NCBI GenBank assembly: GCA_002778465.1
Contig: PFBV01000003.1
Span: 2,397 to 66,396, forward strand
DNA: 64,000 bases
DNA from: Candidatus Magasanikbacteria bacterium CG10_big_fil_rev_8_21_14_0_10_36_32
GTDB lineage: Bacteria > Patescibacteriota > Patescibacteriia > Magasanikbacterales > GWA2-37-8
Reading direction: 5' to 3'
The notes beneath the pieces are model-generated. The model was not told where the DNA came from and did not search any database. It saw only the letters and a program-made list of their open reading frames with translations. The translations under genes were made by a program, and so were the position numbers. This document shows positions 1 to 64,000 of the stretch, piece by piece. How positions within the stretch are numbered: the stretch's first letter is position 1; every line of letters begins with the position of its first letter.

Positions 1-2
1 AA

Positions 3-320
3 TTATTGACTAATAAATAACCGTCCGATAGTAGCCGTTAAAAATTGGCTGGTTAAATTAGTAATAGTCATAAAACCGATAAAAATAAATGCTATTCCAA
101 TCAATTTATACATTAATCTCGTTCCACCACTGGTGCCTAAATGCTCTTCCGCCCAAGCGTTAGTGCCAAAATTCTGATAAAACCATTCGGCTTTAAAAAC
201 CAATAACACTCCGGCTAAAACAAACAGTATTCCAATAAAATATCTCATAAAATTGTTTTGATTCAAAAATTCTTTTAATAGACCATACGATATTCTACCA
301 CACTCTACTCCTTCTACCAA
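3..320 (-). CDS. small hydrophobic membrane protein, hypothetical (may be truncated at the window edge)
   Basis: ORF with 2-3 predicted TM helices (FIGILFVLAGVLLVF, LIGIAFIFIGFMTI). No recognisable domain. Confidence 0.3.
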   Translation of the reverse strand: MVEGVECGRISYGLLKEFLNQNNFMRYFIGILFVLAGVLLVFKAEWFYQNFGTNAWAEEHLGTSGGTRLMYKLIGIAFIFIGFMTITNLTSQFLTATIGRLFISQ

Positions 321-334
321 AAATCAATATTGGC

Positions 335-1543
335 TTATTTTTTGTTTTCTAACATTCTTTTTGTGACAGTCAACCATTTTACCAACGGTTCAGTGGATAA
401 CAAATTAATAGCCATTTCTTTGGAATAACCGCCTTTTACCAATCTAGTATAAGCATTCAACCCGTTTTTAATAAGTTTATTAAAATTATCTCTACTATAC
501 ACGTCCTCTAAAATTTTAAGCGCCGTTGGCTGAAAATTTTCCGGCATTTTAGTGACATACTCCCGATCTGTTTCTCCAAATCTCGTTAAAAAATCATACA
601 AACCTTCTTTTTCACTCAAACATGTCAATTGTTCATAAATTGATTTTAATTTTCTGTTTCCTCCCCGTAAAAAAGCCAATATTTCATCTTTCGTGTAGGC
701 TTGAAAACGCCGACAACGATCTTGTAAAAAACCCCGCCACGTTTTTTGTCTTTCATCATCATTTTGAGCCTTTAAAAAAGGCATCATATCACTTGCTTTT
801 GTATCAACTAATAGGTTTTCAATTGCATGCTGTTCTTCATGTCGAAAAGTCGCTTGACGATCAAAATTAAATTCAATTCCTCTTGCTTGCTCAGCACAAA
901 TTATATTTTTTAATACCATTTGTTCTCCATTATAATTAATATTTATTTGTTGAATATTAACTCCTCTGGACTTAATTGCTGATTTTATGTCTTCATCAGT
1001 AATACCACGATTATCTTTGTAGGCACCACTACGAATAACCGTATAATCAACTTCATTATGCAAACGAAAATATAAAATTATTGGACTTTCTATCACTTCT
1101 AAATCACCTTTTGGTTCACGTCCAAATATCGCTTTAAATAATTCTTTGTCATCAGGATAACTTTTGCGTAATTCTCTGATTTGCTGATGTTTTTCCATGT
1201 ATTGTTCTAAAATAAACTGAATTATTCGCTGTTGATTTTCAGTAAAACCAAAATTGTATCCAATTTCTAATGCCTTATCATTTAATTCTTCAAATGTGGC
1301 ATCAGAATTTTGTCTAACTAACTCAATCAGTTTAACCTGCATTTCAGCAAAACCTTCTTTTTGATAAGCCAATTTTTCTTTATATTCTTCGAGTGCTTCT
1401 TTGCGTTCTTCATGTGGTAATTGGCGAATGTCAATCAATTCTTTCTCAGGATCAAAAATCTCGCCCGGAATCATTATTGGTTCAACTTCTTTGGCAAAAA
1501 TTTTATTTTTTATTTGGTCAATAAAACCCGACTTTTCTATCAT
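335..1543 (-). CDS. hypothetical cytoplasmic protein with HEEQH (HExxH) motif, paralog 1 of tandem pair
   Basis: 402 aa. Shares long blocks with the next ORF (FDPEKELIDIRQLPHEERKEALEEYKEKLAYQKEG, HEEQHA, C-terminal EPLVKWLTVTKRMLENKK). No TM or signal peptide. Confidence 0.5.
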   Translation of the reverse strand: MIEKSGFIDQIKNKIFAKEVEPIMIPGEIFDPEKELIDIRQLPHEERKEALEEYKEKLAYQKEGFAEMQVKLIELVRQNSDATFEELNDKALEIGYNFGFTENQQRIIQFILEQYMEKHQQIRELRKSYPDDKELFKAIFGREPKGDLEVIESPIILYFRLHNEVDYTVIRSGAYKDNRGITDEDIKSAIKSRGVNIQQININYNGEQMVLKNIICAEQARGIEFNFDRQATFRHEEQHAIENLLVDTKASDMMPFLKAQNDDERQKTWRGFLQDRCRRFQAYTKDEILAFLRGGNRKLKSIYEQLTCLSEKEGLYDFLTRFGETDREYVTKMPENFQPTALKILEDVYSRDNFNKLIKNGLNAYTRLVKGGYSKEMAINLLSTEPLVKWLTVTKRMLENKK

Positions 1544-1551
1544 AATTATAT

Positions 1552-3060
1552 TTATTTTTTACTTTCTAACATTCTTTTTACAACTAAGGGCCACTTTCTT
1601 AACGGCTCATGAGTTAATAAGGCAATAGTCTTGTCTGTAGAATAATCGCTTTTTTGTAAATCAACAAAAGATTTTACACCATTTTTGATCAAGTTATCAT
1701 ATTCATTTCTAAAAACATCATGAATGACTTTCTTAATCATTGGCAAATATTTTTCATCTATACTCTTTGATAATAAAAATTTTGAAAGAACTTCTTCCAT
1801 TTTATTAATCATAAAATAATCATAAGTTCCTCCCTGTTCTTGGGTACGCGTAAGTGTCCCTACAACCTGCTCTGCCGAATGGGTAGATCCTTTAAAATAA
1901 GCCATTATTTCATCTTTGGCCTTTTCTTCTATTTGCTGTCTATTGTGACGGCAAAAATGACGTAAAGCATTCTCTCTCTCCTCATCACTCTGACTGGCGC
2001 GAAACTCAGATAGGGCATTACTACTGTTTCTTTGCTCTTCAAAAAACTTTTTCATGGCATGCTGTTCTTCGTGATCATATATTTTCTTAGCAGTATCATT
2101 AAAATCTTCACTCTCGGCTTTTTCTGCAATGACAGATCCATCTAATTCTGGAATCATAACTTTATTTAAAGTTACTCCGGAAGTTTTCTCTGCCATCATT
2201 TGAATATATGTATCCGACGACTGTTGTCCGTGTGTTAAATCTGTAGCCGCCCGCAAAGTATGTTCATAATCATCCTTATCTAACAAACGCAAATGCAACG
2301 TTAATGGACCTTCAACTATCTGCACCTTCCCTTTCGGTTTTTGTCCAAACAATAATTCATATATTTCAGCATCATCAGAATATTCTGTTCGAATTTTTCT
2401 TACTGCTTTATGTTTTTCCATATAAGCTTTCAAAACTTCAGCGGTAATTTCAAGTTGTGATTCAGACATGCCATATGGAGACCCCAAATCTTCCGCTTTT
2501 TTAACCAATTCTTCAAAAGAGGCATCCGGATTAATTCGCACATACTCAATCAACTGTGTTTGCATTTTTGCCAATCCTTCTTTTTGCGCCGCCAGTTTTT
2601 CTTTAAAAATTTCCACTGCCTGTTTGCGTTCCTGGTGAGGTAATTTTTTAATTACCACCAATTCCGCTTCCGGATCAAAAACACCGTCAAAAACTACTTC
2701 TTTTTCCGGTTTTTCTTCAGTGGTTGATTGAAAAAGACCGTAGATTTTATCCTTAGCCATTTTTAAAACTTCACTCACTTTCTGTCCAAAACTTTTCGTT
2801 TCTTCTTCAACACCTGTTTCTTTTTTAGCCTCGGTTAATTCCGGTTCGCCCAAACCGGATTCTTTATCCAAACGCTTTATTTCTTTTTTGCTCTTTTCCA
2901 CCACCGATTCAGCTTCTATTTCCATTTTTTCCGCGGTTATCTCAACCAATTCATCCGGCGATAATTCTATTTCCTCCCCTTCCGGTTCAGAAACTTCCGC
3001 CGGTTTTTTATGTTCCGGCTGTTGGCCATTTTTTCGTTCAAAAGGATTTTGTTCAGTCAT
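1552..3060 (-). CDS. hypothetical cytoplasmic protein with HEEQH (HExxH) motif, paralog 2, with acidic N-terminal extension
   Basis: 502 aa. Paralogous to 335-1543 (FDPEAELVVIKKLPHQERKQAVEIFKEKLAAQKEG, HEEQHAMKKFF, C-terminal EPLRKWPLVVKRMLESKK). Glu/Lys-rich first ~100 aa. Confidence 0.5.
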   Translation of the reverse strand: MTEQNPFERKNGQQPEHKKPAEVSEPEGEEIELSPDELVEITAEKMEIEAESVVEKSKKEIKRLDKESGLGEPELTEAKKETGVEEETKSFGQKVSEVLKMAKDKIYGLFQSTTEEKPEKEVVFDGVFDPEAELVVIKKLPHQERKQAVEIFKEKLAAQKEGLAKMQTQLIEYVRINPDASFEELVKKAEDLGSPYGMSESQLEITAEVLKAYMEKHKAVRKIRTEYSDDAEIYELLFGQKPKGKVQIVEGPLTLHLRLLDKDDYEHTLRAATDLTHGQQSSDTYIQMMAEKTSGVTLNKVMIPELDGSVIAEKAESEDFNDTAKKIYDHEEQHAMKKFFEEQRNSSNALSEFRASQSDEERENALRHFCRHNRQQIEEKAKDEIMAYFKGSTHSAEQVVGTLTRTQEQGGTYDYFMINKMEEVLSKFLLSKSIDEKYLPMIKKVIHDVFRNEYDNLIKNGVKSFVDLQKSDYSTDKTIALLTHEPLRKWPLVVKRMLESKK

Positions 3061-3070
3061 ATGATTTAGG

Positions 3071-3250
3071 TTATTTTAATTTTTTTCTTAATTCTTTAAT
3101 TTTTAAATCCTCCAGCTTCTGCCGGTATTTTTTTAAAAGCTGCTGCTGACTTTTTTTTAATTCTGACAATTCATCCAAAAATAATTGGTGTTCTTTTTTA
3201 ACTTGTTTAATCAAATCAGCGTGATTATTTTTTAATTCTTTAACTGTCAT
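3071..3250 (-). CDS. possible small Lys/Glu/Leu-rich coiled-coil protein, 59 aa (too short for the ORF track)
   Basis: Manual translation of the minus strand: MTVKELKNNHADLIKQVKKEHQLFLDELSELKKSQQQLLKKYRQKLEDLKIKELRKKLK. A stop-free run in AT-rich DNA, immediately downstream of tRNA-Leu. Confidence 0.2.
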   Translation of the reverse strand: MTVKELKNNHADLIKQVKKEHQLFLDELSELKKSQQQLLKKYRQKLEDLKIKELRKKLK

Positions 3251-3264
3251 TTTGTGTAAATTAG

Positions 3265-3346
3265 TGCGCGGGAGAGGATTTGAACCTCCATGCCTTGCGG
3301 CGCTACCACCTCAAAGTAGTGCGTCTACCAGTTTCGCCACCCGCGC
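3265..3346 (-). tRNA. tRNA-Leu (anticodon GAG), class II with long variable arm, CCA not encoded
   Basis: Reverse complement gives GCGCGGGTGGCGAAACTGGTAGACGCACTACTTTGAGGTGGTAGCGCCGCAAGGCATGGAGGTTCAAATCCTCTCCCGCGCA. It has a 7-bp acceptor stem, D-arm, anticodon loop TTGAGGT and T-loop GGTTCAAATCC. Confidence 0.8.
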
Positions 3347-3354
3347 TTAAATTG

Positions 3355-4122
3355 TTAAAATTTTCTATTTTTACCAACAATCATGTCTATTTTATTCCGA
3401 GCTAACTTTATTTTTATTCTTACTTCCTTAGTTGTTTTTCCGTCAGCTTCAACTACAAAAGGGCTATCGCCAATTATCTCCATCTCCTCAAACGGAAAGA
3501 TACTCGGCTCTTCGTATTTATAACTCCACCAACCACTTTTTGTCAATGGTCTCAAAAAAGCCTCTAATTTTCCATCTTGCGGATGTACTACTCTGATTTC
3601 TTTGTCTTTTTTACTCTTTTTCCAATAAAACGGCTGAAAATTACAAACCACAACTTCTGTTTTAAAAGGAGTTGTCACTTGAAACTTATCATCATAAATT
3701 ACACGAACTTTGGCCGGCAAAACATGGAGTTGTGAAATAAAATAACGATTATTAAACCAGCCAGCATCTAATTTTTGTCTCCGGCGACGAGCTAAAATAT
3801 CACTGGAATCAACTCCGATTGGAATACCCAAAACTTCAGCCATACTATTTTCGTCTTGTCCAATCGGTAAAAAACCAAAAACGCAGTCGCATGTCGCGCC
3901 GCGTGAAAGTACGTGTCCAATCGTTCTGTCATTTCCAACTATCACTACTGTTTTTGCCCCCCGTTTAATCTCATCATCAATAATCGGTTTAACATCTATA
4001 TAATTATTCAGATGCAAAATTTTTCCGGCAATTCCATAATCAGTTAAACGAATTTCGATTGATTTTAAAATGGCGGCGTACTTTTTATGATTTAAAAAAT
4101 TGTCGTACAGATAAACGTACAT
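3355..4122 (-). CDS. diacylglycerol/lipid kinase catalytic-domain (DAGK_cat, YegS/BmrU-like) protein with degenerate GGDGT motif
   Basis: VVIVGNDRTIGHV sits in the position of the GGDGT loop. GFLPIGQDENSMAEVLGIP resembles the PlGTgNdfar-lgip motif. Length is ~255 aa. Confidence 0.45.
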   Translation of the reverse strand: MYVYLYDNFLNHKKYAAILKSIEIRLTDYGIAGKILHLNNYIDVKPIIDDEIKRGAKTVVIVGNDRTIGHVLSRGATCDCVFGFLPIGQDENSMAEVLGIPIGVDSSDILARRRRQKLDAGWFNNRYFISQLHVLPAKVRVIYDDKFQVTTPFKTEVVVCNFQPFYWKKSKKDKEIRVVHPQDGKLEAFLRPLTKSGWWSYKYEEPSIFPFEEMEIIGDSPFVVEADGKTTKEVRIKIKLARNKIDMIVGKNRKF

Positions 4123-4156
4123 AATTCGGGATTATTAATTTTTATCCCCTCCTGTT

Positions 4157-4645
4157 CTATAATGTTACAGTGGCCGCTTCATCACTTTTTTTAACTCGTC
4201 CACCCACTCGTCCAGCAGTTCGCCCATCATTTGTTTCTAAACCCGGCATAGAAACTTTTCCGAGTAATAAAGCTCCAGCCTCCATCGTAACTGTTTTAGC
4301 TTCAATATCTCCAACAATTCTGGCTGAGGGAGACAATTCCAAAAAATCTTTGATTTTCATATTACCTCTCACCTCACCGGAAATATGAGCGCTACCAGCC
4401 CGAACATTAGCAAAAATTTTAGCGCCAGTTTCCACCGTTACACTTTTACTTGTATGTAAACTTCCCGTCACTGTTCCTTTTACAATTATATTGCCTTCCG
4501 AAGAAAAATCACCCTCAACATTTACTGAGGGACCCACCACGGTATCAACATTATCGTTGACTTCACTGACAGGTTTTTTTTCGTCTGTTGTGTCAACAAC
4601 AGTTTCTTCCACAATATTTTTGGATGCCGATCTTTGAAAAATCAT
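4157..4645 (-). CDS. bactofilin (polymer-forming cytoskeletal protein, DUF583/CcmA family)
   Basis: Repetitive beta-helix pattern: GDFSSEGNIIVKGTVTGSLHTSKSVTVETGAKIFANVRAGSAHISGEVRGNMKI ... IVGDIEAKTVTMEAGALLLGKV. Confidence 0.7.
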   Translation of the reverse strand: MIFQRSASKNIVEETVVDTTDEKKPVSEVNDNVDTVVGPSVNVEGDFSSEGNIIVKGTVTGSLHTSKSVTVETGAKIFANVRAGSAHISGEVRGNMKIKDFLELSPSARIVGDIEAKTVTMEAGALLLGKVSMPGLETNDGRTAGRVGGRVKKSDEAATVTL

Positions 4646-4821
4646 AGTTTTTAAAAATATATATCTCCCTGCGGAAAAAACCGCAAAGCGATCAAATAAA
4701 TTACTTAAATTATACTTTATATATAATACACTATTTTATCATTTTTTTCCACAATTTTCCACAAATTCAAATATTCACCTTTAAAACAATCAATCAGAGA
4801 TATTAAATACCCTATTGTTCC

Positions 4822-6573
4822 TTACATTTCTTCAACGGTATCAATGGTCAATAAATCCAAACAATTTTCCAAAGTTTGTTTAACCACTGCTGACAACCCA
4901 ACTCTAGCCTGTTGTAAAGCTTCATTTTCAACTTTTAAAATACTGCATTGATTATAAAAATCATTATATTGTTGAGCTAAATCAAAAGCATATTTTGCCA
5001 TTACCGATGGGTTATAATTAGCGTAAGCTTTTTTTATTGCTTCACCAAATTGTCCAAGTAATATTACTGTCTGTTTTTCCGCCGGCTGGGTTAGCAAAGA
5101 ATAATCAATCTTACCTTTTCCTTTTCCGGCTTTTCTTAAAATACTGTTAATCCGGGCGGCGGCGTATAAAATATACGGACCGGTAAAACCGTCAAACGAA
5201 GTTGCGCTCTTGGCGTCAAAAATCATAATTTTTGCCGCTTCATGTTTTAAAAAATCAAATTTAATAGCGGCAAAAGATATTTTTTCAGCCGTGGCGATAA
5301 GTTTTTCTTTCGGCCAATCCGGATGGCGCAAAGCGGTCTCCTGAAAAACCTGTTCATAAACTTCATTCCGGATTTCATCATATAAAATAACATTGCCCAA
5401 GCGCGAAGACATTTTTCCTTCCGGACGGTTAACCAAACCATAGCCGATGTGTGTCATTTTATATTTATATCCGGCCAATTCCAAAATTTTAAACAATTGT
5501 TTGAAATAAAAATTTTGTTCGGTGCCGGTGATATGCACGCTTTCAGATACTTTGGTAAAAATTTTATTTTTAGCCACCGCCAATCCCAAATCGCTGGTCA
5601 GATAAAGTCCGGTGCCACTACTTTTCCGTAATAATCCGATATCCAGATTAAACTGTTTCAAATCAACAATAATCGCACCGCCCTCGCCTACTTGAGCGAT
5701 TTTCTTTTTTAATAATTGATCAACCATTTTTTGTCCGGCGGATTTTACATCTTTTTCAAAAAATACTTTTGCGTGTTCAACTTTTAATTCATCAAAAGCT
5801 TTCTTAAAACCGTCCAAACTCCATTTTCTTGTCGTTAAAAATAACGGCTGAATACTCTTATCCCCCGCTTCCAATTTTTTTTGTAATTCCTCCACTTCTT
5901 TTTTACTATCCAAGTGTTCGGCCAAATATTGGCTAGCTTCGGCATAAATGTCGCCCAGCCACTTTTGTTCTCCGCCTTTTGGCGAAGTTTCCTTGCTGTG
6001 GAACTTTTTCAATCCCCAAAGACACTTAGCCACATGAGCGCCAAAATCATTAACATAATTTATCGGCACGGCTTTGTATCCGTTGGCGGTAAAAACTTTT
6101 GTCAGGGCGTTGCCAATACAAATATTGCGCAAATGCCCGACATGCAATTCTTTATGGGTATTATTCGACGGATATTCCAATAAAACTTTCTGATTTTTTC
6201 CATTTTTGTTTATACCATATTTCTTTCCGTCTTTTTTTATTTTAGTTATTACCACTTTAGCAATATATCCCGGTTTAATAAAAAAATTAAGATAAGAACC
6301 GACAGCCTGACACTTATCAATTATTTCTTTAATATCAGCACTTACAGGATCTTTTTTAGCCAAAGGAGATTCCCCTTGTAAATCATCATTTATGCGACTC
6401 GCAATATTTTGTGCCACCAAAACACTACCTTGATTTAATAATTTAGCTTCTTCAAAACAAGCAAATGCTAAATCCCCAATATCCGCTTTTGGTGGTACTG
6501 AAAAATTAATATCTCCCTTTATATTAGTTTTTCTTAATAACTGCGTTAATTTTGCTTTTATTATTTCCATCAT
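4822..6573 (-). CDS. argS: arginine--tRNA ligase
   Basis: Class I HIGH-type motif HVGHLRNICIGNAL, KMSSRLGN (KMSKS-like) and ArgRS-like length (583 aa). Confidence 0.9.
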   Translation of the reverse strand: MMEIIKAKLTQLLRKTNIKGDINFSVPPKADIGDLAFACFEEAKLLNQGSVLVAQNIASRINDDLQGESPLAKKDPVSADIKEIIDKCQAVGSYLNFFIKPGYIAKVVITKIKKDGKKYGINKNGKNQKVLLEYPSNNTHKELHVGHLRNICIGNALTKVFTANGYKAVPINYVNDFGAHVAKCLWGLKKFHSKETSPKGGEQKWLGDIYAEASQYLAEHLDSKKEVEELQKKLEAGDKSIQPLFLTTRKWSLDGFKKAFDELKVEHAKVFFEKDVKSAGQKMVDQLLKKKIAQVGEGGAIIVDLKQFNLDIGLLRKSSGTGLYLTSDLGLAVAKNKIFTKVSESVHITGTEQNFYFKQLFKILELAGYKYKMTHIGYGLVNRPEGKMSSRLGNVILYDEIRNEVYEQVFQETALRHPDWPKEKLIATAEKISFAAIKFDFLKHEAAKIMIFDAKSATSFDGFTGPYILYAAARINSILRKAGKGKGKIDYSLLTQPAEKQTVILLGQFGEAIKKAYANYNPSVMAKYAFDLAQQYNDFYNQCSILKVENEALQQARVGLSAVVKQTLENCLDLLTIDTVEEM

Positions 6574-6612
6574 ATTCGTATAATTCGCATGAATTCGTAT
6601 ATTAGCATCACA

Positions 6613-7800
6613 CTATTTAACTTTCACAAAAAATCGGCTGCCTTTTTGGACCACATCGCCCGGTTTGGCGTGTTCATCAATTGATTCAACTTTTTTATCA
6701 TTAATTTTCACTCCTTTTTGTTCTATCGCCCGGCGAGCCTCCGATTTACTGGCGCAAACTTTGGATTCCACTAACACTGTAACAATATCATAAACCGACG
6801 GTTTTATGTCCGGCATTTCATCCGGTGTTTCTTTCTTGCTGAAAGTGCTGATAAAATAATCCTGCGCTTTTTGAGCTTCTTTTTCACTATAATAAATTCT
6901 AACCATTTCTTGAGCCAATTTCATTTTATAATCACGCGGATTTTTTCCTGATTGCATTTCTGCTTCATATTTTTTTATTTCTTCCATTGAAACTTCCGTT
7001 GCCAATTCAAAATATTTTATTATCAATTTGTCTGGAATGGACATAACTTTACCAAATATCTCCTCAGGTAAATCTTCCAGCGCTATATAATTACCATGAC
7101 TTTTTCCCATCTTTTTTTCACCATCTACCCCCTCTAAAATCGGAACCGTCAATATATCTTGCTCTGACTGATTATACTTTTTTTGTAATTTTCTGCCCAT
7201 GAGCAAATTAAATTTCTGGTCTGTTCCTCCTATTTCAACATCTGCCTCCAGTGCAACTGAATCATAACCCTGCAATAATGGATACATGATTTCCTGCATT
7301 TGTATATCCGAACCTTCTTTCATTCTTTTCTGAAAATCATCTCTTTCTAAAATTCTAGCCACAGTAATTTTAGAAGTTAAATCCATCAAAAGCTGGGTAA
7401 AACTCGGTTTACTGTACCATTCACTATTGCGGCGTATTTCAAGATTTTTTACATCAATAATCTTTGCCGCCTGATCTATATACGTCTTCATGTTCTTTTT
7501 AACGTCATCATGACTTAAAACAGGCCTTGTTTCATTACGTCCAGACGGGTCGCCAATCATTGCTGTATAATCACCAATCAAAAGAATTACTTGATGACCC
7601 AGGTCTTGAAATTGTTTTAACTTTCGCAAAGGTACGGCGTGACCAATGTGTAATTGTGACCCTGTTGGATCTATGCCAAATTTAACCCGTAAACGTTTAC
7701 CGGAAAAGAGTTTTTTTCTTAAACTTTCCAATTCAATTACTTCTTCCGCTCCCCGAGTTAATAATTCTTCAATTTTTTTTGCGTCAGTGTCTATTTTCAT
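6613..7800 (-). CDS. tyrS: tyrosine--tRNA ligase with C-terminal S4 domain
   Basis: GIDPTGSQLHIGHAVPL (HIGH), KMGKS and C-terminal S4-like ARRAIEQKGVKINDKKV. It overlaps the valS stop by 4 nt. Confidence 0.9.
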   Translation of the reverse strand: MKIDTDAKKIEELLTRGAEEVIELESLRKKLFSGKRLRVKFGIDPTGSQLHIGHAVPLRKLKQFQDLGHQVILLIGDYTAMIGDPSGRNETRPVLSHDDVKKNMKTYIDQAAKIIDVKNLEIRRNSEWYSKPSFTQLLMDLTSKITVARILERDDFQKRMKEGSDIQMQEIMYPLLQGYDSVALEADVEIGGTDQKFNLLMGRKLQKKYNQSEQDILTVPILEGVDGEKKMGKSHGNYIALEDLPEEIFGKVMSIPDKLIIKYFELATEVSMEEIKKYEAEMQSGKNPRDYKMKLAQEMVRIYYSEKEAQKAQDYFISTFSKKETPDEMPDIKPSVYDIVTVLVESKVCASKSEARRAIEQKGVKINDKKVESIDEHAKPGDVVQKGSRFFVKVK

Positions 7801-10520
7801 ATTAAATTTTTTAATTGTTCTTTTAATTTTTTTAATTTTTCTTGCCCTTCAGACAATTTCTGTTTTTCTTTTTCCACCACTTCTTTCGGCGCGTGGCTGA
7901 CAAATTCCTGATTAGATAGTTTCTTTTCCAATCCAATCAAATATGGTTCCACCGCGGCAATTTCTTTACTCAGCCGTTCTTTTTCTTTTCCGGTATCAAC
8001 CAAACCTAATAAATCAATAAACACTTCCACACCGAAAGAAACAAAACCGATACTGCCCTGCGGCTTATCTAATTTTTTAGAAATTTTTAAATTTTCAATT
8101 CGAGCCAAACCTTTAATTATTTCCTCGTTGCTATTCAAAAATTTTTCCGCTTGTCCGGCGCTAATCGCGACATTTATTTTTTTCGCCGGTTCAATTTTAT
8201 AATCAGCCCGGAGCGAACGGATACTGGTAATTATATCAACAATGTATGAAGTAAATTCATCTATTGCTGACCCATTGCTACTTAATTTGAATTCGGGATA
8301 TTTTTGTATCATTAAACAATTCTCATCTTTATATATTTCCTGCCAAATTTGTTCAGTAACAAATGGCATAAACGGATGCCAAAGTTTTAAAATATTATTT
8401 AAAATATAATTTAAAATTTCAGATTTTTTGCCCTCAATTTTAGCCATTTCCAAATACCAGTCGGCCAAAGTTCCCCATGTAAAATCTCGGAGTTTTTCTC
8501 CGGCCATTGATAAATTGTAATTTTCAATACAATATTTTACTTGACTGGCAACATCATTCAATCTTAATAAAATCCATTTATCCGCCAGAGTTTTTCCAAC
8601 CGGTTTTTTGACATCCGCTTTCGGTTTATCAATATTCAACAACATAAACCGGCAGATATTCCAAAGTTTGTTGGTGAAATTGCGAAAACCGGCAATTTTT
8701 TCTTCCCCCAAATTCAAATCATTACCCGGAGAATTGCCAATCAAAAGAGAAAGGCGCACAGCATCAGTGCCATATTTCTCAATCACTTCTTTTGGGTCAA
8801 TGCCATTGCCCTTTGATTTGCTCATTTTTTGTCCCTTTTCATCGCGAATCAAACCGGTGAAATATAAATTTTTAAATGGTACTTGTCCGGTGCAATACAA
8901 ACTCATAATAATCATCCGAAACGCCCAAAATGGCAAAATATCCCTTCCCATCACCATCATATCGCTCGGATAAAATTCTTTAAAATCTTTTCCGTTTGGA
9001 AAACCCAAAGTAGAATACGCCCATTGTCCAGAGGAAAACCATGTGTCTAGTGTGTCTTCATCTTGAAAAAGCATATTATTACCATGACGTTCATCAACAG
9101 GACACACCAATGGTTTCTCACCAACAGCAACGGGAATTTTACCGACACGGCTTTTTATTTTAATATTCGCGTGATTACTATCGTTAGTAAACGATACCTT
9201 GCTTATATTATTTCTATCATCTTCACACCGTGCACAATACCACACCGGTATCCTCGGCCCCCACCAAATTTGACGAGAAATACACCAATCGCGAATGTTA
9301 TCTATCCAATTTAACATCACATCTTTAAATCTCTCGGGATAAATTTTTATTTCGTCATTTTCAATGGCTTTTCGCGCCGCTTTTTTCAAAGAAAAATTTT
9401 CATGATCAACATTTACAAACCATTGTTTGGATACCATGGGCTCAATCGCTGATTGGCAGCGTTCACAAACCGACAAATTATTCGGGTAGTCTTCCTCTTT
9501 TTCTAACAATTTATGCTCACGTAATTCATTAACAATCATTTCTCGTGCTTCATTCACGGGCATACCACTAAACTTTTTAAAACCCTCATGGATTTTACCG
9601 TGTTCATCAATAACCTTAATAATTGGTAAATCATTTTTTCGAGCCATTTCCCAATCAACAGCCGAATGCGCCGGAGTCACTCCCAAAGCGCCGGTGCCAA
9701 ATGTTGAATCAACTTCATGATCGACAATTATTTTTATTTTTAACGGTAGGCCGACAAAATCAACTTCAAAAATTTTACCAATATATTTTTTGTATCTTTC
9801 ATCTTTCGGATTTACGGCAATGGCCGTATCACCCAATTTTGTTTCCGGTCGGGTAGTGGAAATGGAAAATGGAAAATCTTTATTATATTTAAAAGTATAT
9901 AATTTCGCTTTCTGCTCCAGGTGTTCAACCTCAACATCCGAGAGAGCGGTAAAACAACGCGGACACCAATTAATTATACGCTCGCCTTGATAAATCATTC
10001 TGTTTCCATTTTTATCAACTTCATTATACATTTTTACAAATGTATCCAATACCACCTTAACCAATTCCGGATCCATAGTAAATTTTTCACGCGACCAGTC
10101 GGCTGAAAGTCCAATCTTTTTTTCCTGCTCTCGCATATATTGCGCGCGGTCTTTGCAAAAAGAAAAAATTTCATCATAAAACTTTTCTCTGCCCAAATCA
10201 CACCGAGTGATACCGCGTTCTTTTTTAATTTTCTTTTCATACACAACTTGCGACTGTATGCCGGCGTGATCTTTGCCCGGTAAAAGTAATGTCTTCTCGC
10301 CTTTCATCCTGTGATAACGTCCAAGTAAATCCATTACAACATAACCCGAAGCGTGCCCGATATGCATTTCACCATTAGCATTTGGCGGGGGTAAAATATT
10401 TACATACTGTCCTTTTGTATTTAACAAATTTTCAGGATTAAAAAACCCGCTGTCCAGCCAGCGTTTATAAATGCCGTCTTCATACTTTTTCGGTTCGTAC
10501 GCTTTTGACAATTCCTTCAT
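7797..10520 (-). CDS. valS: valine--tRNA ligase
   Basis: PPPNANGEMHIGHASGYVVMDLLGRYHRMKG, KMSKSKGN and a C-terminal coiled coil. 907 aa. Confidence 0.9.
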   Translation of the reverse strand: MKELSKAYEPKKYEDGIYKRWLDSGFFNPENLLNTKGQYVNILPPPNANGEMHIGHASGYVVMDLLGRYHRMKGEKTLLLPGKDHAGIQSQVVYEKKIKKERGITRCDLGREKFYDEIFSFCKDRAQYMREQEKKIGLSADWSREKFTMDPELVKVVLDTFVKMYNEVDKNGNRMIYQGERIINWCPRCFTALSDVEVEHLEQKAKLYTFKYNKDFPFSISTTRPETKLGDTAIAVNPKDERYKKYIGKIFEVDFVGLPLKIKIIVDHEVDSTFGTGALGVTPAHSAVDWEMARKNDLPIIKVIDEHGKIHEGFKKFSGMPVNEAREMIVNELREHKLLEKEEDYPNNLSVCERCQSAIEPMVSKQWFVNVDHENFSLKKAARKAIENDEIKIYPERFKDVMLNWIDNIRDWCISRQIWWGPRIPVWYCARCEDDRNNISKVSFTNDSNHANIKIKSRVGKIPVAVGEKPLVCPVDERHGNNMLFQDEDTLDTWFSSGQWAYSTLGFPNGKDFKEFYPSDMMVMGRDILPFWAFRMIIMSLYCTGQVPFKNLYFTGLIRDEKGQKMSKSKGNGIDPKEVIEKYGTDAVRLSLLIGNSPGNDLNLGEEKIAGFRNFTNKLWNICRFMLLNIDKPKADVKKPVGKTLADKWILLRLNDVASQVKYCIENYNLSMAGEKLRDFTWGTLADWYLEMAKIEGKKSEILNYILNNILKLWHPFMPFVTEQIWQEIYKDENCLMIQKYPEFKLSSNGSAIDEFTSYIVDIITSIRSLRADYKIEPAKKINVAISAGQAEKFLNSNEEIIKGLARIENLKISKKLDKPQGSIGFVSFGVEVFIDLLGLVDTGKEKERLSKEIAAVEPYLIGLEKKLSNQEFVSHAPKEVVEKEKQKLSEGQEKLKKLKEQLKNLI

Positions 10521-10693
10521 AATTCAGAGTATATTTATACTATATTTTACGAAAAAATAGCGAAAAAAGCAAGCTAAAAAACCGTCAAAAAACGGCTTAT
10601 TCCTCAAACTGGCAAAATCACCTTATTTTTACCCTTATTTAAGCCATTTTTTCATTCTCCCGACGCCCTTTTGCTGGGTCGGGACTCCGACCT

Positions 10694-10716
10694 GCCTGCC
10701 GGTAGGCAGGCTTTTT
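10694..10716 (+). terminator. GC-rich hairpin (cctgcct-gccggt-aggcagg) plus T-run, inside a ~70-nt GC-rich nested-stem element (10657-10725)
   Basis: Perfect 7-bp stem followed by cttttt. An outer stem ccgacgc/gcgtcgg encloses it. Local GC is far above the surroundings. It lies upstream of the DHH-gene promoter and has no obvious cognate gene. Confidence 0.35.
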
Positions 10717-10726
10717 AGCGTCGGAG

Positions 10727-10755
10727 TTGACAAGTTTTCCAATATCAGATATACT
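10727..10755 (+). promoter_or_regulatory. sigma70-like promoter TTGACA-17-TATACT for the DHH phosphoesterase gene
   Basis: TTGACA at 10727-10732, 17-nt spacer, TATACT at 10750-10755. The predicted TSS (~10762) falls after the first ATG (10759), implying a start at ATG 10768 and a near-leaderless mRNA. Confidence 0.5.
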
Positions 10756-10767
10756 GCAATGTTCTGT

Positions 10768-11922
10768 ATGTTTACCACAACCCAACAACTACAAAAACTT
10801 TTGGAAACAAGCCGCCACATTTTGGTGGTTTTTGGAGCTGAAAAAAATCCGGACGCGATTGCCGGCGCTTTGGCTTTAAAAAAATTCTTTGATAAACAAC
10901 ACAAACAAATTGATTTGGTTTCCACCAATTTCAAACAGCCGTCGGCAATGTCATTTTTGCCAGGATTAGAACAAATAAAGTCTGAACTGACTCATCTGCA
11001 AAAATTCATCATCAAAGTTGATATTTCAAAATCAAAAATTGAAACAATCAGCTATGATGTTAAAGATGATTGGCTGTCCATCAATCTGACGCCAAAACAC
11101 GGTTTCATTACAAAGAATGAATTGCGGACGGCGCAATCTACTTATAAATATGATTTGATTATCACTTTAAGCGCCCAAGATTTGGAGTCGCTGGGTGATA
11201 TTTTTTTAAACAACACCGACCTGTTTTATCGCGTGCCGATTGTTAATATTGACCATCGCCCAAGCAATGAACATTTTGGACAAATCAATCTGGTTGATAT
11301 CAGCGCCACTTCCTCATCTGAAATTATTTTCAAAACTCTGGAACAGCTCAATGCGGCACATATTGATGAAGAAATCGCCACCGCGTTGCTGACCGGCATG
11401 ATAAGCCAGACACGCAGCTTCAAAACTCCAAATGTTAATCCGGACACTTTAAATCTGGCCGGCCGGCTGATGAATCTCGGCGCCGACCGCGAAAAAATTA
11501 TCCGCCATCTTTATTACACAAAATCACTGGCCACCTTAAAATTATGGGGACAGGCTTTAAGTAATCTGCAAAATGACCGCGAAACCGGTCTGGCCTGGAC
11601 CACGGTCACACGGGAAGATTTCGCCCGCTCCGGCGCCAGCGAAGATGATTTACGCGAACTGATTCATGATTTAATCAGCAACTCCCCCGAAATCAAAATG
11701 ATTCTAATTATTTTTGAAAATTCAAACGATAAAAAAATAAATTGTTTACTGGCAACCGAAAAATATTTTGACGCCATGGAATTATCCAAAACATTCAATC
11801 CGTCCGGTGATAAAAAAATCGCCGTTTTTTCCATTTCCGACAAAAATTTGAAGGAAGCGGAAGAAACAGCGGTGACTGAAATCCGAAACAAAGCCAAATT
11901 TCTTCTTTCGGGTTTAAATTAA
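10768..11922 (+). CDS. DHH-family phosphoesterase (NrnA-like oligoribonuclease/pAp phosphatase), DHH motif reads DHR
   Basis: DHH/DHHA1 architecture: ILVVFGAEKNPDAIAGALAL, NIDHRPSNEHFG, GGG-like DHHA1 region. The ORF track start is 10759. The start chosen here is 10768 because of the promoter geometry. Confidence 0.65.
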   Translation: MFTTTQQLQKLLETSRHILVVFGAEKNPDAIAGALALKKFFDKQHKQIDLVSTNFKQPSAMSFLPGLEQIKSELTHLQKFIIKVDISKSKIETISYDVKDDWLSINLTPKHGFITKNELRTAQSTYKYDLIITLSAQDLESLGDIFLNNTDLFYRVPIVNIDHRPSNEHFGQINLVDISATSSSEIIFKTLEQLNAAHIDEEIATALLTGMISQTRSFKTPNVNPDTLNLAGRLMNLGADREKIIRHLYYTKSLATLKLWGQALSNLQNDRETGLAWTTVTREDFARSGASEDDLRELIHDLISNSPEIKMILIIFENSNDKKINCLLATEKYFDAMELSKTFNPSGDKKIAVFSISDKNLKEAEETAVTEIRNKAKFLLSGLN

Positions 11923-13500
11923 ACTTCGGCCGGTCATTTCCGGCGGTAATTCTAAACCCATCAGCGTCAACACCGTTGGCGCAACATCAGCCAATATGCC
12001 AACTGGCGGTATTAAACTTAAATCGCCTTCTGGCGGATCACCGGCCGGACCAGCTTGACCCATAAAATCTTGACTGATTATAAACATCGGCACAGGATTA
12101 GTGGAATGTTCTTTGTCAATTTCATTAGTTTGTAAATTAAGCAATTCTTCAGCATTGCCATGATCAGATGTAATTACGACAGCGCCGCCTTTAGCTAAAG
12201 TATGATCAACTATTTCACCAATACTGCTATCTACCGCTTCACAAGCTTTTATGGTAGCGGCCATATTTCCAGTATGACTAACCATATCACCATTAGCTAA
12301 ATTAACCGCTATAAAAGCATATTTTTCACTTTCAATCGCTTTAACAGTTTCTTTTGTTACTTCAGAAACAGACATTTCCGGTGTTAAATCATAAGAAGCG
12401 ACTTTTGGTGATGGAATTATCAATCTATCTTCTCCGGTAAAAGGTTCTTCTTTTGTACCATTTAAAAAGAAAGTGACATGCGCATATTTTTCAGTTTCGG
12501 CAATATGAAATTGTTTTAAGCCGGCATTGCTAACTACTTCACCTAAACTGTTTCTGATTACTACCGGAGGAAAAGCTACGGCACTAACGGGTACTTCTTT
12601 TTCATATTCAGTCATAGCAGTAAAAAATAAATTGTTTATATTTTTTCTGGCAAACTTATCGAAATTCGGCAAAACAAACGCCTTAGTTATTTGCCGAGCA
12701 CGATCAGGACGAAAATTAAAAAATACAATAGCATCATTATCTTTAATAACAGCAACTGGTTGGTCTTTTTTAACAATAACCGTCGGAGAAAATTCTTCAT
12801 CAAAATTTTTTTGAGAATAAGCTTCATCAATTACTTTTAAAGGATCCTCAGCTGTGCGCTCAGCTTTTCCTTCTACCATGGCATTATACGCTTTTTCACA
12901 ACGATCCCAATGATTGTCCCTATCCATAGTGTAATATCGTCCGGCTAAAGAAGCAATTTTACCTACTTTAATATCTTTCATCTTTTTCATCAGTTGATCA
13001 ATAAAATATTTTCCAGAATTAAAAATTGTATCGCGACCATCTAAAATTGCATGGACAAAAACATTATCAGATAAACCATGTTTTTTTGCTAAATCTAACA
13101 AAGCAAACAAATGAGCGCTATTAGAATGAACTTTACCTTCACTTACTAATCCAAACAAATGTAAATTTGAATTATTTTTCTTAACATGTTCAATGGCTGA
13201 TAAAAATGCTTGATTTTTAAAAAATTCTCCACTTTCTATATCATGGTCAATACGAGGTAAGGTTTGATAATAAACTCTTCCAGCGCCTATATTTAAGTGA
13301 CCGACTTCCGAATTTCCCATTTCACCAAAAGATAAACCCACCTCTGTGCCAGCAGCCATCAAAGTCATTATGGGATAGTTTTTAATATAATTTTTTAAAT
13401 TTACAGTATTAGCTTTTTCTACAGCATTACCATCACCAGCCGGAGCAATACCCCAACCATCAGCAATAATAAGAACTACGGGTTTATATTTATAAGTCAT
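11914..13500 (-). CDS. gpmI: 2,3-bisphosphoglycerate-independent phosphoglycerate mutase (iPGM), copy 1
   Basis: VVLIIADGWGIAP, SDHGNAE and LNLANGDMVSHTG motifs. 528 aa. Confidence 0.85.
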   Translation of the reverse strand: MTYKYKPVVLIIADGWGIAPAGDGNAVEKANTVNLKNYIKNYPIMTLMAAGTEVGLSFGEMGNSEVGHLNIGAGRVYYQTLPRIDHDIESGEFFKNQAFLSAIEHVKKNNSNLHLFGLVSEGKVHSNSAHLFALLDLAKKHGLSDNVFVHAILDGRDTIFNSGKYFIDQLMKKMKDIKVGKIASLAGRYYTMDRDNHWDRCEKAYNAMVEGKAERTAEDPLKVIDEAYSQKNFDEEFSPTVIVKKDQPVAVIKDNDAIVFFNFRPDRARQITKAFVLPNFDKFARKNINNLFFTAMTEYEKEVPVSAVAFPPVVIRNSLGEVVSNAGLKQFHIAETEKYAHVTFFLNGTKEEPFTGEDRLIIPSPKVASYDLTPEMSVSEVTKETVKAIESEKYAFIAVNLANGDMVSHTGNMAATIKACEAVDSSIGEIVDHTLAKGGAVVITSDHGNAEELLNLQTNEIDKEHSTNPVPMFIISQDFMGQAGPAGDPPEGDLSLIPPVGILADVAPTVLTLMGLELPPEMTGRSLI

Positions 13501-13503
13501 ATT

Positions 13504-15099
13504 TTATTTAATTAAAGACCGACCGGTCATTTCTTTAGGCTGTTTGACACCCATCATTTTTAAAATTGTTGGCGCAACATCAGCCAATTTTCCTTTTTTC
13601 ATTTTTAAACGTTTTTTATAAAAATGTTCCCCAATCAAAAATAACGGCACCATATTGGTTGAATGTTCAGTATTAATTTCACCAGTTTTTAAATCAACTA
13701 ATTCTTCAGCATTGCCATGATCAGCGGTGACAATACCTTGCCCACCATTTTTTTTAATAATTTTAATTAAACGCTCTACTTCAGAATCTACAGTTTTTAC
13801 GGCGATTTCTGTAGCTTTAATATCACCGGTATGAGCGACTATATCAGGATTGGCAAAATTAACACAAATAAAATCATATTCACATGACTCAATGGCATGA
13901 GAAACATAATCTGATACCATGCCGGCGTTCATTTTTGGTTTTTTTGAATAATTGTCAACTGCAACGGAATTAATTTTTACCCAACGATCCTCACAAAAAT
14001 GGTGGCTATAACCGCCATTAAAAAAGTAAGTCACGTGGGCAAACTTTTCTGTTTCGGCCACAAACAATTGACGGCGCGGACATAAAATTTGTACTAAACT
14101 GTTAGTTACATCACGACTCGGAAAAGCGGTTAAAACACCGGGTAAATCAGGACCAAAGTCAGTCATGGCCACAAAACGAATATTTCTTGGTAATTTTTCC
14201 CGAACAAAAGAATTATCATTTTCTTTGTCAAAACTTCTTTGGACAAAAACTTTTGTTAATTCACGAGCACGATCACTTCTTAAGTTAAAGAAAAATATTG
14301 CATCATTACTGCTAATTTTTCCCACAGGTTCTCCTTTTTCAATAATTACCGTCGGTTGAATAAATTCATCTGTTTCACCTCGATTATATGCCTGCAGAAC
14401 GGCTTCAGTGGCACTCGGAGCTTTATGTTTAGAATTCGCCAAAACCAAAGCATCATAAGATTGTTTGATTCTTTTCCATGTTTTGCTTCTGTCCATGGCA
14501 TAAAAACGACCCATTATAGTGGCAATTTTTTCACCATTATTCAAATGTTCATATAACTTCTTTAAATGATGCGGCGCATCGTGTTGAGACGAATCTCGAC
14601 CATCAGTAAATAAATGCAAATAAACTTTTTTAAATTTTTCTCGACGCAATAAATCCATTAAAGCATATAAATGTTCTGGACAAGAATGGGCGCTATTATG
14701 ATTTGAAAGTAAACCCATTACATGAATGGAGCTATTATATTTTTTAACATGATAAAACGCTTGATGAAAAGCATTATTCTTAAAAAAGGTTCCATCATTA
14801 ATCGCGTCGGATATATACATTGCGTCTTGCTTAACCACTCGTCCGGCACCCAAATTAATATGGCCGGCTTCACTATTCCCTTCTTGACCCTTAAATAAAC
14901 CGACGGATGTGCCACTCGCTTGCAATTCAGTATGCGGATAATCTTTCAACCAACGAAAATAATTAGGAGTAATATTTGGTTGAATCGGATTTCCTTTATT
15001 TTTTAAAGGAGCTACCCCCCATCCATCCATAATAATTAAAACCGTAGTTTTTTTATTTTTTGTATTATGATGTTTTTTATTTTTAACGGCCATAATCAA
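13504..15099 (-). CDS. gpmI: 2,3-bisphosphoglycerate-independent phosphoglycerate mutase paralog (iPGM), copy 2
   Basis: VLIIMDGWGVAP, TADHGNAE, NFANPDIVAHTG. Divergent from copy 1 and in tandem with it. Confidence 0.8.
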   Translation of the reverse strand: MIMAVKNKKHHNTKNKKTTVLIIMDGWGVAPLKNKGNPIQPNITPNYFRWLKDYPHTELQASGTSVGLFKGQEGNSEAGHINLGAGRVVKQDAMYISDAINDGTFFKNNAFHQAFYHVKKYNSSIHVMGLLSNHNSAHSCPEHLYALMDLLRREKFKKVYLHLFTDGRDSSQHDAPHHLKKLYEHLNNGEKIATIMGRFYAMDRSKTWKRIKQSYDALVLANSKHKAPSATEAVLQAYNRGETDEFIQPTVIIEKGEPVGKISSNDAIFFFNLRSDRARELTKVFVQRSFDKENDNSFVREKLPRNIRFVAMTDFGPDLPGVLTAFPSRDVTNSLVQILCPRRQLFVAETEKFAHVTYFFNGGYSHHFCEDRWVKINSVAVDNYSKKPKMNAGMVSDYVSHAIESCEYDFICVNFANPDIVAHTGDIKATEIAVKTVDSEVERLIKIIKKNGGQGIVTADHGNAEELVDLKTGEINTEHSTNMVPLFLIGEHFYKKRLKMKKGKLADVAPTILKMMGVKQPKEMTGRSLIK

Positions 15100-15104
15100 A
15101 ATAT

Positions 15105-16352
15105 TTAAATTCCGAGCTCCAATTCAATTTCCATTAAACGATTATATTTTTCTACTCTCTCGGAACGAGACAATGAACCGGTTTTAATAAATTCAGAATT
15201 AACCGCCACTGCCAAATCAGCAATAAAAGTATCTGCTGTTTCGCCACTACGATGAGAGATACTGGTTTGATAATTATTCTTTTTAGCCAGCATAATCGCT
15301 GAGATTGTTTCAGAAACAGTACCAATTTGATTTAATTTAATAAGAATAGCATTGGCCACGCCGGATTTTATACCTTTAGATAATCTATCAACATTCGTAA
15401 CAAATAAATCATCACCCACCAAGGCAACTTTTTTACCTAATGTTTTAGTTAAAATTTTCCAATTATCCCAATCATCTTCACTTAAACCATCTTCTATGAA
15501 AACAAACGGATATTTATTCACCCAACCAGCTAAAGTACTAATCATTTTTTCAGCGCTCCAAGATTGTTTTTTGTTTAAGAAATAATACTTGCCTTTATTA
15601 CAAAATTCAGACGCAGCCACATCCAATCCCAAATAAACATGTTTGCCAGGTTCCCAACCAGCAGACTTGATTGCTTCAACAATCATTTGAACAGCTCTTT
15701 CATTATTCAATAATTCTGGAGCAAAACCGCCTTCATCGCCAACTGAAGTTACATAACCTTTCTGACTGAGCAAACCAGCTAAAGCATGAAAAATTTGCGC
15801 CCCCATCCGCACTCGTTCACGTAATAATTTATGACGCGGAATAATCATAAATTCCTGAATAGTCAAACCGCTATCAGCGTGCCGTCCACCATTAATAATA
15901 TTCATAGTTGGGATTGGCAAACGATAACCTTTTTCATTAATTTTATAAACTTTACGGAGATATTTATATAAAGGTAAACCAATATGTTCAGCACCAGCTC
16001 TGGCGGCGGCCATAGAAACACCTAGTATGGCATTAGCGCCAAGTTTGGTTTTATTTTTTGTGCCATCTAAATCAATCATTTTTTTATCAATTTTTTGCAA
16101 ATCAATAATATCCATACCCGATAATGCTTTAGAAATATAAACATTTACATTTTTTACTGCTTTTAAAACTCCCTTGCCACCATAACGAGAACCGCCGTCA
16201 CGCAATTCCAAAGCTTCGTGCGTGCCAGTGGAAGCGCCAGATGGAACTTTAGCAACACCAATAATTCCATTTTCTAAAATTACTTTGGCTTCAACTGTCG
16301 GATTGCCGCGTGAATCTAAAATTTCTCTGGCTGTTACTTTTTTAATCTTCAT
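15105..16352 (-). CDS. eno: enolase (phosphopyruvate hydratase)
   Basis: [41 protein letters not shown]-like [18 protein letters not shown]. The start is taken at the internal Met (the ORF track extends to 16373). Confidence 0.9.
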
Positions 16353-16410
16353 AATTATTAAACTTAAATACAAAAAAGGGGAAACTGGCCCCTTTTGTAT
16401 AAATTGTTAA

Positions 16411-17310
16411 TTATTTCTTAGGTAGTATTTCATAAACCACATTTACATTCATTATAACATCTTTGCTGCCGCTTGAAACTACAGCTGGTGCCATTTCTCC
16501 ACCACCGATTCCACCACTGTAAGCGCTATATTTATAGTAATTATCATCGCCGCTTTCATATTCATTATAACTAACCACACCACCTAAACGCACACCCAAT
16601 GACTGAGCCAAAATTGCAGCTTTATTTTTAGCATCAACTAAAGCTTTGTTGCGCGCTTGATCTTTTAAATTACTCGTATCATCAATTGTAAAATTCAAAC
16701 CAACCACTTCGTTTGCGCCGTATTTTCCAGCCAACGATAAAACAACATTAATTTTACTTAGATCTCTAATTTTGATAGTAACGGTATTGGTCACTTTATA
16801 TCCTTTTAAAACAGCGCCTTTTTCAGTGTAATCATACTCGGGATAAATAGTATAATTGGTTTGTAAATCTTTATCTTCAATTTTTAAACTTTTTAATTCA
16901 GCCACAACTTGATCCATAACTTGCTTGTTACTTGTCTGGGCTTTAGCCACTTCTTTGTCTGTATTGGAATAGCCAATAGAAGTAACAGCAATATTATTAT
17001 CTCCGGTTACTTTACCCAAACCATTAATGGAAACAGTTTTTTCAGACCGATCGGCCAAACCGACATAATTAGATTTTTTTATATTCAATGAAATAGCAGT
17101 GCCAACATAAAAAATCAAATAAACCAACAAAACTCCCAACAACGTCATAAATAATTTCTTAACAAAAAACCCATGACCGCCCATACAACAATGAATTTTA
17201 TCTAAAGTATTGACGATTTTTGTTTCACTGCTTTCTTTTTTATTTTTAGATTTAATCAAGGCCATATATTTCCTCCTATAATGAAAATCTTTCGTTAAAA
17301 AAATTTTCAA
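16411..17310 (-). CDS. SIMPL-domain (DUF541/YggE-like) protein with N-terminal TM anchor
   Basis: The region LGVRLGGVVSYNE ... NFTIDDTSNLKDQARNKALVDAKNKAAILAQS is typical of the SIMPL family. TM helix LLGVLLVYLIFYVGTAI. Confidence 0.55.
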   Translation of the reverse strand: MKIFLTKDFHYRRKYMALIKSKNKKESSETKIVNTLDKIHCCMGGHGFFVKKLFMTLLGVLLVYLIFYVGTAISLNIKKSNYVGLADRSEKTVSINGLGKVTGDNNIAVTSIGYSNTDKEVAKAQTSNKQVMDQVVAELKSLKIEDKDLQTNYTIYPEYDYTEKGAVLKGYKVTNTVTIKIRDLSKINVVLSLAGKYGANEVVGLNFTIDDTSNLKDQARNKALVDAKNKAAILAQSLGVRLGGVVSYNEYESGDDNYYKYSAYSGGIGGGEMAPAVVSSGSKDVIMNVNVVYEILPKK

Positions 17311-17323
17311 TTTATTAATAAAA

Positions 17324-18511
17324 TTAATTATATTTTTTTTTCAACACGGATTTGACACCGGGTAATTGATTGTCGCTTAAAAACTCCAACATTGCTCCCC
17401 CGCCAGTAGAAACCAAATCAATATCATCAGTTACTTTTAATTTTTTAATTATCTCCACAGTTTCCCCACCTCCACAAACACCAAACGCTTTTCCTTTAGC
17501 TCGCGAAGCCAACAATCTTCCCACTGAATAACTGCCAAACTCATACGGATGCTGCTCGAAATATCCCATAGCACCGTTCCAAATCAATGTTTTAGCTCTT
17601 TTAATATACTTATTAAATAAATTTATTGTCGCCGGACCAACGTCATAAATTGCCAATTTCGAATTAATAATATTTATTTCGTCTATTTTAAAAACTTTGG
17701 CATTTTTTCCATTTTTTTCTCCAACCACCAAATCAACCGGCCAAATTATTTTCTTTTTGTTTTGATAAGATAAAACTTCTTTTTTTAACGATTGTTCAAC
17801 AATTGAACTTCCGACTTTAACTCCTTTGGCCCATAAATATGTATTAACCAATCCCCCGCCCAACAAAATATAATCGGCTTTTTCCAAAAACTTTTTCAAT
17901 AAAGGTAATTTGGTTTCCATTTTAATCCCGCCTAAAATCACCACAAACGGTTTCTTCGGTTTTACTGTTAATTTTAACAGACCATCAATTTCTTCTGTCA
18001 TCAACAGTCCGGCATAAGTCGGCAATAATTTTGCCACTCCAGAAACAGATGCCGCTGCGCGATGCGCCACAGCAAAACCATCTAAAACAAACAGATCGGC
18101 CAGGTTGGATAAATTTTTTGCCACTATTAATTTATTATCTTCTTCTCCTTTGATAAATCTGATATTTTCCAACAAAACAACATCCCCTTCTTTCATTTTA
18201 TTAATTTCTGCTTCAATTTTTTTCCACGAATCAATATTTAAAAATTTTATTTTACGTTTAAGTTTTTTCTCTAAAATTTGACTAATCGGTTTTAGACTTA
18301 ATTTTTTGTCAACCCCGATCGGCCTTCCTAAATGACTAACTAAAATAACTCTAGCTCCTTTTTTTATTAAAAATTCTATCGTTGGTAAACTCTTTGTAAT
18401 TTTATAACTTTCGTTAATTTTACCGTTTTTCAAAGGAACATTAAAATCCACTCGTACTAAAACGCGTTTTCCTTTTAAATTTTTAGCTAAAATAACTGAA
18501 TTTACCTTCAT
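17324..18511 (-). CDS. pgk: phosphoglycerate kinase
   Basis: KRVLVRVDFNVPLKNGKI N-terminal signature and GGGA hinge region GGGAMLEFL. The start is taken at the internal Met (the ORF track starts at 18589). Confidence 0.9.
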   Translation of the reverse strand: MKVNSVILAKNLKGKRVLVRVDFNVPLKNGKINESYKITKSLPTIEFLIKKGARVILVSHLGRPIGVDKKLSLKPISQILEKKLKRKIKFLNIDSWKKIEAEINKMKEGDVVLLENIRFIKGEEDNKLIVAKNLSNLADLFVLDGFAVAHRAAASVSGVAKLLPTYAGLLMTEEIDGLLKLTVKPKKPFVVILGGIKMETKLPLLKKFLEKADYILLGGGLVNTYLWAKGVKVGSSIVEQSLKKEVLSYQNKKKIIWPVDLVVGEKNGKNAKVFKIDEINIINSKLAIYDVGPATINLFNKYIKRAKTLIWNGAMGYFEQHPYEFGSYSVGRLLASRAKGKAFGVCGGGETVEIIKKLKVTDDIDLVSTGGGAMLEFLSDNQLPGVKSVLKKKYN

Positions 18512-18598
18512 ATATACTTTTCTCTTGCTGCACCGAACATATAAACTTTTGGATAGGAAAATATGTAATATAATTATAGCACGAAACAAGGGTTTTCA

Positions 18599-19639
18599 CT
18601 AATCAACTCTCTGTTGTTCGCTAACCTGTCCATAACCCTCCTCTTCCGGCCATAAATATCGGCTAAAAATCCAACGAGCTAAATCACGCGCTTCACTAAA
18701 TCTGCTTTCGTTAGAGTTTGCGCCCAAGACTACTACAATAATTGGATGACGACGCTGGTCCATTAATCTAACAACAAAATTATAACGTGAATCGTTTATA
18801 AAACCTGTTTTACCCACGATATCTTCCTGATTAAAATTATTTGGAATCCATTTAGTTAATAACCAATTTGTACTCCACACTTGGTGCGATTCATTTTTTT
18901 GATTTAAAGGAACTAAAATATATTGAGGCATTCGCAAAGTTCTATTTATTTTTTCAAATCGAACAGCCTCTTTTAATAACTGGGCAACATCAGTGGCATT
19001 GCCGACATTACCAGAATCTAATCCTGTCGGCTCAACAAAACGCAATGAAGTTAAATTTAATTTATTCGCTTTTTCGTTCATTCGAGCAACAAATTGTTCC
19101 ATAGATATTCCACTATTACGCACCAAAGCTCGCACAGCGCTATTTGACGAACCAACTAACGCGACATTCCAAATATCGGAAAAATAATATTCCTCCCCAA
19201 TTTTAAATTGGTGACTACTTGAATCATCATCCGCTTCAGTAATGGTGGTAGTGGACGACCAATTGATCGGCAAATCTAACAAAACCATGGCGGACATTAA
19301 TTTTGTGATACTGGCCAAAGCACGAATGTTTTTGCTGTTTTTTTCAAATAAAATAGTACCTGTACGTTCATCAATAACAATGGAAGAAAACAAAGTAAAG
19401 GTAGCCGCACAAACCCCACTGTCTTTGGCTACCGGGGCTAATAATAAACTCGTCGGCCAACTGTTGGTTTGTCTAGAAACCGCCTGTTGTACTTGAATTT
19501 TTTCCCGCGGACCAGCTTGGGGAAATTTATTAAAAGATTTTCTAACAGCCGGGAAAGATACTGTAAAAATAAATATCAAAAAAACCCCCAGCACCATTAT
19601 TCCAAACGAAGAAAAAAAATTAAATAATTTTTCAGACAT
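18599..19639 (-). CDS. D-alanyl-D-alanine carboxypeptidase (serine-type, PBP5/6-like, S11)
   Basis: Active-site motifs SITK (SxxK), SSN (SxN) and KTG (VGKTGF). N-terminal TM/signal. Confidence 0.75.
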   Translation of the reverse strand: MSEKLFNFFSSFGIMVLGVFLIFIFTVSFPAVRKSFNKFPQAGPREKIQVQQAVSRQTNSWPTSLLLAPVAKDSGVCAATFTLFSSIVIDERTGTILFEKNSKNIRALASITKLMSAMVLLDLPINWSSTTTITEADDDSSSHQFKIGEEYYFSDIWNVALVGSSNSAVRALVRNSGISMEQFVARMNEKANKLNLTSLRFVEPTGLDSGNVGNATDVAQLLKEAVRFEKINRTLRMPQYILVPLNQKNESHQVWSTNWLLTKWIPNNFNQEDIVGKTGFINDSRYNFVVRLMDQRRHPIIVVVLGANSNESRFSEARDLARWIFSRYLWPEEEGYGQVSEQQRVD

Positions 19640-19654
19640 AAATTCTATCCGGCA

Positions 19655-20206
19655 TTATTGATTTTCAGTTGTTTTTTGTTCTAAAATTTTAATTACATAA
19701 TCATGATTATGTAAAATTTCAAAATCAGGCAATTCCTTAACACTGACAATTCCCAAATGACGCAAATATTCCATTGTTACTTCATAAGTTGGCAACAAAT
19801 TACTTGGATCTTCACTTTCTTTAACTAAATCACGAAGTAATAAATTACGTAAAATCAAACCGCAATTTACCCCTCGAATTTGTTCCAATTCCGGTTTAGT
19901 TATTGGACCGCAATAAGAAATAACTGTCAAAGTTTCCAATTGCGGACGGGTTAATTCCCCGGATACTTCAGCTTTTAAAAATTTTTCCGACATTGCTCTG
20001 TTTTCCGGATTAGAAACCATCTGCCACTCATCATTGTTTTGCAAAATTACCACACCTGAATCCGGCTGATTATATTTGATTGATAAACCTTTTAAAACTT
20101 CTGCCACTTCAGAATCGGAAACACCAATGGCTTTAGCAATTTTTTTAACCGTCAACGGTTTGGAGGCAACAAATAAAATTGACTCTACTTGAGATAATAA
20201 TGTCAT
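19655..20206 (-). CDS. scpB: segregation and condensation protein B
   Basis: VESILFVASKPLTVKKIAKAIGV ... winged-helix pair. 183 aa. Directly downstream of scpA. Confidence 0.8.
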   Translation of the reverse strand: MTLLSQVESILFVASKPLTVKKIAKAIGVSDSEVAEVLKGLSIKYNQPDSGVVILQNNDEWQMVSNPENRAMSEKFLKAEVSGELTRPQLETLTVISYCGPITKPELEQIRGVNCGLILRNLLLRDLVKESEDPSNLLPTYEVTMEYLRHLGIVSVKELPDFEILHNHDYVIKILEQKTTENQ

Positions 20207-20208
20207 AT

Positions 20209-20901
20209 TTAAAATTGTGTTATCAAAATATCCTCAAAGGATTGTTTTTGATTAATAGTAATTTTTAATTGTTTAACCAGTTCAAGCAAAGCCAAAAAAC
20301 TTGCAATCACTTCAGTCCGATTTTCAGCTTTAATTAAAATTGACGAAAAACTCACTTGTTTCTGCTGTTTTAAAAGATTATAAATATAATCAATTTGATT
20401 TTTTACCGACACAGTACGATCAATTGTTATCTTTGGTAACGGTGACAATGGTTTGATTTTTTTTAACAAACCAATAAAAGAATTTTTTAAATCTTCCACT
20501 GTCGCATTGAGTGGTAAAATAAAATGGTCTAACTTTATCGGCGGTTCGTGGCGTCCATAAGCAATTTGTCCAGCTGTCCAAAATTTATTAACATGAAGGC
20601 TGGCTTCAATATAACGCTTATACATTTTAAGTTGATCCGCCAAACTTAAACCATCATCTTCTTCCGCAGATAAATATGGTAATAAATTACGAGACTTAAG
20701 ATAAACCAACTTCGTAGCAATAACCAAAAAATCGGCCAGCTCTTCCGGTCGACTTTCATCTAACCGACTTAAATAATCAAAATATTGTTCAGTGACTTTT
20801 GAAAGGGAAATTTCCGTAATATTTAATTCTTCCTGCTCAATCAGCTGAAGCAATAAATCAAGCGGCCCTTGAAATTTTTCCAACTTTATTTCAGTGGACA
20901 T
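20209..20901 (-). CDS. scpA: segregation and condensation protein A
   Basis: LEKFQGPLDLLLQLIEQEELNITEISLSKVTEQY is the typical ScpA N-terminus. 230 aa. Confidence 0.8.
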   Translation of the reverse strand: MSTEIKLEKFQGPLDLLLQLIEQEELNITEISLSKVTEQYFDYLSRLDESRPEELADFLVIATKLVYLKSRNLLPYLSAEEDDGLSLADQLKMYKRYIEASLHVNKFWTAGQIAYGRHEPPIKLDHFILPLNATVEDLKNSFIGLLKKIKPLSPLPKITIDRTVSVKNQIDYIYNLLKQQKQVSFSSILIKAENRTEVIASFLALLELVKQLKITINQKQSFEDILITQF

Positions 20902-20924
20902 AAAATAAAAAACTATTTGTTTTA

Positions 20925-21185
20925 CTATTCCAACGACATCACAATATAACCTCTTTTTTTCGTTTCTTCACGAGGCCAAAATTCAAGATCACTGGTCTTT
21001 AAAACAAATGTTATTGTTTTTTGTAAAGTTCGTCCCGTGTATTCTTTTGTCTGTGGATTATATTCTTTGAGAATCAAAGTGTCTCCGGATTGACAATCAA
21101 AATCAGCTAAACGCAAATCAAATTTTTTCTTTCCCTCCAATACCTGCTGAAATAAATCCGGCCAAGCCTTCTTCTCAATCATCAT
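20925..21185 (-). CDS. DUF3850/ASCH-like small RNA-binding-fold protein
   Basis: KKKFDLRLADFDCQSGDTLILKEYNPQTKEYTGRTL resembles the DUF3850 consensus (KKTFEIRKNDRDYqvGDiLvLrEyd...yTGR). Confidence 0.5.
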   Translation of the reverse strand: MMIEKKAWPDLFQQVLEGKKKFDLRLADFDCQSGDTLILKEYNPQTKEYTGRTLQKTITFVLKTSDLEFWPREETKKRGYIVMSLE

Positions 21186-21188
21186 AAT

Positions 21189-22577
21189 TTATTTTAATTT
21201 AATATGAGCTTCTTTCAGCGCTGATTCAGGCATTGGCGATGGCGCACCCATCATCAAATCGCGGGCATCGCCGGTTTTCGGAAAAGCCATCACTTCACGA
21301 ATATTTTCTTCGCCAGACAATAACATAATCAAACGATCCAAACCTAAAGCAATACCACCGTGTGGTGGCGGAGCGAAAGTAAACGCTTCCAACATATGAC
21401 CAAAACGACTTTGTGTTTCTTCATCAGATAAACCAAGTATTTTAAATACTTTTTTTTGCAATTCACGCTCAAAAATTCTCAAACTGCCACCACCAATTTC
21501 AAAACCGTTCAAAACCAAATCGTATGCATTAGCTCGAACTTTCAAAGGTTCTTTATCCATTAAATTTAAATCTTCATCTAGTGGACGAGTAAAAGGATGA
21601 TGAACGGCGACAATTTTATTTTCACTTTCACTTTTTTCAAACATTGGAAAATCTACAACCCAGCAAAATGCTAAAGATTTTGAATCTTTATCTTTCCTCA
21701 AATCCGGCTTGTCACTTTGATATTTATCTATTGCTTCTTTGTACGTCAGTCGCGGGAAAGGTTTTTCTTGAATAGTTAAATGAGGAAATTGTTTTTCTAC
21801 CAATTCAATTGTCATTTTTTCCATCAACTGTAAAATATCTTCCTGTGAAAAAAATGACGTTTCCATATCCAACTGTGTAAACTCCGGCTGACGATCGCCG
21901 CGCTGATCTTCATCGCGAAAACAACGAGCAATCTGAAAATATCTTTCCACACCACCAACCATCAACAACTGTTTAAACTGTTGAGGTGACTGTGGTAAAA
22001 CATAAAAATTTCCCGGATAAACACGGGACGGAACTAAAAATTCACGGGCGCCTTCCGGTGTTCCTTTAGTCAATGATGGTGTTTCTATTTCCCAAAAACC
22101 TTGTTCGGATAAATAATTACGTAAAAATAAATTAATATTATGACGAATTTCCAAATTATTTTTCATCCTCTCTGAACGCAAATCAAGATATCGATATTTC
22201 AAACGCAATTCTTCGCTAATAATTTTAGTGTCAGCGCTAACTTCAAATGGCATTGGTTCCGATTCAGTGATGATTTTAATTTCTTTAGCTAAAATTTCAA
22301 TCGTACCGGTCGGCATATCCGGATTTTGCTGTTTAGCACCGCGTTCCTGAACAATACCGCGAATTTCTAAAAGATATTCCAAGCGCGCTCGTTTCAATTC
22401 TTCATTGGATTTTTCATCCAATTCGCTCGGTACACCGACCACTTGTAAAATTCCTTCACGGTCACGCAAATCCAAAAACGCAATTTTGCCCATATTACGC
22501 CGGGCGTTCACCCAGCCTTTCAGCAAAACCTCCTCCCCCACTTTATTAACAGTATCAACGGAATAAATTCTATTCAT
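21189..22577 (-). CDS. aspS: aspartate--tRNA ligase, short archaeal/eukaryote-type lacking the GAD insertion (likely non-discriminating)
   Basis: N-terminal OB anticodon-binding domain. Motif 2 FRDEDQRGDRQPEFTQLDMETSF (AspRS signature). Motif 3 GIALGLDRLIML. Only 462 aa. Confidence 0.85.
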   Translation of the reverse strand: MNRIYSVDTVNKVGEEVLLKGWVNARRNMGKIAFLDLRDREGILQVVGVPSELDEKSNEELKRARLEYLLEIRGIVQERGAKQQNPDMPTGTIEILAKEIKIITESEPMPFEVSADTKIISEELRLKYRYLDLRSERMKNNLEIRHNINLFLRNYLSEQGFWEIETPSLTKGTPEGAREFLVPSRVYPGNFYVLPQSPQQFKQLLMVGGVERYFQIARCFRDEDQRGDRQPEFTQLDMETSFFSQEDILQLMEKMTIELVEKQFPHLTIQEKPFPRLTYKEAIDKYQSDKPDLRKDKDSKSLAFCWVVDFPMFEKSESENKIVAVHHPFTRPLDEDLNLMDKEPLKVRANAYDLVLNGFEIGGGSLRIFERELQKKVFKILGLSDEETQSRFGHMLEAFTFAPPPHGGIALGLDRLIMLLSGEENIREVMAFPKTGDARDLMMGAPSPMPESALKEAHIKLK

Positions 22578-22586
22578 AAAAAATAT

Positions 22587-23582
22587 TTAGCAAAATAATT
22601 CGGCCATTTCCACCAAACGGTAGGAATAACCCATTTCATTATCATACCAAGCGACAACTTTAACTAAATCACCATCAACCACATTGATTAAATTTAAATC
22701 AACAACGGCTGAATAAGGATTGGCGACAAAATCTGAAGAAACCAACTCCTCAGAAGTGGTTATTAAAATATTTTTAAATCTTGGTGTTTTAGAAGCCTCA
22801 ATCATTGCCTTGTGAATTTCTTCTTTAGTCACTTTCTTTTTCATTATGGCGGTAATGTCAGCCAGAGAAACTGTCAAAATCGGCACGCGAAGCGATAATC
22901 CGTCAAAAATACCTTTTAAGCTTGGGATAACCTCCCCGACCGCTTTAGCTGCACCAGTGGTAGTTGGAACAATATTTTGCGCCGCCGCCCGAGCCCGACG
23001 CAAATCTTTATGCGGACCATCTTGTAAATTTTGATCAGCGGTATAACCATGAACCGTACTCATCATCGCTTTTTTAATACCAAACTTTTCTTCCAATACA
23101 GCCATTATGGGAGCAATGCAATTAGTGGTGCAGGAAGCATTATTAATAATGGAAGATTTTTCTTTTTTAACCAAACCGCAATTAACACCTCTAACATAAG
23201 TTGGTATTTCACCGCCTTTTCCGGGCGCGCTAAGAATCACTCTTTTTGCTCCGGCCTTAATGTGCAATTCCGCTCCTTCTCGCTTGGTAAATTTACCGGT
23301 ACATTCTAAAACTGTATCAATTTTTAATTTTTTCCACGGCAAAACGGCCGGATCTTTTTCAGCATAAACCGGTATTTTTTTTCCATCCACAATAATATGA
23401 TTATCATCAAACGAAACTTTTCTTTCCCATTCACGATAAGAAGTATCATATTTCAACAAATGAGCCAAGGTTTTTGGATCAGTCAAATCATTAATGGCGA
23501 CAATGTTAATATTTTTTCGGGCAAAAGCTATTTTAAAAGCTTGACGGCCAATCCGACCAAAACCATTGATTGCAAGATTCAT
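22587..23582 (-). CDS. gap: glyceraldehyde-3-phosphate dehydrogenase
   Basis: INGFGRIGRQ Rossmann motif and active-site SCTTNCIAP. Confidence 0.9.
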   Translation of the reverse strand: MNLAINGFGRIGRQAFKIAFARKNINIVAINDLTDPKTLAHLLKYDTSYREWERKVSFDDNHIIVDGKKIPVYAEKDPAVLPWKKLKIDTVLECTGKFTKREGAELHIKAGAKRVILSAPGKGGEIPTYVRGVNCGLVKKEKSSIINNASCTTNCIAPIMAVLEEKFGIKKAMMSTVHGYTADQNLQDGPHKDLRRARAAAQNIVPTTTGAAKAVGEVIPSLKGIFDGLSLRVPILTVSLADITAIMKKKVTKEEIHKAMIEASKTPRFKNILITTSEELVSSDFVANPYSAVVDLNLINVVDGDLVKVVAWYDNEMGYSYRLVEMAELFC

Positions 23583-23585
23583 ATT

Positions 23586-23897
23586 TTAAAAAATTAAAAC
23601 AAATAAAATAACAATAAATAAAATAGATGCCAGCCAGCCGACAGTAGAAAATAACAAAGTAAGCGCGTCCTTTTTTTGATTATCTAAATATAACAATACC
23701 GGTTTGCCAAAAATTAAAATACCCATAATCGTAGCGGACAAAACCAACAAAAGCAACACTATCACCGGACCAAAAAATGGAACATTATCAATTTTAATTA
23801 TTTTGTCGGCGCAAAATACAAATACAGCCACGCAAAAAATATAGGCAGTGGCCAAAAAAGCGTGAACAAACGAATATTTAAGTATTTTTTTATTCAT
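23586..23897 (-). CDS. small membrane protein, hypothetical
   Basis: 103 aa with three hydrophobic helices and no recognisable domain. Confidence 0.3.
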   Translation of the reverse strand: MNKKILKYSFVHAFLATAYIFCVAVFVFCADKIIKIDNVPFFGPVIVLLLLVLSATIMGILIFGKPVLLYLDNQKKDALTLLFSTVGWLASILFIVILFVLIF

Positions 23898-23920
23898 AAG
23901 ATAGTATAATTATATCTTTT

Positions 23921-25105
23921 TTACATGACTCTGGCAAATATGCACTTGAGATATTCTCCTTCAGTAAAAGCCGCCAATTCCGGATGATCTATTCCATGAG
24001 TATAAACTTCCAAAATCTGAACCACTCTCCCAGCTCGGCCGGCCGCCTCCGACAACATATGGCGAAAATCCATCATACTGACATGAGCGGAGCAAGAAGC
24101 TGTAACTAAAATTCCGTTTGGAGACAAAAGACGCAAGGCGGCCTCATTTATTTTACGATAACCTTGCAGACCTTCACGTATTTTGTGGCGATCTTTAACA
24201 AAAGCCGGCGGATCTAAAATAATTAAATCAAAATCTTTTTCCGGTGGATTGTATAAATAATCTTTCACATCAGCAGAAATAAATTCGCATTTTTTTGAAT
24301 CTAATTTATTCAATTTAATATTTTCTTCCGCTAATTTTAAAGCGATTTCTGACGCATCCACACTAATAACTTTTTTTGCGCCGGCTGATAAGGCATACAC
24401 ACTAAAACCACCGGTATAAGAAAAGCAATTTAATACTCTTTTATTTTTAGAATATTTTTTCAAAGCTTGACGCTTATTGCGCTGATCTAAAAAAAATCCT
24501 GTTTTCTGTCCACTAATAATATCCACAACAAATTTATAACCATTTTCTAAAATTGTAACTTTTTTAGGAAGTTTGCCATATAATAAGCCAACTTCTTTTT
24601 CCATCTGCTCACGCGCTCGCCCACCAACATCAGAACGCTCATATATTCCTTTTGGTTTTAAACATTTTATCAATGCATCAAGAATATTATGTTTCCAAAA
24701 TTCAATACCTCGATTATGAAATTGGACGGATAAATAATTGCCATATTTATCCACCACCAAACCGGGCAACAAATCACTCTCACTATTTATTAAACGATAA
24801 GCGTCGGTGTTTTTATCAACTACATAATCTTGCCGTAATTTATAAGCATCTGTAATTCGTTTGACAAAAAAATTATCATTTATAACTTCTTTTTCATCCC
24901 AACTCCACAAACGAACAGCCATTTGCGAATAAGAATTAAAATATCCTTGCGCCAAAAAATGTCCGGTTTCATCAACCAATTGAACTGACTGTCCGCAAGA
25001 TAAACCTTCCGGGACATATTTTAAAGCGCCGGAAAAAACCCACGGATGACGACCTAAAATTGGCCCGACACGATTTTGGTTTACAATAAGTTTAGTCATA
25101 AACAT
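23921..25105 (-). CDS. class I SAM-dependent rRNA methyltransferase with PUA-like N-terminus (RlmI/RlmK family)
   Basis: MTase fold motifs LNCFSYTGGFSVYA, ISVDAS and ILDPPAF. ~394 aa, typical of RlmI. Confidence 0.7.
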   Translation of the reverse strand: MFMTKLIVNQNRVGPILGRHPWVFSGALKYVPEGLSCGQSVQLVDETGHFLAQGYFNSYSQMAVRLWSWDEKEVINDNFFVKRITDAYKLRQDYVVDKNTDAYRLINSESDLLPGLVVDKYGNYLSVQFHNRGIEFWKHNILDALIKCLKPKGIYERSDVGGRAREQMEKEVGLLYGKLPKKVTILENGYKFVVDIISGQKTGFFLDQRNKRQALKKYSKNKRVLNCFSYTGGFSVYALSAGAKKVISVDASEIALKLAEENIKLNKLDSKKCEFISADVKDYLYNPPEKDFDLIILDPPAFVKDRHKIREGLQGYRKINEAALRLLSPNGILVTASCSAHVSMMDFRHMLSEAAGRAGRVVQILEVYTHGIDHPELAAFTEGEYLKCIFARVM

Positions 25106-25185
25106 AACCTAAATTATATCTTATTTTAATACAAAAAACCGCCCAACGCAATAGTCGGACGGTTTTTATTTTCAATTAATATCAA

Positions 25186-27648
25186 TTATTGTACCAATTC
25201 ATTCAAGGCGGCACGAGTTAACGGACCGAGCCAACCTGGATATGGAGATAAATTTTTATCTTGTTGGAATTTAACCACCGCCGCTTTAGTAACATTGCCA
25301 AAGTAACCGGTGATAGTAGGATATGTGAAATAACCAAGATCTTTCAATAATTGTTGCAATTGGGTAACAGCCTCGCCTCTGGAACCAATATAAAGATAAT
25401 TCTTAAATTGATAACCGGTAGGCGTGACAACCGCAACTGCCGGAGTTTCTTCAACAACAACTTCTTCTGTGACGGGTTTGGTTAATTTGTTCAAAGCAAT
25501 ACGGGTTAACGGACCAATATGTCCGGGAAATGAAGAAAAACCTTGGGCTTGTTGGAATTTAACTACCGCCGCTTTAGTAATATTACCAAAGTAACCGGTG
25601 ATGGATGAGTAGGTATAATAACCTAAATCTTTTAATAATTGCTGTAACTGTTTAACTTCTTCACCTTGCGAACCAACGCCTAAATAATTATTAAACTGAG
25701 CGGTGACATTAGTGGTAACAACCGGAGTAATTGGAGTTTCGGTAGTGGTTTCAGCTACAGTTTCAGTTGTAGTTTCTGTGACAGTTTCGGTAGTGGTTTC
25801 AGCTACAGTTTCAGTTGTAGTTTCTGTGACAGTTTCGGTAGTGGTTTCAGCTACAGGAGCAACATATGAAGAACCAGATGAAGAACCACCCCCACCGCCC
25901 GAATAAGCACTAACTGAATAATTAGCTGTGTCAGTGTCAGTATCAGCACTCTCTTTACTATCAACAAAAGCTAAAGATAAACTATGATCACCAGAAACAT
26001 TGAGCTGTCCATTGTTTGATAATGCGCCAGCAGTCACTACCAGTGGCAAAGCTGAACTGCGAAATATGCCGGTATCCACTCCTGTTTCGGTTAATGTAAT
26101 TGCCTCACTGTCAGAATAAGGACTGGCGGTAATCAGTGAACCGCTAATTGTGTCAGCAACTGTGTTACTTAAATTACCATCATGATCTTCTACGGTAACA
26201 TAGACAGAATCAGCGGAAGTAAAAGTTGACACTTCCGTACCGGCGCTATTGGTCAATTTAACTGAAGTCGCAGGATGTTTAATGGCGCCATTTTCCGTGA
26301 TAGTCCCATTATTATCAAATGTTACCGGAGCGTAAAGATATTTATCAGCCCAAATCGTAGTGGTACCACTATTTATAAACGAATTGGATGAAGTGGCACT
26401 ATCACTAAAAAAATATGTGCCGGTTCCAAAAACCAAATCATAATAAGTTTCTGCTGTACTGGTCACTGCACCGGTACTGGTATATTGCACATTAGAAGCA
26501 CTGGAAGAAAAAATACCATTATTTACCAGTGGGGTTCCTGAACCTGATAAAACAAGGGTGTATGTGGCGGCGTCAAATTCCGTATCAGTATCAACAGTTA
26601 ACACATTAGTAACAGTCAAATTACCAGCTAAAGTAGTAGTAACACCTGTAGTAGTTAAATTATAGAATGTAGTGTCACCGGTTCCACCCAAAGTATAATT
26701 AGCGCTCTCATCTGTCATGGACACTGTACCGGAAGTTTGGGTGACTGTGCCAGAATTGTCTAAATTACAAGCCAAATCCAAATCATAAGCAGCTAAATCT
26801 AAAGTTGAATTTTCGTCAATACTTATATTACTATCTATATCAATATTACCAGCTAAAGTGACAGTAGAAGAAGTAAGAGTTAAGTTGTACAAAGTAGTAA
26901 CACCGGAACCGCCCAAAGTAACTCCTTGACCACTTCTCATAATAGTATAACTGGCGTTTGATTGTGTAACTGTACCGGAATTATAAAAATTACCATCAAC
27001 AATTAATTCGTTATTTATTGCACTTAAAATCAAACTCTTACCTGAATTAACAGTAATATCATTATTTACAATCACAAAATTAGTTCCATTTGATGTATAA
27101 GAACCATCAATGACTAAGTTATAAAAATCAACACTTGTTGTACTAATTGTTAATGTTGCATCATCACCATAAAGTACAACATTCATACCTGTTAAACCGG
27201 CCCATTTGGCATTACCATTAATAATAAAACTTCCGCCGACACGAAATACACCACTGCCTGTTGTTGAAACTGTACCTCCAGCTTGGTAAAAATATGAAGT
27301 AGTGGCATTTGCTTCACCAATTGAAACTACTCCATTATAAGTTACATCAATTGCAACACTAAGCGTAGTTGTTAAACCTGTGTCCCAAATAGCGTTAGTA
27401 GAAGTAGCTTCAGGGGAAAGATAATCGCTTCTAAGCTGCAAACCAGCGCCAACAACATTAGAACAAGGACTGCCATCAGCAAGCGCGGAATCATACCAAT
27501 TAGTTGGGTCACTCATATTTTGACTGGAAGAAGCTGTCCAATAACAACTTAATCCCGCAGCTGAAGCCGGAGCGACATTACCAAATAAAAACCACGCGCC
27601 GACTAAAATAGCGGCGGCAAACGAAATTTTTCTCCACGACATATTCAT
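25186..27648 (-). CDS. large secreted protein with signal peptide, beta-helix-like N-region, TETTTETV repeat region and two C-terminal peptidoglycan-binding (PG_binding_1) domains
   Basis: Signal peptide MNMSWRKISFAAAILVGAWFLFGNVAPASA. The LQQLLKDLGYYTYSSITGYFGNITKAAVVKFQQ module occurs twice at the C-terminus. Ser/Thr-rich repeats. Confidence 0.6.
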   Translation of the reverse strand: MNMSWRKISFAAAILVGAWFLFGNVAPASAAGLSCYWTASSSQNMSDPTNWYDSALADGSPCSNVVGAGLQLRSDYLSPEATSTNAIWDTGLTTTLSVAIDVTYNGVVSIGEANATTSYFYQAGGTVSTTGSGVFRVGGSFIINGNAKWAGLTGMNVVLYGDDATLTISTTSVDFYNLVIDGSYTSNGTNFVIVNNDITVNSGKSLILSAINNELIVDGNFYNSGTVTQSNASYTIMRSGQGVTLGGSGVTTLYNLTLTSSTVTLAGNIDIDSNISIDENSTLDLAAYDLDLACNLDNSGTVTQTSGTVSMTDESANYTLGGTGDTTFYNLTTTGVTTTLAGNLTVTNVLTVDTDTEFDAATYTLVLSGSGTPLVNNGIFSSSASNVQYTSTGAVTSTAETYYDLVFGTGTYFFSDSATSSNSFINSGTTTIWADKYLYAPVTFDNNGTITENGAIKHPATSVKLTNSAGTEVSTFTSADSVYVTVEDHDGNLSNTVADTISGSLITASPYSDSEAITLTETGVDTGIFRSSALPLVVTAGALSNNGQLNVSGDHSLSLAFVDSKESADTDTDTANYSVSAYSGGGGGSSSGSSYVAPVAETTTETVTETTTETVAETTTETVTETTTETVAETTTETPITPVVTTNVTAQFNNYLGVGSQGEEVKQLQQLLKDLGYYTYSSITGYFGNITKAAVVKFQQAQGFSSFPGHIGPLTRIALNKLTKPVTEEVVVEETPAVAVVTPTGYQFKNYLYIGSRGEAVTQLQQLLKDLGYFTYPTITGYFGNVTKAAVVKFQQDKNLSPYPGWLGPLTRAALNELVQ
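25741..25856. repeat. tandem repeat, 48-nt unit in ~2.4 copies, encoding ETTTETVTETTTETVA repeats inside the 820-aa gene
   Basis: The unit ggtagtggtttcagctacagtttcagttgtagtttctgtgacagtttc is repeated exactly at 25741-25788 and 25789-25836, with a partial third copy. Confidence 0.75.
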
Positions 27649-27755
27649 AAAAAATTAAATAAATAATTTAAATATAAAATCACTTAAATATTATAACGTT
27701 TCTAAAAGTATTACGCAACCCCATTGACAACAACCATACCTGTAAATAACAAAAA

Positions 27756-27781
27756 AGACGGCTTTTGGCCGTCTTTTTTTA
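27756..27781 (-). terminator. bidirectional intrinsic terminator downstream of tsf
   Basis: Perfect hairpin agacggc-tttt-ggccgtct, flanked by an A-run and a T-run. Confidence 0.6.
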
Positions 27782-27791
27782 TTTTTTAATT

Positions 27792-28646
27792 TTATTTCAT
27801 CTGTTCAGCTACCTCTGTGGCAAAATCACAACTTTTCTTGGTAATCCCATCACCTAATTCATATCGCCAAAATAATTTTACTTTAGCACCGGCCGTTTCA
27901 GCCAATTGACCAATAGTTTTTTCTTCATCTTTAATAAACGGCTGTTCAAACAAACAAACTTCACTGTAAAATTTATCCATTTTACCTTTCACAATATTGA
28001 CAATGATATTTTCCGGCTTGCCTTGAGCGCGCAATTGTTCGGAAGCGATTTCTTGTTCTTTTTCCAAAACACTACCGTCAACTTCCTCACGATTCAAATA
28101 ACGCGGACCGGTAGCGGCGGCATGCATAGCAATCTCACGAGCTAAATCTTCACTGCCGCCTTCCAATACCACCAACACCGAAATCTTGCCACCCATATGA
28201 ACATAAGCGCCAAAATTTTCTTCAGCAGATTTATTAATTACAGCAATGCGGCGCAAATTTAATTTCTCTCCAATTTTAGAAACCGTCTCGCTGAATTTAT
28301 CTTGCAAACCTTTCATAGCTTCTTCAACTGAAGCAGGTTTATTTTCAATCAAATAATCAGCAACAAAAGAAACTAAATTTTTAAAATCATCACTTTTGGC
28401 GGCAAAATCGGATTCCGAATTCACTTCAGCAATCACGGCTACATCATTCTGAACTTTCACAACAGTCAAACCTTCGGCAGCGATTTTATCTCCGCGTTTA
28501 GCAGCTTTAATCACGCCTTTTTTACGCAAAATTTCAGTTGCTTTATCTGTGTCACCATTAGCTTCATCTAAAGCTTTTTTGCAATCCATCATGCCGGCTC
28601 CGGTCATTTCACGTAATTTTGAAATATCTTGAATTGTAATAGCCAT
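27792..28646 (-). CDS. tsf: translation elongation factor Ts
   Basis: MAITIQDISKLREMTGAGMMDCKKALDEANGD (UBA-like N-terminus) and the EF-Ts core. Confidence 0.9.
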   Translation of the reverse strand: MAITIQDISKLREMTGAGMMDCKKALDEANGDTDKATEILRKKGVIKAAKRGDKIAAEGLTVVKVQNDVAVIAEVNSESDFAAKSDDFKNLVSFVADYLIENKPASVEEAMKGLQDKFSETVSKIGEKLNLRRIAVINKSAEENFGAYVHMGGKISVLVVLEGGSEDLAREIAMHAAATGPRYLNREEVDGSVLEKEQEIASEQLRAQGKPENIIVNIVKGKMDKFYSEVCLFEQPFIKDEEKTIGQLAETAGAKVKLFWRYELGDGITKKSCDFATEVAEQMK

Positions 28647-28679
28647 AAGAATAGAAATTAGAAAATAGAAATTATAATT

Positions 28680-29462
28680 TTAAAGAGACTCCTCTTTTTT
28701 CATTACTCGTCTCGGTTTAATAGCTTCCGCTCTATTCTTTTCTTCATTTGCCACAGCTACGGCTTTCTTTTTGTCGTACTCCTTCTTGCCTTCATTAACA
28801 GCATTGGATATGGCATCGGCCATTAATTTAATGGAATTAACAGCATCATCATTTGCCGGAATAATATAACTGGCATCAGTCGGATCAACATTGGTATCGC
28901 AAACAGCGATAATCGGCACATTGGTACGATTAGCTTCGGCTGTAGCGGTTTTTTCCGTACGTAAATCGGCAATATACAATGCGTCAGGCATTTTGTCCAT
29001 TTGAGACAAACCAATTAAATATTTATCCATTTTCTCCAAATCTTTTTTGAATTTAATTTGTTCTTTTTTTGTGTATTTTTCTACTTCACCACTGGCAACC
29101 TGTTCTTTCATGGAAAGATATTTTTTCAAACGGCGTTTCATTTCTTCAAAATTTGTCATTAAACCGCCAATCCATCGTTCAACCAAATAAGGCATCCCGC
29201 AATTTTCCGCCGCCGCCTTAATTAAATCGCGCGCTTGACGCTTTGTTCCGACAAATAAAATAACCTTGCCTTCAGCGGCCAGGTTTTTAACAAAACTTAA
29301 GGTTTTGTCCATTTCCTCAAGTGTTTTTTCCAGATCAATGATGTGAACACCATTTCTGGTTCCGAAAATATATTGTTTCATTTTCGGATGCCAACGTGAT
29401 TTTTGGTGGCCAAAATGCACGCCAAGTTTTAACATCTCTGCAAGAGACGGCAATAAATTCAT
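28680..29462 (-). CDS. rpsB: 30S ribosomal protein S2
   Basis: LKLGVHFGHQKSRWHPKMKQYIFGTRNGVHIIDLEKT. The rpsB-tsf gene pair is conserved. Confidence 0.9.
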   Translation of the reverse strand: MNLLPSLAEMLKLGVHFGHQKSRWHPKMKQYIFGTRNGVHIIDLEKTLEEMDKTLSFVKNLAAEGKVILFVGTKRQARDLIKAAAENCGMPYLVERWIGGLMTNFEEMKRRLKKYLSMKEQVASGEVEKYTKKEQIKFKKDLEKMDKYLIGLSQMDKMPDALYIADLRTEKTATAEANRTNVPIIAVCDTNVDPTDASYIIPANDDAVNSIKLMADAISNAVNEGKKEYDKKKAVAVANEEKNRAEAIKPRRVMKKEESL

Positions 29463-29574
29463 ACTTTTCCTTATTACTTCCTCTCAGTTATACCCCTTGA
29501 GTGGTCAAAGGGAGGAAAAAATTTTCTCCGGATAGCCGGACAAACAAACTGATGAGTGATAAAATATTGTGTAA

Positions 29575-29603
29575 AATATACAATAAATTAAGAAGGTTGT
29601 CAA
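29575..29603 (-). promoter_or_regulatory. sigma70-like promoter (TTGACA-17-TATATT on the minus strand) for rpsB-tsf, with ~110-nt structured leader
   Basis: The reverse complement reads TTGACAaccttcttaatttattgTATATT. The leader contains hairpins ccggctatccgg and cccttt..aagggg. Confidence 0.45.
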
Positions 29604-29663
29604 GAGCAACTTGCCAAAAACCAAATTTTATGCTATTCTTGTGATAAGAATTTAGCTAAAAAT

Positions 29664-30407
29664 ATGAAAAAACATATGGAACAATATCGTACTATTGAAC
29701 AAAAAGAAATTGAATCAGACGAACTCAAAAAAGTCAGAGAATTTTTCGTTGACGCCTTACCGCTGATTGATTCATCTGTAACGAAAAAAATGACGCCAAA
29801 ACAGCTTTTTGACGCTTACCAAGATTTTATAAACAATGACCCGTCATTTGAACATTTTCAAACTGTCGCTTCATTAGGAAATTCAAAAGAATCTTTTTCT
29901 CGCAATGATCTAAAATCACAACCACAACTTTTGAATTTGTGGAAAAAATATCTGATTAAAAAATTACCGGCCGCGTTAGTAGAACGACAAGTGGAAATAC
30001 AGCAAGTTGATGATGAAGAAGATTTAGATGCTGATAAATTAGAAAGTTTACATAAAAAAAGATTAGAAATCGGACACAAAATGGTTTTAGGTTTTCATGT
30101 CACTGATAATCAAATTGATGGCGACATTTTGCCAAGCAAAATTCCCACCACGTTATTCGGTGAAGAAAAAATTGATATTCCGGCCGGAAAAACATTTTAT
30201 TCTTCCAGTCCAAAAGCTCTATATAAGCAACGCAATAAAAACCTTATTTTTGTTGAGGGTGACCAATTGGAAATTGAGGAACAACGTAAAAAAACCGGCG
30301 TTGCTCATGGTGGCGGTGAATGGATTAGTACCAACCGCAGACTTCCAACATTAGAATCCTTTGATTTAACAACTTTAAACGAACCTTTGGAATTAAAGTC
30401 CATATAA
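29664..30407 (+). CDS. hypothetical acidic protein
   Basis: 247-aa ORF with no recognisable motif. Transcribed divergently from rpsB. Confidence 0.35.
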   Translation: MKKHMEQYRTIEQKEIESDELKKVREFFVDALPLIDSSVTKKMTPKQLFDAYQDFINNDPSFEHFQTVASLGNSKESFSRNDLKSQPQLLNLWKKYLIKKLPAALVERQVEIQQVDDEEDLDADKLESLHKKRLEIGHKMVLGFHVTDNQIDGDILPSKIPTTLFGEEKIDIPAGKTFYSSSPKALYKQRNKNLIFVEGDQLEIEEQRKKTGVAHGGGEWISTNRRLPTLESFDLTTLNEPLELKSI

Positions 30408-30408
30408 C

Positions 30409-30437
30409 TTGACAATTTCAAAACTATTTGTTAATAT
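30409..30437 (+). promoter_or_regulatory. sigma70-like promoter TTGACA-17-TAATAT for rpmE
   Basis: TTGACA at 30409-30414, 17-nt spacer, TAATAT at 30432-30437, about 27 nt upstream of the rpmE ATG. Confidence 0.5.
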
Positions 30438-30464
30438 AGCAACCACATTTAATAATAACTATCT

Positions 30465-30773
30465 ATGAAAAAAGACATTCACCCCGAATTTCACACTGAC
30501 TGTAAAGTCACCTGCGCCTGCGGTAACACATTTACCACTGGCAGCACAATGAAAGAAATCCGCATTGAGTTATGTAACCAATGCCATCCTTTTTATACCG
30601 GAAAACAAAAATTCGTTGACAGTGCTCGCCGAGTAGAAAAATTCCAAGAACGAGCGGAAAAACAAGCGGCTTTATTAAAAACTGTAAAAACAAAAAAGAC
30701 TGCTAAGACTGAAGGGGTTGAGACTCCAGAAAAAACAAAAAAAACTGCTAAAAAAGCTGTCAAAAAAGCTTAG
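30465..30773 (+). CDS. rpmE: 50S ribosomal protein L31 (zinc-binding type) with Lys-rich C-terminal extension
   Basis: [28 protein letters not shown]...[10 protein letters not shown] (CxxC..CxxC). Confidence 0.85.
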
Positions 30774-30785
30774 CGTTAATAATTA

Positions 30786-30822
30786 AAAAACAGACATGGA
30801 TATTTCCAGTCTGTTTTTTTAT
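30786..30822 (+). terminator. intrinsic terminator after rpmE
   Basis: Hairpin acagac..gtctgt followed by a run of seven T. Confidence 0.55.
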
Positions 30823-30926
30823 TAGATAACAAAACGAACGAAATAAAAATTTATTTTTATTTCCGAAAAAGTCGACAATATTATATCTAATAGAAATATA
30901 TTCAAATTATATGATAAACTAATGAT

Positions 30927-31997
30927 ATGCTTCAAAAATATATTGACATAAAAAATAAATTTAAACAGTTAGAAAACGACCTGCAAAATCCGGCCGTGAT
31001 TAATGATACAAAAAAATTAAAAACCGTGTCGCAGGAATACTCTGATTTAAAATCAACGGCTGAAAAAATTATTGAATTAGAAATTACAGAAAATAATATC
31101 GTTGAAACAAAAAAAATACTAACGGAAGAACAAGAATCGGAATTACAAGAAATTGCTAAAAATGAATTATCAGGATTGGAAAACAAAAAAGAACAACAAG
31201 AAGAAGAGTTGGAAAAAATAACCCGTCCGCAAGATCCAATGGACAAAAAAGATGTAATCATGGAAATTCGCGCCGGTGTTGGCGGAGACGAATCAGCTTT
31301 ATTCACCGCCGATCTTTATAGAATGTATTCCAAATATGCTGACAATCGCGGATGGAAAACTCAACTTATTGATTCTAATATGATTGGTATTGGTGGATTT
31401 AAGGAAGTTATTTTTTCTATCAAAGCCAATCCATCAAATAATGGAGTTTATAAAGATTTAAAATATGAAATGGGTGTACATCGCGTTCAACGCGTTCCGG
31501 AAACAGAAAAATCCGGCAGAATTCACACATCCACTGTTACTGTGGCTGTTTTGCCTGAAATTGAAGAAAAAGAAATAAAAATTGACCCAAAAGATTTACG
31601 AATTGACACTTTTTGCGCCGGAGGACACGGCGGACAAAGTGTAAACACAACTTATTCGGCAGTTCGTATTATTCATGTTCCAACCAATACTATGGTTCAA
31701 TGTCAAGATGAACGTTCACAAGCTGCCAACAAAGAAAAAGCCATGTCTGTATTAAGATCACGCCTTTATGAAGTGGATAGACAAAAAAAAGAAAAAGAAT
31801 TGTCAGAAAAAAGAAAATCACAAATCGGCAGTGGCGACCGAAGTGAAAAAATACGCACCTATAATTTTCCTCAAGACAGGATCACAGATCATCGCATCAA
31901 TCAAAATTGGAACAATATCGGAAATATTTTAAATGGGAATTTAGAACCCCTAATAACCGCTTTGCGCGAAGCTGATTACGAAGCGATGGCGCAATAA
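30927..31997 (+). CDS. prfA: peptide chain release factor 1
   Basis: GGQ motif ([13 protein letters not shown]) and RF1-type PxT tripeptide ([13 protein letters not shown]). Confidence 0.9.
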
Positions 31998-32008
31998 TTT
32001 TACGGCTT

Positions 32009-33463
32009 GTGTCTTCCAAAACTAAGATAATTTTAATTTGCATAATCGTCGCGGCGACCGCTTTGCGTTTGTTGACTATTTTAAAATACGGCGCATTTAT
32101 TTGGGATGAAATATTTAGTTTTACTTACAGTCAAAAAACTTGGCTGGAAAGCATTAAAATATGGCTTTGGGAAACAAACCCACCATTACATATGGCAATT
32201 CTCAAAATCTGGTTTTATATTTTTCCAACCAACGAATTTTTTACCCGCCTGCCCAGTTTAATATTTGGCGTTTTAAGTGTTTGTGCAGTATACAAAACCA
32301 CCCTTAAAATTTTTAATAACAATCGCTTAGCCGTTATTTCCGCTACTGTATTGGCCTTTTCGCCATATCATATTTTTATGTCCGCTACCGGCCGAGGTTA
32401 TTCACTTCTAATCCTGCTTGATATTTTATCCGTTTACTTTTTTTATCAAATATTTTTTGAAAACAAATCTGACAAAAAAAGTATTTTTTTTCTCGGCTTA
32501 ATAAATTTATTGTTAATGTTCACCCATCTGACCTCGGTTATTATCATCGTCGGACAATTAATAGTTTTAGCAGTTCAAAAATCCAATTTTAAATTTTGGT
32601 TTAAAATAAATGCCATTCCCCTGTTATGTTTCGGAGTTTGGTCAGCTTTCTCTTTGCCGTTAAAAATAAACTTTGATTTATTCGGCAGTGGCTGGTATTT
32701 TTGGCTAAAAACAAATTTAATTGACATAATTAATTCTCTGCAACCTCTTTTACTCGGTCCGCATTATAAAATTTCCGGTTGTTTGATTTCCGCAATTTTT
32801 ATATTAACATCCGGAATTATTATTTATCGGCAAATTCATTATAAAAACACGGATACAAAATTTATTATTCTGTTAACTGCATCCATAACACCAATAATCG
32901 CCGCTGGAATGCTTGGTCTCTGGAATATTAAATTTTTTATAATTGTTCTGCCTTGGTTCGCGATTATTATCGCCTATCTGATAAATAAACTGATAAAAAA
33001 TAATCTACTCGCTACCGGAATAATAATTCTGCTGGTTCTACCCGGCTGGACTTATCTCTATAAACTTTTACCGCTAAATGACTGGCGCATAATAAATAAT
33101 TATTTGGCGGAAAATTATCAACCGGCAAAAAAACAAGTTTTTATTTATAATTTATTTATTGATAAATTACTGATTGAAAGATATTATCAAAGTCCAATTC
33201 CAACTTTACCATATTTTACAGGTACTGACTGGGCAGCTGATATTGTTTCAAAAAATTATCTGCGTTATATCCATCCGCAAGATGAAATTAATCAGTGGTT
33301 AAACAATCAACAATTAGAAAATTTTGATGAAATATTTTTAGAAGAAGAAAAATGTGGTATTGATTTGAGTACTATTCTGCCAGGTCGCGGCTGGAAACTA
33401 AAAAAAATAATTGACGCTCACCAGTTAGACAGAAAAAAACTTTATCATTATGTTAGACATTAA
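32009..33463 (+). CDS. polytopic membrane glycosyltransferase-like protein (GT39/GT83 ArnT/PMT-like fold)
   Basis: ~13 TM helices. The N-terminal loop with a D-E pair (AFIWDEIFSF) resembles the aminoarabinose/mannosyltransferase family. 484 aa. Confidence 0.45.
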   Translation: MSSKTKIILICIIVAATALRLLTILKYGAFIWDEIFSFTYSQKTWLESIKIWLWETNPPLHMAILKIWFYIFPTNEFFTRLPSLIFGVLSVCAVYKTTLKIFNNNRLAVISATVLAFSPYHIFMSATGRGYSLLILLDILSVYFFYQIFFENKSDKKSIFFLGLINLLLMFTHLTSVIIIVGQLIVLAVQKSNFKFWFKINAIPLLCFGVWSAFSLPLKINFDLFGSGWYFWLKTNLIDIINSLQPLLLGPHYKISGCLISAIFILTSGIIIYRQIHYKNTDTKFIILLTASITPIIAAGMLGLWNIKFFIIVLPWFAIIIAYLINKLIKNNLLATGIIILLVLPGWTYLYKLLPLNDWRIINNYLAENYQPAKKQVFIYNLFIDKLLIERYYQSPIPTLPYFTGTDWAADIVSKNYLRYIHPQDEINQWLNNQQLENFDEIFLEEEKCGIDLSTILPGRGWKLKKIIDAHQLDRKKLYHYVRH

Positions 33464-34313
33464 AACAATCTGGAAAAAATACTCAGAAATTGACAGTCAA
33501 GAACTAATTATTCTTTTTAGTTTGGCTATCCGCCAATCAAAAGAATTTGTACTAAGTCATACTGATTATAAAATGTCCTGCTTGGAACGCTGGCGGTTGT
33601 GGTGGCTAACAAAACGCCACAAACAAGGCTGGCCAACCGCCTATTTGGCCAGACATAAAGAATTTTACGGCTTGAATTTTTTAGTTAACAAAAATACTTT
33701 GATTCCTCGTTCAAGCACGGAGTCAATGGTGGAATTGGTTATTGAAAACTTAAAAAATAATCATTCCGAACCAAGAAAAATGCTAATTGATATAGGCACT
33801 GGTACAGGTTGCATTCCGATCAGTATTATTAAAACATTAAATGATAGCAATATAAAAACAATCGCGACTGATATTTCAAAAAAGGCTTTGCGAGTGGCCA
33901 AACAAAACGCCCAACGCCACAATGTTGATATCCAATTTATCCATGGCGATTTATTAAAACCATTCATCAACAATTATTCCGCAATAATTAATAACCGCCG
34001 TTTGTTTATCACCGCCAATTTACCATATTTGACACAAAATTGGATTAAATCAGAACCCGGCATACAAAAAGAACCTATTTCCGCCTTATTGTCCGACAAT
34101 AAACATGGTTTATCTCTTTATGAAAAATTTTTCCAACAAATTAAATTTATAATATTAAACTTCAACAGTTCCCCGTCAATCTTTATTGAAATTGACTCAC
34201 GGCAGTCAGTAATGGCAATGGAATTGGCAAAAAAATATTTTCCTAAAGCAAAAATAGAAATAAAAAAAGATCTCGCTCGGCGAGATCGCATATTAACAAT
34301 TTATCAAAATTAA
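33450..34313 (+). CDS. prmC: release-factor glutamine N5-methyltransferase (PrmC/HemK)
   Basis: SAM motif IDIGTGTGCIPISI and NPPY-type motif TANLPY. It sits near prfA and overlaps the preceding gene by 14 nt. Confidence 0.75.
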   Translation: MLDIKTIWKKYSEIDSQELIILFSLAIRQSKEFVLSHTDYKMSCLERWRLWWLTKRHKQGWPTAYLARHKEFYGLNFLVNKNTLIPRSSTESMVELVIENLKNNHSEPRKMLIDIGTGTGCIPISIIKTLNDSNIKTIATDISKKALRVAKQNAQRHNVDIQFIHGDLLKPFINNYSAIINNRRLFITANLPYLTQNWIKSEPGIQKEPISALLSDNKHGLSLYEKFFQQIKFIILNFNSSPSIFIEIDSRQSVMAMELAKKYFPKAKIEIKKDLARRDRILTIYQN

Positions 34314-34346
34314 ACTATTCCGGATTTATGTCGGAATAGTTTAATT

Positions 34347-35411
34347 TTATACGGAAATTTCAATTGCTAAATTTTCCGGCACGATCATCAACCAAATTTT
34401 TCCAGGAATTAAAAATATTTCTGTCATATCTTTATTATAAAAACGAGTTCTTTCTGGACGTCCATCTTTTTTCCAAATTCCTCTTATCATTTCACCGCGT
34501 CTAAAAATACGAGCTTCCCCCTCGCCTATTGTTTCTATTTGCCTCCGTCCAACATTATCTAAAGTAATCATGGTGGCATATTGAACCAAAATATTTTCCG
34601 CCGTTATTGGTTGACCGTTGCCATCCAACATTTTTTCTCCATTAAGCCAACGCTCATAATTTCGATTATCTAAATTATACTTCCAAACAACTTCAAAACC
34701 ACGACCATAACGGATTTTTATTTCTGTCACGGATTCCGATGAAGCAATGATGGTTGGATTTGAATCAAATAACCAACCTTCCCAACTCCAACCAGGATGT
34801 TTTTCTCCATACTTATCAAAAATTAAATTCCATTGCTGGCTGGCGGTAAATAAATTATATGGCGCCGTCCGATTATGATCACGCCAATAATAATTTCCCC
34901 AATAAAATTCATTAGCATCAAAAATTTTTCTTTCTTTAATTAAACCCAATGCTTCCGGCGAACCGCCACAATGCATATAAAGAGCATCGCCATATTCAGC
35001 CAACCAATCCAAAAAATACGGTCGGGCGCTTCTAACAGGTCCGACTTCAGATACATTTTGTTCATCTCCAATCGGATAAATTGCCAAAAATCTGCTGGTC
35101 ACACCTTCCATTGGCGCTTCATAAATAATCGCCGCCTCATTTACTCCGTTTAAAGGTAAGGCATCAAAATGTCCGTCAATCATTACACCAACCACATCAG
35201 GTGTTTCATCTTCAATTGTGGCAACACCTGTTCCATCTAACTTACTCCGATGATTAAACTGCGTTATTCCTAAAAAATTATCTTTGTTAGGATTGGTGAT
35301 CCAAACAGTTCCTTCTTGCCCAAAATAAAAATAATAACAAAGAATGGCGGCCGAAGCGGTCATTAATCCAAAACTCAAAATAAGTTTTTGCCAATCGGAT
35401 TTTTTTAACAT
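34347..35411 (-). CDS. DUF3048-domain protein (YerB-like), membrane-anchored
   Basis: GVTSRFLAIYPIGDEQNVSEVGPVRSARPYFLDWLAEYGDALYMHCGGS matches the conserved DUF3048 core. N-terminal TM. Confidence 0.6.
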   Translation of the reverse strand: MLKKSDWQKLILSFGLMTASAAILCYYFYFGQEGTVWITNPNKDNFLGITQFNHRSKLDGTGVATIEDETPDVVGVMIDGHFDALPLNGVNEAAIIYEAPMEGVTSRFLAIYPIGDEQNVSEVGPVRSARPYFLDWLAEYGDALYMHCGGSPEALGLIKERKIFDANEFYWGNYYWRDHNRTAPYNLFTASQQWNLIFDKYGEKHPGWSWEGWLFDSNPTIIASSESVTEIKIRYGRGFEVVWKYNLDNRNYERWLNGEKMLDGNGQPITAENILVQYATMITLDNVGRRQIETIGEGEARIFRRGEMIRGIWKKDGRPERTRFYNKDMTEIFLIPGKIWLMIVPENLAIEISV

Positions 35412-35435
35412 ATATTCTATTATACCAGAAATTAA

Positions 35436-35466
35436 ATAAAAAAAGCCACCGATTTGATTCAGTGGC
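35436..35466 (-). terminator. intrinsic terminator downstream of the Cys-rich small ORF
   Basis: Hairpin gccac-cgatttgattca-gtggc, followed by a T-run on the minus strand. Confidence 0.5.
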
Positions 35467-35497
35467 CTTATGTGAAAGAACTGCTGTTAAGAAAACC

Positions 35498-35809
35498 TTA
35501 GATGTCGTCTTCGTCCTTGAAGAAACCGATGTTGTCGCAAGGACAAGCTTCGCGCTGTAAACGCTCTTGACGGTACTCGTGACAATAGGAACACTCTTCG
35601 GACGAAAGACACATGGCACCCAGATAGCCCTGCTTCTCTCGCTCAATACACCGCTTCTCAATGTCACTCCCATGCGATACCTCGTATACATGGCCAGCCA
35701 AACACTGAACGTTGTACGTGATATCCTCCTTGTTTTGCCTATTTTTAGTAAGACTTGATTGATTTTCCAAAGAACGGATTATTATATCATATTTTAAAAC
35801 TTTTGTCAA
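35498..35809 (-). CDS. small soluble Cys-rich protein (CxxC..CxC, acidic C-terminus) in a GC-rich island; start codon uncertain
   Basis: Protein-like frame ...CLSSEECSYCHEYRQERLQREACPCDNIGFFKDEDDI. GC and C-ending codons are far above genome background. A consensus promoter inside the annotated 5-prime end argues for a shorter product. Confidence 0.4.
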   Translation of the reverse strand: MTKVLKYDIIIRSLENQSSLTKNRQNKEDITYNVQCLAGHVYEVSHGSDIEKRCIEREKQGYLGAMCLSSEECSYCHEYRQERLQREACPCDNIGFFKDEDDI

Positions 35810-35835
35810 TACCTTAATTTAGCTTATCTTAGCTA

Positions 35836-35869
35836 AAACAAAAATCCATCCGCCAAATGGCGGATGGAT
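35836..35869 (-). terminator. intrinsic terminator downstream of rplY
   Basis: Perfect 11-bp hairpin atccatccgcc-aaat-ggcggatggat, followed by a T-rich run on the minus strand. Confidence 0.6.
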
Positions 35870-35882
35870 CTTAAAATTTTTA

Positions 35883-36581
35883 TTACTCTTTTTTCGTCTC
35901 TTCTTTCTTTTCTTCTCCGGCTTCAGCAGCGGCTTCTTCGCCTTCTTTAGCTTCTTTGGCCGGTTCAGCGGATTCAATCTTGGTTAAATCAGCATCTTTA
36001 GTACTTTCACTTTCCATTGCTTTAATTTCTTCTTCAGTCAAAGCCGGTACAGCTTTAACAATAATAGCATCATCATCCACTTCATAAAATTTAACACCCG
36101 CCGGCAAATTTAAATCTGACACACGAAACGCGTCATCAAATGTTTTTAAAACAGACAAATCAACATCCAAATGACTGACTAAATCTTTCGGTAAACATTC
36201 AATGTCAATCATTTCAAAGTTACGCACCAAAGTACCACCAGCTTCCTTGATAGCCTGTGATTCACCAATAAAAATCAATTCTACCGGCGCGACTAAAGTT
36301 TTATTCATATCAATTCTTTTCAAATCAACATGAATTACTCTGTCTTTTACCGGATCATATTGCACATCTTGTACCAAGACTTTTCCTTCTGCTTTACCGT
36401 CCACTTCCAAATCAATCAAAGTGGAATCTCCGGCTTCTTGGTAAACTTTATTAAATTCTTTAAAAGTCAATGACACGGAATCAGCTTCTCCTCCCGCACC
36501 ATAAATAACAGCTGGTAATAAACCGTCCACTCTGACTTTTTCTCCTTTTTGTTCTCGCTTTACAGCATTAATTTTAAACAT
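35883..36581 (-). CDS. rplY: 50S ribosomal protein L25/general stress protein Ctc form
   Basis: MFKINAVKREQKGEKVRVDGLLPAVIYGAG...VHVDLKRI-like core plus an acidic/Lys-rich C-terminal tail. Confidence 0.85.
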   Translation of the reverse strand: MFKINAVKREQKGEKVRVDGLLPAVIYGAGGEADSVSLTFKEFNKVYQEAGDSTLIDLEVDGKAEGKVLVQDVQYDPVKDRVIHVDLKRIDMNKTLVAPVELIFIGESQAIKEAGGTLVRNFEMIDIECLPKDLVSHLDVDLSVLKTFDDAFRVSDLNLPAGVKFYEVDDDAIIVKAVPALTEEEIKAMESESTKDADLTKIESAEPAKEAKEGEEAAAEAGEEKKEETKKE

Positions 36582-36589
36582 ACATTATT

Positions 36590-36967
36590 TTATATTTTCC
36601 CGACACTGTGTCGGAATCCCGACTTTGCGTCTGGATAATTTTTAATTAAATTATTTTCTTTAATTTGTCTAATGCCATCAATCATTTCGTCCATTACAAT
36701 CGGTTCTAACTGGCAAAATTTTTCCGCATCAGAGAAATTCAAATCACTTACCATCCCCATTGAACTCAAACTGTGTCCCACCTCAACCACCATGGCGATA
36801 AAATTACCAGCACATTTGACACAACTAATATGAATCAAGCTGGCCTTGTCTTGCGAAGCGAAAAGCCGCGCATTTTTCGTATTGTAAATACTGCCACAAA
36901 CCGGACACTTATTGATAAATTTAAGCGCTTCTCTCCAAGAATCAGATTTCTTTTTCTCCGGTATCAT
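36590..36967 (-). CDS. small zinc-ribbon protein, hypothetical
   Basis: The CPVCGS ... CVKCAG pair is spaced like a zinc ribbon. Immediately upstream of rplY and likely co-transcribed. Confidence 0.4.
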   Translation of the reverse strand: MIPEKKKSDSWREALKFINKCPVCGSIYNTKNARLFASQDKASLIHISCVKCAGNFIAMVVEVGHSLSSMGMVSDLNFSDAEKFCQLEPIVMDEMIDGIRQIKENNLIKNYPDAKSGFRHSVGKI

Positions 36968-37049
36968 AATAAAGTAGCCTTATATTACACAATTCAGCTA
37001 TTTTTGTCAACCCCCGTAAGAGTATACTGACAAAACCAAAACTTATTAT

Positions 37050-39143
37050 TTATTTTAAACTTAATTTTCCAACGGTTTCCCATGTTTTTTCATCTAAAAC
37101 AACAATCTCATCAGAACCGATTAAATAAAGATAATCCGATAAATAAACTGCCCGTGAAATTTGCAATCCACTGATAGCTTTTAATAACGTTAATTTATCA
37201 TCGGCATAACTAAATACATAACCGCCTTGTCCTCCTGGAATAAAAAATACACTATGTTTTTCATCTAACAAAAAGGCGTGATGATTATTTAATGCTTCAG
37301 ACCAATACTCATTAAGCGTATATTTTGAAACTTCGACCGGCAATTCAGCTGTTGCTACATCAAAAATTGAAATTTTAACTTTTCCACTTTCCTGTCCCAA
37401 ACCTAAAACTTTATGATTTGGCAACGGATGCAAGTAAGAAGAATAACCCGGAATTTTCAGTTCACCGCGTAATAATGGTTTTTTTGGATTAGCTAAATCT
37501 AAAACGAAAAATGGGTCAGTTTGACGAAAAGTCACCATATAACCACGATCATCCATAAACCTAACCGCATATATTCTTTCTTCTTCACCCATATCCTGCA
37601 GAACGCCTGATATTTTCAATTCATCATCTAAGACATAAATATCATTAACTGTTTTTCGACTACCTCCAATACTGCCAATCCCCCAAAAATTTTCACCGAC
37701 AGTTGTGGCTAAACGCAAATGATTATCATATTCATCCATAGAAAATTGATTTAACAACTGTCCAGGAACTTGTCCGGAAGCGGAAATTTTCATTTTATTT
37801 AAATCTATTTTAACAATTCCTGTTTGTTCCAAATCACGACGATGCTTAGAATAATATTCATCCAAACGATTAGTTAAATCGTTTTGTATTTTTAAATTAT
37901 CATCGTCACTCAAAGAATTCATAAAACGATTAATTACCACATTCAACTCTGATAATTTTGACGACTGACTTAAATCATAACTGCTTAATTGAGCAATTTT
38001 CGTCAACATCCATTGTGGAATGATATCTTTATTTTCAGAAAAGAAATCATAGGTAAAATTTACCAAATCACCCATATAAGAATATGTCAGGTAAGCGGCA
38101 TTTGGCGACATATAAAAAACAGACTGTCCTGATGAACCAACAAAAGATACTTTATCTCCAACCACACCGGTTTCAGCTTTGACAGACAACAAAGTATAAG
38201 TGACATCCACATCACCTACGGTAGTTGGATAATAAATATCTCCGCAAGCCACATTGATTTCTCCTTCAGGCAAAATAATCGGCTGTAACGGACATGGCTT
38301 TGTATAATTTACACTATCAGAAACAGATAGATAAATAGTCCCATCCATCAAACGAGCATTAATCAAAGATGACCGTTTGCCTAATTCCATACTCCACTTT
38401 TCTTTTGGCGACATTTTATCGGTCACATCATAAGCGACAATCTTATTTTGATTATCAAAAACCACTAAAATATTTTCATAAAGTAATAAATCGCCATAAT
38501 TTTCAATTTTTCCGTCTTCCTTCAAATCAGTCGGTGGAAAAGCCATTACCAATTTGGTTTCACCTAACGCTTGATAATAAGGAGGTACTGACTCACCCTT
38601 TCTAATCATCGTATCCATTGCCGGTTCAGTCATATTCACGGACGGAGTAGTTGTATAATAACGCACCATTGGCTGTCTGACTGACAAATAAAGTTCTTTA
38701 CCATCAGTTTTTACAATATCCGGTTCATCAATACCAGTCACTTGCACATTAGTTTTAGAAATTCTATCAGCCGATACACTGCTGTCTGAAGCCACTGTTT
38801 TACCAATTTCACCCATTCCTGCGGGTACGGCATTTGGCAAAGCCATTTCCATAGTTGCCATTGTTCGTGCACTGCCGCCAATTCCATAATATCCACTGCC
38901 GCCGGTATGATTGGCTAAAAAATCCTTAAACTCCTGCTCTGAAGAAAATTTCTTAATATCCTTTAAGTCAGCTGTTTTAAAATCACTAATCGTAGTAATC
39001 GGCGCTGGAGAAATAACTTGGCCGTCTTTGGAAAATTTCAAATCACCATGCCAAAATCCGTAAACTACTACGCCGAAAAAAATTGTTAAAATAATTAAAA
39101 ATACAAAAATACCAACTTTTGCAAAAGAATTTTTTGTTAACAT
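37050..39143 (-). CDS. secreted beta-propeller domain protein (Beta_propel PF09826-like) with N-terminal TM/signal anchor
   Basis: N-terminal TM (IFVFLIILTIFFGVVVYGFW). The motif GIDEPDIVKTDGKELYLS resembles the hallmark DEaDIVKTDG of the family. ~700 aa. Confidence 0.5.
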   Translation of the reverse strand: MLTKNSFAKVGIFVFLIILTIFFGVVVYGFWHGDLKFSKDGQVISPAPITTISDFKTADLKDIKKFSSEQEFKDFLANHTGGSGYYGIGGSARTMATMEMALPNAVPAGMGEIGKTVASDSSVSADRISKTNVQVTGIDEPDIVKTDGKELYLSVRQPMVRYYTTTPSVNMTEPAMDTMIRKGESVPPYYQALGETKLVMAFPPTDLKEDGKIENYGDLLLYENILVVFDNQNKIVAYDVTDKMSPKEKWSMELGKRSSLINARLMDGTIYLSVSDSVNYTKPCPLQPIILPEGEINVACGDIYYPTTVGDVDVTYTLLSVKAETGVVGDKVSFVGSSGQSVFYMSPNAAYLTYSYMGDLVNFTYDFFSENKDIIPQWMLTKIAQLSSYDLSQSSKLSELNVVINRFMNSLSDDDNLKIQNDLTNRLDEYYSKHRRDLEQTGIVKIDLNKMKISASGQVPGQLLNQFSMDEYDNHLRLATTVGENFWGIGSIGGSRKTVNDIYVLDDELKISGVLQDMGEEERIYAVRFMDDRGYMVTFRQTDPFFVLDLANPKKPLLRGELKIPGYSSYLHPLPNHKVLGLGQESGKVKISIFDVATAELPVEVSKYTLNEYWSEALNNHHAFLLDEKHSVFFIPGGQGGYVFSYADDKLTLLKAISGLQISRAVYLSDYLYLIGSDEIVVLDEKTWETVGKLSLK

Positions 39144-39442
39144 AAACTTAAAAAATTAATTTAAAATTAAAAAAATTATTTTGTGTCTATTTTTAATAAT
39201 TTCGTTAAACTATTCTACCATAAACAAACAAAAAAATAAAACGCTCCACATCTTTGTTAAACCCGCATTAAATCATTTGATAATATATTTATAAAATACA
39301 GACATGTGTTTATCTGCTCAGAAAAGAAAATAAATTTTCTTTTCTTTCACCTCATCGTACAAAAGACCCTTTATGTGTCATTTTATCTTCACTTGCTCGG
39401 AAATTAAAATAAATTTTCATTTTGCTCGCTTCGTTTAGTAAT

Positions 39443-39476
39443 AAAAAACCGTCTGAAATCAATCAGGCGGTTTTTT
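39443..39476 (-). terminator. bidirectional intrinsic terminator downstream of the 91-aa membrane protein gene
   Basis: Hairpin ccgtctga-aatcaa-tcaggcgg, flanked by an A6 run and a T6 run. Confidence 0.5.
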
Positions 39477-39531
39477 ATATAGTAGATGAACACCTTTCGG
39501 GTTTCGGCGATTCTTCGTTCATACGCAATTA

Positions 39532-39807
39532 TTAAGCTGACTCTCCTGCAGTTTTTTTGATTGCATTGCGCCACTTGAAATAAAGTGAGCACCCCATTGT
39601 TCCAACGGCGCAACCTGTAGCATATAAGAGAACCAACTGCCAGTTATTGATGTCCTTGATAATTGTTTCTAGGACATAATACCAGATTAATATATTAATG
39701 ACTGTGATTGCGCCACCGGCCAACACTTGGTTACCAGAAACCATTTTAGTCCAAATAGCGACAATCAGCATTTCCACTACACCTATAAAAAATAATGTCA
39801 TATGCAT
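39532..39807 (-). CDS. small 3-TM membrane protein, hypothetical
   Basis: 91 aa, three hydrophobic helices, own terminator. Confidence 0.35.
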   Translation of the reverse strand: MHMTLFFIGVVEMLIVAIWTKMVSGNQVLAGGAITVINILIWYYVLETIIKDINNWQLVLLYATGCAVGTMGCSLYFKWRNAIKKTAGESA

Positions 39808-40098
39808 TTGGTTAGTGGTTTTGTAAAAATTCGACCTTTTAGGTAAAAATACACTTTTTGACCTGATTACTTGTTAAAGAGCTATACTATTTTAAAGAGG
39901 CAAAAAAGCGCATATCTTAGCCTAAATTCATTATACTCTAAAATAAGCTTCCGGTCAAAAAAAGCTATTCACAGTTTATGCACAGGGGTGTGTAAAGAAA
40001 AAAACAGATAAATTTGAAAAAATATAAAATCTCGCCATTTTTGACGAGATTTTTAATTAATCTTAATTTGATTTACAATAAAATAACTGCTTAGTTGT

Positions 40099-43000
40099 TT
40101 ACTTTTTCTCCTCAAAACCAAACTCAACCAATTTATCTTGTTTAAATAAATTATGAACTTGGGTGTTTTTAATTTGGGCTAAGTTTTCTAAAGTTCGACG
40201 AATTTTTTCCTTCAAAAATTCAGCTTCACCGGAATTACTCAAACCATTATTTTTTAAATCATTAAATATTTCTCCATCTTTACTCAACATTAAATTTTTT
40301 GCTCTAAGTAATGGCCTAATATCTTCTGCTTGTCTAATATAATCGGTTCGATAAAAATTATTATAAGCCTGACTGTCAGAAAAACCTCGGAAATCACCAT
40401 TGTAACCAATTACTTTTCCACCAATACCATACTCAAAATTTAAATTGACCGATAAATCGCCTTTTTTAAAAATATATTCAGGATGTGACGGTCCAAATGC
40501 CGGCGTTGCAAGATTATCTTCGGTTTGCGTTTCCGAAGTTAAAATATTTCCTTTTTTATCAACTACATCAGCCGCCGCAATTGGTTGTTCTGTGATTTTA
40601 TTTGATTTAATGGTTGAAACGGTATCTAATTGTTCCTCTATCCGACCTTCTCCCACCACATCAACAGACCGTTCATCGGCAATATCCAGCTGATCGGCAT
40701 GGTATTGTTTACCTGTATTTACATCTTCAAAAACATGTCCTCTTGACTGTATCTCTTGCAACGTATTCATGTCATCCTTGGATAAAAACTTTTCACCAAT
40801 TTCATTTGTCTGCCAATGTTTATCCAGCCAAACTTTTTCTTGATCAGTAAGATGTTTGGCGTAATCATCCAACATGCTTTCCGTCACCGCCGTATCGCCG
40901 GATGCTTCAGCTTTAAAATATTTATCAATCGTTTCAATATCCATCTCATGTTCAGAAACAACTTTAATCGGTTCTATATCAGCATGTTCCATTACATAAG
41001 TTTTTCCAACCAACTCAATTTTTCCATCCGGGCGCAAAATAACAAACTGATCCCTGTTTTTATTAAATACAAAATATTTATCATCTAGATGTTGCTCGTG
41101 TGTCAACACACTTGCTTGATGATCTGCCCATTTATCCACCGACAAACCATTTTTTGGATTATAACCATAAGCCTCAGGATCTATTTTCAATTGTTTTTGT
41201 AATAATCCCTCAATATTATTTGAACCACGGGCTGTTTGAACCAACATTGATTTTAAAACTTTAGACGAATCAGCGCCACCTTCTAATATACGGCTGATAG
41301 ACGCCAATACTTCACGGTGTCCAGCCACTCCGCTTAACAAACGATTAATGTCGGCAATTTCCCCTTCAGTCAAACCATTTTCAACTACACAACCGATTGC
41401 CCCAGCACTTAAACCTCGCTGTTCCCAACCGTTTAACAATGCTTTAATTTGTTCTTGTGTTGATTCCGCCATTCCTTCAGCCGGATAGTTATATTTATCA
41501 ACCAACTCGTCAGTGACTGTTTTAGGTTCTCCGGTCACTGCTCCGCCGTCAATAATTTTTCCACCAACAGTATGATGTTCAGTTTCAATCGCTGCCGCTT
41601 TCCCCAACATATTTAAATAAGCCAAACAACCGCCAGCCACACCAATAACCGATGAAACAATCCGCTTACCCCAACGCAATTGTTTTTCGCCGGTAATTTT
41701 ACCGCCTAAAATATCCAATTCTTGTTTCCGACTTTCCAAATAAGCTAACGCGTCAACCAAACTATCCGGACGAATTATATCGCGAGCATCACCAATTTCT
41801 ACGGCTTTCGATTTTAAAATTTCTTGAATTATTTGATCTCTAAAATGTGTCAATCTCTGATAATTTTCATCTTTATTCAAATCAAAACCATTCACATAAG
41901 CATACGCTTCAATGGCAGCTATGCGATGTTGAATTTCTTTCAAACGATCCTCCGGTTGTAAATCCATTATTAAACTAATGGTTGCCTCAACTTTTTCCAT
42001 CGCTTTTTCTAATTTTTTATGACGTTTTTCAGTTTTTGCGTCACTTTCACCGCCTGACGGCAATTCCAAATCTCCGCCAGTCGCCTCTTCCGCCAATCCC
42101 AATCTATTCCGCCAAACCAATTCGGCTTCATCGCAACTACTAAAAATTTCTCCTCTCTTTCCCAACCAACGCTGACCAATATTTTGTAAAGTATCCGCTG
42201 CCGCCCGACTGCCAAAAATTGAACCTGTACCAACAAATGCCGTTCTGGCTCCAATATAAACATGGCTACTTACTAAACCCGGCACTTCATATAAACCAAC
42301 TCCTAGTAAACCCAACGAAATTCCCAATCGCACACTCAAAGCTTTAGCGCCAAGTTTTGCCCACAAACCGCTTTGCGACAATTCCGCGCCGCGATTAGAC
42401 CAAAATTTATCCCAACCGCGAACTATTTCGCCGGATTTTTCTTTACTCAAAACTTCTTTGTTTTTCTTTTCCAAATAATTATAAAGATTCATTTCACCAA
42501 GCCGTTTCCAAACTTTAGCCACTATATTTTCTTTGCTTTTATAATGTTCACCGAGTTTCTTCTGTAAATTTTTTGATTCATTATCCAAGAATTTTTTTAA
42601 AGATTCAGCTTGTAATTCACTGGCCGATAACAATTCTTTTTGAACTCTTTCGTATACCGCCCAAATATTATCATATTCTATTTCAGCCACTTCTTCGCGG
42701 GTGCTGCCCAACCAAGTTTTTATCGTACCAAAAACCCCACCTGCTCGTTCGCGATTGGCTAAAGCGGTGACTAAATTTTTCCGAACCTCAGTTAACTGAT
42801 TTTTAAGTTCTTCAATTAATTTATTCCTCTCTTGGCATTCCGCCAAAATTTCATCATCCACATTAATTTCAATTGATCCGTCTTCTACAAAAGATTCTGC
42901 GACCGGTTCAATTATTTCAACAACGGGTTCTTTAATTTCTGTTTCCTGTTTTATTTCTTCCAAATTTATTTCCTTTTCCTCCGGCAATTCTTCCAATAAT

Positions 43001-44565
43001 TTTTGTAAAAATTCTTTATAAAGACCGACGATTTTTTCTTCAACTCTCCACTTTCTTGACCTTTGAGTATCTGAACTATTTTTTAAAGTCAAAGCCACTG
43101 TCAAGCGTTGTTCTAACATTTTTATTGTCCGACTGACAATATCCCTTTTACTATTTTTATCTTTTTTATCTAATTGTTCCAAATCAAGAGCAATACCGTC
43201 ATAATTATTCCAAGCCGTATCATCCTGCCGTTCATGAAAAAATTTAGCAATTGAAGCAATATCAACGTTTTTAGGAATTTCAATTTCTTCCAAAATTTCT
43301 TTATTTTCTGAAACTTCCGACTTTAAAGAAACTTCTTCAATGTGTTTCTCGTCCGGTTTTTCTGTTATAACTTCTTTCGATTTTTCAGCTTCTTTAGATA
43401 TGACCGGTGCAGATACTTTTACTTCTTCTTTAACAATCGACGGCAAATCAACTTTCTCCTCCGTTTTAGCCGGCGGTTGAATAACGGACAATTCTGTCGG
43501 AATTGTACTAATTTTTTGTCTGGCCGCTTCTAATTGTTCTTGCCATGTTAAAATTTTACCGTCAGTTTTTGGCGTAACCGGCTTTAATTTTTTCTCCCGC
43601 GGCTTAATTGCCGGTTTTTCTATTTTTGCTTTTATTGTTTCTGCCGGTTTTTCTGTTATAATTTCTTTTTTGATTTCTGGTACTGTTTTTGATTGAATTG
43701 GTTCTAATTTAGCTTCCGGCGCGACCACATGGTAACGCACAAATCTTTCAATAAAACTTTTAGCTTCCGCCGGTTTATTAAAAGTCAAAACTTGTTCAGC
43801 TCTACCTTCAACTTCTAAAATTTTAACCGTACTATCGGCAGTTACTTTAATTTTAATTATTTTATCCGGCTTGCTTCCATGAATAACAAAACCAATCAAT
43901 TTATCCTTATTTTCTGTGGAAAATTTCAAATCACAATGGCCTTTGGCAGGAACCATATCAACAGACATGCCATCCGGTAATTTTAACGCGCCAATATTAT
44001 AATCAAAAGAAAATTCCGGCGATTTTTGTTTTTTTGTTTCCTGTACAGCAGAAACAACTTGTTCCGCTGGCTGAACAAATTTTTCAATCTTTTCAGTTTT
44101 CGCTAAAATTTCTTCGTCTGATTTGTTTATAATTTCTTTTTTTGTTTTTGTTTCATCTTTTATTGTTGGAATTTTTTTTGTTCCTTCCAACTCCTCCTCC
44201 GCTGATTCTAACCATTTGCCAACCAAAGATTTTTCAATTTCATCGGATAATTCTCCTAAACGATTCTCCACTTTATTCATCCTCTCTTGCCATATTCTAA
44301 TTCGTTCAACCATAAAATCTTTTTCCTGTTGAATATCAGATGCATCCAATTCGCCGGATATATCCTCTAATTCTTTCAAAACTTTTTCTATTTCCGCTTT
44401 ATAATCTTTTTCTATCTGATAAAATTTCATTAATTCTTCATACTTTTCCATTTCAACTTTAAAAACCGACAATACTTCTTTGTTTGTCATTTTTAAATTT
44501 TCTATTTCCTCCAAATTTTCCATTTCATCATCTACTTTTAAATTTTTATCAACTTCATCACTCAT
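40099..44565 (-). CDS. giant (1488 aa) Glu/Lys-rich coiled-coil protein with central hydrophobic hairpin segments; hypothetical
   Basis: Long heptad-like N-terminal third. Central TM-like segments LGISLGLLGVGLYEVPGLV and VIGVAGGCLAYLNML. No enzymatic motif recognised. Confidence 0.6.
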   Translation of the reverse strand: MSDEVDKNLKVDDEMENLEEIENLKMTNKEVLSVFKVEMEKYEELMKFYQIEKDYKAEIEKVLKELEDISGELDASDIQQEKDFMVERIRIWQERMNKVENRLGELSDEIEKSLVGKWLESAEEELEGTKKIPTIKDETKTKKEIINKSDEEILAKTEKIEKFVQPAEQVVSAVQETKKQKSPEFSFDYNIGALKLPDGMSVDMVPAKGHCDLKFSTENKDKLIGFVIHGSKPDKIIKIKVTADSTVKILEVEGRAEQVLTFNKPAEAKSFIERFVRYHVVAPEAKLEPIQSKTVPEIKKEIITEKPAETIKAKIEKPAIKPREKKLKPVTPKTDGKILTWQEQLEAARQKISTIPTELSVIQPPAKTEEKVDLPSIVKEEVKVSAPVISKEAEKSKEVITEKPDEKHIEEVSLKSEVSENKEILEEIEIPKNVDIASIAKFFHERQDDTAWNNYDGIALDLEQLDKKDKNSKRDIVSRTIKMLEQRLTVALTLKNSSDTQRSRKWRVEEKIVGLYKEFLQKLLEELPEEKEINLEEIKQETEIKEPVVEIIEPVAESFVEDGSIEINVDDEILAECQERNKLIEELKNQLTEVRKNLVTALANRERAGGVFGTIKTWLGSTREEVAEIEYDNIWAVYERVQKELLSASELQAESLKKFLDNESKNLQKKLGEHYKSKENIVAKVWKRLGEMNLYNYLEKKNKEVLSKEKSGEIVRGWDKFWSNRGAELSQSGLWAKLGAKALSVRLGISLGLLGVGLYEVPGLVSSHVYIGARTAFVGTGSIFGSRAAADTLQNIGQRWLGKRGEIFSSCDEAELVWRNRLGLAEEATGGDLELPSGGESDAKTEKRHKKLEKAMEKVEATISLIMDLQPEDRLKEIQHRIAAIEAYAYVNGFDLNKDENYQRLTHFRDQIIQEILKSKAVEIGDARDIIRPDSLVDALAYLESRKQELDILGGKITGEKQLRWGKRIVSSVIGVAGGCLAYLNMLGKAAAIETEHHTVGGKIIDGGAVTGEPKTVTDELVDKYNYPAEGMAESTQEQIKALLNGWEQRGLSAGAIGCVVENGLTEGEIADINRLLSGVAGHREVLASISRILEGGADSSKVLKSMLVQTARGSNNIEGLLQKQLKIDPEAYGYNPKNGLSVDKWADHQASVLTHEQHLDDKYFVFNKNRDQFVILRPDGKIELVGKTYVMEHADIEPIKVVSEHEMDIETIDKYFKAEASGDTAVTESMLDDYAKHLTDQEKVWLDKHWQTNEIGEKFLSKDDMNTLQEIQSRGHVFEDVNTGKQYHADQLDIADERSVDVVGEGRIEEQLDTVSTIKSNKITEQPIAAADVVDKKGNILTSETQTEDNLATPAFGPSHPEYIFKKGDLSVNLNFEYGIGGKVIGYNGDFRGFSDSQAYNNFYRTDYIRQAEDIRPLLRAKNLMLSKDGEIFNDLKNNGLSNSGEAEFLKEKIRRTLENLAQIKNTQVHNLFKQDKLVEFGFEEKK

Positions 44566-44579
44566 AATTCATAATTTAA

Positions 44580-44774
44580 TCAATTCTGCTTGGAAATAAA
44601 TTTCATTATTTTTGTCTGCTTTGCTTTATCAACTATTTTTAAAACATCGCGTCGGAGTTTTCTACCTTCTTCTTCCAAATTCAACAACTCCATCGCTAAT
44701 TCACTGCGAAGAGTTTTAATTTTTTCCAAACGCTCTTGAATTTTGGTTTGAACATCCATAATCTTTACATCCAT
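44580..44774 (-). CDS. small coiled-coil protein, hypothetical (operon with the giant protein)
   Basis: 64 aa, heptad repeats. Lies 15 nt upstream of the giant gene. Confidence 0.35.
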   Translation of the reverse strand: MDVKIMDVQTKIQERLEKIKTLRSELAMELLNLEEEGRKLRRDVLKIVDKAKQTKIMKFISKQN

Positions 44775-44775
44775 A

Positions 44776-45111
44776 TTATTTACTCCGGCTAACTTGAGCG
44801 ATTAAATCTTTTTTTACCGCCATAATTTCTTCTTGGAGAATATCCAAAAAATTAGGCGCGTTGTTTTGAATAAAAATATTCAATTCATCGTCTGACCCTT
44901 TTTCCAAAACTTCAGTAAATACATCTTGCTTGCGATTGCCAATTTGTTCAAAAATCCTTAATAAAACACGTTGGTTAATAACATCATTCATTCTATCTAA
45001 CAACTCAATCCTTTCTTTTTCCGATAAAAAATCAAGGTTTAATTGAGACATTATTTGTCCGTGAATAAACTGTTCATCGGCCATTTTAAGTATATTTTTA
45101 AAAGCGGACAT
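44776..45111 (-). CDS. hypothetical protein (first gene of the putative three-gene operon)
   Basis: 111 aa. Its stop is 1 nt before the next ORF start. Confidence 0.35.
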   Translation of the reverse strand: MSAFKNILKMADEQFIHGQIMSQLNLDFLSEKERIELLDRMNDVINQRVLLRIFEQIGNRKQDVFTEVLEKGSDDELNIFIQNNAPNFLDILQEEIMAVKKDLIAQVSRSK

Positions 45112-45207
45112 AAAAAACGATTAATTTAGTAATTATATAAGTAATATAGCATAAAAAAAACAAAGCGTAAACAGTAAAAAATGATAATAAACAAAGCCAC
45201 AAATGAC

Positions 45208-45236
45208 TTGACAAAACCTTCAAAATGTGCTATAAT
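45208..45236 (+). promoter_or_regulatory. consensus sigma70 promoter TTGACA-17-TATAAT (TG-extended) for small-protein family member A, followed by ~140-nt leader with twin mini-hairpins
   Basis: TTGACAaaaccttcaaaatgtgcTATAAT. The leader contains gcggtaaaacccgc and ccggtaaaaccgg, then the SD AAAGGAGA. Confidence 0.55.
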
Positions 45237-45382
45237 GGCAAGTTGTGAATAGATGGAAAACCTTGTTTTCTATATATGAACAACGCCGCCATTTCAAGAT
45301 TGGCTTATAACACTCTATTCTTTAACAAAATGCGGTAAAACCCGCAAAAACATCCGGTAAAACCGGACAAAGGAGACAAACA

Positions 45383-45700
45383 ATGGCACAGATGACGAAA
45401 AACGAATCGCGATTTTGTATCGTTATGCTGCTGGTGGTGTGGAGCGTCATAATGTTGGGTGTCGGCAGCTACACCAGACAGGGCGACCGTCTGAAACTCG
45501 ACAACAACGAAACCTACAACATCATCGCCATCGTGGACCCGGACGCTCCCGGCAATGTGGCGGAAATCGTCATTTCCGAAACAGACGATCCCAACGACCA
45601 CCACTTCGCCTACATCTACAAGGATTGTCTGAAATCCTACCACACGGGAGCCAACTACTTGCTCCAGCTGAGTACCCGCAATTGCATTTGGCTCCCCTGA
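45383..45700 (+). CDS. small membrane-anchored secreted-domain protein, family member A (two conserved Cys, C-terminal CIWLP)
   Basis: N-terminal TM RFCIVMLLVVWSVIMLGVG. C-domain YNIIAIVDPDAPGNVAEIVISETDDPNDHHFAYIYKDCLKSYHTGANYLLQLSTRNCIWLP. GC-rich with C-ending codons. Confidence 0.6.
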   Translation: MAQMTKNESRFCIVMLLVVWSVIMLGVGSYTRQGDRLKLDNNETYNIIAIVDPDAPGNVAEIVISETDDPNDHHFAYIYKDCLKSYHTGANYLLQLSTRNCIWLP

Positions 45701-45721
45701 CCAATCGTTCTTTCTAAAAAA

Positions 45722-45750
45722 TCAGCCCCGTCATTTGACGAGGCTTTTTC
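45722..45750 (+). terminator. intrinsic terminator of family member A (shared with member B)
   Basis: cagccccgtc-attt-gacgaggct followed by ttttt. Confidence 0.6.
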
Positions 45751-45760
45751 TTTTGTTTTC

Positions 45761-46453
45761 CTACAGATGATATATCACATCTTTTCTTTCCACCACCACC
45801 GGCCAACCATGTCGTTTAGCATGCTTGTACAATCTCTGATTCGGATTAAAACAAATCGGCCGCTCCACCAATTTTAAAACGCGAATATCAGATTCTGTAT
45901 CTCCTACTCCGACCGAACCTTTCAATGTTAAATTATTCAATTTAACCGCCCGTTTCAACAATGTCGCTTTATTAAAAATAATAGCATCTCTTTCACCGTT
46001 CAAAATATTTTTATCATTGGTTTTATAAATCAAACCGTAATATTTATCAAAACCCATCAAATGACAAAACTCATGAACAACTTCTTTCGGCGAATGAGAA
46101 ATAGCCAACAAAAAATAACCTTTGGATTTTAATTCTTTAACTAAATCGCGAGTATAACGGTAAACTCGATTCTTGTGAAAATCGGAAACACGTTTAGCCA
46201 CTTTAAAAAAATTTTTATAAGGAACACCTTTAATGTGGCGATTAAAAGTTTTTACAATATCCATAATATAATCTTCATAAGTGCCGACACGATTCAACCA
46301 ATTTTTATACGACTTGGCATATTCCTTATTAACCGAAGACGGAAAAATTCTCTCTTGAATTAAGGCGTCTAAAATTTCAATCAACAAACTGGAACGAAAA
46401 ATTGTTCCATCAATATCAAACACCGCAACTTTTTGTTTGGTTTTATTAGACAT
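45761..46453 (-). CDS. HAD-superfamily hydrolase/phosphatase
   Basis: Motif I VAVFDIDGTIF (DxDGT). Motif GDTESD near the C-terminus. Confidence 0.6.
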   Translation of the reverse strand: MSNKTKQKVAVFDIDGTIFRSSLLIEILDALIQERIFPSSVNKEYAKSYKNWLNRVGTYEDYIMDIVKTFNRHIKGVPYKNFFKVAKRVSDFHKNRVYRYTRDLVKELKSKGYFLLAISHSPKEVVHEFCHLMGFDKYYGLIYKTNDKNILNGERDAIIFNKATLLKRAVKLNNLTLKGSVGVGDTESDIRVLKLVERPICFNPNQRLYKHAKRHGWPVVVERKDVIYHL

Positions 46454-46493
46454 AATTTTTTTATAATTAATGCTAATTGAATATTAACACCTA

Positions 46494-47330
46494 TTAATTT
46501 GCCGTAATTCTGCCGGACAATTGCTTTTGCATTTCTTGCAAATTATTTTTTATTAAAGCTTTTTGAATTTCTAAAGTATCCAATCCACCGGATTTAAAAG
46601 AAGATATTTTATTATTAACGACCATATCTTGAATAATACAATTTGAAATCCACGCTTGTTGCCAAACAGACGATTCTTGCCGAATAAAATTTTTAACCGT
46701 CTTTTTTCCTATTTTAAATTCTTCAATATCACTGTCGTTTATTTCAATAATTTCATTGGACGAAACAGATACTGTGCTATCCGCCAAATTATTTTCTTTT
46801 TCCGGATCAACCACGGTTAAGGCGGCTTTATTTTCCGCCACAACCAACAAAGTTTTTCCTTCTGAATATTCCACGCCAAAAGCCCCCACTTGACCAAACA
46901 CAACCGCGTTGTCAGTTTTTACTTCCCAAGATGAATCACCCGGCGAGCCCACTATTTTTGACCAAATTTGTCCGGTTTTAAGAATAATTTTCACTGCCAA
47001 TGCATTTTTTTTAAAATTAAAAACAGCTTTGTCCAATTCAATTTCTGTGTTGCCACCCAAACGAATTACTGAACCATTAGCTAAATAAATATTAGCTGAT
47101 TCGGACGATTCTGTTTTTAAAATAATCGGCGCCATTATTTCATCACCGCTATATATTTTACGACCCGTCATCGCTTCTTCAATACCATTGCCGGATGATG
47201 GGGCGAAAATTTCAATCCAATTTAAACCCTGTAAATTATTATCCGCCGGAGCATTAATCCGCCCGACATAGAAAAAAATACCGATTAAAACAGCAATGAA
47301 AACAAAAATATAAAATATTATTCTTCGCAT
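46494..47330 (-). CDS. FecR-domain-like membrane-anchored protein
   Basis: N-terminal TM. The beta-rich region ANIYLANGSVIRLGGNTEIEL ... WEVKTDNAVVFGQVGAFGVEY resembles FecR (PF04773). Confidence 0.4.
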   Translation of the reverse strand: MRRIIFYIFVFIAVLIGIFFYVGRINAPADNNLQGLNWIEIFAPSSGNGIEEAMTGRKIYSGDEIMAPIILKTESSESANIYLANGSVIRLGGNTEIELDKAVFNFKKNALAVKIILKTGQIWSKIVGSPGDSSWEVKTDNAVVFGQVGAFGVEYSEGKTLLVVAENKAALTVVDPEKENNLADSTVSVSSNEIIEINDSDIEEFKIGKKTVKNFIRQESSVWQQAWISNCIIQDMVVNNKISSFKSGGLDTLEIQKALIKNNLQEMQKQLSGRITAN

Positions 47331-47442
47331 AATTTTAAATATTCATCTTAACTTCTTATAAGTATTATATTACAAAAAACTATTTATTTCAACACTAAAA
47401 AATTAAAAACCCCGACCGAAGTCGAGGTTAAGAAAGAACAAA

Positions 47443-48624
47443 CTAAAAAGTCATCTCCAAGCCGAAACCGACATTGTGCAAATCAAACGTAAGATTATAC
47501 TCGTAAACAGCGCGCAAATGGAAACCGCGCAAGTTGGCGGACAATCCAGCCGTGATGAAATCATTGGCGCGAAAAAACATATCATTTTCACCGTGAATGT
47601 AACCGAATTGCGGTGAAATACTGAATTTGTCATTGCCCAATGTATAAAGCGTTCCGATTTGCCAAGTCAATCCATCCTGCAAATTTTCAAAATCGGTTCC
47701 TAATTTCCAACTATCTTTTCCTAAAACATGCAACGGAGTCACTACCGTTCCGACTGAAAATCGAGGATTTTCAGATTGCGAATCACCGTTATACCAAACG
47801 GTGCCGAAATTTTCTGCTGTCACTGCCAGTCTGGCATCTAAAATCGGATCATGAAAAGCGACAGTGGAAGATAAATCAACAGCAAAACCAATTCCGGATA
47901 AACAATTGAAATCAGGCGTCTGCAAAGCGTTTTCAAACGTGGCAAGACCGAGATGTCCGTTAAATCTAACGGCGGTTTTTGGCGATAACCAACGATGCAT
48001 TACTCGACCCTGAACGCCAGCTGACAATTCAATGCCCAACGGCAATTCAAACATACGAGTGTATCCAATCAATCCGCCGATGTCGGAACGAATCGCTATG
48101 GCAGCGATATCCGGTGTGCCGGAAAAATCAACATAACTGTTAATACCATCATGAACGACAGGCAGCGGGGATGTATCCAATGGAGCATTGTGAATAACGA
48201 CATCATTTTCATTGTAAGCGCCAACCGTCAGTCGGCCGATTTTTTTTGTTCCCCAAGAAATGCGAAATGGTTCAACGCGAGCGCGCAAACCAAAATTCAT
48301 TGTCGGTCTTTTGTTGACTGCTATGATAGCGGCCAAAGAATTTCCGGCATTGAACATATCCGAATACAAATCAATCGCATCATCGGATTCCGTCCAATTA
48401 CCAATCACATCCAAATTAAAAACAGAAAATTTCCAACCTTCTGTTGAAGAAATAACATTTGACAAAATACGGCTGTCCAAAGTCAAATCTACTCCGCCCA
48501 GTCCGCGATATTCCAGCGACTCAATTTTTCTGATTTCTCCAGAATCCGCTGAAACATTCGTCACTCCAAAAAAGACGGCAATCGCAATAACCATGGTCAA
48601 ATACCTAAACATTTTATACTCCAC
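47443..48624 (-). CDS. secreted beta-barrel-like protein ending in C-terminal Phe (OMP-like signature)
   Basis: Signal peptide MFRYLTMVIAIAVFFGVTNVSA. Amphipathic beta strands alternate, with many Gly and aromatic residues. The C-terminus is ...HNVGFGLEMTF. Confidence 0.4.
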   Translation of the reverse strand: MEYKMFRYLTMVIAIAVFFGVTNVSADSGEIRKIESLEYRGLGGVDLTLDSRILSNVISSTEGWKFSVFNLDVIGNWTESDDAIDLYSDMFNAGNSLAAIIAVNKRPTMNFGLRARVEPFRISWGTKKIGRLTVGAYNENDVVIHNAPLDTSPLPVVHDGINSYVDFSGTPDIAAIAIRSDIGGLIGYTRMFELPLGIELSAGVQGRVMHRWLSPKTAVRFNGHLGLATFENALQTPDFNCLSGIGFAVDLSSTVAFHDPILDARLAVTAENFGTVWYNGDSQSENPRFSVGTVVTPLHVLGKDSWKLGTDFENLQDGLTWQIGTLYTLGNDKFSISPQFGYIHGENDMFFRANDFITAGLSANLRGFHLRAVYEYNLTFDLHNVGFGLEMTF

Positions 48625-48820
48625 ATCTAAGGCAATTTTGCCTCTTTGGTTATCAAATGACTTTAATTGTTAAAGAACTTACCTAATGTATCCATATCAT
48701 AAAATATAAATGCTGTCAATCAATTGTCACAAACTATAAATTAAAAATTCAATTTCATAATCTCCTGATAATTCGTAATTTATAATTTTTTATTTACCTA
48801 AAATTAGCTAAACTAAAGTA

Positions 48821-48849
48821 TTGACAAAATCTCTAAAATATGCTATAGT
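48821..48849 (+). promoter_or_regulatory. sigma70-like promoter TTGACA-17-TATAGT for family member C
   Basis: TTGACAaaatctctaaaatatgcTATAGT. The spacer is homologous to the member A promoter. Confidence 0.5.
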
Positions 48850-48907
48850 ACTTCGTTATTTTCACAAAATAACCAAGTCACAACGAGGACAAAAACAAGG
48901 AGATGCA

Positions 48908-49222
48908 ATGAAACACAGTATGCGTTCGCTGATTGTCGCTTGCGTAATCTACTTTTTATTCGGAATGACCGTGGGAAGCATTCTCGGAACCAACGGGGTT
49001 GAGGGCCGCTCAACCGAACTTGAAGACGGAAGATATGAACTCATCAATGTCGTCGGCGCCGACCCGATTGATCAAAGTCGAACCGAAGTGGTGGTAAAAG
49101 AAAACAACGAGTTCAATATTCACCGATTCGTGACTATGACGCCGGAATGTTTCAACAACTACAACGACGGCGACAAGGTTTTGGTTGTGATCAATGACTG
49201 GTGTTACTGGCTCAGAGAATAA
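48908..49222 (+). CDS. small membrane-anchored protein, family member C
   Basis: SD AAGGAGA at 5 nt spacing. TM LIVACVIYFLFGMTVGSILG. C-domain YELINVVGADPIDQSRTEVVVKENNEFNIHRFVTMTPECFNNYNDGDKVLVVINDWCYWL. GC-rich. Confidence 0.55.
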   Translation: MKHSMRSLIVACVIYFLFGMTVGSILGTNGVEGRSTELEDGRYELINVVGADPIDQSRTEVVVKENNEFNIHRFVTMTPECFNNYNDGDKVLVVINDWCYWLRE

Positions 49223-49299
49223 TTTTTCATTAAACATCCGCAATCTCTCCGCCAGATATCCATCCACATTGTTCTTTCCTGTCTATTTAGGACAAAACA

Positions 49300-49322
49300 A
49301 CCCCGCATTAATGCGGGGTTTT
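49300..49322 (+). terminator. intrinsic terminator of family member C
   Basis: aaccccgcat-taat-gcggggtttt. Confidence 0.55.
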
Positions 49323-49326
49323 CCTA

Positions 49327-49355
49327 TTGACACAAATATTAAAATATACTATAAA
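49327..49355 (+). promoter_or_regulatory. sigma70-like promoter TTGACA-17-TATAAA for family member D
   Basis: TTGACAcaaatattaaaatatacTATAAA. It starts 5 nt after the member C terminator. Confidence 0.5.
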
Positions 49356-49422
49356 TAAGATGCTCTTTTAAATTAAACTCAGGGTTTTAAAAACACAAAA
49401 ATAAAAAAGGAAGGAAAAAGGG

Positions 49423-49764
49423 ATGAAAGATTTTTTGTTTATGATAAGTGCTTGGGTTATTGGTATTATGACGGGAGCACTTATTTTTTTTTCGTCGCAT
49501 AACACAGGCAAAAGTTTGCAACTTAGCACTGGCAACTACAATATTGTTCACATCATGGATAAGTCCGAAGATATCAGCGAACCAAGACAAGAACTGCTCG
49601 TGTCCACTATGAATAACCCGACTAAACATCTCTTTGTGACAGTGTCCGAAAAATGCTTCGCCAGCTACTTTGCCGGCGCTGAACTTCTAATTATAAATAA
49701 CGACGACTCGTGCATCTGGACGACCACCCGACGTCCACCATCACCCGAATTTGATATACCGTAA
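49423..49764 (+). CDS. small membrane-anchored protein, family member D
   Basis: SD AAGGAAGGAAAAAGGG. TM ISAWVIGIMTGALIFF. C-domain YNIVHIMDKSEDISEPRQELLVSTMNNPTKHLFVTVSEKCFASYFAGAELLIINNDDSCIWT. The 3-prime half is GC-rich. Confidence 0.55.
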   Translation: MKDFLFMISAWVIGIMTGALIFFSSHNTGKSLQLSTGNYNIVHIMDKSEDISEPRQELLVSTMNNPTKHLFVTVSEKCFASYFAGAELLIINNDDSCIWTTTRRPPSPEFDIP

Positions 49765-49784
49765 ATATCGTTCTTTTTCTCATC

Positions 49785-49812
49785 AGCCTCACACAAAATG
49801 TGAGGCTTTTTA
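49785..49812 (+). terminator. intrinsic terminator of family member D
   Basis: agcctcaca-caaaa-tgtgaggct followed by ttttt. Confidence 0.55.
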
Positions 49813-49889
49813 TTTAAAAATAAAATTTCAAAATTGACAATTCCGCCATAAGTGGCATAATATTAGAGTAATTATATTTTAATGATTTA

Positions 49890-50702
49890 ATGTATATGCG
49901 CGAATGTGAATCAAATAACCAAGAAATTATCATTTACGGTGATTCAAAATTATCCCGCCGAATCAACGAATTTTCTAACTGTCAAACCAACAAAATAGAC
50001 GAGTATAATTTTACTCAACTTTATCAAAAAGACGAAATAAACAAAGATAAAAAATTAACCAATACCGAAACCGGCATCAAAAACGAAAAATTAGCCGAGA
50101 CATTGTTGGTTGGCGCTGTTACCTGTGAATGGTTGGGGTCGCAAATGGCTGTCGTGCGCCCGTCCGCTTATGATATTGATCGGCAAAAAGTAGACTTACT
50201 GGCCGAATGCGCCGCTTATCCGTCAGAAAATTACGGGGAAGAACCGCCGGTTTTAGCCATCTCCATCGCCATAAATGAACATCCTAAAAAAGAAAAAAAT
50301 CCGGATAAATTAAAAACGATTCCGGTTAAATATTTTCAGTCGCCAATTTATGGAACGCCAAGCGCCTTGGAATCAGTTATAATGGTGAACGTGACTATTA
50401 GCCGAGAAAACGCGAACAAATTAAACAAATTGCTGGAAAATATACAACAACTAATCGGCAACATCCATTATAACACTCAGGAACAAACACAGCAGCTTAA
50501 AGAAATGATGGATAAATTTGCCAATCATCCGACGCATTTGCAAATTTTAAAAGATATTTCAAATCAACTGGAATTTTTCGTCAAACAAGCCTCTGCTGAA
50601 ACAAAAAAAGACGATGAATTAACACCCCGCTTAAAAACTTTAAATGACATAATTGGCATAGCCTTGGCGGAAAAAGAACAACAGCTTGAAGACGGACAAT
50701 AA
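49890..50702 (+). CDS. hypothetical protein (270 aa), own TTGACA-17-ATAATA promoter at 49842-49870
   Basis: Stop-free ORF with mixed composition and no recognisable motif. A consensus-like promoter lies just upstream. Confidence 0.4.
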   Translation: MYMRECESNNQEIIIYGDSKLSRRINEFSNCQTNKIDEYNFTQLYQKDEINKDKKLTNTETGIKNEKLAETLLVGAVTCEWLGSQMAVVRPSAYDIDRQKVDLLAECAAYPSENYGEEPPVLAISIAINEHPKKEKNPDKLKTIPVKYFQSPIYGTPSALESVIMVNVTISRENANKLNKLLENIQQLIGNIHYNTQEQTQQLKEMMDKFANHPTHLQILKDISNQLEFFVKQASAETKKDDELTPRLKTLNDIIGIALAEKEQQLEDGQ

Positions 50703-50767
50703 AACAAAAAAACGACGTAAAATTGCAACGCCGTTTATCAATTCTTCATGAAACAATCATCCAAGCT

Positions 50768-51961
50768 TTAATGAAATAATTTCACCACCGTGTAAATTGA
50801 AGCGGCTGAAAAAAACAATAAAACCGGAATGGCTACCAGCCAAAAATTATTCAATCCATAACGCGAGGCGTCTAAATCGCCTTTTTTTCTTGCCTTATAA
50901 GCGATTGCCACCAATAACACAGCTTCAATTCCAATAAATAAACCGCCGATAACATCCAAAATAGAAACAAAACTTCTAAAACCAAATAAAAATAAAATTA
51001 CCGGCACGGATATCACGGCAAACTCCGCCAAATACCTATTTATCTTATGATCCCAAATTAAAGACTGTTTTAAAGCAATGCCAATCCCCAAAAATCCTGT
51101 GCCCATTGCCAAAGCGGCAAATAAATTAGCGCACGCATATACCCAACCGCCAAATTGATGATTTAATCCGACAGTGGCAATTTCCGTGGTGTTCACACCC
51201 AAAAAACCAACTACCGCCAATACGAATAATAAATAAACACCAATTGGAATCAATCCGCCAATAATAATCGCTTTACGAAAATGCTTTTGGCTGCCCGGCA
51301 ACAAAGCATGCGCCTCGGCAATCGCCGGTGTGGCATTTAACGCAAATAAAATCACGCCGTATGGTAAAAATAATTTTGTTAAATCAGTATAAAAAAAATT
51401 TGCCGGATGAAATTTATCCAATAAAAATAAACTCAAACCGACAATCAACCCGATAACAACCATGCTTAATATTTTTTCAACATTTTTTACCGTTTGCAAT
51501 CCACGCCAAATTAAAATACTGCCGATTGACCAAAAACAAATACTCCACCACACTTTATCTCCGCCAAACATAGCCGACAAAGCTTCCCCTTCTCCAATAA
51601 TATAAGCCAACAAAGCGCCATAGCCTGTTAAAATTATAATTAATGACATCAATCTTTTTGCCCAACAACCCAAATAACGACCGGCAAAACCGGGAATCTG
51701 AAAATTTTCTTTAGTTCTAACGGCAATTTCACCAATAATCAAATTCAACATCATTACTACCAAACCCAAAACCAATATATATATCAAACCAATAATCAAA
51801 CCGACCTGCGCCACCACATAAGGCAAACCTAAAATACCGGCGCCGATAGTCATTCCTGTAATCATAAAAACCGCTTCACTCACCGTGGCGGTTTGTTTAT
51901 ATACACCTTGATGTAAAACTACGGATTTTTCATTTTTCAACATACTTAAATAGTATAACAC
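50768..51961 (-). CDS. amino acid permease (hydroxy/aromatic amino acid permease HAAAP-like, 11 TM)
   Basis: The N-terminal segment SEAVFMITGMTIGAGILGLPYVVAQ is typical of the TnaT/TyrP/SdaC-type permeases. 397 aa, polytopic. Confidence 0.55.
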   Translation of the reverse strand: MLYYLSMLKNEKSVVLHQGVYKQTATVSEAVFMITGMTIGAGILGLPYVVAQVGLIIGLIYILVLGLVVMMLNLIIGEIAVRTKENFQIPGFAGRYLGCWAKRLMSLIIILTGYGALLAYIIGEGEALSAMFGGDKVWWSICFWSIGSILIWRGLQTVKNVEKILSMVVIGLIVGLSLFLLDKFHPANFFYTDLTKLFLPYGVILFALNATPAIAEAHALLPGSQKHFRKAIIIGGLIPIGVYLLFVLAVVGFLGVNTTEIATVGLNHQFGGWVYACANLFAALAMGTGFLGIGIALKQSLIWDHKINRYLAEFAVISVPVILFLFGFRSFVSILDVIGGLFIGIEAVLLVAIAYKARKKGDLDASRYGLNNFWLVAIPVLLFFSAASIYTVVKLFH

Positions 51962-51975
51962 ATTTTTAAATTAAT

Positions 51976-52010
51976 AAAAAACTCCCGACAAAAGTTGGGA
52001 GTATTTTTTT
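51976..52010 (-). terminator. bidirectional intrinsic terminator downstream of the Cys-rich small-protein pair, followed by a partial 29-nt direct repeat copy (52028-52056)
   Basis: Hairpin actcccgac-aaaa-gttgggagt with a T-run. The sequence aaagttgggagtatttttttaacaaaaaa is repeated. Confidence 0.5.
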
Positions 52011-52061
52011 AACAAAAAAGAATAGTAAAGTTGGGAGTATTTTTTTAACAAAAAAAATAGT

Positions 52062-52301
52062 TCAGGATCTAGCGAACAATTCCTTGAAATCACGATAAGC
52101 GGACCAAAGACCGAACAAACAAATAAAAATTACGCAAATCGCGACAATGCACGCAGACACTGTGCCCAAACAAGCAATATAAATAGCTAAACCGCACATC
52201 ACGGACATTCCCACCCACACCAAGCAAGTAATTATGAAAACGATGATCCTGACGCATGACGACTTGTTACAACAATTATTTTTAATTTGATTCATCGTCA
52301 T
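52062..52301 (-). CDS. Cys-rich small 2-TM membrane protein (79 aa, 11 Cys), translationally coupled to upstream ORF
   Basis: MTMNQIKNNCCNKSSCVRIIVFIITCLVWVGMSVMCGLAIYIACLGTVSACIVAICVIFICLFGLW. Its start overlaps the stop of 52282-52602. Confidence 0.45.
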   Translation of the reverse strand: MTMNQIKNNCCNKSSCVRIIVFIITCLVWVGMSVMCGLAIYIACLGTVSACIVAICVIFICLFGLWSAYRDFKELFARS

Positions 52302-52602
52302 TTTCTCTCATTTCCTGTTCAATTTTTTTCAACAAAGCTTCCCAGCCTTCCATTTTCAGAATAATTAAACGGCTGTTTATAATTTGGAAATTTTTATAAA
52401 ACCGAAACGTACCATAAGCATTAAGCGTGCAACACACGCCACAACATACCATTTCAAACCAGTCGTTGGAATTATAATTATTCAAACACCACCGAAAACA
52501 AGCGGCCGCGACAACAGTGCAAAAAATCATTCCCGCTACGACACCAACTTGACATAAATGAAGGGACTTTCTAATTTTTTCCGTCCTTTCATCTTTTTCC
52601 AT
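52282..52602 (-). CDS. Cys-rich small membrane protein (106 aa, 10 Cys)
   Basis: LHLCQVGVVAGMIFCTVVAAACFRWC ... MVCCGVCCTLNAYG. SD GAAAGGAA lies upstream, with a promoter repeat at 52665-52712. Confidence 0.45.
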   Translation of the reverse strand: MEKDERTEKIRKSLHLCQVGVVAGMIFCTVVAAACFRWCLNNYNSNDWFEMVCCGVCCTLNAYGTFRFYKNFQIINSRLIILKMEGWEALLKKIEQEMRENDDESN

Positions 52603-52664
52603 TTTGTTCCTTTCTGCTTTAAAAATATCTGCTTTGCCGTCTGTAAATATCCTATTTCCTTTTG

Positions 52665-52712
52665 TTGTTAATGAACTGCTTTATATATAACAAATTTAAA
52701 CAAAAAAGTCAA
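52665..52712 (-). promoter_or_regulatory. 48-nt promoter-containing direct repeat, copy 1 (TTGACT-17-TATATA on the minus strand), driving the Cys-rich small-protein pair
   Basis: Identical to 53556-53603 apart from the flanks. The reverse complement is TTGACTtttttgtttaaatttgtTATATAtaaagcagttcattaacaa. Confidence 0.5.
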
Positions 52713-52721
52713 TGTTAAAAT

Positions 52722-52752
52722 AAAAAAAAAGACCCTGCCGAAAGGCGGGGTC
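52722..52752 (-). terminator. intrinsic terminator downstream of the CPBP protease gene
   Basis: gaccctgcc-gaaa-ggcggggtc, followed by a T9 run on the minus strand. Confidence 0.55.
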
Positions 52753-52775
52753 AAAAGAACAAATTAACAAAAAAA

Positions 52776-53387
52776 TTAACCGATTTTATCGTCATCCGTA
52801 AACGACAAATCGGACGATTTAATATCAAATGACACATTCATATCCAAAGCCGCTTGGGCCAGCTTTGCAAACTCTTCATTTTGCATGATTTTGTCCGTTT
52901 GGGACTTTTCCAATATGTAATCATGAATCTCACAAGAAAAATTCCAAATTACGTGCAACGCCAGCGGTATCCAAATTGTCTGCAATAAAATTCCCACCAC
53001 ACAACTAATAATTCCAAATAACAACATCGGTATCATCAGGGCAAACTTATAAATTATTTTTTTCTCATCTTTAAAGTTATACCAATGCAAACCGCTGAAT
53101 ATGACACTGGAAATAATAATGGCAATTCCGGCGACAACGGTTAACTCGGAAAAGAAAAAAATAATCGGCAAACGAAAAACCATTTCTTCGCCAGTGGGTC
53201 CAATAACGCAAGCTTCCATGCCGTCATTCAACCAATACATCTTGAAAAAATTTTTATAAAACCATTTGGCATTGCCGCATTTCTTGCTATATAATTTATT
53301 TGCCGCCGCCCTAACCAATGCCGCAAAAATTATAATCACAATAAGAATTAAAAACGGTGGTAAAAATTCAATAAATCTTTCCAACAT
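52776..53387 (-). CDS. CPBP-family intramembrane glutamic endopeptidase (CAAX protease/Abi-type bacteriocin-immunity-like)
   Basis: Motif 1 EExxxR (GEEMVFRLPI), motif 2 FxxxH (FSGLHWYN), motif 3 HxxxN (HVIWNF). 6 TM. Confidence 0.7.
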   Translation of the reverse strand: MLERFIEFLPPFLILIVIIIFAALVRAAANKLYSKKCGNAKWFYKNFFKMYWLNDGMEACVIGPTGEEMVFRLPIIFFFSELTVVAGIAIIISSVIFSGLHWYNFKDEKKIIYKFALMIPMLLFGIISCVVGILLQTIWIPLALHVIWNFSCEIHDYILEKSQTDKIMQNEEFAKLAQAALDMNVSFDIKSSDLSFTDDDKIG

Positions 53388-53555
53388 TTTTTATTCTCCT
53401 GTTGGCCGCAACCTTACGTTTTAGCTTGTTTGTCGTACGGAAACAATTTTTTTCCATTTCATCCGACAGACAAAGTATACTATCGGCCCTTGTACCAACG
53501 CTTTTTTCTTTTTTGGATTACCACATCCTATTGCCTTTTTCCGTCAACTGACGAA

Positions 53556-53603
53556 TTGTTAATGAACTGCTTTATATATAACAAATTTAAACAAAAAAGT
53601 CAA
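53556..53603 (-). promoter_or_regulatory. 48-nt promoter-containing direct repeat, copy 2, driving the CPBP protease gene via a ~165-nt leader
   Basis: Same 48-nt sequence as 52665-52712. The leader is GC-richer and potentially structured. SD AGGAGA lies 8 nt before the ATG at 53387. Confidence 0.5.
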
Positions 53604-53616
53604 CTATTAACAAGAG

Positions 53617-53645
53617 TTGACTTCAATAACAATTTAATATATAAT
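53617..53645 (+). promoter_or_regulatory. consensus sigma70 promoter TTGACT-17-TATAAT for tRNA-Val, head-to-head with the CPBP promoter
   Basis: TTGACTtcaataacaatttaataTATAAT. The tRNA 5-prime end lies 14 nt downstream. The -35 boxes of the two divergent promoters form the inverted repeat aagtcaac..gttgactt. Confidence 0.55.
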
Positions 53646-53658
53646 GATTTTACTTTAA

Positions 53659-53732
53659 GCACGCCTAGCTCAGTTGGTTAGAGCACCTCGTTTACACCGA
53701 GGGGGTCAGGGGTTCAAATCCCTTGGCGTGCA
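53659..53732 (+). tRNA. tRNA-Val (anticodon TAC), CCA not encoded
   Basis: GCACGCCTAGCTCAGTTGGTTAGAGCACCTCGTTTACACCGAGGGGGTCAGGGGTTCAAATCCCTTGGCGTGCA: canonical cloverleaf, anticodon loop TTTACAC. Confidence 0.85.
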
Positions 53733-53738
53733 CATTTA

Positions 53739-53770
53739 AAAATGAGCCAATATTTTGGCTCATTTTTAAA
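53739..53770 (+). terminator. intrinsic terminator after tRNA-Val
   Basis: Perfect hairpin atgagccaa-tatt-ttggctcat followed by ttttaaatttt. Confidence 0.6.
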
Positions 53771-53781
53771 TTTTATAAGTT

Positions 53782-54765
53782 CTATTTTTTTAAATAACTA
53801 TCAATTGAATTGCCGCCTTCCCTGTGTCCTTCGGAAATATATATTCTTATTTCATCTCCCATGCGCAAAATCTTGGGATCGGTGCCTTTATCAAAAATAT
53901 TTTTATCCACTATTTTCCAATCTAATCCGTTTTCTGAAATCGCTTCATAAATTCCACTCCAACTCCACCTTCTCCACTGTTTCAAATCTTCCCACGGAGA
54001 AAATCCAGCGACGAAATACATATGATACAAATTTCCTTCTTTGATCACGGCACAACTACCCGCTCTCTGCATATATTTCAACGGTTCTTGCTCATAATCT
54101 ATTCTAACACCTGTGTCCAATACCCAATTCAAACCGTCTTCAGAGTATAAACTTCTAATTCGCCACACTGGCCAAGTCCAATTTTCATTTTTGTATTTTT
54201 CAAAATCAGATGGCACCAACCCGCCTTCATCAAAATACATTCTATATCCTTTATCCAATTTTATAATTTCAAAATGCGCGATTGTTTTTATACCTTCTAA
54301 TTCTCCTTGTCCTGTTACAAGCAAAGGCATTTTTTCAACTTCAAAATTCAATCCATCGTCTGAAATTGCCATCATTAACGCTTGCTGTTTATCATTTTCA
54401 AATCCTCTCTGAAAATAAAGCCTAATTTTTCCATCATCTTCAAGAATAGCCGCCGGCATAGCCGCCCGATGAATTCTTTCTCCTTCAAATTCCCAATTTA
54501 ACCCGTTACAAGATTTATAGCTGTAAATATTCATCAAACCGTCACTTCCCGTTCCAGTACCATGCGAATACAATCTAAAACAATTATTGCTCAATTGGAT
54601 TATATCCGGATTTTGATTGGTATCCTGTTGATTTTCAATCACTGTGCCTTCCAAATTCCATCTTGAAAAACCGGCTAACGGATTATATTCAATCTTCCAA
54701 AATAAAACTAATAATAAAAAAACAAATAAAATTAAAATGATAAATATCAATAAAATTTTTTTCAT
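53782..54765 (-). CDS. membrane-anchored five-bladed beta-propeller glycoside-hydrolase-like protein (GH43/GH32/GH130-type fold)
   Basis: Recurrent blade motifs DGKIRLYF, DDGLNF, EDGLNW, ENGLDW. N-terminal TM. 327 aa. Confidence 0.4.
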   Translation of the reverse strand: MKKILLIFIILILFVFLLLVLFWKIEYNPLAGFSRWNLEGTVIENQQDTNQNPDIIQLSNNCFRLYSHGTGTGSDGLMNIYSYKSCNGLNWEFEGERIHRAAMPAAILEDDGKIRLYFQRGFENDKQQALMMAISDDGLNFEVEKMPLLVTGQGELEGIKTIAHFEIIKLDKGYRMYFDEGGLVPSDFEKYKNENWTWPVWRIRSLYSEDGLNWVLDTGVRIDYEQEPLKYMQRAGSCAVIKEGNLYHMYFVAGFSPWEDLKQWRRWSWSGIYEAISENGLDWKIVDKNIFDKGTDPKILRMGDEIRIYISEGHREGGNSIDSYLKK

Positions 54766-54788
54766 ATTTTTAAATTAAAATTATTCTG

Positions 54789-55787
54789 CTATTTTTTTAA
54801 TTTTTTTGCCAAATCAATAAAATCTGAAATATTATTTTTTTCTTTCATCCAATACCACCACTCCGCCCCCCACAAATAAGCGCGCGAAAAACCAACTCGC
54901 TTGGCATAATCAATATTTTTTTGGAAACGTTCCGGACTCATAGATTTGTATTGTTCTTTAATTGAAAAAGTATGTATATCCGTATCGGTCACCCATGGTT
55001 CAGCTTGTAATTCCACAATAAAACTTTGATCCGATGCGCGATTAGCCAACCAAAGTTTAACCCGATAAAAAAGAGGCGTCAGCCAATCATAACTAAAATA
55101 TCCAAAAGTTTTATTCCACACCACCCGATAAAGCGTGGCACCAAATAAATCTCCGCGTTTGGCTGATTTTTGCCAAGTAGACAACTCACCGCTGTCGGTT
55201 ACCAAAGTCAAATGAGCGGCGTCTAAATTTTTAATTGTTTCTATTTCTTTTTTCAGCATTTCATCGGAAAATTTCCGACAAACTCCAAAATCCAAAAACG
55301 GTTCATTTTCCACCTGCCAAATTTCCAACGCCGAATGTGTTCGATAATGTTTCACTGTCGCTTCAACAAAACTGTCCAATGTTTTAAAATATTCTTCATC
55401 AGACAATGACATTGCCCACTTTGGCGGATGACATTCCGGCCAACGCGGAATTTTTTGTCCAACCACCAAAATAACTTTTACTTTTCGTTTAACCGCTTCA
55501 TCCATATACCAATCCAAACTGGAAAAATCATATTTTCCTTTTTCTTTTTCAATCACATCCCATTGAGCGGACAACCTAATGCGTTTAAAGCCTAAATCGT
55601 CTAAAATCGCCGTAAAAACCTGACGCGAATTCAACTTTAAATAATCAGCGTATTCTTCGTTAAAACTAACGCCATAAATTTGATTTTGATTTTGCCGCGA
55701 AGCGTAATATTTATTCAAACAAAATAAAACAATAACTATTGTCGCGATAACAATTAATCCTGTCATAATTTTTTTTCTAACAAACAT
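54789..55787 (-). CDS. membrane-anchored clan GH-A (GH5-like) TIM-barrel glycoside hydrolase
   Basis: The WQVENEP motif is the characteristic NEP acid/base signature of GH-A hydrolases. N-terminal TM. 332 aa. Confidence 0.45.
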   Translation of the reverse strand: MFVRKKIMTGLIVIATIVIVLFCLNKYYASRQNQNQIYGVSFNEEYADYLKLNSRQVFTAILDDLGFKRIRLSAQWDVIEKEKGKYDFSSLDWYMDEAVKRKVKVILVVGQKIPRWPECHPPKWAMSLSDEEYFKTLDSFVEATVKHYRTHSALEIWQVENEPFLDFGVCRKFSDEMLKKEIETIKNLDAAHLTLVTDSGELSTWQKSAKRGDLFGATLYRVVWNKTFGYFSYDWLTPLFYRVKLWLANRASDQSFIVELQAEPWVTDTDIHTFSIKEQYKSMSPERFQKNIDYAKRVGFSRAYLWGAEWWYWMKEKNNISDFIDLAKKLKK

Positions 55788-55820
55788 AAAAAATATTCAA
55801 TTTAAACATTCTAAATAAAA

Positions 55821-56726
55821 TTATTTTGCCAACAAAGCCAAACCGACGACAATAATCAAAACAGCGATAATCTCCTGAATGATTTCCCAACGGCTATATT
55901 TTTCTTTAAAAAATTTAGAATAAAATTTGCTTAATAAACCAACTAAAATTATTAATAAAGCATATTGAAAACCGGCCAAAGCATAAACAATCGTCACGCT
56001 GCCCAACGAACTGGCATATTGAACCAAAATCAGACCAATCACACCCAACAGTTTAGCTATCATAACAAACAAACCCTTTTTCCAATCTCTCACTCCGTCA
56101 ACCGGACGAAAAATACCCGACAGAGAATTTCTGACACCGGGGAAAAATAATAAGAGTAAAGCGGACGCGCCAACCATCCCCTGAGTCCACACAAAACCGG
56201 TTACAAAATCATATCTGCCATATAAATACTTTGCCGCCACGGCAAAAATAGCCCACAAAAAACCGCCCAACAAACCCCAAATTGCTCCTTTTTGAAATCC
56301 GTTATGGCGTTTGCTTTTTTCTAACGCAATGATAAAAGAACCAAAAACCAACAAAACAATTGCCAACAATTGTCTTGATAAAAAATATTCATTCAAAAAA
56401 ATAAAACTGAATACAAAAACAAAAATAGGAATAACCGCCCCAATAAACGGTCCCATATGACTGACTTCGCTTTTTTGTATGCCGGTATAGCTGGCCCATA
56501 AACCCAAAACAAATGTCAGACCGGCCAAAATAGCCAAACCATAATCAAACGCGCAATTTAATAATCCGACTTTCAACGGAATCAACAATAAAAATAGCAA
56601 AGCAAAAATGGTGGAATAAAAAACAAAAGCCACCGGCTTACGGACAGTTTTATCCAACACAAATTTATCCAATATATTTACAACCGAACTGATGGCATAT
56701 CCGGATAAAGCGACAAAAAACCACAT
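55821..56726 (-). CDS. DMT-superfamily (EamA-like) transporter, 10 TM
   Basis: Duplicated 5-TM halves typical of EamA domains. 301 aa. Confidence 0.5.
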   Translation of the reverse strand: MWFFVALSGYAISSVVNILDKFVLDKTVRKPVAFVFYSTIFALLFLLLIPLKVGLLNCAFDYGLAILAGLTFVLGLWASYTGIQKSEVSHMGPFIGAVIPIFVFVFSFIFLNEYFLSRQLLAIVLLVFGSFIIALEKSKRHNGFQKGAIWGLLGGFLWAIFAVAAKYLYGRYDFVTGFVWTQGMVGASALLLLFFPGVRNSLSGIFRPVDGVRDWKKGLFVMIAKLLGVIGLILVQYASSLGSVTIVYALAGFQYALLIILVGLLSKFYSKFFKEKYSRWEIIQEIIAVLIIVVGLALLAK

Positions 56727-56792
56727 ACTCCTTAAATAAAAATTTTTAATTTTTAATTTTTAAATAATTTCTTAATGCTCCAATTTTTAAAA

Positions 56793-57134
56793 CTACTTGC
56801 AACTTTTGGAAATCTTAGCAAATATCAGAGTTAACTCATGTGATTCTTTCCATAATTTACGACAAATATCTTGCTTGTCAAAATTAGCTGTAACTATCAT
56901 TCTTAACCAATGTTTTGTTTCATTAGCTTCTTTCTGACAGATTCTAATCTTATTTTTAAAATCTTTTTTAGAACTTGCCTGATTCGCTTCCATATAATTT
57001 GCTCCTATACTGGTGGCAGAACGAACTATCTGACTGATTAACGGCCTATTTATAACATTTTCTGGTAATGTTTTAATAAACTTTATTATTTCTTCTCCAA
57101 ATTTAGCTGTTCTCTCCTCTAAATTATAATTCAT
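56793..57134 (-). CDS. four-helix-bundle protein (23S rRNA intervening-sequence protein family, TIGR02436-like)
   Basis: SIGANYMEANQASSKKDFKNKIRICQKEANETKHWL matches the family consensus (IGANyaEa...skkDF..k..ia.KEa.ET..WL). Confidence 0.7.
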   Translation of the reverse strand: MNYNLEERTAKFGEEIIKFIKTLPENVINRPLISQIVRSATSIGANYMEANQASSKKDFKNKIRICQKEANETKHWLRMIVTANFDKQDICRKLWKESHELTLIFAKISKSCK

Positions 57135-57223
57135 ATGACTATCCTATTCTGGGTGTTTAAAAATTATGATTTATTTAAAAATTATAAAATTATAAAATTA
57201 AAAATTTAAAGTTTGAACTTAAA

Positions 57224-58072
57224 CTAAACATTACCTGTCATTTTTCTCTCAGCGCAAATAGCCGCATTTTGAAACAGTTTAGCAACAGTAATTGGTCCGA
57301 CTCCGCCCGGTGTCGGCGTTACCAAAACGCCTTTTTTATCCAAACCGGAAACATTAACATCGCCAAACACTTTTCCTTTATCAAAAGAAAACCCGGCATC
57401 AATCACAATTGTTCCTTTTTTAACCATTTTAGCGGTGACTAAATTCTTTTTTCCCGCGCCGCTGATAATTATATCCGCTTCCAAACATTTTTTTGTTAAA
57501 TTTTTTGTAGTGCTGTTACAAATAGTCACTGTCGCCCGAGCATTCATCAACAAAACAGCCAATGGACGGCCCAATAATAATCCGGAACCGATTATAACCA
57601 CATTTTTGCCCGGAAAATCAACATTTAAATCACGCAATATTTCCATCACCGCTCCGGCGGTCGGCGGTTCCAAACGATTATCTTTCAACAACAACCTTCC
57701 CAAATTTATTTCAGTCAAACAATCAATATCCGCTTCCGGCAAAATATATGATAGAATTTTCTGCTGATCAAATTGTTTTGGCAAAGGCAATTGAATTATT
57801 ATTCCGGCCGTATCTCGGCGAGATTGCGCCGCCATTATTTCTCTAATTAAATCCTCTTCCTTTATTTTTGAAGGAAACCGCAACAGTTCAAAACCAAAAC
57901 CCAACTTTTTGGCCATCATTTCTTTTTGCCTAACATAAACTTCAGATTCCGGACGATTTCCAATCAAAACAACCGCCACTTTCGGATTAAACCAATTGTG
58001 ATTCATTTTTTTTACTTTATCCAATGTTTCTTGATTAATTTTAAAAGCTATGGCTTTTCCGTCAATTAACAT
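57224..58072 (-). CDS. folD: bifunctional methylenetetrahydrofolate dehydrogenase/methenyl-THF cyclohydrolase
   Basis: AVVLIGNRPESEVYVRQK, and a Rossmann fold with VVIIGSGLLLGRPLAVLL. Confidence 0.85.
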   Translation of the reverse strand: MLIDGKAIAFKINQETLDKVKKMNHNWFNPKVAVVLIGNRPESEVYVRQKEMMAKKLGFGFELLRFPSKIKEEDLIREIMAAQSRRDTAGIIIQLPLPKQFDQQKILSYILPEADIDCLTEINLGRLLLKDNRLEPPTAGAVMEILRDLNVDFPGKNVVIIGSGLLLGRPLAVLLMNARATVTICNSTTKNLTKKCLEADIIISGAGKKNLVTAKMVKKGTIVIDAGFSFDKGKVFGDVNVSGLDKKGVLVTPTPGGVGPITVAKLFQNAAICAERKMTGNV

Positions 58073-58145
58073 ATTTATATATTATATTGCTTTATTATAA
58101 CACAGATAAACTATTTCTTTCCATCTTTTAACCGCTTTTCCGCTA

Positions 58146-58174
58146 TTGACACAACACTCAAAATGTATTATCTT
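58146..58174 (+). promoter_or_regulatory. sigma70-like promoter TTGACA-17-TATCTT for family member B (homologous to the member A promoter)
   Basis: TTGACAcaacactcaaaatgtatTATCTT. The spacer ..caaaatgt.. is shared with member A. It places the real start at ATG 58234, not the ORF-track start 58177. Confidence 0.45.
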
Positions 58175-58233
58175 AATTGAAAATTGCTCTTTTGAGCCAC
58201 TGCGGTCTGAAAGACCAAAAAGGAGAAATAACA

Positions 58234-58587
58234 ATGGAAGAGACTGTGGCGGAAAAAAATAAAGAGGAAGAGAAAGATCCTCACTCCGGATGGTGGATTT
58301 CTATATGCGGTATTATCATTTTTCTGCTCGGCCTTATGCTGGGGACGTTTATATGCCTAGGCGACAGCGAAACGCTTGGAAGCACAGACACCGGCGATGT
58401 CTACAACTTCATCGCTTTCGTGGATAAGAACGCTCCCAACGGCACAGTGGAGGCGGTCATTTCCGACACTGACGATCCTGACGATCATCATTTCATCTCT
58501 ATGACCAAAAAGTGCGCCGCCACTTACCACAAAGGCGCCCGTTACGTTCTCGTCGTGAACTTGAACAAATGCATCTGGCTCCCCTGA
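58234..58587 (+). CDS. small membrane-anchored protein, family member B (closest to A)
   Basis: SD AAAGGAGA. TM WWISICGIIIFLLGLMLGTFICL. C-domain YNFIAFVDKNAPNGTVEAVISDTDDPDDHHFISMTKKCAATYHKGARYVLVVNLNKCIWLP. GC-rich. Confidence 0.6.
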   Translation: MEETVAEKNKEEEKDPHSGWWISICGIIIFLLGLMLGTFICLGDSETLGSTDTGDVYNFIAFVDKNAPNGTVEAVISDTDDPDDHHFISMTKKCAATYHKGARYVLVVNLNKCIWLP

Positions 58588-58609
58588 CCAATCGTTCTTT
58601 CTAAAAAAT

Positions 58610-58637
58610 CAGCCCCGTCATTTGACGGGGCTTTTTA
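58610..58637 (+). terminator. intrinsic terminator of family member B (near-identical to the member A terminator)
   Basis: cagccccgtc-attt-gacggggct followed by ttttt. The 65-nt block 58563-58637 nearly matches 45676-45750. Confidence 0.6.
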
Positions 58638-58638
58638 T

Positions 58639-59367
58639 TTATATTTTCATCAAACTTAAAACAATTGTTTCACTATTTTTCTTTTTCTTTCCAAAACGAT
58701 CATAATATTCTATTTTTATTTTTTTAAATCCGGCGGATTTTGCCAAACTTTTTAATTCATCGGCGGTAAAATAATGTAAATATCTCATTACTTCTTTTCC
58801 TCGTGTCCCCTTCCATGGCACGCAGACATCGCCGCTATCATATCCGTCGGAAATTTTTTTTAATTGATTTTTAATATCATATTTTTTACAAGCCCATTTT
58901 TCAAGCAAATTCCAACTGGTTATCACCGCTTTGCTGCCGGTTTTTAAAACGCGAAAAATTTCTTTTAAAAATTTTTCTCTCAATTCAACGGATGGTATAT
59001 GATGGATAACGGCAAAAGAAAAAATAAAATCAAATTGATTTTTTTTAAAAGGCAAATCAACGGCATCAGCAACAAAAAATTTAGCTTTTTTATTTTTTAT
59101 ATTCACAACATTTTTTTTCTTGGCTTCCATAATCAATTTTACTGAAATATCCGACCCAAAATAACGACCACCGCGCTTAATCGCCTCGTCAGCCATTAAA
59201 CCATTGCCACAACCAATATCAAGAACACTAAAACCTTTTGCAATATTCCTTAATAATTTTATTTTAATTAAAGATGGTATAGACCGGCTAATATTCCACT
59301 CCTTGGCAATGATATTGTAATTTCTTCTGGTTTCGCTTATAATGCTTAAAGCTTTTCGTTTTTCCAT
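58639..59367 (-). CDS. class I SAM-dependent methyltransferase (Methyltransf_11 type)
   Basis: Motif I VLDIGCGNGLMADEAIKRGG. Motif post-I GSDIS. 242 aa. Confidence 0.65.
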   Translation of the reverse strand: MEKRKALSIISETRRNYNIIAKEWNISRSIPSLIKIKLLRNIAKGFSVLDIGCGNGLMADEAIKRGGRYFGSDISVKLIMEAKKKNVVNIKNKKAKFFVADAVDLPFKKNQFDFIFSFAVIHHIPSVELREKFLKEIFRVLKTGSKAVITSWNLLEKWACKKYDIKNQLKKISDGYDSGDVCVPWKGTRGKEVMRYLHYFTADELKSLAKSAGFKKIKIEYYDRFGKKKKNSETIVLSLMKI

Positions 59368-59378
59368 AGAAATAAATT

Positions 59379-61010
59379 ATGGGTAAAATTGAAGAAAAAG
59401 TTATTTTACTGGCGACGGAAAAAATCCGTCTTCGCCGGCTGAACAATGCCGAACAATTCAATGAATTAAAACGGTTTGTTTTGCGTTCAGAAATTAAAAG
59501 CGGAACACTTCCGTCAACAGCCAATTTGCTTAAAGCATATCATAATTTAGTGGAAAAAAACAAGTTATCACCCAATAAAATACTGGAAAAACTGCTGGTT
59601 AAACGAGCGGTCAGAACATTGTCCGGCGTATCCATCGTCACTGTTTTAACTAAACCATTCCCCTGTCCGGGAAAATGCGTTTATTGTCCGTTGGAAAAAA
59701 ATATGCCAAAAAGCTATTTATCTGAAGAGCCGGCGGCCGCCCGGGCATTAAAACTGAATTTTGATCCGTTCAAACAGGTAACGGCGCGATTAAACACTTT
59801 AGAAAAAAATGGTCATCCAACCGATAAGGTTGAATTAATTGTTAAAGGCGGAACATGGAATGCCTATCCAATCAATTATCAATATTGGTTTATTTTAAGA
59901 TGTTTTGAGGCCTGCAACGCGAAAAATCAATCAAAAATAAAAAATCAAAAATTCAATTCCAAAATAAAAATTAACGAATTTAAAAAAATATTAGCCGGCG
60001 AACAGAAAAAAAATGAAACAGCGCAACACAGAATTATAGGACTGACTTTAGAAACCCGTCCGGACTTTGTCACTTATGAAACAGTCGGGCAAATGCGCGA
60101 ACTCGGCTGTACCCGAGCTGAACTTGGCGTACAAACAACCGATGATAAAATTTTAAAAATAATAAAACGCGGACACGCGGCGGAAGACATAAAAAAAGCG
60201 GTAAAATTGCTGAAACAATATGGTTTTAAAGTTGATTTTCATCTTATGCCGCAACTGCCCGGTTCCACCCCGGCCAAAGATTTAAAAATGCTATTAAGTG
60301 TTTTTTCAGATTCAGATTACCGTCCGGATATGCTTAAAATTTATCCGTGCGCGGTAATAAAAAATTCCGAATTATACCGTTGGTGGAAAGCTGGAAAATT
60401 TCAGCCTTATTCCAACAAACAACTATTATCAATTTTGAAAAAATTTAAAGCTCAAGTACCTTATTATGTCAGAATATCCAGATTAATCCGCGACGTACCC
60501 GGCCGTTATATTGAAGCCGGCAATAAAGTCACAAATCTGCGGCAAGTTATTCAATCGGAAATGGCGGCGGAAAAATTAAAATGTAAATGTCTGCGATGTC
60601 GAGAAATAGGACATCAAGAAAAAATAAAAAATAAAAAATCAAAAATCAAACTATTTTCTAATAAATATAAATCCAGCGGCGGAATGGAATATTTTTTAAG
60701 TTTTGAAGATATTAAACGGCAAGCGATATTTGCTTTTTGCCGTTTAAGAATTGATAAAACCGGAATTTATCCGGCTTTTATCCGCGAATTGCATGTTTAT
60801 GGACAATCAATTTCAGTCGGCGAAAGGGAACAAAAAGCTTCTCAACATAAAGGTTTGGGAGTAAAATTAATTAAAGAAGCGGAAAAAATTTGTAAAAAAC
60901 ACAAAATCAGAGAAATTGCCGTTATTTCCGGAGTTGGTGTGAAAAATTATTATAAAAAATTCGGCTACAAACCGGAAAATACTTATATGATAAAATCACT
61001 AAAACACTAA
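59379..61010 (+). CDS. Elp3-like radical SAM + GNAT protein (putative tRNA U34 carboxymethyl/acetyl transferase homolog)
   Basis: Radical SAM cluster motif CPGKCVYCP in an Elp3-type N-terminus. C-terminal GNAT fold (QHKGLGVKLIKEAEKICKK). Confidence 0.7.
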   Translation: MGKIEEKVILLATEKIRLRRLNNAEQFNELKRFVLRSEIKSGTLPSTANLLKAYHNLVEKNKLSPNKILEKLLVKRAVRTLSGVSIVTVLTKPFPCPGKCVYCPLEKNMPKSYLSEEPAAARALKLNFDPFKQVTARLNTLEKNGHPTDKVELIVKGGTWNAYPINYQYWFILRCFEACNAKNQSKIKNQKFNSKIKINEFKKILAGEQKKNETAQHRIIGLTLETRPDFVTYETVGQMRELGCTRAELGVQTTDDKILKIIKRGHAAEDIKKAVKLLKQYGFKVDFHLMPQLPGSTPAKDLKMLLSVFSDSDYRPDMLKIYPCAVIKNSELYRWWKAGKFQPYSNKQLLSILKKFKAQVPYYVRISRLIRDVPGRYIEAGNKVTNLRQVIQSEMAAEKLKCKCLRCREIGHQEKIKNKKSKIKLFSNKYKSSGGMEYFLSFEDIKRQAIFAFCRLRIDKTGIYPAFIRELHVYGQSISVGEREQKASQHKGLGVKLIKEAEKICKKHKIREIAVISGVGVKNYYKKFGYKPENTYMIKSLKH

Positions 61011-61109
61011 AACACAAAAACCGACGGTTTGTTAAATATTTTCAAAAATTTAAGCATTAAAAAATTATTTATAAAATTAAAAATTCAAAAATTATAAAAA
61101 TTTCATCTT

Positions 61110-62348
61110 ATGAATCATAAAAAACTATCAAAATTTGATACAAAAATATATTCCGCCATTGAAAAAGAAAAACAACGGCAGGAACAGGGTCTTGAAATGA
61201 TTCCATCGGAAAATTTTGTTTCACCGGCGGTTTTGGAAGCGCTTGGTTCAATTTTAACCAATAAATATTCCGAGGGTTATCCCGGTAAACGCTATTATGG
61301 CGGATGTGAATTTATTGATGACGCGGAAACATTAGCGATTGAACGGGCAAAAAAACTTTTTAAAGCCGAACACGTAAATGTTCAGCCGTTATCCGGCGCG
61401 CCGGCCAATGTGGCGGTTTATTTCGCTTTGTTAAAACCGGGCGATACGGTATTGGGAATGGATTTATCACACGGCGGACATTTAACACATGGGCATCCGG
61501 TCACCTATATGGCGAAAATTTTTAACTTTATCCGTTATAAAACAACATCAGCCGGAAAAATTGATTATAAACAAATTGAAATTTTAGCAAAAAAACACAA
61601 ACCAAAAATAATTCTGGTTGGCTATTCGGCTTATTCGCGGGAAATTAATTATAAAAAAATTCAAATTATCGCTGACAAGGTAGGCGCCATTACTATGGCG
61701 GATATCGCCCACATCGCCGGTTTGATTGCCGGCGGACAAATGAATAATCCCGTTCCAATTTTTGATGTTGTCACCACCACCACTCACAAAACTCTGCGCG
61801 GACCGCGAGGCGGAATGATTATGTGTAAGAAAAAGTGGGCAAAAATAATTGACAAAGCGGTGTTTCCGGGATTTCAAGGCGGACCGCATGAAAATAATAT
61901 TGCCGCCAAAGCTGTTGCTTTTAAAGAAGCGTTGGAACCGACTTTTAAAACTTATGCTAAACAAATAATGAAAAACGCCAAAATTCTGGAACAAGAATTC
62001 AAAACACGCAATTACAAGATTTGTTTTAACGGCACCGATAATCATCTGCTACTGATTGACTTAAACAATAAAAATCTTTCCGGCAAAGAAGCTCAGGAAG
62101 CGTTGGATAAAGCCGGTATTACAGTCAATAAAAATATGATTCCGGACGATCCGCGTTCGCCAATGGATCCGTCAGGCATCAGGCTTGGCACGCCGGCTCT
62201 GACCAGTCGAGGAATGAGAGAAAAAGAAATGAAAATAATCGCCGGATGGATTGATCAAGTGATAATCAACCGACAAAATGACAAAAAACTGGCAGAAATT
62301 AAAAAACAAGTCGTAAAAATGACAAAAAAATTTCCGCTATATAAATAA
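61110..62348 (+). CDS. glyA: serine hydroxymethyltransferase
   Basis: [18 protein letters not shown] and the PLP lysine region [16 protein letters not shown]. Confidence 0.9.
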
Positions 62349-62361
62349 AATAAATAAACAA

Positions 62362-62395
62362 AAAATCCCCGGCGTATTGTCGGGGATTTTTTTAG
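62362..62395 (+). terminator. intrinsic terminator after glyA
   Basis: aatccccggcg-tattgt-cggggatt followed by tttttt. Confidence 0.6.
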
Positions 62396-62402
62396 AATAA
62401 AA

Positions 62403-62609
62403 TTATTCGCATTTCTGGCCAAAACACTTTTTTATTTGGCATTTTAATTTTTCAAAGAAACTTCCTTTTCCGCAACAAGTTTGTTCACTTGTAACATTGG
62501 CGGCAACCGGCGCGGCTGGCTGATTTTCAACCACTGGCGGAGTGTCATTGATTACCGGCGAGGTGTCGTTAACCACTGGCGGGGTTGTCGGAGCATTTTG
62601 CTGTTCCAT
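62403..62609 (-). CDS. small Pro/Val-rich protein with cationic Cys-loop C-terminal tail (paralogous to the C-terminus of the adjacent 348-aa protein)
   Basis: C-terminus CCGKGSFFEKLKCQIKKCFGQKCE versus the neighbour LLEKIKCQIKKFFGKECT. The 3-prime ~60 nt of the two genes are homologous. Confidence 0.4.
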   Translation of the reverse strand: MEQQNAPTTPPVVNDTSPVINDTPPVVENQPAAPVAANVTSEQTCCGKGSFFEKLKCQIKKCFGQKCE

Positions 62610-62665
62610 AGTTTTAAAATTAAAATTAATTAATATTCTTTAATACATTATACACCTAAATGAAA

Positions 62666-63712
62666 TTATGTACACTCTTTGCCAAAAAACTTTTTTATTT
62701 GGCATTTTATTTTTTCCAATAAACTTTCTTGTTTAACCGAATCCGTTTTAACCGCCATATCCTCTTCTGCCGCGACCGGATGATTAATAACCGCCGGAGT
62801 CGGACAATTCACTCCGCCGGAAATCAAACCTATTTTACAGCCAAAATTTTTAAACCTTAATTTTATATAATCCCAAAGATTTTGATTATCCATCAAATAA
62901 GGAACATAAGGCAAGGTGGTGGAAACATCAGCCACTGACTGATTAAGTCGGTCGCAAATGCGATTACCCACAAACGTCCAATAACGCGCGCGGGTTTTTT
63001 CTTTCATTTCAGAATAATCATCACGCAATTTGATTTTTTTATCATATTCATCAAATTCATTAATCGTCGTTCGGAATTGGCTGAAAATCCAGCCGTGTTT
63101 AACATCTTCAGTATTATTCAAACACATAAACAAACCGGTCATTTCAATCCACTTATCATCATTCATTCCATCAATAATAGCGTCAGCGACAGCGCAATTT
63201 CCGGAAACAACCAATTCATTGTATTTATCTTCGTAACGCTTATTCATTTCTTCAATATTCCAGTCTGCCTGCATTGCTTCATCTCCGGAAGTTTTAAAAT
63301 TTGTCTGCCACGCGTAAGCGGCATATTCAGCCGATGTTACCCCAAATTGCGACATAATGGCATTAGTCTGTTCTTTATCAACCACAGCCTCATTCACACA
63401 GCGGAGACGGGCGGTAATTTCCACCCAAATCTCAGGGGTCATTTTTCCACTGCCGGCGGTTAAAAATTTTTTCGCTTGTTCAGCTGTTTGTTGCGTGTTT
63501 TTTATCACTTCAGCGTTATTCATCATCATTTTACCCAAATCAACCGCTCCCCGAACAGTTCCGGTGACACTAACTTGCCGATTATTATTTCCAATATTTA
63601 ACAACTTCTCTTTGATTAAATCCATCGGATTCTGCGCGGCGGAAACAAAATCAACTGACACAAAACATACGCTAAAGACAATAAAAAAAATAACGATTGT
63701 TTTTTTAAACAT
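62666..63712 (-). CDS. secreted hypothetical protein (348 aa) with signal peptide and cationic Cys-loop C-terminal tail
   Basis: Signal peptide MFKKTIVIFFIVFSVCFVSVDFVSA. 8 Cys. The C-terminal EKIKCQIKKFFGKECT is shared with the adjacent small ORF. Confidence 0.5.
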   Translation of the reverse strand: MFKKTIVIFFIVFSVCFVSVDFVSAAQNPMDLIKEKLLNIGNNNRQVSVTGTVRGAVDLGKMMMNNAEVIKNTQQTAEQAKKFLTAGSGKMTPEIWVEITARLRCVNEAVVDKEQTNAIMSQFGVTSAEYAAYAWQTNFKTSGDEAMQADWNIEEMNKRYEDKYNELVVSGNCAVADAIIDGMNDDKWIEMTGLFMCLNNTEDVKHGWIFSQFRTTINEFDEYDKKIKLRDDYSEMKEKTRARYWTFVGNRICDRLNQSVADVSTTLPYVPYLMDNQNLWDYIKLRFKNFGCKIGLISGGVNCPTPAVINHPVAAEEDMAVKTDSVKQESLLEKIKCQIKKFFGKECT

Positions 63713-63887
63713 AAATTAAAAATATGATAAATAATCTTTTTTATATTATATCATATTAATTTTTTATTTTTAATTTTTTAAACAGCTAAAATAAAAAAAC
63801 AACCCCGACATTTGGTCGAGATTATTTTGCCCCCTCCTCCTTCAATATATATATTATACACCATTTAGCAATGCTAATACACTACAT

Positions 63888-63921
63888 TGTGGATAACTAT
63901 AAAAACTGTTTTAAATCCACA
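63888..63921. promoter_or_regulatory. two opposed DnaA-box-like 9-mers (TTATCCACA perfect on the minus strand, AAATCCACA on the plus strand) next to an extremely AT-rich stretch (63713-63800)
   Basis: tgtggataa at 63888-63896 and aaatccaca at 63913-63921. The preceding ~90 nt are over 90 percent A+T. Confidence 0.25.
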
Positions 63922-64000
63922 ACACAATCTCAAAACTCAAATGTTAAATGTCAAATCTATAACTCAAAACCCTCAATCTAAAAAAACACTACTATTGTTT

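Follow-up and report, generated by a model that had tools for sequence, protein, structure and literature searches.

The BOF/YgiW-YdeI proteins (PF04076) are small exported periplasmic OB-fold proteins of ~100 aa, and their ligands are unknown. A family of four paralogs (A, B, C and D) in the window, by which we mean the whole 64-kb stretch of Candidatus Magasanikbacteria DNA analysed here, resembled them as small exported bacterial OB-fold proteins of ~100 aa. However, it was not linked to them by Pfam (E<10) or NCBIfam, had a signal-anchor where they have a cleaved signal peptide, and belonged to a narrow clade. The haem chaperone CcmE (PF03100) had 3% identity to the family and no Pfam match. 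The family lacked the C-terminal haem-binding His-x-x-x-Tyr tail of CcmE; its members ended in C-x-W-[LIT]-P and had an invariant Cys pair instead. Moreover, unlike CcmE, it was present in several copies, each of them monocistronic, and the scanned neighbours included no ccm genes. We also considered type IV pilins and pseudopilins and rejected them, because the N-termini lacked the Gly-Phe/Met cleavage motif (G, then F/M-x-x-x-E) and the Glu+5, and there was no pilin match in Pfam.

Highly expressed bacterial genes reportedly prefer C-ending codons for Phe, Tyr, Ile and Asn. In some SD-poor lineages a few genes keep a strong SD, for example rpsU in Bacteroidota. The genome studied here was similar to such lineages in that most genes had no SD while a small set had a strong, correctly spaced SD-like motif, although both the lineage and the genes were different. 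In the window this motif preceded A to D and a fifth unit, E, but only ~4 of the 55 other genes. The anti-SD motif has been found in just 48% of Parcubacteria (PMC9297842). Compared with the genome, the coding regions of A to D leaned towards C-ending codons for Phe, Tyr, Ile and Asn.

All four ORFs were present at the coordinates in Table 1. The proteins were ~100-115 aa long, with a TM helix at the N-terminus followed by a C-terminal domain of ~65 aa. Amino acid identity among the paralogs was 21-42%, and 12 columns of their MAFFT alignment were invariant, among them the two Cys as well as Trp, His and Phe. When a HMMER profile of the four was run against 1.84e9 proteins, each member scored with E from 1e-33 to 1e-41. 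Thus, the four-member family with a conserved pattern, which a sequence-only reading of this DNA had proposed, was real. After eight homologs from other organisms were added to the alignment, Y45, C82, C101 and W103 were invariant, and E61 and F75 were near-invariant.

The same reading had recognised no characterised domain. This was correct at the sequence level, as none of the 12 family members matched Pfam at E<10 and there was no match for the family in NCBIfam, PHROG, PADLOC or, by sequence profile, PDB sequences. The fold, on the other hand, was recognisable. In the AlphaFold model (pLDDT 90) the C-terminal domain was a small OB-like barrel, with the closed five-stranded beta-barrel and the helix between strands 3 and 4 that define an OB-fold in this predicted structure. 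Judged by sequence, the family was a previously undescribed orphan group of small membrane-anchored proteins. The N-terminal helix would anchor the proteins in the membrane in type II topology, the barrel was probably pinned by a disulfide between the invariant Cys, and the domain was probably displayed outside the cytoplasmic membrane. The family may have a ligand-binding or surface role.

The exhaustive HMMER search of 1.84 billion proteins added just eight members to the family, each from a metagenome contig, in agreement with the proposed lineage-specific family of small membrane-anchored proteins. Two of the eight were syntenic. Word-indexed searches found only the four proteins of the same genome and three relatives on short contigs, and a scan of metagenomes with the A/B-type sub-alignment gave no match. 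Similarly, no family member was found at 80 HAD-anchored genome loci or 69 permease-anchored metagenome loci. Within the reach of these searches, the family was confined to a narrow Magasanikbacteria-related clade.

Each paralog had been described as an independent transcription unit, and all four indeed had their own near-consensus promoter, SD and terminator (Table 1). The promoter pattern TTGACA-N8-AAAATRTRY-TAT occurred 5 times in the window versus 0.2 expected. The strong SD AAGGAGA claimed for each member was present in A, B and C, but D had AGGAAGG. The leader of A folded at -14.9 kcal/mol (RNAfold). The terminators of A to D were 9-bp GC stems followed by T-runs; they were bidirectional and also served the convergent genes.

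Table 1. Features of the expression units A to E in the window
Feature	Position	Strand	Details
A, promoter	45208..45236	+	TTGACA-17-TATAAT, TG extended -10; 12/12 match; fits TTGACA-N8-AAAATRTRY-TAT
A, long 5'UTR	45237..45382	+	from sequence: box TATTCTTT 45316-45323; hairpins 45332-45345, 45353-45367; SD AAGGAGA 45370-45376
A, CDS	45383..45700	+	105 aa; TM helix ~residues 6-31, then OB-like domain; GC3 0.74
A, 3' box and terminator	45706..45752	+	box CGTTCTTT 45706-45713; bidirectional terminator, stem 45724-45745 and T-run
C, promoter	48821..48849	+	TTGACA-17-TATAGT with TG; 11/12 match
C, SD	48897-48903	+	AAGGAGA
C, CDS	48908..49222	+	104 aa; GC3 0.58
C, 3' box and terminator	49270..49326	+	box TGTTCTTT 49270-49277; stem 49299-49320
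D, promoter and 5' box	49327..49368	+	TTGACA-17-TATAAA 49327-49355; box TGCTCTTT 49361-49368
D, CDS	49423..49764	+	113 aa; NCBI COU29_00930; GC3 0.46
D, 3' box and terminator	49769..49815	+	box CGTTCTTT 49769-49776; stem 49785-49807
B, promoter	58146..58174	+	TTGACA-17-TATCTT; 10/12 match
B, leader	58185..58226	+	5' box TGCTCTTT 58185-58192; hairpin GGTCT/AGACC 58204-58216; SD AAGGAGA 58220-58226
B, CDS	58234..58587	+	117 aa; NCBI COU29_00985; GC3 0.61
B, 3' box and terminator	58593..58640	+	box CGTTCTTT 58593-58600; bidirectional terminator, stem 58611-58632
E, whole cassette	35441..35809	-	promoter, boxes, SD, terminator as in A-D
E, promoter	35809-35781	-	12/12 with TG
E, 5' box	35777-35769	-	CCGTTCTTT
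E, SD	35731-35725	-	AAGGAGG
E, CDS	~35722-35498	-	~74 aa; candidate start codon ATC or ACG; GC3 0.58
E, 3' box	35483-35475	-	CAGTTCTTT
E, terminator	~35469-35441	-	

The GC content was 52.5% in A, 49.4% in B, 46.7% in C and 41.8% in D versus 35.6% in the window. As the reference for GC3 we used the 54 other ORFs of the window (mean 0.305, sd 0.052, maximum 0.425). All four paralogs were above this maximum, with z-scores of 8.3 (A), 5.9 (B), 5.3 (C) and 2.9 (D), so the GC-rich coding regions reported for all members were pronounced in A, B and C and modest in D. The excess was found at codon position 3 only, while GC1 and GC2 were ordinary. Moreover, the UTRs were AT-rich, and the enrichment broke off abruptly at both ends of the coding sequence. 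The fraction NNC/(NNC+NNT) was 0.63 in the family versus 0.29 and 0.15 in genes of the plus and minus strands, respectively, with ratios of 14:1 for Tyr, 21:9 for Asn, 8:4 for His and 18:12 for Asp.

Not every housekeeping gene used A/T-ending codons, as had been thought: at two-fold sites ribosomal protein L31 (30465-30773) preferred NNC (0.58, n=24). This strong NNC preference, common to the family and L31, together with the presence of tRNA-Leu(GAG), the cognate tRNA for CTC (31% of family Leu codons versus 2-3% elsewhere), would fit classical tRNA adaptation, in which the family simply uses the translationally optimal codons of the genome. However, the family also shifted four-fold sites and Leu to C/G, whereas L31 had T-ending four-fold codons and used TTA (four-fold T 0.42 vs 0.20 in the family). 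The magnitude of the bias was unusual as well, with GC3 up to 0.74 where the genome averages 0.30. Ribosomal protein L25 was not GC3-rich (0.26) and, like L31, showed neither the four-fold C/G preference nor the avoidance of TTA. Thus, high expression alone did not generally raise GC3 here. Unit E additionally favoured G-ending codons. Overall, tRNA adaptation was improbable as the sole explanation.

Unit E was informative because its protein, with 8 Cys and no TM, was non-homologous to A to D and had no family in Pfam, NCBIfam or PADLOC. Its third positions were rich in both C and G (C3 0.30, G3 0.28), with G-ending Lys, Glu and Gln codons preferred. Therefore, the composition and the regulatory signature were not a family property; the GC3 oddity was real and conserved in relatives but belonged to a class of expression units. 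The opposite strand of E also allowed us to reject strand skew as the full explanation of the C-ending bias. The plus strand of the window was C-rich and accounted for part of the C excess in A to D, but relative to the same-strand background the family (plus) and E (minus) both gained ~+0.2 C3 and +0.09 G3. Promoter score correlated with GC3 (rho 0.48, p 0.006, in data that included non-independent paralogs), and non-family genes with promoters of at least 11/12 had a mean GC3 of 0.37 versus 0.305. Across all loci an SD was present in 36% of GC3 outliers versus 8% (p 2e-6). We did not rely on this association because spurious ORFs contaminated the outlier set and GC-rich sequence has more chance GGAG.

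In the favoured explanation, to which we gave about even odds, A to E would form a privileged class whose genes are probably very highly expressed and whose synonymous sites are under selection. Each gene sat in a self-contained cassette, probably of maximal strength, with a promoter made of a consensus -35, a 17-bp spacer, a TRTG-type extended -10 and a consensus -10. Transcription would start inside the YGYTCTTT box, and the leader usually contained a small GC hairpin. A strong SD, a feature missing from almost every other gene, would drive initiation, and a strong terminator closed the unit. The enrichment in GC- and C-ending codons would then be a purely synonymous trait of the class, the unrelated E included, maintained by selection that acts, in very highly expressed genes, either on the message itself or on its translation. 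C-ending codons, which G34 tRNAs read, would be favoured in this way, as would a GC-richer, more decay-resistant message, opposing the AT-biased mutation pressure of the genome. The surface of the domain would evolve fast. In favour of this explanation were the confinement of the excess to third positions, the full set of cassette elements in E, the scarcity of SDs elsewhere, the correlation of promoter score with GC3, the NNC preference of L31, the tRNA-Leu(GAG) for CTC codons, and the persistence of both the enrichment and the regulatory elements in other organisms. The modest enrichment of D (z 2.9) counted against it, as did the low GC3 of L25 and the T-ending four-fold codons of L31.

A function of the GC-richness at the RNA level (a specific stable fold of an mRNA or ncRNA) or in an overlapping antisense ORF was very improbable. 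Long antisense ORFs existed and the CDS of A folded slightly better than shuffles (z -2.04), but the values for B, C and D were +0.23, +0.96 and -0.10, so the suggested selection on a specific mRNA fold was not supported. There was no Rfam match, antisense stops showed no depletion when compared with codon shuffles (59 vs 44.6; 73 vs 91.6), and the substitution patterns were those of a protein-coding gene.

Evidence also came from homologs in related genomes. The subtypes were syntenic across organisms, and orthologs were GC3-enriched over AT-rich neighbours at L005 (0.51 vs 0.07), L012 (0.57 vs 0.44) and L013 (0.60 and 0.68 vs 0.42-0.53). Ortholog dS was 1.1-2, with synonymous sites near saturation. 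Since the enrichment persisted despite dS>1, something maintained the composition, as the sequence-only reading had argued. On two short contigs with GC-richer backgrounds the GC3 of the family member did not exceed that of the adjacent gene (0.58 vs 0.68 at L008; 0.42 vs 0.89 at L009), and a roughly fixed family GC therefore fitted as well as selection did. The proteins evolved 3-5 times faster than their neighbours (ω 0.22-0.52 vs 0.08-0.10), and positive selection with ω>1 was not seen. Promoter, leader and 3'UTR elements, on the other hand, were kept between organisms; for instance, the 3'UTR of C was conserved in L010 and L013. Readthrough of the TGA into the conserved 3' segment was rejected because P0007 had the motif in another frame.

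These data were also relevant to cassette exchange or recurrent horizontal acquisition, in which related strains or species that differ in GC exchange ORFs by recombination in conserved flanks (promoter and box upstream, box and terminator downstream), so that composition and SD use mirror a common mobile pool and not the host. Family GC3 was 0.42-0.84 whatever that of the neighbours (0.07 to 0.89), positional orthologs were 26-42% identical while neighbouring genes were 78-85% identical, and the flanks were better conserved than the coding regions, as all 22 nt that follow the stop of A were identical in homolog P0005 and a 75-nt tract was 95% identical between A and B. The SD use was atypical for the genome as well. 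Like phage morons and integron cassettes, the units came with a promoter and a terminator of their own, were atypical in composition and had a recurring junction module of box and hairpin, and the tandem arrays L006 and L013 contained promoterless copies separated by box-hairpin-SD junctions. However, synteny was conserved, the anomaly was restricted to third positions with GC1, GC2 and UTRs matching the host, the family was absent outside the clade, and four independent assemblies were 100% identical. The scanned neighbours included no integrase, recombinase, phage or other mobile-element gene. An integron gene cassette in particular was rejected, since the YGYTCTTT box does not fit the attC core (RYYYAAC...GTTRRRY) and no recombinase domain was found among those neighbours. 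Overall, cassette exchange was unlikely, and the recent multi-copy acquisition suggested before was disfavoured.

GC-biased gene conversion among the paralogs or at a recombination hotspot could raise GC3 without selection on expression. Positions 58566-58640 of B were 95% identical to 45679-45753 of A (75 nt; repeat family D4) although the two coding regions differed at pS 0.66, which indicated that ectopic conversion occurs. However, this sole conversion tract was AT-rich UTR and terminator and not the GC-rich body, the adjacent non-coding DNA had no equal GC enrichment, and paralogs of such low amino acid identity were too divergent for ongoing CDS-wide conversion. The single-copy unit E had the same GC3, and the enrichment stopped sharply at start and stop codons and spared positions 1 and 2. 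A biased conversion mechanism, another earlier suggestion, therefore had little probability. A DGR variable protein or phase variation was rejected because the window had no TR/VR-like repeat save the A/B 3' tract, the four assemblies were identical, and the 90% clusters comprised just 1-3 sequences.

Few CPR/Patescibacteria have been cultured, and over half of the genes in this group lack a characterisation. Their episymbiotic lifestyle is most likely to be mediated by abundant surface proteins. Since the family was compact, well defined, fast-evolving and probably very abundant, its TM anchor and putatively disulfide-pinned OB-like module lend themselves to structural work and binding assays. 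Moreover, the locus was a clean natural case in which synonymous GC stayed far above the genomic equilibrium across speciation, at codon position 3 only and together with an initiation that is probably SD-led, although most of the genome does without an SD. It thus bears on the reasons for which bacterial selection or conversion favours GC, and on the division of translation initiation between modes in SD-poor lineages.

Unrelated GC3-outlier genes for exported proteins, with near-consensus promoters and SDs, were present in other Patescibacteria at L117, L122, L084 and L037. We speculate, with considerable doubt, that A to E represent an undescribed privileged class of SD-dependent, GC3-recoded small genes, in an otherwise SD-independent and AT-rich genome, lying between conserved YGYTCTTT-hairpin junction modules, which would act as a shared post-transcriptional control or cassette-exchange element. 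These exported-protein genes might be further instances of a general CPR strategy for surface and secreted proteins. The YGYTCTTT box contains TTNTTT, which we take to resemble the NusG-dependent pause motif of Bacillus subtilis.

The four ORFs of the small membrane-anchored family (paralogs A-D) were confirmed in the window, and so was the conserved pattern that the sequence-only reading had described in them. In a protein alignment of the four, the paralogs were 21-42% identical to A. Twelve columns were invariant, among them those of the two Cys, of the C-terminal Trp and of the H-x-F motif. No member had a match in Pfam, PHROG, NCBIfam, PADLOC or PDB sequences, so the earlier statement that no characterised domain was present was borne out at the sequence level. 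The family was new by sequence, and its fold class was recognisable as OB-like, without a close structural relative. Apart from the Cys pair, most of the conserved residues were in the core. We infer that the proteins have their topology outside the membrane, that the Cys pair forms a disulfide and that there is a ligand.

An exhaustive HMMER search of 1.84 billion representative proteins with a profile of the family returned 13 matches. Four were the paralogs themselves and eight were genuine relatives of 101-145 aa that had this architecture too; the remaining one, a repeat protein, was a false positive. Since A-D were the only copies from this genome among the matches, it appeared to hold no further paralogs of the kind that the earlier reading had proposed to look for. 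Across the 12 members, Y45, C82, C101 and W103 were invariant and E61 and F75 nearly so. The subtypes of the relatives paralleled those of the paralogs, with A/B-like members ending in C-[IV]-W-L-P, C-like in C-Y-W and D-like in C-[IL]-W-T. All relatives were on short metagenome contigs, and two of these contigs were syntenic with the window. P0009, one of the relatives, faced a HAD hydrolase gene in convergent orientation, like A, and on contig L013 tandem members were located upstream of the Trp/Tyr permease, the position that C-D have in the window. Contig L010 carried a tandem of a C-like and a D-like member. The family was absent from 80 of 80 HAD-anchored loci of other Patescibacteria genomes and from 69 of 69 permease-anchored metagenome loci, which restricts it to close relatives.

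Coordinates of the features discussed (window positions unless a metagenome contig or Patescibacteria locus is named)
Feature	Position	Strand	GC3	Remarks
tRNA-Leu(GAG)	3264-3346	−		
Two paralogous ORFs	11914-15099	−		~530 aa each
820-aa ORF	25186-27648	−		12-nt repeats at 25735-25878
Ribosomal protein L31	30465-30773			
Unit E	35441-35809	−	0.58	promoter (35809-35781), then CCGTTCTTT, AAGGAGG SD, ORF (~35722-35498), CAGTTCTTT box, terminator
Leader of A	45237-45382			146 nt; extra segment 45237-45315
Paralog A	45383-45700	+	0.74	GC 52.5%; z 8.3; promoter TTGACA-17-TATAAT, 12/12, with TG
FecR-domain protein	46494-47330			
393-aa signal-peptide protein	47443-48624	−	0.40	TGTTCTTT box 47433-47440; terminator 47429-47408
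Paralog C	48908-49222	+	0.58	GC 46.7%; z 5.3; -10 TATAGT, 11/12, with TG
Paralog D	49423-49764	+	0.46	GC 41.8%; z 2.9; -10 TATAAA; NCBI hypothetical protein COU29_00930
48-nt repeat, first copy	52665-52712			
Rce1-like/CPBP gene	52776-53387	−	0.42	TGTTCTTT box 52754-52761
83-aa ORF	53430-53681			
48-nt repeat, second copy	53556-53603			
tRNA-Val(TAC)	53659-53733			
Paralog B	58234-58587	+	0.61	GC 49.4%; z 5.9; -10 TATCTT; NCBI hypothetical protein COU29_00985
P0011 and sigma factor gene, L008	125-658			
Truncated third copy, L013	~845-925			3'UTR to ~1030
169-aa lipoprotein-like ORF, L117	~9338-9847	−	0.85	vs 0.33
Signal-peptide/lipoprotein gene, L122	2231-2581	−	0.79	vs 0.34
Signal-peptide/lipoprotein gene, L084	14167-14619		0.60	vs 0.35
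Signal-peptide/lipoprotein gene, L037	8045-8536		0.77	vs 0.56

The claim that the coding sequences were GC-rich with C-ending codons was confirmed. Their GC exceeded that of the window (35.6%), and their GC3 z-scores were calculated against 54 other window ORFs with a mean of 0.305, a standard deviation of 0.052 and a maximum of 0.425. Since GC1 and GC2 were ordinary and the flanking 100 nt on each side were AT-rich, the anomaly was purely synonymous and ended at the start and stop codons. The + strand of the window was C-rich (negative GC skew), and the NNC fraction was 0.63 in the family versus 0.29 in + strand genes and 0.15 in − strand genes. TAC accounted for 93% of the Tyr codons (13-17% in the background), AAC for 70% of the Asn codons, CTC for 31% (2-3%), TTA for 3% (39-44%) and GTG for 47%. 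The cognate reader of CTC, tRNA-Leu(GAG), was encoded in the window; it was kept in this small AT-rich genome even though CTC was so rare among Leu codons outside the GC3-rich class. The statement that all ribosomal proteins used A/T-ending codons held only in part. L25 showed no bias, and L31 retained T-ending four-fold codons and TTA but favoured NNC at two-fold sites. Thus, the family did not simply copy a ribosomal-protein codon set.

As had been claimed, each paralog had its own promoter, SD and terminator. The promoters were of the sigma-70 type, and the pattern TTGACA-N8-AAAATRTRY-TAT occurred five times in the window versus 0.2 expected by chance. The SD was AAGGAGA, 4-8 nt upstream of the ATG, in A, B and C; D differed from the earlier description in having AGGAAGG. 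All four terminators had 9-bp GC stems and were bidirectional, being common to the convergent genes. The fifth match of the promoter pattern (12/12, with TG) belonged to unit E, a small gene whose ~74-aa product had eight Cys and no TM segment, was unrelated to the family and had no known domain. Its start codon was uncertain, apparently a non-ATG codon (ATC or ACG) directly 3' of the SD. Both E (C3 0.30, G3 0.28) and the family gained about 0.2 in C3 and about 0.09 in G3 over the same-strand background. Since E shared the GC3 and the regulatory anatomy without being homologous, the maintained GC3 anomaly, which was real, belonged to an expression class and not, as first supposed, to a protein family. 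SD-like motifs were found in A-E and in ~4 of 55 other window genes, nearly all the others having AT-rich leaders without SD. This scarcity agreed with a report in which just 48% of Parcubacteria had a detectable anti-SD motif (PMC9297842). Promoter score correlated with GC3 (rho 0.48, p 0.006, with the paralogs as non-independent data points), and non-family genes with promoters of at least 11/12 had a mean GC3 of 0.37 versus 0.305 for the rest.

Between the window organism and those of contigs L012 and L013, HAD and permease were 78% and 85% identical (dN/dS 0.10 and 0.08, dS 1.1-1.4), whereas the positional orthologs of the family were only 26-42% identical with dN/dS of 0.22-0.52. Thus, the family evolved 3-5 times faster than its neighbours. 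It was still under purifying selection, and no ω>1 was seen in these comparisons. DGR-like or phase-variable diversification was ruled out because four independent assemblies from different samples showed 100% identity to the window across 20 kb and 8.6 kb. The orthologs were GC3-enriched over AT-rich neighbours in L005 (0.51 vs 0.07) and L012 (0.57 vs 0.44), and in L013 (0.60 and 0.68 vs 0.42-0.53). With synonymous sites almost saturated, such a composition can persist only if it is actively maintained, as the sequence-only reading had argued. Of the causes it had offered, recent multi-copy import was disfavoured, because the enrichment was limited to third positions, the UTRs were host-like, synteny was conserved and homologs outside were not found. 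Biased gene conversion was disfavoured as well: the sole conversion tract was AT-rich, the paralogs had diverged too far to convert one another along the CDS, and the single-copy E had the same anomaly. A specific mRNA structure was rejected (CDS folding z of -2.04, +0.23, +0.96 and -0.10; no Rfam family matched), and so was an antisense overlapping gene, since stops in the antisense frame were not depleted relative to codon shuffles. In the short contigs L008 and L009, which had GC-rich neighbours, the family member was not above its neighbour in GC3. This left room for a mobile pool of cassettes with fixed composition, exchanged via conserved flanks, a reading that we considered unlikely.

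The favoured reading, to which we gave about an even chance, was that A-E are SD-led transcription units of maximal strength for very abundant small proteins, their high expression being presumed. Synonymous GC would then be held up by selection on translation, favouring C-ending codons, which G34 tRNAs read, and by selection on the mRNA for a GC-richer message. The family itself would be a fast-evolving OB-like module displayed on the envelope.

Conservation was higher in the non-coding elements than in the coding sequence. A, B and the relative P0005 had identical sequence over the 22 nt following the stop (TGA-CCAATCGTTCTTTCTAAAA), and TCGTTCTTT was present in another frame in P0007, indicating that the 3' element was not coding. 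In A and B, a 75-nt tract was 95% identical; it ran from the last codons through the 3'UTR and terminator. The C-type 3'UTR (…CTCTTTCCTGTC…AGGACAAA-terminator) was found again in L010 and L013. The box YGYTCTTT occurred 24 times in the window versus 13.7 expected. In all four paralogs it was located directly past the stop. In B and D it was also found where transcription was predicted to start, and A had a relaxed form, TATTCTTT, at this site. The 5' box fits the Y-R-Y start element of Kuo et al. 2025 (PMC12641261), with the initial transcribed region after it. The leader of A was ~85 nt longer than those of B, C and D, the extra segment separating its 12/12 promoter from the box. Most leaders had a small GC hairpin directly upstream of the A-rich SD, with stems that varied by copy (GGTCT/AGACC, GCGGT/ACCGC, TCCGG/CCGGA, CCGT/ACGG). 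In L006 and L013, where members form tandem arrays, box, hairpin and SD made up the entire intercistronic junction; therefore, the 3' box and terminator hairpin seen in monocistronic copies may be a homologous junction module. A TGTTCTTT box was also found just past the stops of the 393-aa signal-peptide and Rce1-like genes, so the 3' box was not exclusive to the family. In L013, a third tandem copy after P0010 had only its C-terminal half left (ending in …SYFASHVGGAELLIVVNNQEKCP); as it retained the junction hairpin, SD, C-type 3'UTR and terminator, it was probably a decaying paralog.

The control set of unrelated AT-rich Patescibacteria loci contained four small signal-peptide or lipoprotein genes that were extreme GC3 outliers and unrelated to the family (L117, L122, L084 and L037). 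All four had SD-like motifs, and upstream of three (L117, L037 and L084) there was a promoter match, either -10/extended -10 or a fuller TTGACA-type one. In such loci GGAG or GAGG preceded ~8% of ORFs. A crude cross-locus test, with spurious ORFs in the outlier set, gave SD frequencies of 36% for GC3 outliers and 8% for other ORFs, and the association was only a lead.

In L008, P0011 divergently adjoined an ECF sigma factor gene, and a FecR-domain protein was located between A and C in the window. The family promoters were not ECF-type, so a link to these neighbours was not evident. Elsewhere in the window, an exact 48-nt direct repeat flanked an 891-bp segment in which the Rce1-like/CPBP gene was located and an 83-aa ORF began; the second repeat copy was inside this ORF. 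The segment adjoined tRNA-Val(TAC) and may have arisen by a small integration or duplication at this tRNA gene. The 820-aa ORF had 12-nt (4-aa) tandem repeats as well as internal 216-nt and 76-nt repeats, and two adjoining paralogous ORFs had a 104-nt common segment at 77% identity.

Follow-up and report, generated by a model that had tools for sequence, protein, structure and literature searches.

A perfect 48-nt direct repeat as the probable core of a promoter-leader module shared by two small transcription units beside tRNA-Val in a Candidatus Magasanikbacteria genome

The question raised by this locus is why the same 48 nt should occur, without a single difference, ahead of two neighboring sets of genes. 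It lies within a 64,000-nt stretch of contig PFBV01000003.1 (referred to here as the window, or 64-kb window) from a Candidatus Magasanikbacteria bacterium. One copy (53556-53603) precedes a CPBP-type protease gene, the other (52665-52712) an overlapping pair of genes for small membrane proteins, called here geneX and geneZ; a third gene, geneY, survives only as a remnant. An initial annotation of this DNA placed the repeat at these two positions and before both sets of genes, and it was right on both counts: the repeat is a promoter-like module heading two transcription units. These are the only two copies in the window, which contains no further matches at up to three mismatches; there were none in 100 shuffles. 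Searching with a profile of six module instances (nhmmer) likewise gave just these two, with the next best match at E=0.77. The features of the locus are as follows.

51974..52055, minus strand: predicted terminator of the geneX-geneZ unit (hairpin 51981-52002 and U-run; RNA fold)
52062..52301, minus strand: geneZ, 79 aa, two hydrophobic helices, 20-nt overlap with geneX (BLASTP, tblastn, gene order)
52282..52602, minus strand: geneX, 106 aa (COU29_00945), SD AAGGA (homologs P0005 and P0006)
52665..52712, minus strand: module copy 1 (downstream slot), 47/48 identical to L007:907-954, nhmmer E=9.6e-18; -35 at 52712-52707, -10 at 52689-52684, predicted start site ~52677; on its 3' side a vestigial SD (AAAAGGAAATAGG), then a ~75-nt unstructured leader
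52722..52752, minus strand: predicted intrinsic terminator of the CPBP unit, GACCCCGCC-TTTC-GGCAGGGTC then U9 (RNA fold -14.4 kcal/mol, z -3.9)
52776..53387, minus strand: CPBP/Rce1-like intramembrane glutamic protease, 203 aa (COU29_00950, PIT88345.1; Pfam PF02517)
53421..53526, minus strand: decayed 5' remnant of geneY (tblastn, blastn, alignment, translations)
53541..53555, minus strand: 15-nt palindromic insertion (TTCGTCAGTTGACGG), in copy 2 only, breaking the similarity to copy 1 (pairwise alignment)
53556..53603, minus strand: module copy 2 (upstream slot), exact repeat, aligned with the L007 and L008 copies, nhmmer E=7.6e-16; -35 TTGACT 53603-53598, 17-nt spacer, TG at -15/-14, -10 TATATA 53580-53575, predicted start site ~53568; 3' of the -10, a conserved initial transcribed block AAGCAGTTCATTAACAA
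53617..53733, plus strand: divergent tRNA-Val(TAC) with its promoter (promoter 53617-53645, tRNA 53659-53733)

The similarity between the copies exceeds the 48 nt of exact identity. In pairwise alignment it extends about 6 nt further upstream and, past the insertion in copy 2, resumes downstream in AAAAGG[A/C]AATAGGAT.

Read on the minus strand, the repeat gives TTGACT-17-(TGT)TATATA, the -35 and -10 arrangement originally proposed, to which can be added a TG two bases before the -10 (with one base between), making the extended -10 form TGnTATATA. The rest of the 48-mer, beyond the promoter, consists of some 17 presumably transcribed bases. All of the elements expected of a sigma-70 extended -10 promoter (-35, spacer of 16-18 nt, TGn, -10, distance to the gene) are present and are kept in six copies. 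The best-conserved promoter columns across these copies are the TG, the TATA and the -35, and the variable base between TG and TATA is the “n” of TGnTATA. The module thus resembles the TGnTATAAT class, to which further strong promoters of the window belong, in its -35, spacer and TG and in its leader, which is A/T-rich and unstructured and has a strong SD; the conservation of the module tracks these elements. It differs in the -10 itself, which is TATATA or TATAAA without the usual T at -7 (4/6 against TATAAT). It also differs from plain extended -10 promoters in that conservation as strong as that of the promoter continues for ~17 nt past the -10, which core-promoter function alone does not account for. 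Promoter activity and start sites are predictions from consensus and position.

Neither leader appears to have meaningful structure. That of copy 1 folds no better than shuffled sequences; that of copy 2 has z=-2.0, but its sequence is pseudogene remnant. In Rfam only the tRNA passes, and the leaders have no match at E<=1 save for terminator-driven noise. An inverted repeat around the -10, TTGTTA-N17-TAACAA, was considered as an operator and set aside, since the TGnTATA element accounts for its left arm, whose variable base has no matching change in the right one. The density of TTGTTA peaks at the two module regions, largely owing to the repeat itself.

The open reading frames have the coordinates and lengths first given for them (203, 106, and 79 aa, the last two overlapping). 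The protease assignment also stands. The 203-aa protein matches PF02517 (Rce1-like) over residues 59-150 (E=1.5e-12; 48.1 bits, gathering score 22.4) and has the three defining motifs in hydrophobic helices: EExxxR as E67-E68-M-V-F-R72, FxxxH as F97-SGL-H101, and HxxxN as H145-VIW-N149. Residues E67, E68, R72, H101, H145, and N149 are invariant in three homologs (alignment A1). It differs from typical PF02517 members in its minimal size and its charged C-terminal tail, and it belongs to no curated NCBIfam equivalog (MroQ, 21.6 bits against a cut-off of 270; MrtJ, 17.9 against 75). A word-indexed search of 5.8 billion proteins found just two relatives, P0003 (48%) and P0004 (46%), and scanning genome_contigs with the alignment gave no confirmed ones. 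The AF2 model, from a three-sequence alignment, has a pLDDT of 44.6, too low for the model to be of use, the profile has no PDB relative at E<0.3, and a literature search on CPBP in CPR found nothing. The gene has an SD (AGGAG) 8 nt upstream of it, and its start block, CAACAGGAGAATAAAAAATG, is common to the gene start in the related contig L007; that of L006 is the same plus one inserted A. As had been proposed, the gene has a terminator of its own, the hairpin with U9 listed above; L006 and L007 have a homologous hairpin 3' of CPBP, and L008 has one 3' of geneY.

The relatives of both small open reading frames establish them as genuine, conserved genes. The word-indexed search found only geneX itself and nothing for geneZ, whose sequence as read here is absent from the protein database searched. 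To reveal geneX homologs an exhaustive HMMER search was needed; this found full-length ones in P0005 (E=1.6e-12) and P0006 (E=7e-7). GeneZ matches the gene downstream of P0006 in L009 (BLASTP E=4e-6, beginning MTMNQIK vs. MAMNQVK; tblastn E=8e-6), and the order geneX-geneZ is the same in L008 and L009. These relatives answer the concern, raised in the initial annotation, that the pair might be spurious and without conservation. Scanning metagenome_contigs and viral_contigs with the geneX alignment confirmed no relatives.

The description of the two proteins as rich in cysteine needs qualification. The counts first given (10 in 106 aa and 11 in 79 aa) are too high, the actual ones being 8/106 and 9/79. 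This is still around 10-15 times the window proteome mean (0.78%), with vicinal Cys pairs in or beside helices, but the homologs of geneX have three Cys each, without such pairs, and only one Cys is invariant in the family. To judge from these alignments, Cys-richness is specific to the window lineage and not a family property. The suggested structure prediction, an AF2 model with pLDDT 82 and helices at 2-42, 48-84, and 87-105, shows geneX as a membrane protein made of a helical hairpin and, at the C terminus, an amphipathic helix; the hairpin is generic, and no Foldseek match in PDB had an E-value under 0.38. With 79-106 aa, two hydrophobic helices and charged termini, geneX and geneZ are like small two-TM helical-hairpin proteins such as holins, 2TM defense effectors and MerF-type carriers. 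However, matches to these are sub-threshold (holin PHROGs E 0.09-0.7; PADLOC 2TM E 0.05), Pfam and PDB gave nothing, and no membership is claimed. No Pfam, NCBIfam, PADLOC, or PHROG family was found for geneX, geneY, or geneZ. No similarity suggestive of paralogy was seen between CPBP and geneX or between geneX and geneZ, and a 16-nt exact match, AAATTTTTATAAAACC, encoding FYKNF in both CPBP and geneX, was treated as chance. Downstream of the pair, a 36-nt tandem duplication of the terminator 5' arm and an A/T tract has left 29-nt exact copies at 51991-52019 and 52027-52055; the repeat noted earlier thus exists, with its second copy one base off from the 52028-52056 first given.

Four related contigs, each of at most 2 kb, were available for comparison (L006-L009; GCA_041643015.1, GCA_040961665.1, GCA_040961595.1, ERZ27247707), so that “conserved” here means three or four lineages. 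L007 and L008 have the module at both equivalent positions, placed as in the window relative to the start codons. Over about 61 nt, identity to the window is 58/61 for the downstream copy of L007 (L007b), 47/60 for L007a, 49/61 for L008b, and 51/61 for L008a. Overall the module is 75-98% identical to the window copy, compared with 95% for the tRNA, 63-69% for coding DNA, and just 38-48% for the neighboring proteins in L007 and L008; for the CPBP homologs the figure is 46-48%. Within genomes the pattern is different: the two copies match at 37/48 positions in L007 and 35/48 in L008, against 48/48 in the window, while the window sequence matches the L007 downstream copy at all but one of 48. In L006 the upstream copy is degenerate (nhmmer E=0.43), so constraint on that position is not universal, and the high window-L007 identity of the downstream copy could come partly from horizontal exchange rather than selection. 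The five contigs shown, of ten, from the source population (L001-L005) equal the window at every overlapping base across the compared 4.1 kb and so carry no information on substitution pattern. A module core pattern had no matches in genome_contigs and metagenome_contigs; these also miss the module of the window itself, and with the module present in the window and L007 this indicates that the collections lack the relevant genomes.

What lies in the first slot is not constant. It is a CPBP gene in the window, L006 and L007, but in L008 it is geneY, an unrelated gene for a 134-aa two-TM protein. In L009, geneX-geneZ follow another small gene with no promoter or module between. The proposed partnership of CPBP with the small proteins is therefore not a fixed one, geneX-geneZ having no adjacent CPBP in L008 or L009; the search of other genomes suggested for such pairs did find the linkage, but inconsistently. 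The slot's 3' flank and terminator are homologous whichever of CPBP and geneY occupies it. The window retains part of geneY. Between module and CPBP gene, a stretch of about 105 nt, most of the leader of about 165-180 nt, reads ATG-TGG-TAA (a stop replacing CAA), then a frameshift, then ...VQGPIVYFVCRMKWKKIVSVRQTS-stop. This remnant is found by tblastn with the L008 geneY (E=1.5e-4, 50% over 26 aa), and in blastn window positions 53680-53437 align with L008 519-766 (73.9% over 253 nt, E=2e-35). In hhalign, geneY has a probability of 22% against the geneX family and 4% against CPBP; the L009 upstream gene has 1% against the geneX family, and nothing was found between it and the L008 geneY.

The linkage of the locus to tRNA-Val is kept in L006, L007, and L008. 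The tRNA promoter is TTGACT-17-TATAAT, with 13 nt between its -35 and that of module copy 2. The inverted repeat formed by these two boxes, put forward as a possible shared regulator site, arises simply because the back-to-back promoters carry one and the same hexamer on opposite strands. In L006 and L008 the adjacent tRNA-Val contains a GIY-YIG endonuclease cassette. Between these two contigs, identity is 96% across 346 nt on the GIY-YIG/tRNA side and falls towards the slot. The downstream promoter of L006 has a MITE-like insert with ~20-nt inverted ends within its -35.

Several other explanations were weighed. If an ~80-nt promoter segment had been copied once, neutrally and recently, its identity would reflect youth and carry no regulatory meaning. 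Perfect identity with abrupt edges, other local slippage and duplication (the 36-nt tandem duplication at 51991-52055 and the insertion in copy 2), and a locus clearly rearranged, per the geneY remnant, would fit this, but the module outconserves coding DNA, and L007 and L008 already carry two copies at the same positions next to much-diverged proteins. The architecture is therefore old, with only the perfect identity recent, and the neutral reading is unlikely. Similarly, of the two meanings originally proposed for the identical promoters, shared regulation is strengthened by this recurrence and conservation, while recent duplication fits less well than recent homogenization of two old copies, which differ from each other in L007 and L008. 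A further option, given a rather low probability, is that the repeats serve mainly as recombination substrates, with modules, terminator and upstream flank acting as homology arms by which an 891-bp unit is swapped or looped out, perhaps stimulated by GIY-YIG. The differing slot contents between homologous flanks, three different 5' junctions before the shared CPBP start block, and the decay of L006/L008 identity towards the slot, like a co-conversion gradient, are in keeping with it. On the other hand, the high L006/L008 identity may simply reflect mobility of the GIY-YIG cassette, the window locus has no recombinase or endonuclease, its 5' junction is inside geneY and not at a repeat edge, and none of the five source-population contigs shown, of ten, is without CPBP. 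Least probable by far is the idea that the 48-mer has nothing to do with promoters and is a MITE fragment or a dispersed repeat, the latter of which the initial annotation had allowed for. CPR genomes do carry small mobile repeats, and the insert in the L006 downstream promoter is one MITE-like example, but this repeat has two copies only in 64 kb, no match in viral_contigs (IMG/VR) even as a degenerate pattern, no terminal inverted repeats or target-site duplications, and a position relative to start codons that is kept in other genomes.

The initial annotation favored a membrane peptide or immunity-like module, in which the CPBP/Abi protein would process the Cys-rich small proteins, or protect against them, and identical promoters would co-induce all of them. 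Conserved promoter boxes shared among several operons are known from class II bacteriocin loci, in which CPBP/Abi genes recur (e.g., PMC9298176, PMC4517551). The catalytic motifs here are intact, and the best NCBIfam neighbor, sub-threshold, is the peptide-processing protease MroQ. The locus is like the pln, blp, and sil regulons in having a repeated near-identical promoter element before adjacent short operons encoding CPBP and small hydrophobic proteins. What the operons of those regulons share, though, is two 9-bp direct repeats that lie upstream of the -35 and are recognized by a LytTR regulator, whereas at this locus it is the core promoter and the start of the transcript that are conserved. 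The Pfam content of the surrounding 10 kb on either side includes no exporter (ABC/C39 peptidase), histidine kinase or LytTR regulator, and among the ORFs of at least 30 aa in 51500-54300 there is no leader-type peptide that could be a precursor. GeneX and geneZ have charged N-termini and two hydrophobic helices with no double-glycine or signal leader, and so resemble resident membrane proteins, not exported peptides. With the three unassigned gene families, Cys-richness that is not conserved, and a CPBP gene that is replaced in L008 and missing beside the pair in L009, a bacteriocin or immunity role is unlikely.

The explanation preferred here, and judged probable as a whole, is that a locus-specific promoter-leader module of ~60 nt has the 48-mer as its core, that the two units are co-regulated, and that the upstream copy has been homogenized. 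The module would comprise the extended -10 sigma-70-type promoter, the ~17 transcribed bases and an ancestral A-rich Shine-Dalgarno stretch (CAAAAGGAGAATA), and would head each of two adjacent, separately terminated units beside tRNA-Val in a few Magasanikbacteria-like CPR genomes: a variable slot (CPBP or geneY), then geneX with the overlapping geneZ, both predicted to encode small helical-hairpin membrane proteins. Most of geneY would have been displaced, in the window lineage, by a CPBP gene that has its own SD, so that the ~105 nt of decayed 5' end remained as leader. Later, a downstream-type module may have overwritten the upstream copy, by gene conversion or re-duplication, giving the perfect 48-nt identity, which on the alignments is most likely the recent homogenization of an older, selected promoter-leader element. 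Given equivalent promoters and a common start region for transcription, both units would then be expressed and regulated in concert. As a shared operator or site of RNA-level control, the best candidate is the conserved transcribed block. However, no regulator is encoded within 10 kb on either side, the leader has no RNA structure or Rfam family, and in L009 geneX directly follows another gene with no module between.

A more elaborate version, considered improbable, adds two things: the invariant transcribed block (AGYTCATTWACAA) would act as operator, or as RNA target, for a hypothetical CPR-specific regulator coupling the slot gene to geneX-geneZ, and the paired modules would be homology arms near a GIY-YIG-targeted tRNA-Val, with endonuclease-triggered co-conversion exchanging the slot gene from one lineage to another. 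If this were true, the locus would be a site of gene exchange, small and flanked by promoters, in streamlined genomes. Real as the feature is, it looks like two units of an ordinary, lineage-specific membrane-protein locus sharing their regulation in an ordinary way, not like a new type of system.

Very little is known of gene regulation in the CPR/Patescibacteria, and a non-coding element at 75-98% identity amid proteins at 38-48% is a concrete candidate cis-regulatory site. If the shared-regulation reading is true, mutating the module segment AGTTCATTAACAA should alter expression or regulation. As a replaceable occupant of its slot, the CPBP gene argues against calling every CPBP beside small hydrophobic ORFs a bacteriocin or immunity module. 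Two apparent orphan ORFs become small real protein families, one of them missing from the protein database searched, and the module also offers a usable promoter and leader for CPR organisms.

The 48-nt module, a repeat that combines a predicted minus-strand promoter with the beginning of a leader, occurs exactly twice in the 64-kb window. The exact duplication, the ORFs, the tRNA-Val and its promoter (TTGACT-17-TATAAT) are all located as in the initial annotation, and the locus has two annotated genes (locus tags COU29_00945 and COU29_00950). The features are:

52062-52301, minus strand: geneZ, 79-aa ORF
52282-52602, minus strand: geneX, 106-aa ORF
52665-52712, minus strand: module copy 1, the downstream copy
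52776-53387, minus strand: CPBP, 203-aa ORF
53556-53603, minus strand: module copy 2, the upstream copy

No further matches with three or fewer mismatches are present in the window, nor were any found in shuffled sequence; a module profile search of the window gave nothing beyond the two copies at E<0.7, and no copies were found in IMG/VR. In pairwise alignment the likeness of the copies exceeds 48 nt, by ~6 nt upstream and by a downstream AAAAGG[A/C]AATAGGAT, which in copy 2 follows a 15-nt palindromic insertion. Near-consensus promoters at 45208(+), 48821(+), 49327(+) and 35809(-) have a common extended pattern, TTGACAAAA..(T)TAAAATATGnTATAAT, suggesting a strong-promoter architecture common in this genome and distinct from the module.

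Comparative evidence comes from four related contigs of 0.9-1.6 kb each (L006-L009). Conservation over the six module copies is highest at the -35, at the TG and TATA that belong to an extended -10 (TGnTATATA), and in a block AG(T/C)TCATT(A/T)ACAA, which is followed 3' by an A-rich stretch and then the Shine-Dalgarno (SD) sequence. The canonical T at -7 is absent. Since TGnTATAAT is also used by other strong promoters of the window, the original reading of the repeat as a promoter, here of the extended -10 type, is well founded on sequence grounds. Module copies are 78-95% identical to the window copy over ~61 nt, compared to 63-69% for coding DNA and 95% for the tRNA. In L007, tRNA-Val is followed by one copy of the module, a CPBP gene and a terminator, and then by another module copy, after which a further gene begins; this downstream copy matches the window 48-mer at 47/48 positions (58/61 with the SD stretch), while the CPBP proteins are just 46% identical. 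In L008, the tRNA-Val side is divergent from a module copy, which is followed by geneY (a 134-aa two-TM gene), a terminator, a second module copy, geneX and geneZ. The upstream copy in L006 is degenerate. Judging from these comparisons, the module is old and conserved.

Four to five tandem 7-nt units, ATTGYTA, abut the -35 of the downstream copy on its 5' side in three contigs (L006:1100-1146, L007:866-906, L008:1118-1160). This possible UP-like or regulator-binding array is absent from the window, where only ~8 nt separate the terminator U-run from the -35. L006 also has a MITE-like insert of ~140 nt (L006:1145-1290) within the -35 of its downstream copy, with terminal inverted repeats of ~20 nt (CCCCGTAGAGAAATTTTGAA / CCCCGTAGAAGAATTTTGAA) and a TTGA duplication; neither the window nor the other loci yielded a copy of it.

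The first slot, the gene position between the module copies, is variable. The 165 nt from module copy 2 to the CPBP SD are collinear with the 5' end of the intact L008 geneY (window 53680-53437 vs. L008 519-766: 73.9% over 253 nt, E=2e-35; tblastn E=1.5e-4). This remnant reads MW-stop, frameshift, ...VQGPIVYFVCRMKWKKIVSVRQTS-stop, and is not a leader with its own function. The CPBP start block CAACAGGAGAATAAAAAATG is common to the window and L007, with one inserted A in the L006 version, and the upstream junctions of these three genes are of three kinds. With either CPBP or geneY as slot gene, the flank at the stop codon and the terminator show homology. Together, the collinearity and decay of geneY, the common start block with three junctions, and the homologous 3' flank indicate that a CPBP gene replaced geneY within a conserved frame. 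In L009 another small gene stands before geneX, with no intervening promoter, so CPBP is not an obligate neighbor of geneX-geneZ.

The assignment of the 203-aa protein as a CPBP/Rce1-like protease (Pfam E=1.5e-12) with EExxxR, FxxxH and HxxxN motifs holds, as does its own, predicted, terminator. Both detectable relatives (46-48% identical) keep all of the catalytic residues E, R, H and N. The protein is an active-looking intramembrane protease; it reached none of the curated equivalogs, with MroQ and MrtJ far under cut-offs.

GeneX seemed an orphan in a word-indexed protein search; an exhaustive HMMER search recovered two full-length homologs of the same size, P0005 in L008 (101 aa, E=1.6e-12) and P0006 in L009 (103 aa, E=7e-7). 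The protein database searched yielded no geneZ, but the ORF aligns with the gene directly downstream of P0006 (BLASTP E=4e-6, tblastn E=8e-6; MTMNQIK vs. MAMNQVK), with the conserved Cys located in the first helix. Its start overlaps the geneX stop codon as ATGA in L008 and L009; in the window the two genes overlap by 20 nt. With homologs in relatives, the small ORFs are real genes rather than spurious ones. No family in Pfam, NCBIfam, PADLOC or PHROG matches geneX, geneY or geneZ. The AlphaFold model of geneX is a helical hairpin plus C-terminal helix (pLDDT 82); no comparison with solved structures was informative. Cys residues number 8 in geneX and 9 in geneZ, not 10 and 11 as first counted, or ~10-15x the window proteome mean (0.78%). 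Cys-richness is not the defining trait it was taken for: one Cys is invariant in the geneX family, and each homolog has 3.

A 156-nt stretch of 91% identity (L008:1455-1610 vs. L009:518-673; the 5' part of geneX is ~67%) takes in the 3' ~80 nt of geneX and the 5' ~75 nt of geneZ, with SD GGAAGGAGG, the ATGA overlap and MRFFLP...; either conservation of a coupling region or a recent exchange could account for it. An N-terminal geneZ extension of ~50 aa is missing in the window's 79-aa version. In the geneX leader (52603-52664, minus strand) the heptamer AAAGCAG occurs three times, once within the module, and a vestigial SD (AAAAGGAAATAGG) is followed by ATA in the geneX frame, 16 codons upstream of the ATG. 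This suggests that the geneX start earlier lay there and was moved by an insertion of ~50 nt that L007 and L008 lack.

There are two units, each with its own terminator and preceded by the same promoter-like module. Transcription would start near 52677 and 53568, giving a ~75-nt unstructured leader for geneX-geneZ and one of ~180 nt, the pseudogene remnant, for CPBP. The same promoter and first ~17 transcribed bases would put both units under equal expression control, in keeping with the shared regulation originally proposed. Core-promoter function leaves the conserved transcribed block unexplained; if the module has an operator or RNA-level site, this block is the leading candidate. The leader regions contain no Rfam family or stable structure, and no regulator genes are found within ±10 kb. 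Past geneZ, the partial 29-nt terminator repeat reported earlier does exist, at 51991-52019 and 52027-52055 rather than where first placed; it belongs to a 36-nt tandem duplication (51991-52055) in which the geneX-geneZ terminator has its 5' arm and A/T tract copied, so that a version lacking the hairpin lies upstream of the functional one (51981-52002). The functional hairpin also reads as a plus-strand terminator.

The tRNA-Val is intact in the window, without a GIY-YIG gene. In L008 (113-545) the resident tRNA-Val is split, with its first 22 nt at ~545-520 (minus strand) and its last ~20 nt at ~132-113 (see also L006:1-300, L007:1-142). Between the two parts lie a GC hairpin, a gene for a GIY-YIG endonuclease (216-458, Pfam E=5.7e-12) and a different tRNA-Val(TAC) that is complete (151-225); this insert looks like a homing-endonuclease cassette with its own replacement tRNA, recalling T4 SegB in a tRNA cluster (PMC2330249). 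In L007 a GIY-YIG 3' end and tRNA-Val are present in inverted orientation with respect to the slot; in L006, no tRNA is detected by ARAGORN.

The identity of the window copies (48/48) is not matched within L007 (37/48) or L008 (35/48), and both are of the L007 downstream type. The exact repeat ends precisely where they begin to diverge: the first base past it is T in the upstream copies of the window and L008, and C in window copy 1, in the downstream copies of L007 and L008, and in the L007 upstream copy as well. The simplest reading is an old promoter pair recently homogenized in the window lineage. Of the recent module duplication suggested earlier, the recency survives as probable homogenization, while the two-copy architecture itself is old; a purely neutral recent duplication, which would account for the perfect match, is contradicted by that architecture in L007 and L008 and is improbable. 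Copy number in the window and conserved position make a common dispersed repeat hardly credible.

Somewhat less probable than neutral duplication is that the paired copies serve in recombination or cassette exchange. On the tRNA/GIY-YIG side, L006 and L008 share 96% identity over 346 nt, and this falls towards slots that hold CPBP and geneY, respectively, but this may reflect only the mobility of the GIY-YIG cassette, and the source-population contigs compared (L001-L005) are all identical to the window wherever they overlap the locus. A bacteriocin or immunity module, the function first suggested from the CPBP gene and its small neighbors, is about equally doubtful: every accessory hallmark is missing at the locus, and CPBP is replaceable. 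The locus is made up of known kinds of element, namely a CPBP protease, a promoter of the extended -10 type that recurs in front of adjacent units, and small membrane proteins specific to the lineage. The most that can be said of geneX and geneZ is that they are two resident helical-hairpin membrane proteins predicted to be expressed together with the CPBP protease.

Follow-up and report, generated by a model that had tools for sequence, protein, structure and literature searches.

Gene family and locus

The window, by which we mean the whole analysed stretch of 64,000 nt of Magasanikbacteria DNA, harbours four members (A, B, C and D) of a family of small genes. This number was given in an earlier note on the same DNA and was confirmed by tblastn. 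All features are compiled in Table 1. Transcription start sites, 3’ ends and transcription of the family genes are predictions; the predicted starts of B and A are at ~58181 and ~45243, their 3’ ends at 58637 and 45750. For B the previously proposed start at ATG 58234 is well placed behind the Shine-Dalgarno (SD) sequence AAGGAG and agrees with the public annotation of 117 aa; the TTG at 58177 lies just past the -10 hexamer. The AlphaFold2 model of B has a mean pLDDT of 85. None of the proteins A-D matches a Pfam family at E≤1 or an NCBIfam family. Against the PDB the best E was 0.13 by sequence, which is not significant, and likewise 0.13 with Foldseek, where only small beta-barrel look-alikes were retrieved.

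Table 1. Positions of genes, promoters, boxes and terminators in the window.
Feature	Position	Strand	Details
3’ box of E	35475..35481	-	GTTCTTT; unrelated small Cys-rich gene; before terminator GGCCACTG..CGGTGGC
5’ box of E	~35777-35767	-	CCGTTCTTTGG; behind family-class promoter at 35809
Promoter of A	45208..45236	+	TTGACA-N17-TATAAT, 12/12; TG extended -10
Leader unit of A	45236..45310	+	First 75 nt after the -10 hexamer of A; one copy of a 75-nt unit
Gene A	45383..45700	+	105 aa; paralog of B
Box half in A	45689..45719	+	Core TCGTTCTTT at 45705-45713
Terminator half in A	45720..45750	+	Stem 45724-45745
3’ box of the 393-aa ORF (47443..48624)	47433..47439	-	GTTCTTT within TTTGTTCTTTCTTAA, directly 3’ of the stop
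Leader box of the 393-aa ORF	48672-48678	-	Conserved in L010
3’ box variant of C	49269..49277	+	TTGTTCTTT within GTTCTTTCCTGTCT; 47 nt 3’ of the stop, before terminator 49301-49318
5’ leader box of D	49362..49368	+	GCTCTTT, 6 nt past the -10 hexamer of D
3’ box of D with terminator	49768..49811	+	TCGTTCTTT at 49768-49776; stem GCCTCACA/TGTGAGGC at 49786-49806, T-tract
3’ box of the Rce1/CPBP-like gene (52776..53387)	52754..52760	-	GTTCTTT; before its terminator
Promoter of B	58146..58174	+	TTGACA 58146-58151, 17-nt spacer caacactcaaaatgtat, TATCTT 58169-58174; 10/12 in the consensus scan
5’ leader box of B	58186..58197	+	GCTCTTTTGAGC, core GCTCTTT
Leader hairpin of B	58204..58225	+	GGTCT-GAA-AGACC 58204-58216, then A-rich SD AAAAAGGAG (AAGGAG 58220-58225)
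Gene B	58234..58587	+	117 aa, COU29_00985; N-terminal TM helix, five-strand beta domain, two conserved Cys, C-x-W motif
Box half in B	58576..58606	+	TGG CTC CCC TGA plus CCAATCGTTCTTTCTAAAA; core TCGTTCTTT at 58592-58600; predicted single-stranded
Terminator half in B	58607..58637	+	A-tract, stem AGCCCCGTC / GACGGGGCT 58611-58632, loop ATTT, T-tract

The N-termini of A and B, called unrelated before, are not alignable, and the C-domains share 53% of their amino acids (33/62) instead of the ~60% previously given. Between the C-domains of A and B dS amounts to 1.04-1.12 and dN to 0.41-0.47. B and P0005, a locus from a different metagenome, show a dS of 0.68, and P0007 is saturated against both A and B. 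The coding bodies of the family are all at or near saturation. With dN values of 0.3-0.6 vs 0.09-0.14 in neighbouring genes the family evolves rapidly. Moreover its GC3 is 0.46-0.74 vs 0.26-0.42 in the other genes measured. The comparative set comprises ~12 loci, mostly on contigs under 2 kb, and the tree topology (A,(B,P0005)) is weak and based on 62 codons. Since the synonymous sites of A and B are near saturation, a recent duplication with fast protein divergence was ruled out.

A near-identical block at the 3’ ends of A and B

A and B share an exact match of 52 nt (45689-45740 and 58576-58627), for which 100 shuffles gave no match. In a repeat search of the window it is embedded in a wider repeat at 45679-45753 and 58566-58640, identical at 71 of 75 positions (95%). 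The earlier note had described a block of 65 nt with ~2 substitutions. This holds for the 66-nt string at 58571-58636, which carries two of them (T/C at 45684/58571, A/G at 45741/58628), and the start given there, 58563, is slightly too early. Alignment shows that the identity is not uniform along the genes and does not indicate a simple recent duplication: the 48 nt 3’ of the stop contain a single A/B difference, compared to a dS of 1.04 in the C-domain.

The block is not an assembly artefact, because other contigs are 100% identical over both regions. The region 58080-58700 around B is covered by three contigs, from the ENA, JGI and Logan assemblies, and that of A by one JGI contig. All strain contigs compared are 100% identical to the window.

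Alternatively a block of this kind could be a generic terminator, or a repeat of the mobile or dispersed type (REP/MITE-like) without relation to the family. Hairpin-containing repeats are common, and the assemblies break at another repeat near the A promoter homolog. However, the window and its ~8 kb flanks hold two copies only, those of A and B, each joined to the final codons of one of these homologous genes. The flanks, ~2.4 kb on the left side of the window and 5.7 kb on its right (~72 kb in all), contain neither a further copy nor a further family member. An exact 24-mer of the block gave no match in genome or metagenome contig collections, a weak negative, as the source contig is not part of them. 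A search for related loci yielded 190 and 73 pattern matches, none of them a relative. Among the Rfam covariance models only a tRNA passes; matches to the block reach 20-26 bits, below the gathering scores of 40-50. REP or MITE elements would be expected in numerous copies at unrelated sites, with terminal inverted repeats or target duplications, which the two copies in ~72 kb do not fit. Moreover ~10 further terminators of the window differ from that of the block and lack the box, hence a generic terminator does not explain it. Altogether an origin from such elements is extremely unlikely.

The previous description as a dispersed, actively homogenised multigene family goes too far as well. 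C and D carry no block near-identical to that of A and B, the coding bodies are saturated or nearly so, and there is no further copy in ~72 kb. We slightly favour the view that the block is a composite of a selected box half and a terminator half with a different history.

The box half is shared across genomes

The box half consists of the last four codons with the stop and 19 nt of the 3’ UTR (TGGCTCCCCTGA CCAATCGTTCTTTCTAAAA). It is identical at 31 of 31 positions in A, B and P0005, although P0005 has a different terminator and different flanks. The synonymous sites of B and P0005 are only 55% identical (P=2e-4 against the 31/31 of the box half). P0007 keeps TCGTTCTTT..AAAAAATCAGCCCCG despite its saturated dS to A and B. 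The core of the box is G-Y-TCTTT, and its 3’ form T-Y-G-Y-TCTTT-Y-Y spans ~11 nt. As a 7-mer the core carries limited information.

In most family members sampled from other genomes a box core is located 3’ of the stop codon, and the TCGTTCTTT core recurs there. On both strands of the window (128 kb of strand) the exact TCGTTCTTT occurs three times, always just 3’ of family genes. Within the 5.4 kb of intergenic DNA G[CT]TCTTT has 13 occurrences compared to 1.7 expected, and none of 2000 shuffles reached 13. The boxes are always on the sense strand. In foldings all of them are predicted to be unpaired and to lie 2-13 nt 5’ of a hairpin. The variant of C contains GYTCTTTCCTGTC, which is also present in L007 and L006.

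The frame of the box relative to the stop varies and the stop codons differ (TGA, TAA). Because of these differing reading frames protein coding does not explain the box, and interpretations of the sequence 3’ of the stop as coding, as read-through or as SECIS were ruled out. An ECF-type promoter antisense to the box was rejected as well, since no plausible -10 element was recognised by eye. The cross-genome identity, the recurrence, the placement on the sense strand and the predicted single-strandedness indicate that the box half is kept by purifying selection and represents a candidate cis-regulatory box. It is described in no library.

The terminator half diverges between genomes

The hairpin of B has a 9-pair stem followed by TTTTT (-19.0 kcal/mol). 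A scan of both strands predicts it to be bidirectional, owing to the A-tract upstream; it faces a convergent methyltransferase gene ending at 58639. In A an uncompensated G-to-A exchange at 45741 creates a C.A mismatch, and the energy is -11.7 instead of -19.0 kcal/mol. Across the homologs 4 of 7 stem pairs have changed on both sides, and 97% of the cells are paired compared to 34-54% in slid controls. The element is thus a GC-rich stem-loop with T-tract 3’ of the stop whose structure is conserved by compensatory changes, as is typical of intrinsic (Rho-independent) terminators.

In sequence the terminator half of B and P0005 is identical at 18 of 30 positions, the same as their synonymous sites (P=0.81). 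A and B agree at 29 of 30, which differs both from the A-B synonymous sites (P=2e-6) and from the B-P0005 comparison (P=0.001). All other lineages deviate in the loop and in two of the stem pairs. P0009, the positional ortholog of A, lies next to a HAD gene 79% identical; both its box variant and its terminator are different.

The terminator half, with its 8-9-bp GC hairpin, drifts freely between genomes by compensatory change. Because A and B are nevertheless near-identical here, we infer that a recent short gene conversion probably copied the terminator half from one gene to the other. The identity of this segment is discordant with the divergence of its flanks. The 31-nt box half, held identical by selection, could have been the source of homology. 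In a concerted-evolution comparison the terminator half is closer within the genome (29/30) than between genomes (18/30), and the box half, identical in all three, is uninformative; this comparison involves one outgroup genome, and none with both orthologs. If the halves do differ in history, each of the two alternatives in the earlier note applies to one part of the block. Constraint on the gene ends holds for the box half (31/31 in P0005), and the terminator half is better explained by conversion.

Paralogous segments more alike within a genome than gene divergence or cross-genome comparison predicts are known from tufA/tufB of Salmonella and from rRNA operons (PMC5485169, PMC8022953). Those conversions, however, act on long, near-identical genes, whereas the A/B tract of ≤66 nt lies at the extreme 3’ end of genes otherwise ~45-55% identical. 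RecA-type conversion proceeds processively and is halted by diverged sequence (PMC5485169). The homology flanking the putative tract, the 31-nt box half upstream and the T-tract downstream, is short compared to the tuf model system (PMC5485169). A tract of at most 66 nt in otherwise diverged DNA would be inefficient for conversion of the RecA type.

This poor recombination substrate (PMC5485169) is one argument for purifying selection alone, i.e. the whole 66-75-nt 3’ UTR with box, A-tract and exact hairpin being one functional RNA in this genome. The stretch retained in P0007 points in the same direction, as does D, which shares ATCAGCC...GGCTTTTT. As P0007 has AAAAAATCAGCCCCG in common with A and B, selection on an ancestral sequence, instead of conversion, may account for part of the terminator half. 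On the other hand, B and P0005 differ at 12 of 30 sites of this half, which equals the synonymous rate, the loop and two stem pairs are not kept elsewhere, and the uncompensated mismatch in A is not expected under selection site by site. We therefore regard selection alone as rather unlikely.

Homogenisation alone, the leading reading of the earlier note, would treat the block as functionless and the family ends as kept similar by recombination. It would account for the sharp identity breakpoint against a coding dS of ~1, the high GC3 of the family would fit GC-biased conversion, and other near-identical regulatory blocks exist in the same genome. But conversion acts within a genome and cannot account for a box half identical at 31/31 positions in another one, which contradicts it for this half. 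Also it leaves unexplained why D-like and C-like genes in other genomes carry the box, as do unrelated genes. Conversion as the sole process is hence very unlikely, and the composite of a selected box and a probably converted terminator remains our preferred reading of the block.

Promoters, leaders and neighbouring genes

The promoters of A and B are identical at 22 of 29 positions (manual count). Their spacer class TTGACA-MAA-N4-TYAAAAT-RTR is common to A, B, C, D, E and relatives in other genomes. The homology of the promoters stated before is thus seen as one conserved class, which also includes promoters of other genomes and that of an unrelated gene, and not as a near-identical or converted block.

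Box cores are also located in the 5’ leaders of family members from several genomes. The leader box of B has a 13-nt match (GCTCTTTTGAGCC) in the leader of P0009, another genome. Some leader boxes are degenerate (ATTCTTT, GTTATTT, GTTCATT). Hairpins equivalent to the leader hairpin of B precede the SD in P0006, P0008, P0009, P0011 and A; in the MFE fold of the whole B leader this region pairs differently. The leaders contain long purine-rich SD regions. Sequestration of the SD by the leader box was dismissed, as it appears only in the folds of D and P0006 and is inconsistent. The 75-nt unit of the A leader is found in tandem copies behind an A-type promoter ~2.3 kb left of the window (89% identity). 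Rfam has no match on the A leader or on this unit.

At least three unrelated neighbouring genes are marked by the box, namely E, the 393-aa gene and the CPBP-like gene. As the core occurs both in 5’ leaders and in 3’ UTRs of the family and also marks these neighbours, we take it to be the cis-element of a small regulon. Tentatively, we propose a regulon specific to a Magasanikbacteria (CPR) lineage, with a single-stranded G-Y-UCUUU box in the 5’ leader and before the terminator that would be read by a dedicated RNA-binding factor. Such a factor would co-control fast-evolving small envelope proteins (the TM and C-x-W family, the Cys-rich peptide, the 393-aa protein and the CPBP protease), and the box might also serve as a homology island for copying regulatory ends between loci.

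Candidate readers of the box

RNA chaperones and antiterminators of the Csp type are known to act on single-stranded stretches beside hairpins. A trans-acting factor would read the single-stranded box beside the leader hairpin and SD and beside the terminator hairpin; its binding would tune translation, termination read-through or 3’-end stability. The best candidate for this reader would be a single-strand binder of the cold-shock-domain type. Cold-shock domains prefer the heptamer x-T-C-T-T-T-x with an obligatory C, and the preferred sites of CspB are GTCTTTG/T and TTCTTTT, position 3 having a cytosine pocket (PMC1904285). The box cores TTCTTTC/T and CTCTTTT fit T2, C3 and T4-T6 of this heptamer and are predicted to be unpaired. 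Like the Bs-CspB sites (PMC1904285) the box thus has an invariant C flanked by T. Its predicted single strand lies next to hairpins. It differs from them by an extra pyrimidine between G and TCTTT and by a conserved TCG/CCAATCG extension. A six-frame scan of the 64-kb window for a cold-shock-domain signature (KGFGFI/VFVHF type) found none.

A second option is a NusG-type pause signal on the non-template strand (TTNTTT), at which RNA polymerase would halt ~6 nt downstream, in the leader and before the terminator hairpin. In B. subtilis NusG pauses are strand-specific, and ~300 of 1600 are located in leaders (PMC11602163, PMC8060035). Both motifs are T-rich, on the sense strand, in leaders and near terminators, and TTCTTT literally fits -11 TTNTTT -6 (PMC11602163, PMC8060035). 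In B the pause is predicted at ~58605, just before the hairpin. However, the NusG motif requires neither the invariant C at N nor the conserved upstream TCG/CCAATCG. Furthermore it is matched by the GTTCTTT boxes but not by the GCTCTTT boxes (leaders of B, D and P0009, 3’ UTRs of P0009 and P0011), which break the first T. A NusG signal is therefore an unlikely explanation of the box.

The order of conserved single strand, spacer, terminator hairpin and U-tail in the 3’ UTR would also suit a processed sRNA, with the box as seed pairing to purine-rich targets such as SD regions and with its own terminator. A predicted single-stranded, conserved seed is indeed located upstream of the shared mRNA terminator. 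In sRNAs of the CpxQ, NarS and SdhX type a conserved single strand follows the stop and precedes an own intrinsic terminator (PMC9438474, PMC7821165), and a 3’ UTR better conserved than the synonymous sites of the CDS is a hallmark of them (PMC9438474). In contrast to these, the core here is also found in 5’ leaders, which a seed does not explain, and in several genes; the host belongs to the CPR, and Rfam has no match. Among the 60 initiation regions in the window no target stands out (best duplex -14.4 kcal/mol vs -12.8 +/- 1.7 for the top hit per shuffled seed). An sRNA seed appears improbable to us.

Finally the 3’ UTR might pair with the SD region of its own mRNA and block translation, as in icaR of Staphylococcus aureus, either by the box or by UCCCCUG from the Leu-Pro-stop codons. 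Both systems have a pyrimidine-rich 3’ UTR motif and a strong SD, the leaders here being long and purine-rich in this region, and CUCCCCUGA of A, B and P0005 literally contains the icaR motif UCCCCUG (PMC3868564). But the motif is missing in P0007, P0009 and D. Unlike in icaR, the predicted duplexes of the 3’ segment with the own leader are no better than those of shuffles in 7 of 8 mRNAs (z -1.1 to +1.2), C being the only exception (z = -2.2). Pairing of this type was thus rejected and is most improbable. A cold-shock-domain-type reader remains the preferred candidate.

Implications for gene regulation in CPR bacteria

To our knowledge hardly anything is known of how CPR/Patescibacteria regulate their genes, as these bacteria are uncultivated. 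The locus offers a concrete and testable cis-element, a pyrimidine box of ~11 nt that is conserved above the flanking proteins. It is placed at both mRNA ends in an orphan family of small membrane-anchored proteins as well as in a few neighbouring genes. Moreover, what looks like a single conserved block may owe one half to selection and the other to recent conversion, and only comparison across genomes separates the two. If the box binds an RNA chaperone or regulator, it would mark a post-transcriptional regulon recognisable from metagenome sequence alone.

The family and its relatives

The four paralogous genes A to D code for small membrane proteins and are located on a 513 kb contig of the CPR organism Candidatus Magasanikbacteria bacterium CG10_big_fil_rev, with FolD, SHMT, an Elp3-like radical-SAM enzyme, a HAD hydrolase and a Trp/Tyr permease, all ordinary chromosomal genes, as neighbours. 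Each of them has its own promoter and its own terminator. Public locus tags are COU29_00985 for B and COU29_00930 for D. The start of B proposed in the earlier note, ATG 58234, is borne out by an AAGGAG 8 nt upstream and by the public annotation (117 aa); TTG 58177 lies just past the -10 hexamer.

Features of the window and of related contigs that belong to the family or carry the box
Feature	Coordinates	Strand	Remark
Gene A	45383..45700		family paralog
Gene C	48908..49222		family paralog
Gene D	49423..49764		family paralog
Gene B	58234..58587		family paralog
Small Cys-rich ORF E	35498..~35720	minus	box in 3' UTR and leader
393-aa ORF	47443..48624	minus	box in 3' UTR and leader
CPBP/Rce1-like gene	52776..53387	minus	box before terminator
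Leader hairpins before SD	58204-58216, 45331-45369; L007, L009, L010, L012 leaders		by inspection

The family proteins have no match in Pfam, NCBIfam or PDB. AlphaFold2 predicts for B (mean pLDDT 85) a TM helix at the N-terminus and a beta domain of five strands, which contains two invariant Cys and a C-x-W motif; a Foldseek search against the PDB gave nothing better than E=0.13. When 1.84 billion cluster representatives were scanned in full with HMMER, only eight further genuine relatives emerged, all of them small proteins of the A-D design. The contigs of all eight were examined. The comparative set comprises ~12 loci, mostly on short contigs, and ~72 kb of the genome itself were read (64-kb window and ~8 kb flanks).

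Among the relatives no genome with orthologs of both A and B was found. The positional ortholog of A is on contig L009, where family protein P0009 is followed by a convergent HAD gene 79% identical to that of the window. L006 shows synteny with the C/D locus in that two tandem members are followed by a 292-aa gene and by a permease 85% identical; L010 and L007 share synteny with C/D as well. Family proteins at syntenic positions are merely 29-46% identical to those of the window. dN is 0.3-0.6 in the family versus 0.09-0.14 in neighbour genes at similar dS; the family thus evolves fast.

Despite positional orthology, P0009 (L009 282-760) and A (45383-45760) share 29-36% identity. P0009, like P0007, is of the CEWIP subtype; A groups instead with B and P0005, suggesting that the member at the A locus was replaced in one lineage. 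A FecR-domain (anti-sigma-like) gene (46494-47330, minus strand) is found between A and the 393-aa ORF, and an ECF-type sigma factor gene is located divergently upstream of family member P0011 (L012 125-658); these neighbours may link the family to envelope-stress signalling. GC3 is 0.46-0.74 and C3 0.27-0.49 in A-D and E; the other genes measured in the window show 0.26-0.42 (0.49 in one 79-aa ORF) and 0.08-0.23, respectively, with a GC3 of 0.26 for ribosomal protein L25. Family genes in other genomes are likewise GC-richer than their own loci. Candidate causes are mRNA-level selection or GC-biased conversion.

The common gene end of A and B

The near-identical 3' blocks of A and B (last codons, stop, 3' UTR and terminator) exist as the earlier note described them. 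Positions 45689-45740 equal 58576-58627 exactly over 52 nt (0 matches in 100 shuffles), and the quoted 66-nt string contains 2 substitutions, a synonymous ATT/ATC at 45684/58571 and an A/G at 45741/58628. A gapless repeat search gives a longer match, 45679-45753 versus 58566-58640, with 95% identity. There is one difference in the 48 non-coding nt 3' of the stop. Pairwise alignment shows that nucleotide identity drops to 50-70% 5' of the block and is no better than noise over the N-terminal third; the C-domain (62 codons) has 53% protein identity, pS 0.56, dS 1.04 and dN 0.41. An assembly artefact is excluded, since three contigs from ENA, JGI and Logan assemblies reproduce the B region and one JGI contig the A region, all at 100% identity. 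Gene conversion and strong constraint, proposed as alternatives for the block, would each hold for one half of it, the box half (last four codons, stop and next 19 nt, core G-Y-TCTTT) being selected and the terminator half (A-tract, hairpin, T-tract) probably converted.

The box half is conserved

P0005, which is from another metagenome and differs in its flanks and by a higher GC, has TGGCTCCCCTGA-CCAATCGTTCTTTCTAAAA, 31/31 identical to A and B, followed by a terminator that differs from theirs (CCCCCGAC-TTCG-GTCGGGGG). Synonymous sites of B and P0005 are only 55% identical; against these, the 19 non-coding nt of the box half alone give P=2e-4. P0007 retains TCGTTCTTTTTTAAAAAATCAGCCCCG though its dS versus A and B is saturated. 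Further 3' boxes are TCGTTCTTTTTC (D and P0006), TCGTTCTTTAA (P0013), TTGCTCTTTTT (P0009) and G[TC]TCTTTCCTGTC, common to C, L007 and L006. A coding role was rejected because the frame of the box relative to the stop varies among members. Over both strands of the window there are three exact copies of TCGTTCTTT, each just 3' of A, D or B. About 10 other clear intrinsic terminators in the window lack the box, which therefore is not a generic terminator feature. In 11/11 3' UTRs folded, it is predicted to be unpaired, 2-13 nt 5' of the hairpin. These data argue that the box half is under selection.

The terminator half and a probable gene conversion

In the stem, aligned across A, B, P0005, P0007 and D, 97% of the cells are paired versus 34-54% in slid controls, with changes on both sides in 4/7 pairs. 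The sole unpaired cell results from a G-to-A change in A itself (45741), weakening its hairpin from -19.0 to -11.7 kcal/mol. Between B and P0005 the terminator half diverges like synonymous sites (18/30 identical, P=0.81), whereas A and B are identical at 29/30 positions (P=2e-6 versus A-B synonymous sites, P=0.001 versus B-P0005). Since the A and B coding regions (dS 1.04) are no closer than those of B and P0005 (dS 0.68), the extra identity is best explained by a recent short gene conversion, for which the 31-nt selected box may have supplied the homology. The tract is very short for RecA-type events (PMC5485169). Part of the identity may be ancestral, since P0007 has the same A-tract and 5' stem arm as A and B.

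The box in leaders and unrelated genes

The core G/A-Y-TCTTT recurs in nearly every member's predicted 5' leader, for the most part 3-12 nt past the -10 hexamer; GCTCTTTTGAGCC is common to the leaders of B and P0009 without mismatch. The box moreover precedes the terminators of three unrelated window genes (E, the 393-aa ORF and the CPBP/Rce1-like gene), and the leader element of the 393-aa gene, TAGGTAAGTTCTTTAACAA..GTCATTTGA, is conserved in L010. G[CT]TCTTT occurs 13 times in intergenic DNA of the window versus 1.7 expected (~8-fold enriched; 0/2000 shuffles reach 13), and all instances assigned to a gene's UTR are on its sense strand. From this distribution we infer that the box is a cis-element of a small regulon.

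E is unrelated to A-D, GC3-rich (0.58) and ~73 aa long if counted from the SD AAGGAGG at ~35729; a canonical start codon suitably spaced from this SD is missing. Its region (35498-35809, minus strand) has both boxes, CCGTTCTTTGG on the 5' side and AGTTCTTTCA on the 3' side, together with a terminator and a family-class promoter, TTGACAaaagttttaaaatatgaTATAAT. In a different genome, a family-class promoter aaaatgtgcTATGAT with GTTCTTTTAAAA 4 nt past the -10 hexamer (L013 780-806) precedes the gene downstream of P0013.

Promoters, leaders and other repeats

The promoters of A and B, identical at 22/29 positions, had been taken as a homologous cassette end. They represent a conserved promoter class and are not a converted block: TTGACA-MAA-N4-TYAAAAT-RTR-N-TATAAT is common to A-D, E, the left-flank array and, in other genomes, P0006 and P0009, and the remaining TTGACA promoters of the window lack its spacer.

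In most leaders of the family, across genomes, a putative small hairpin immediately precedes a long A-rich SD (AAAAAGGAG), with stems varying among members (e.g. GCGG-UCUGAAA-CCGC, GGUCU-GAA-AGACC, CCGG-UAAAA-CCGG). The A promoter together with the initial 75 nt of the 140-nt leader of A (45208-45310) is 89% identical to L014 13818-13976, a locus outside the window and ~2.3 kb to the left of its start. At that locus, a 75-nt unit TGGCAAGTTGTGAATAAAGGGAAAACCATGTTTTCTATATATGAGCAACGCCGTCATTTCAAGTTTTACTTATAA with a strong internal hairpin and no Rfam match is tandemly repeated behind an A-type promoter, and two independent assemblies stop at this repeat.

An exact 48-nt repeat (55 nt at 96%; 52665-52712 and 53556-53603), on the minus strand promoter plus leader TTGACTtttttgtttaaatttgtTATATAtaaagcaGTTCATTAACAA, precedes both the CPBP/Rce1-like gene and a 106-aa ORF (52282..52602) and is a second near-identical regulatory block ahead of different genes. 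A 72-nt repeat with 82% identity (62396-62467 and 62659-62730) spans the 3' ends of two neighbouring minus-strand ORFs of 68 aa (62403..62609) and 348 aa (62666..63712); the 68-aa ORF may be a duplicated C-terminal fragment. The 79-aa ORF 52062..52301(-) is followed downstream by a tandem duplication of 36 nt (AAAGTTGGGAGTATTTTTTTAACAAAAAA x2; 51991-52061), which overlaps its terminator region.

Candidate mechanisms

Pairing of the 3' segment with its own leader/SD, of the icaR type (PMC3868564), was not supported (z ~0 in 7/8 mRNAs). The box could be part of a 3' UTR-derived sRNA (PMC9438474), but no outstanding target of that type emerged among 60 initiation regions. It could also be a NusG-type pause signal, -11 TTNTTT -6 (PMC11602163), a motif that fits GTTCTTT but not GCTCTTT boxes and does not require the conserved C. 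The candidate that we favour is a single-strand binder of the CspB kind that would read the box. B. subtilis CspB has a cytosine pocket at the third position and prefers GTCTTTG/T and TTCTTTT (PMC1904285), in keeping with the invariant T-C-T-T-T core.

The A/B block is a selected, undescribed UTR box joined to a probably converted terminator. Such a combination is a variant of conserved bacterial UTR elements and of concerted evolution of paralogs, here in a lineage (CPR) whose regulation is essentially unexplored.
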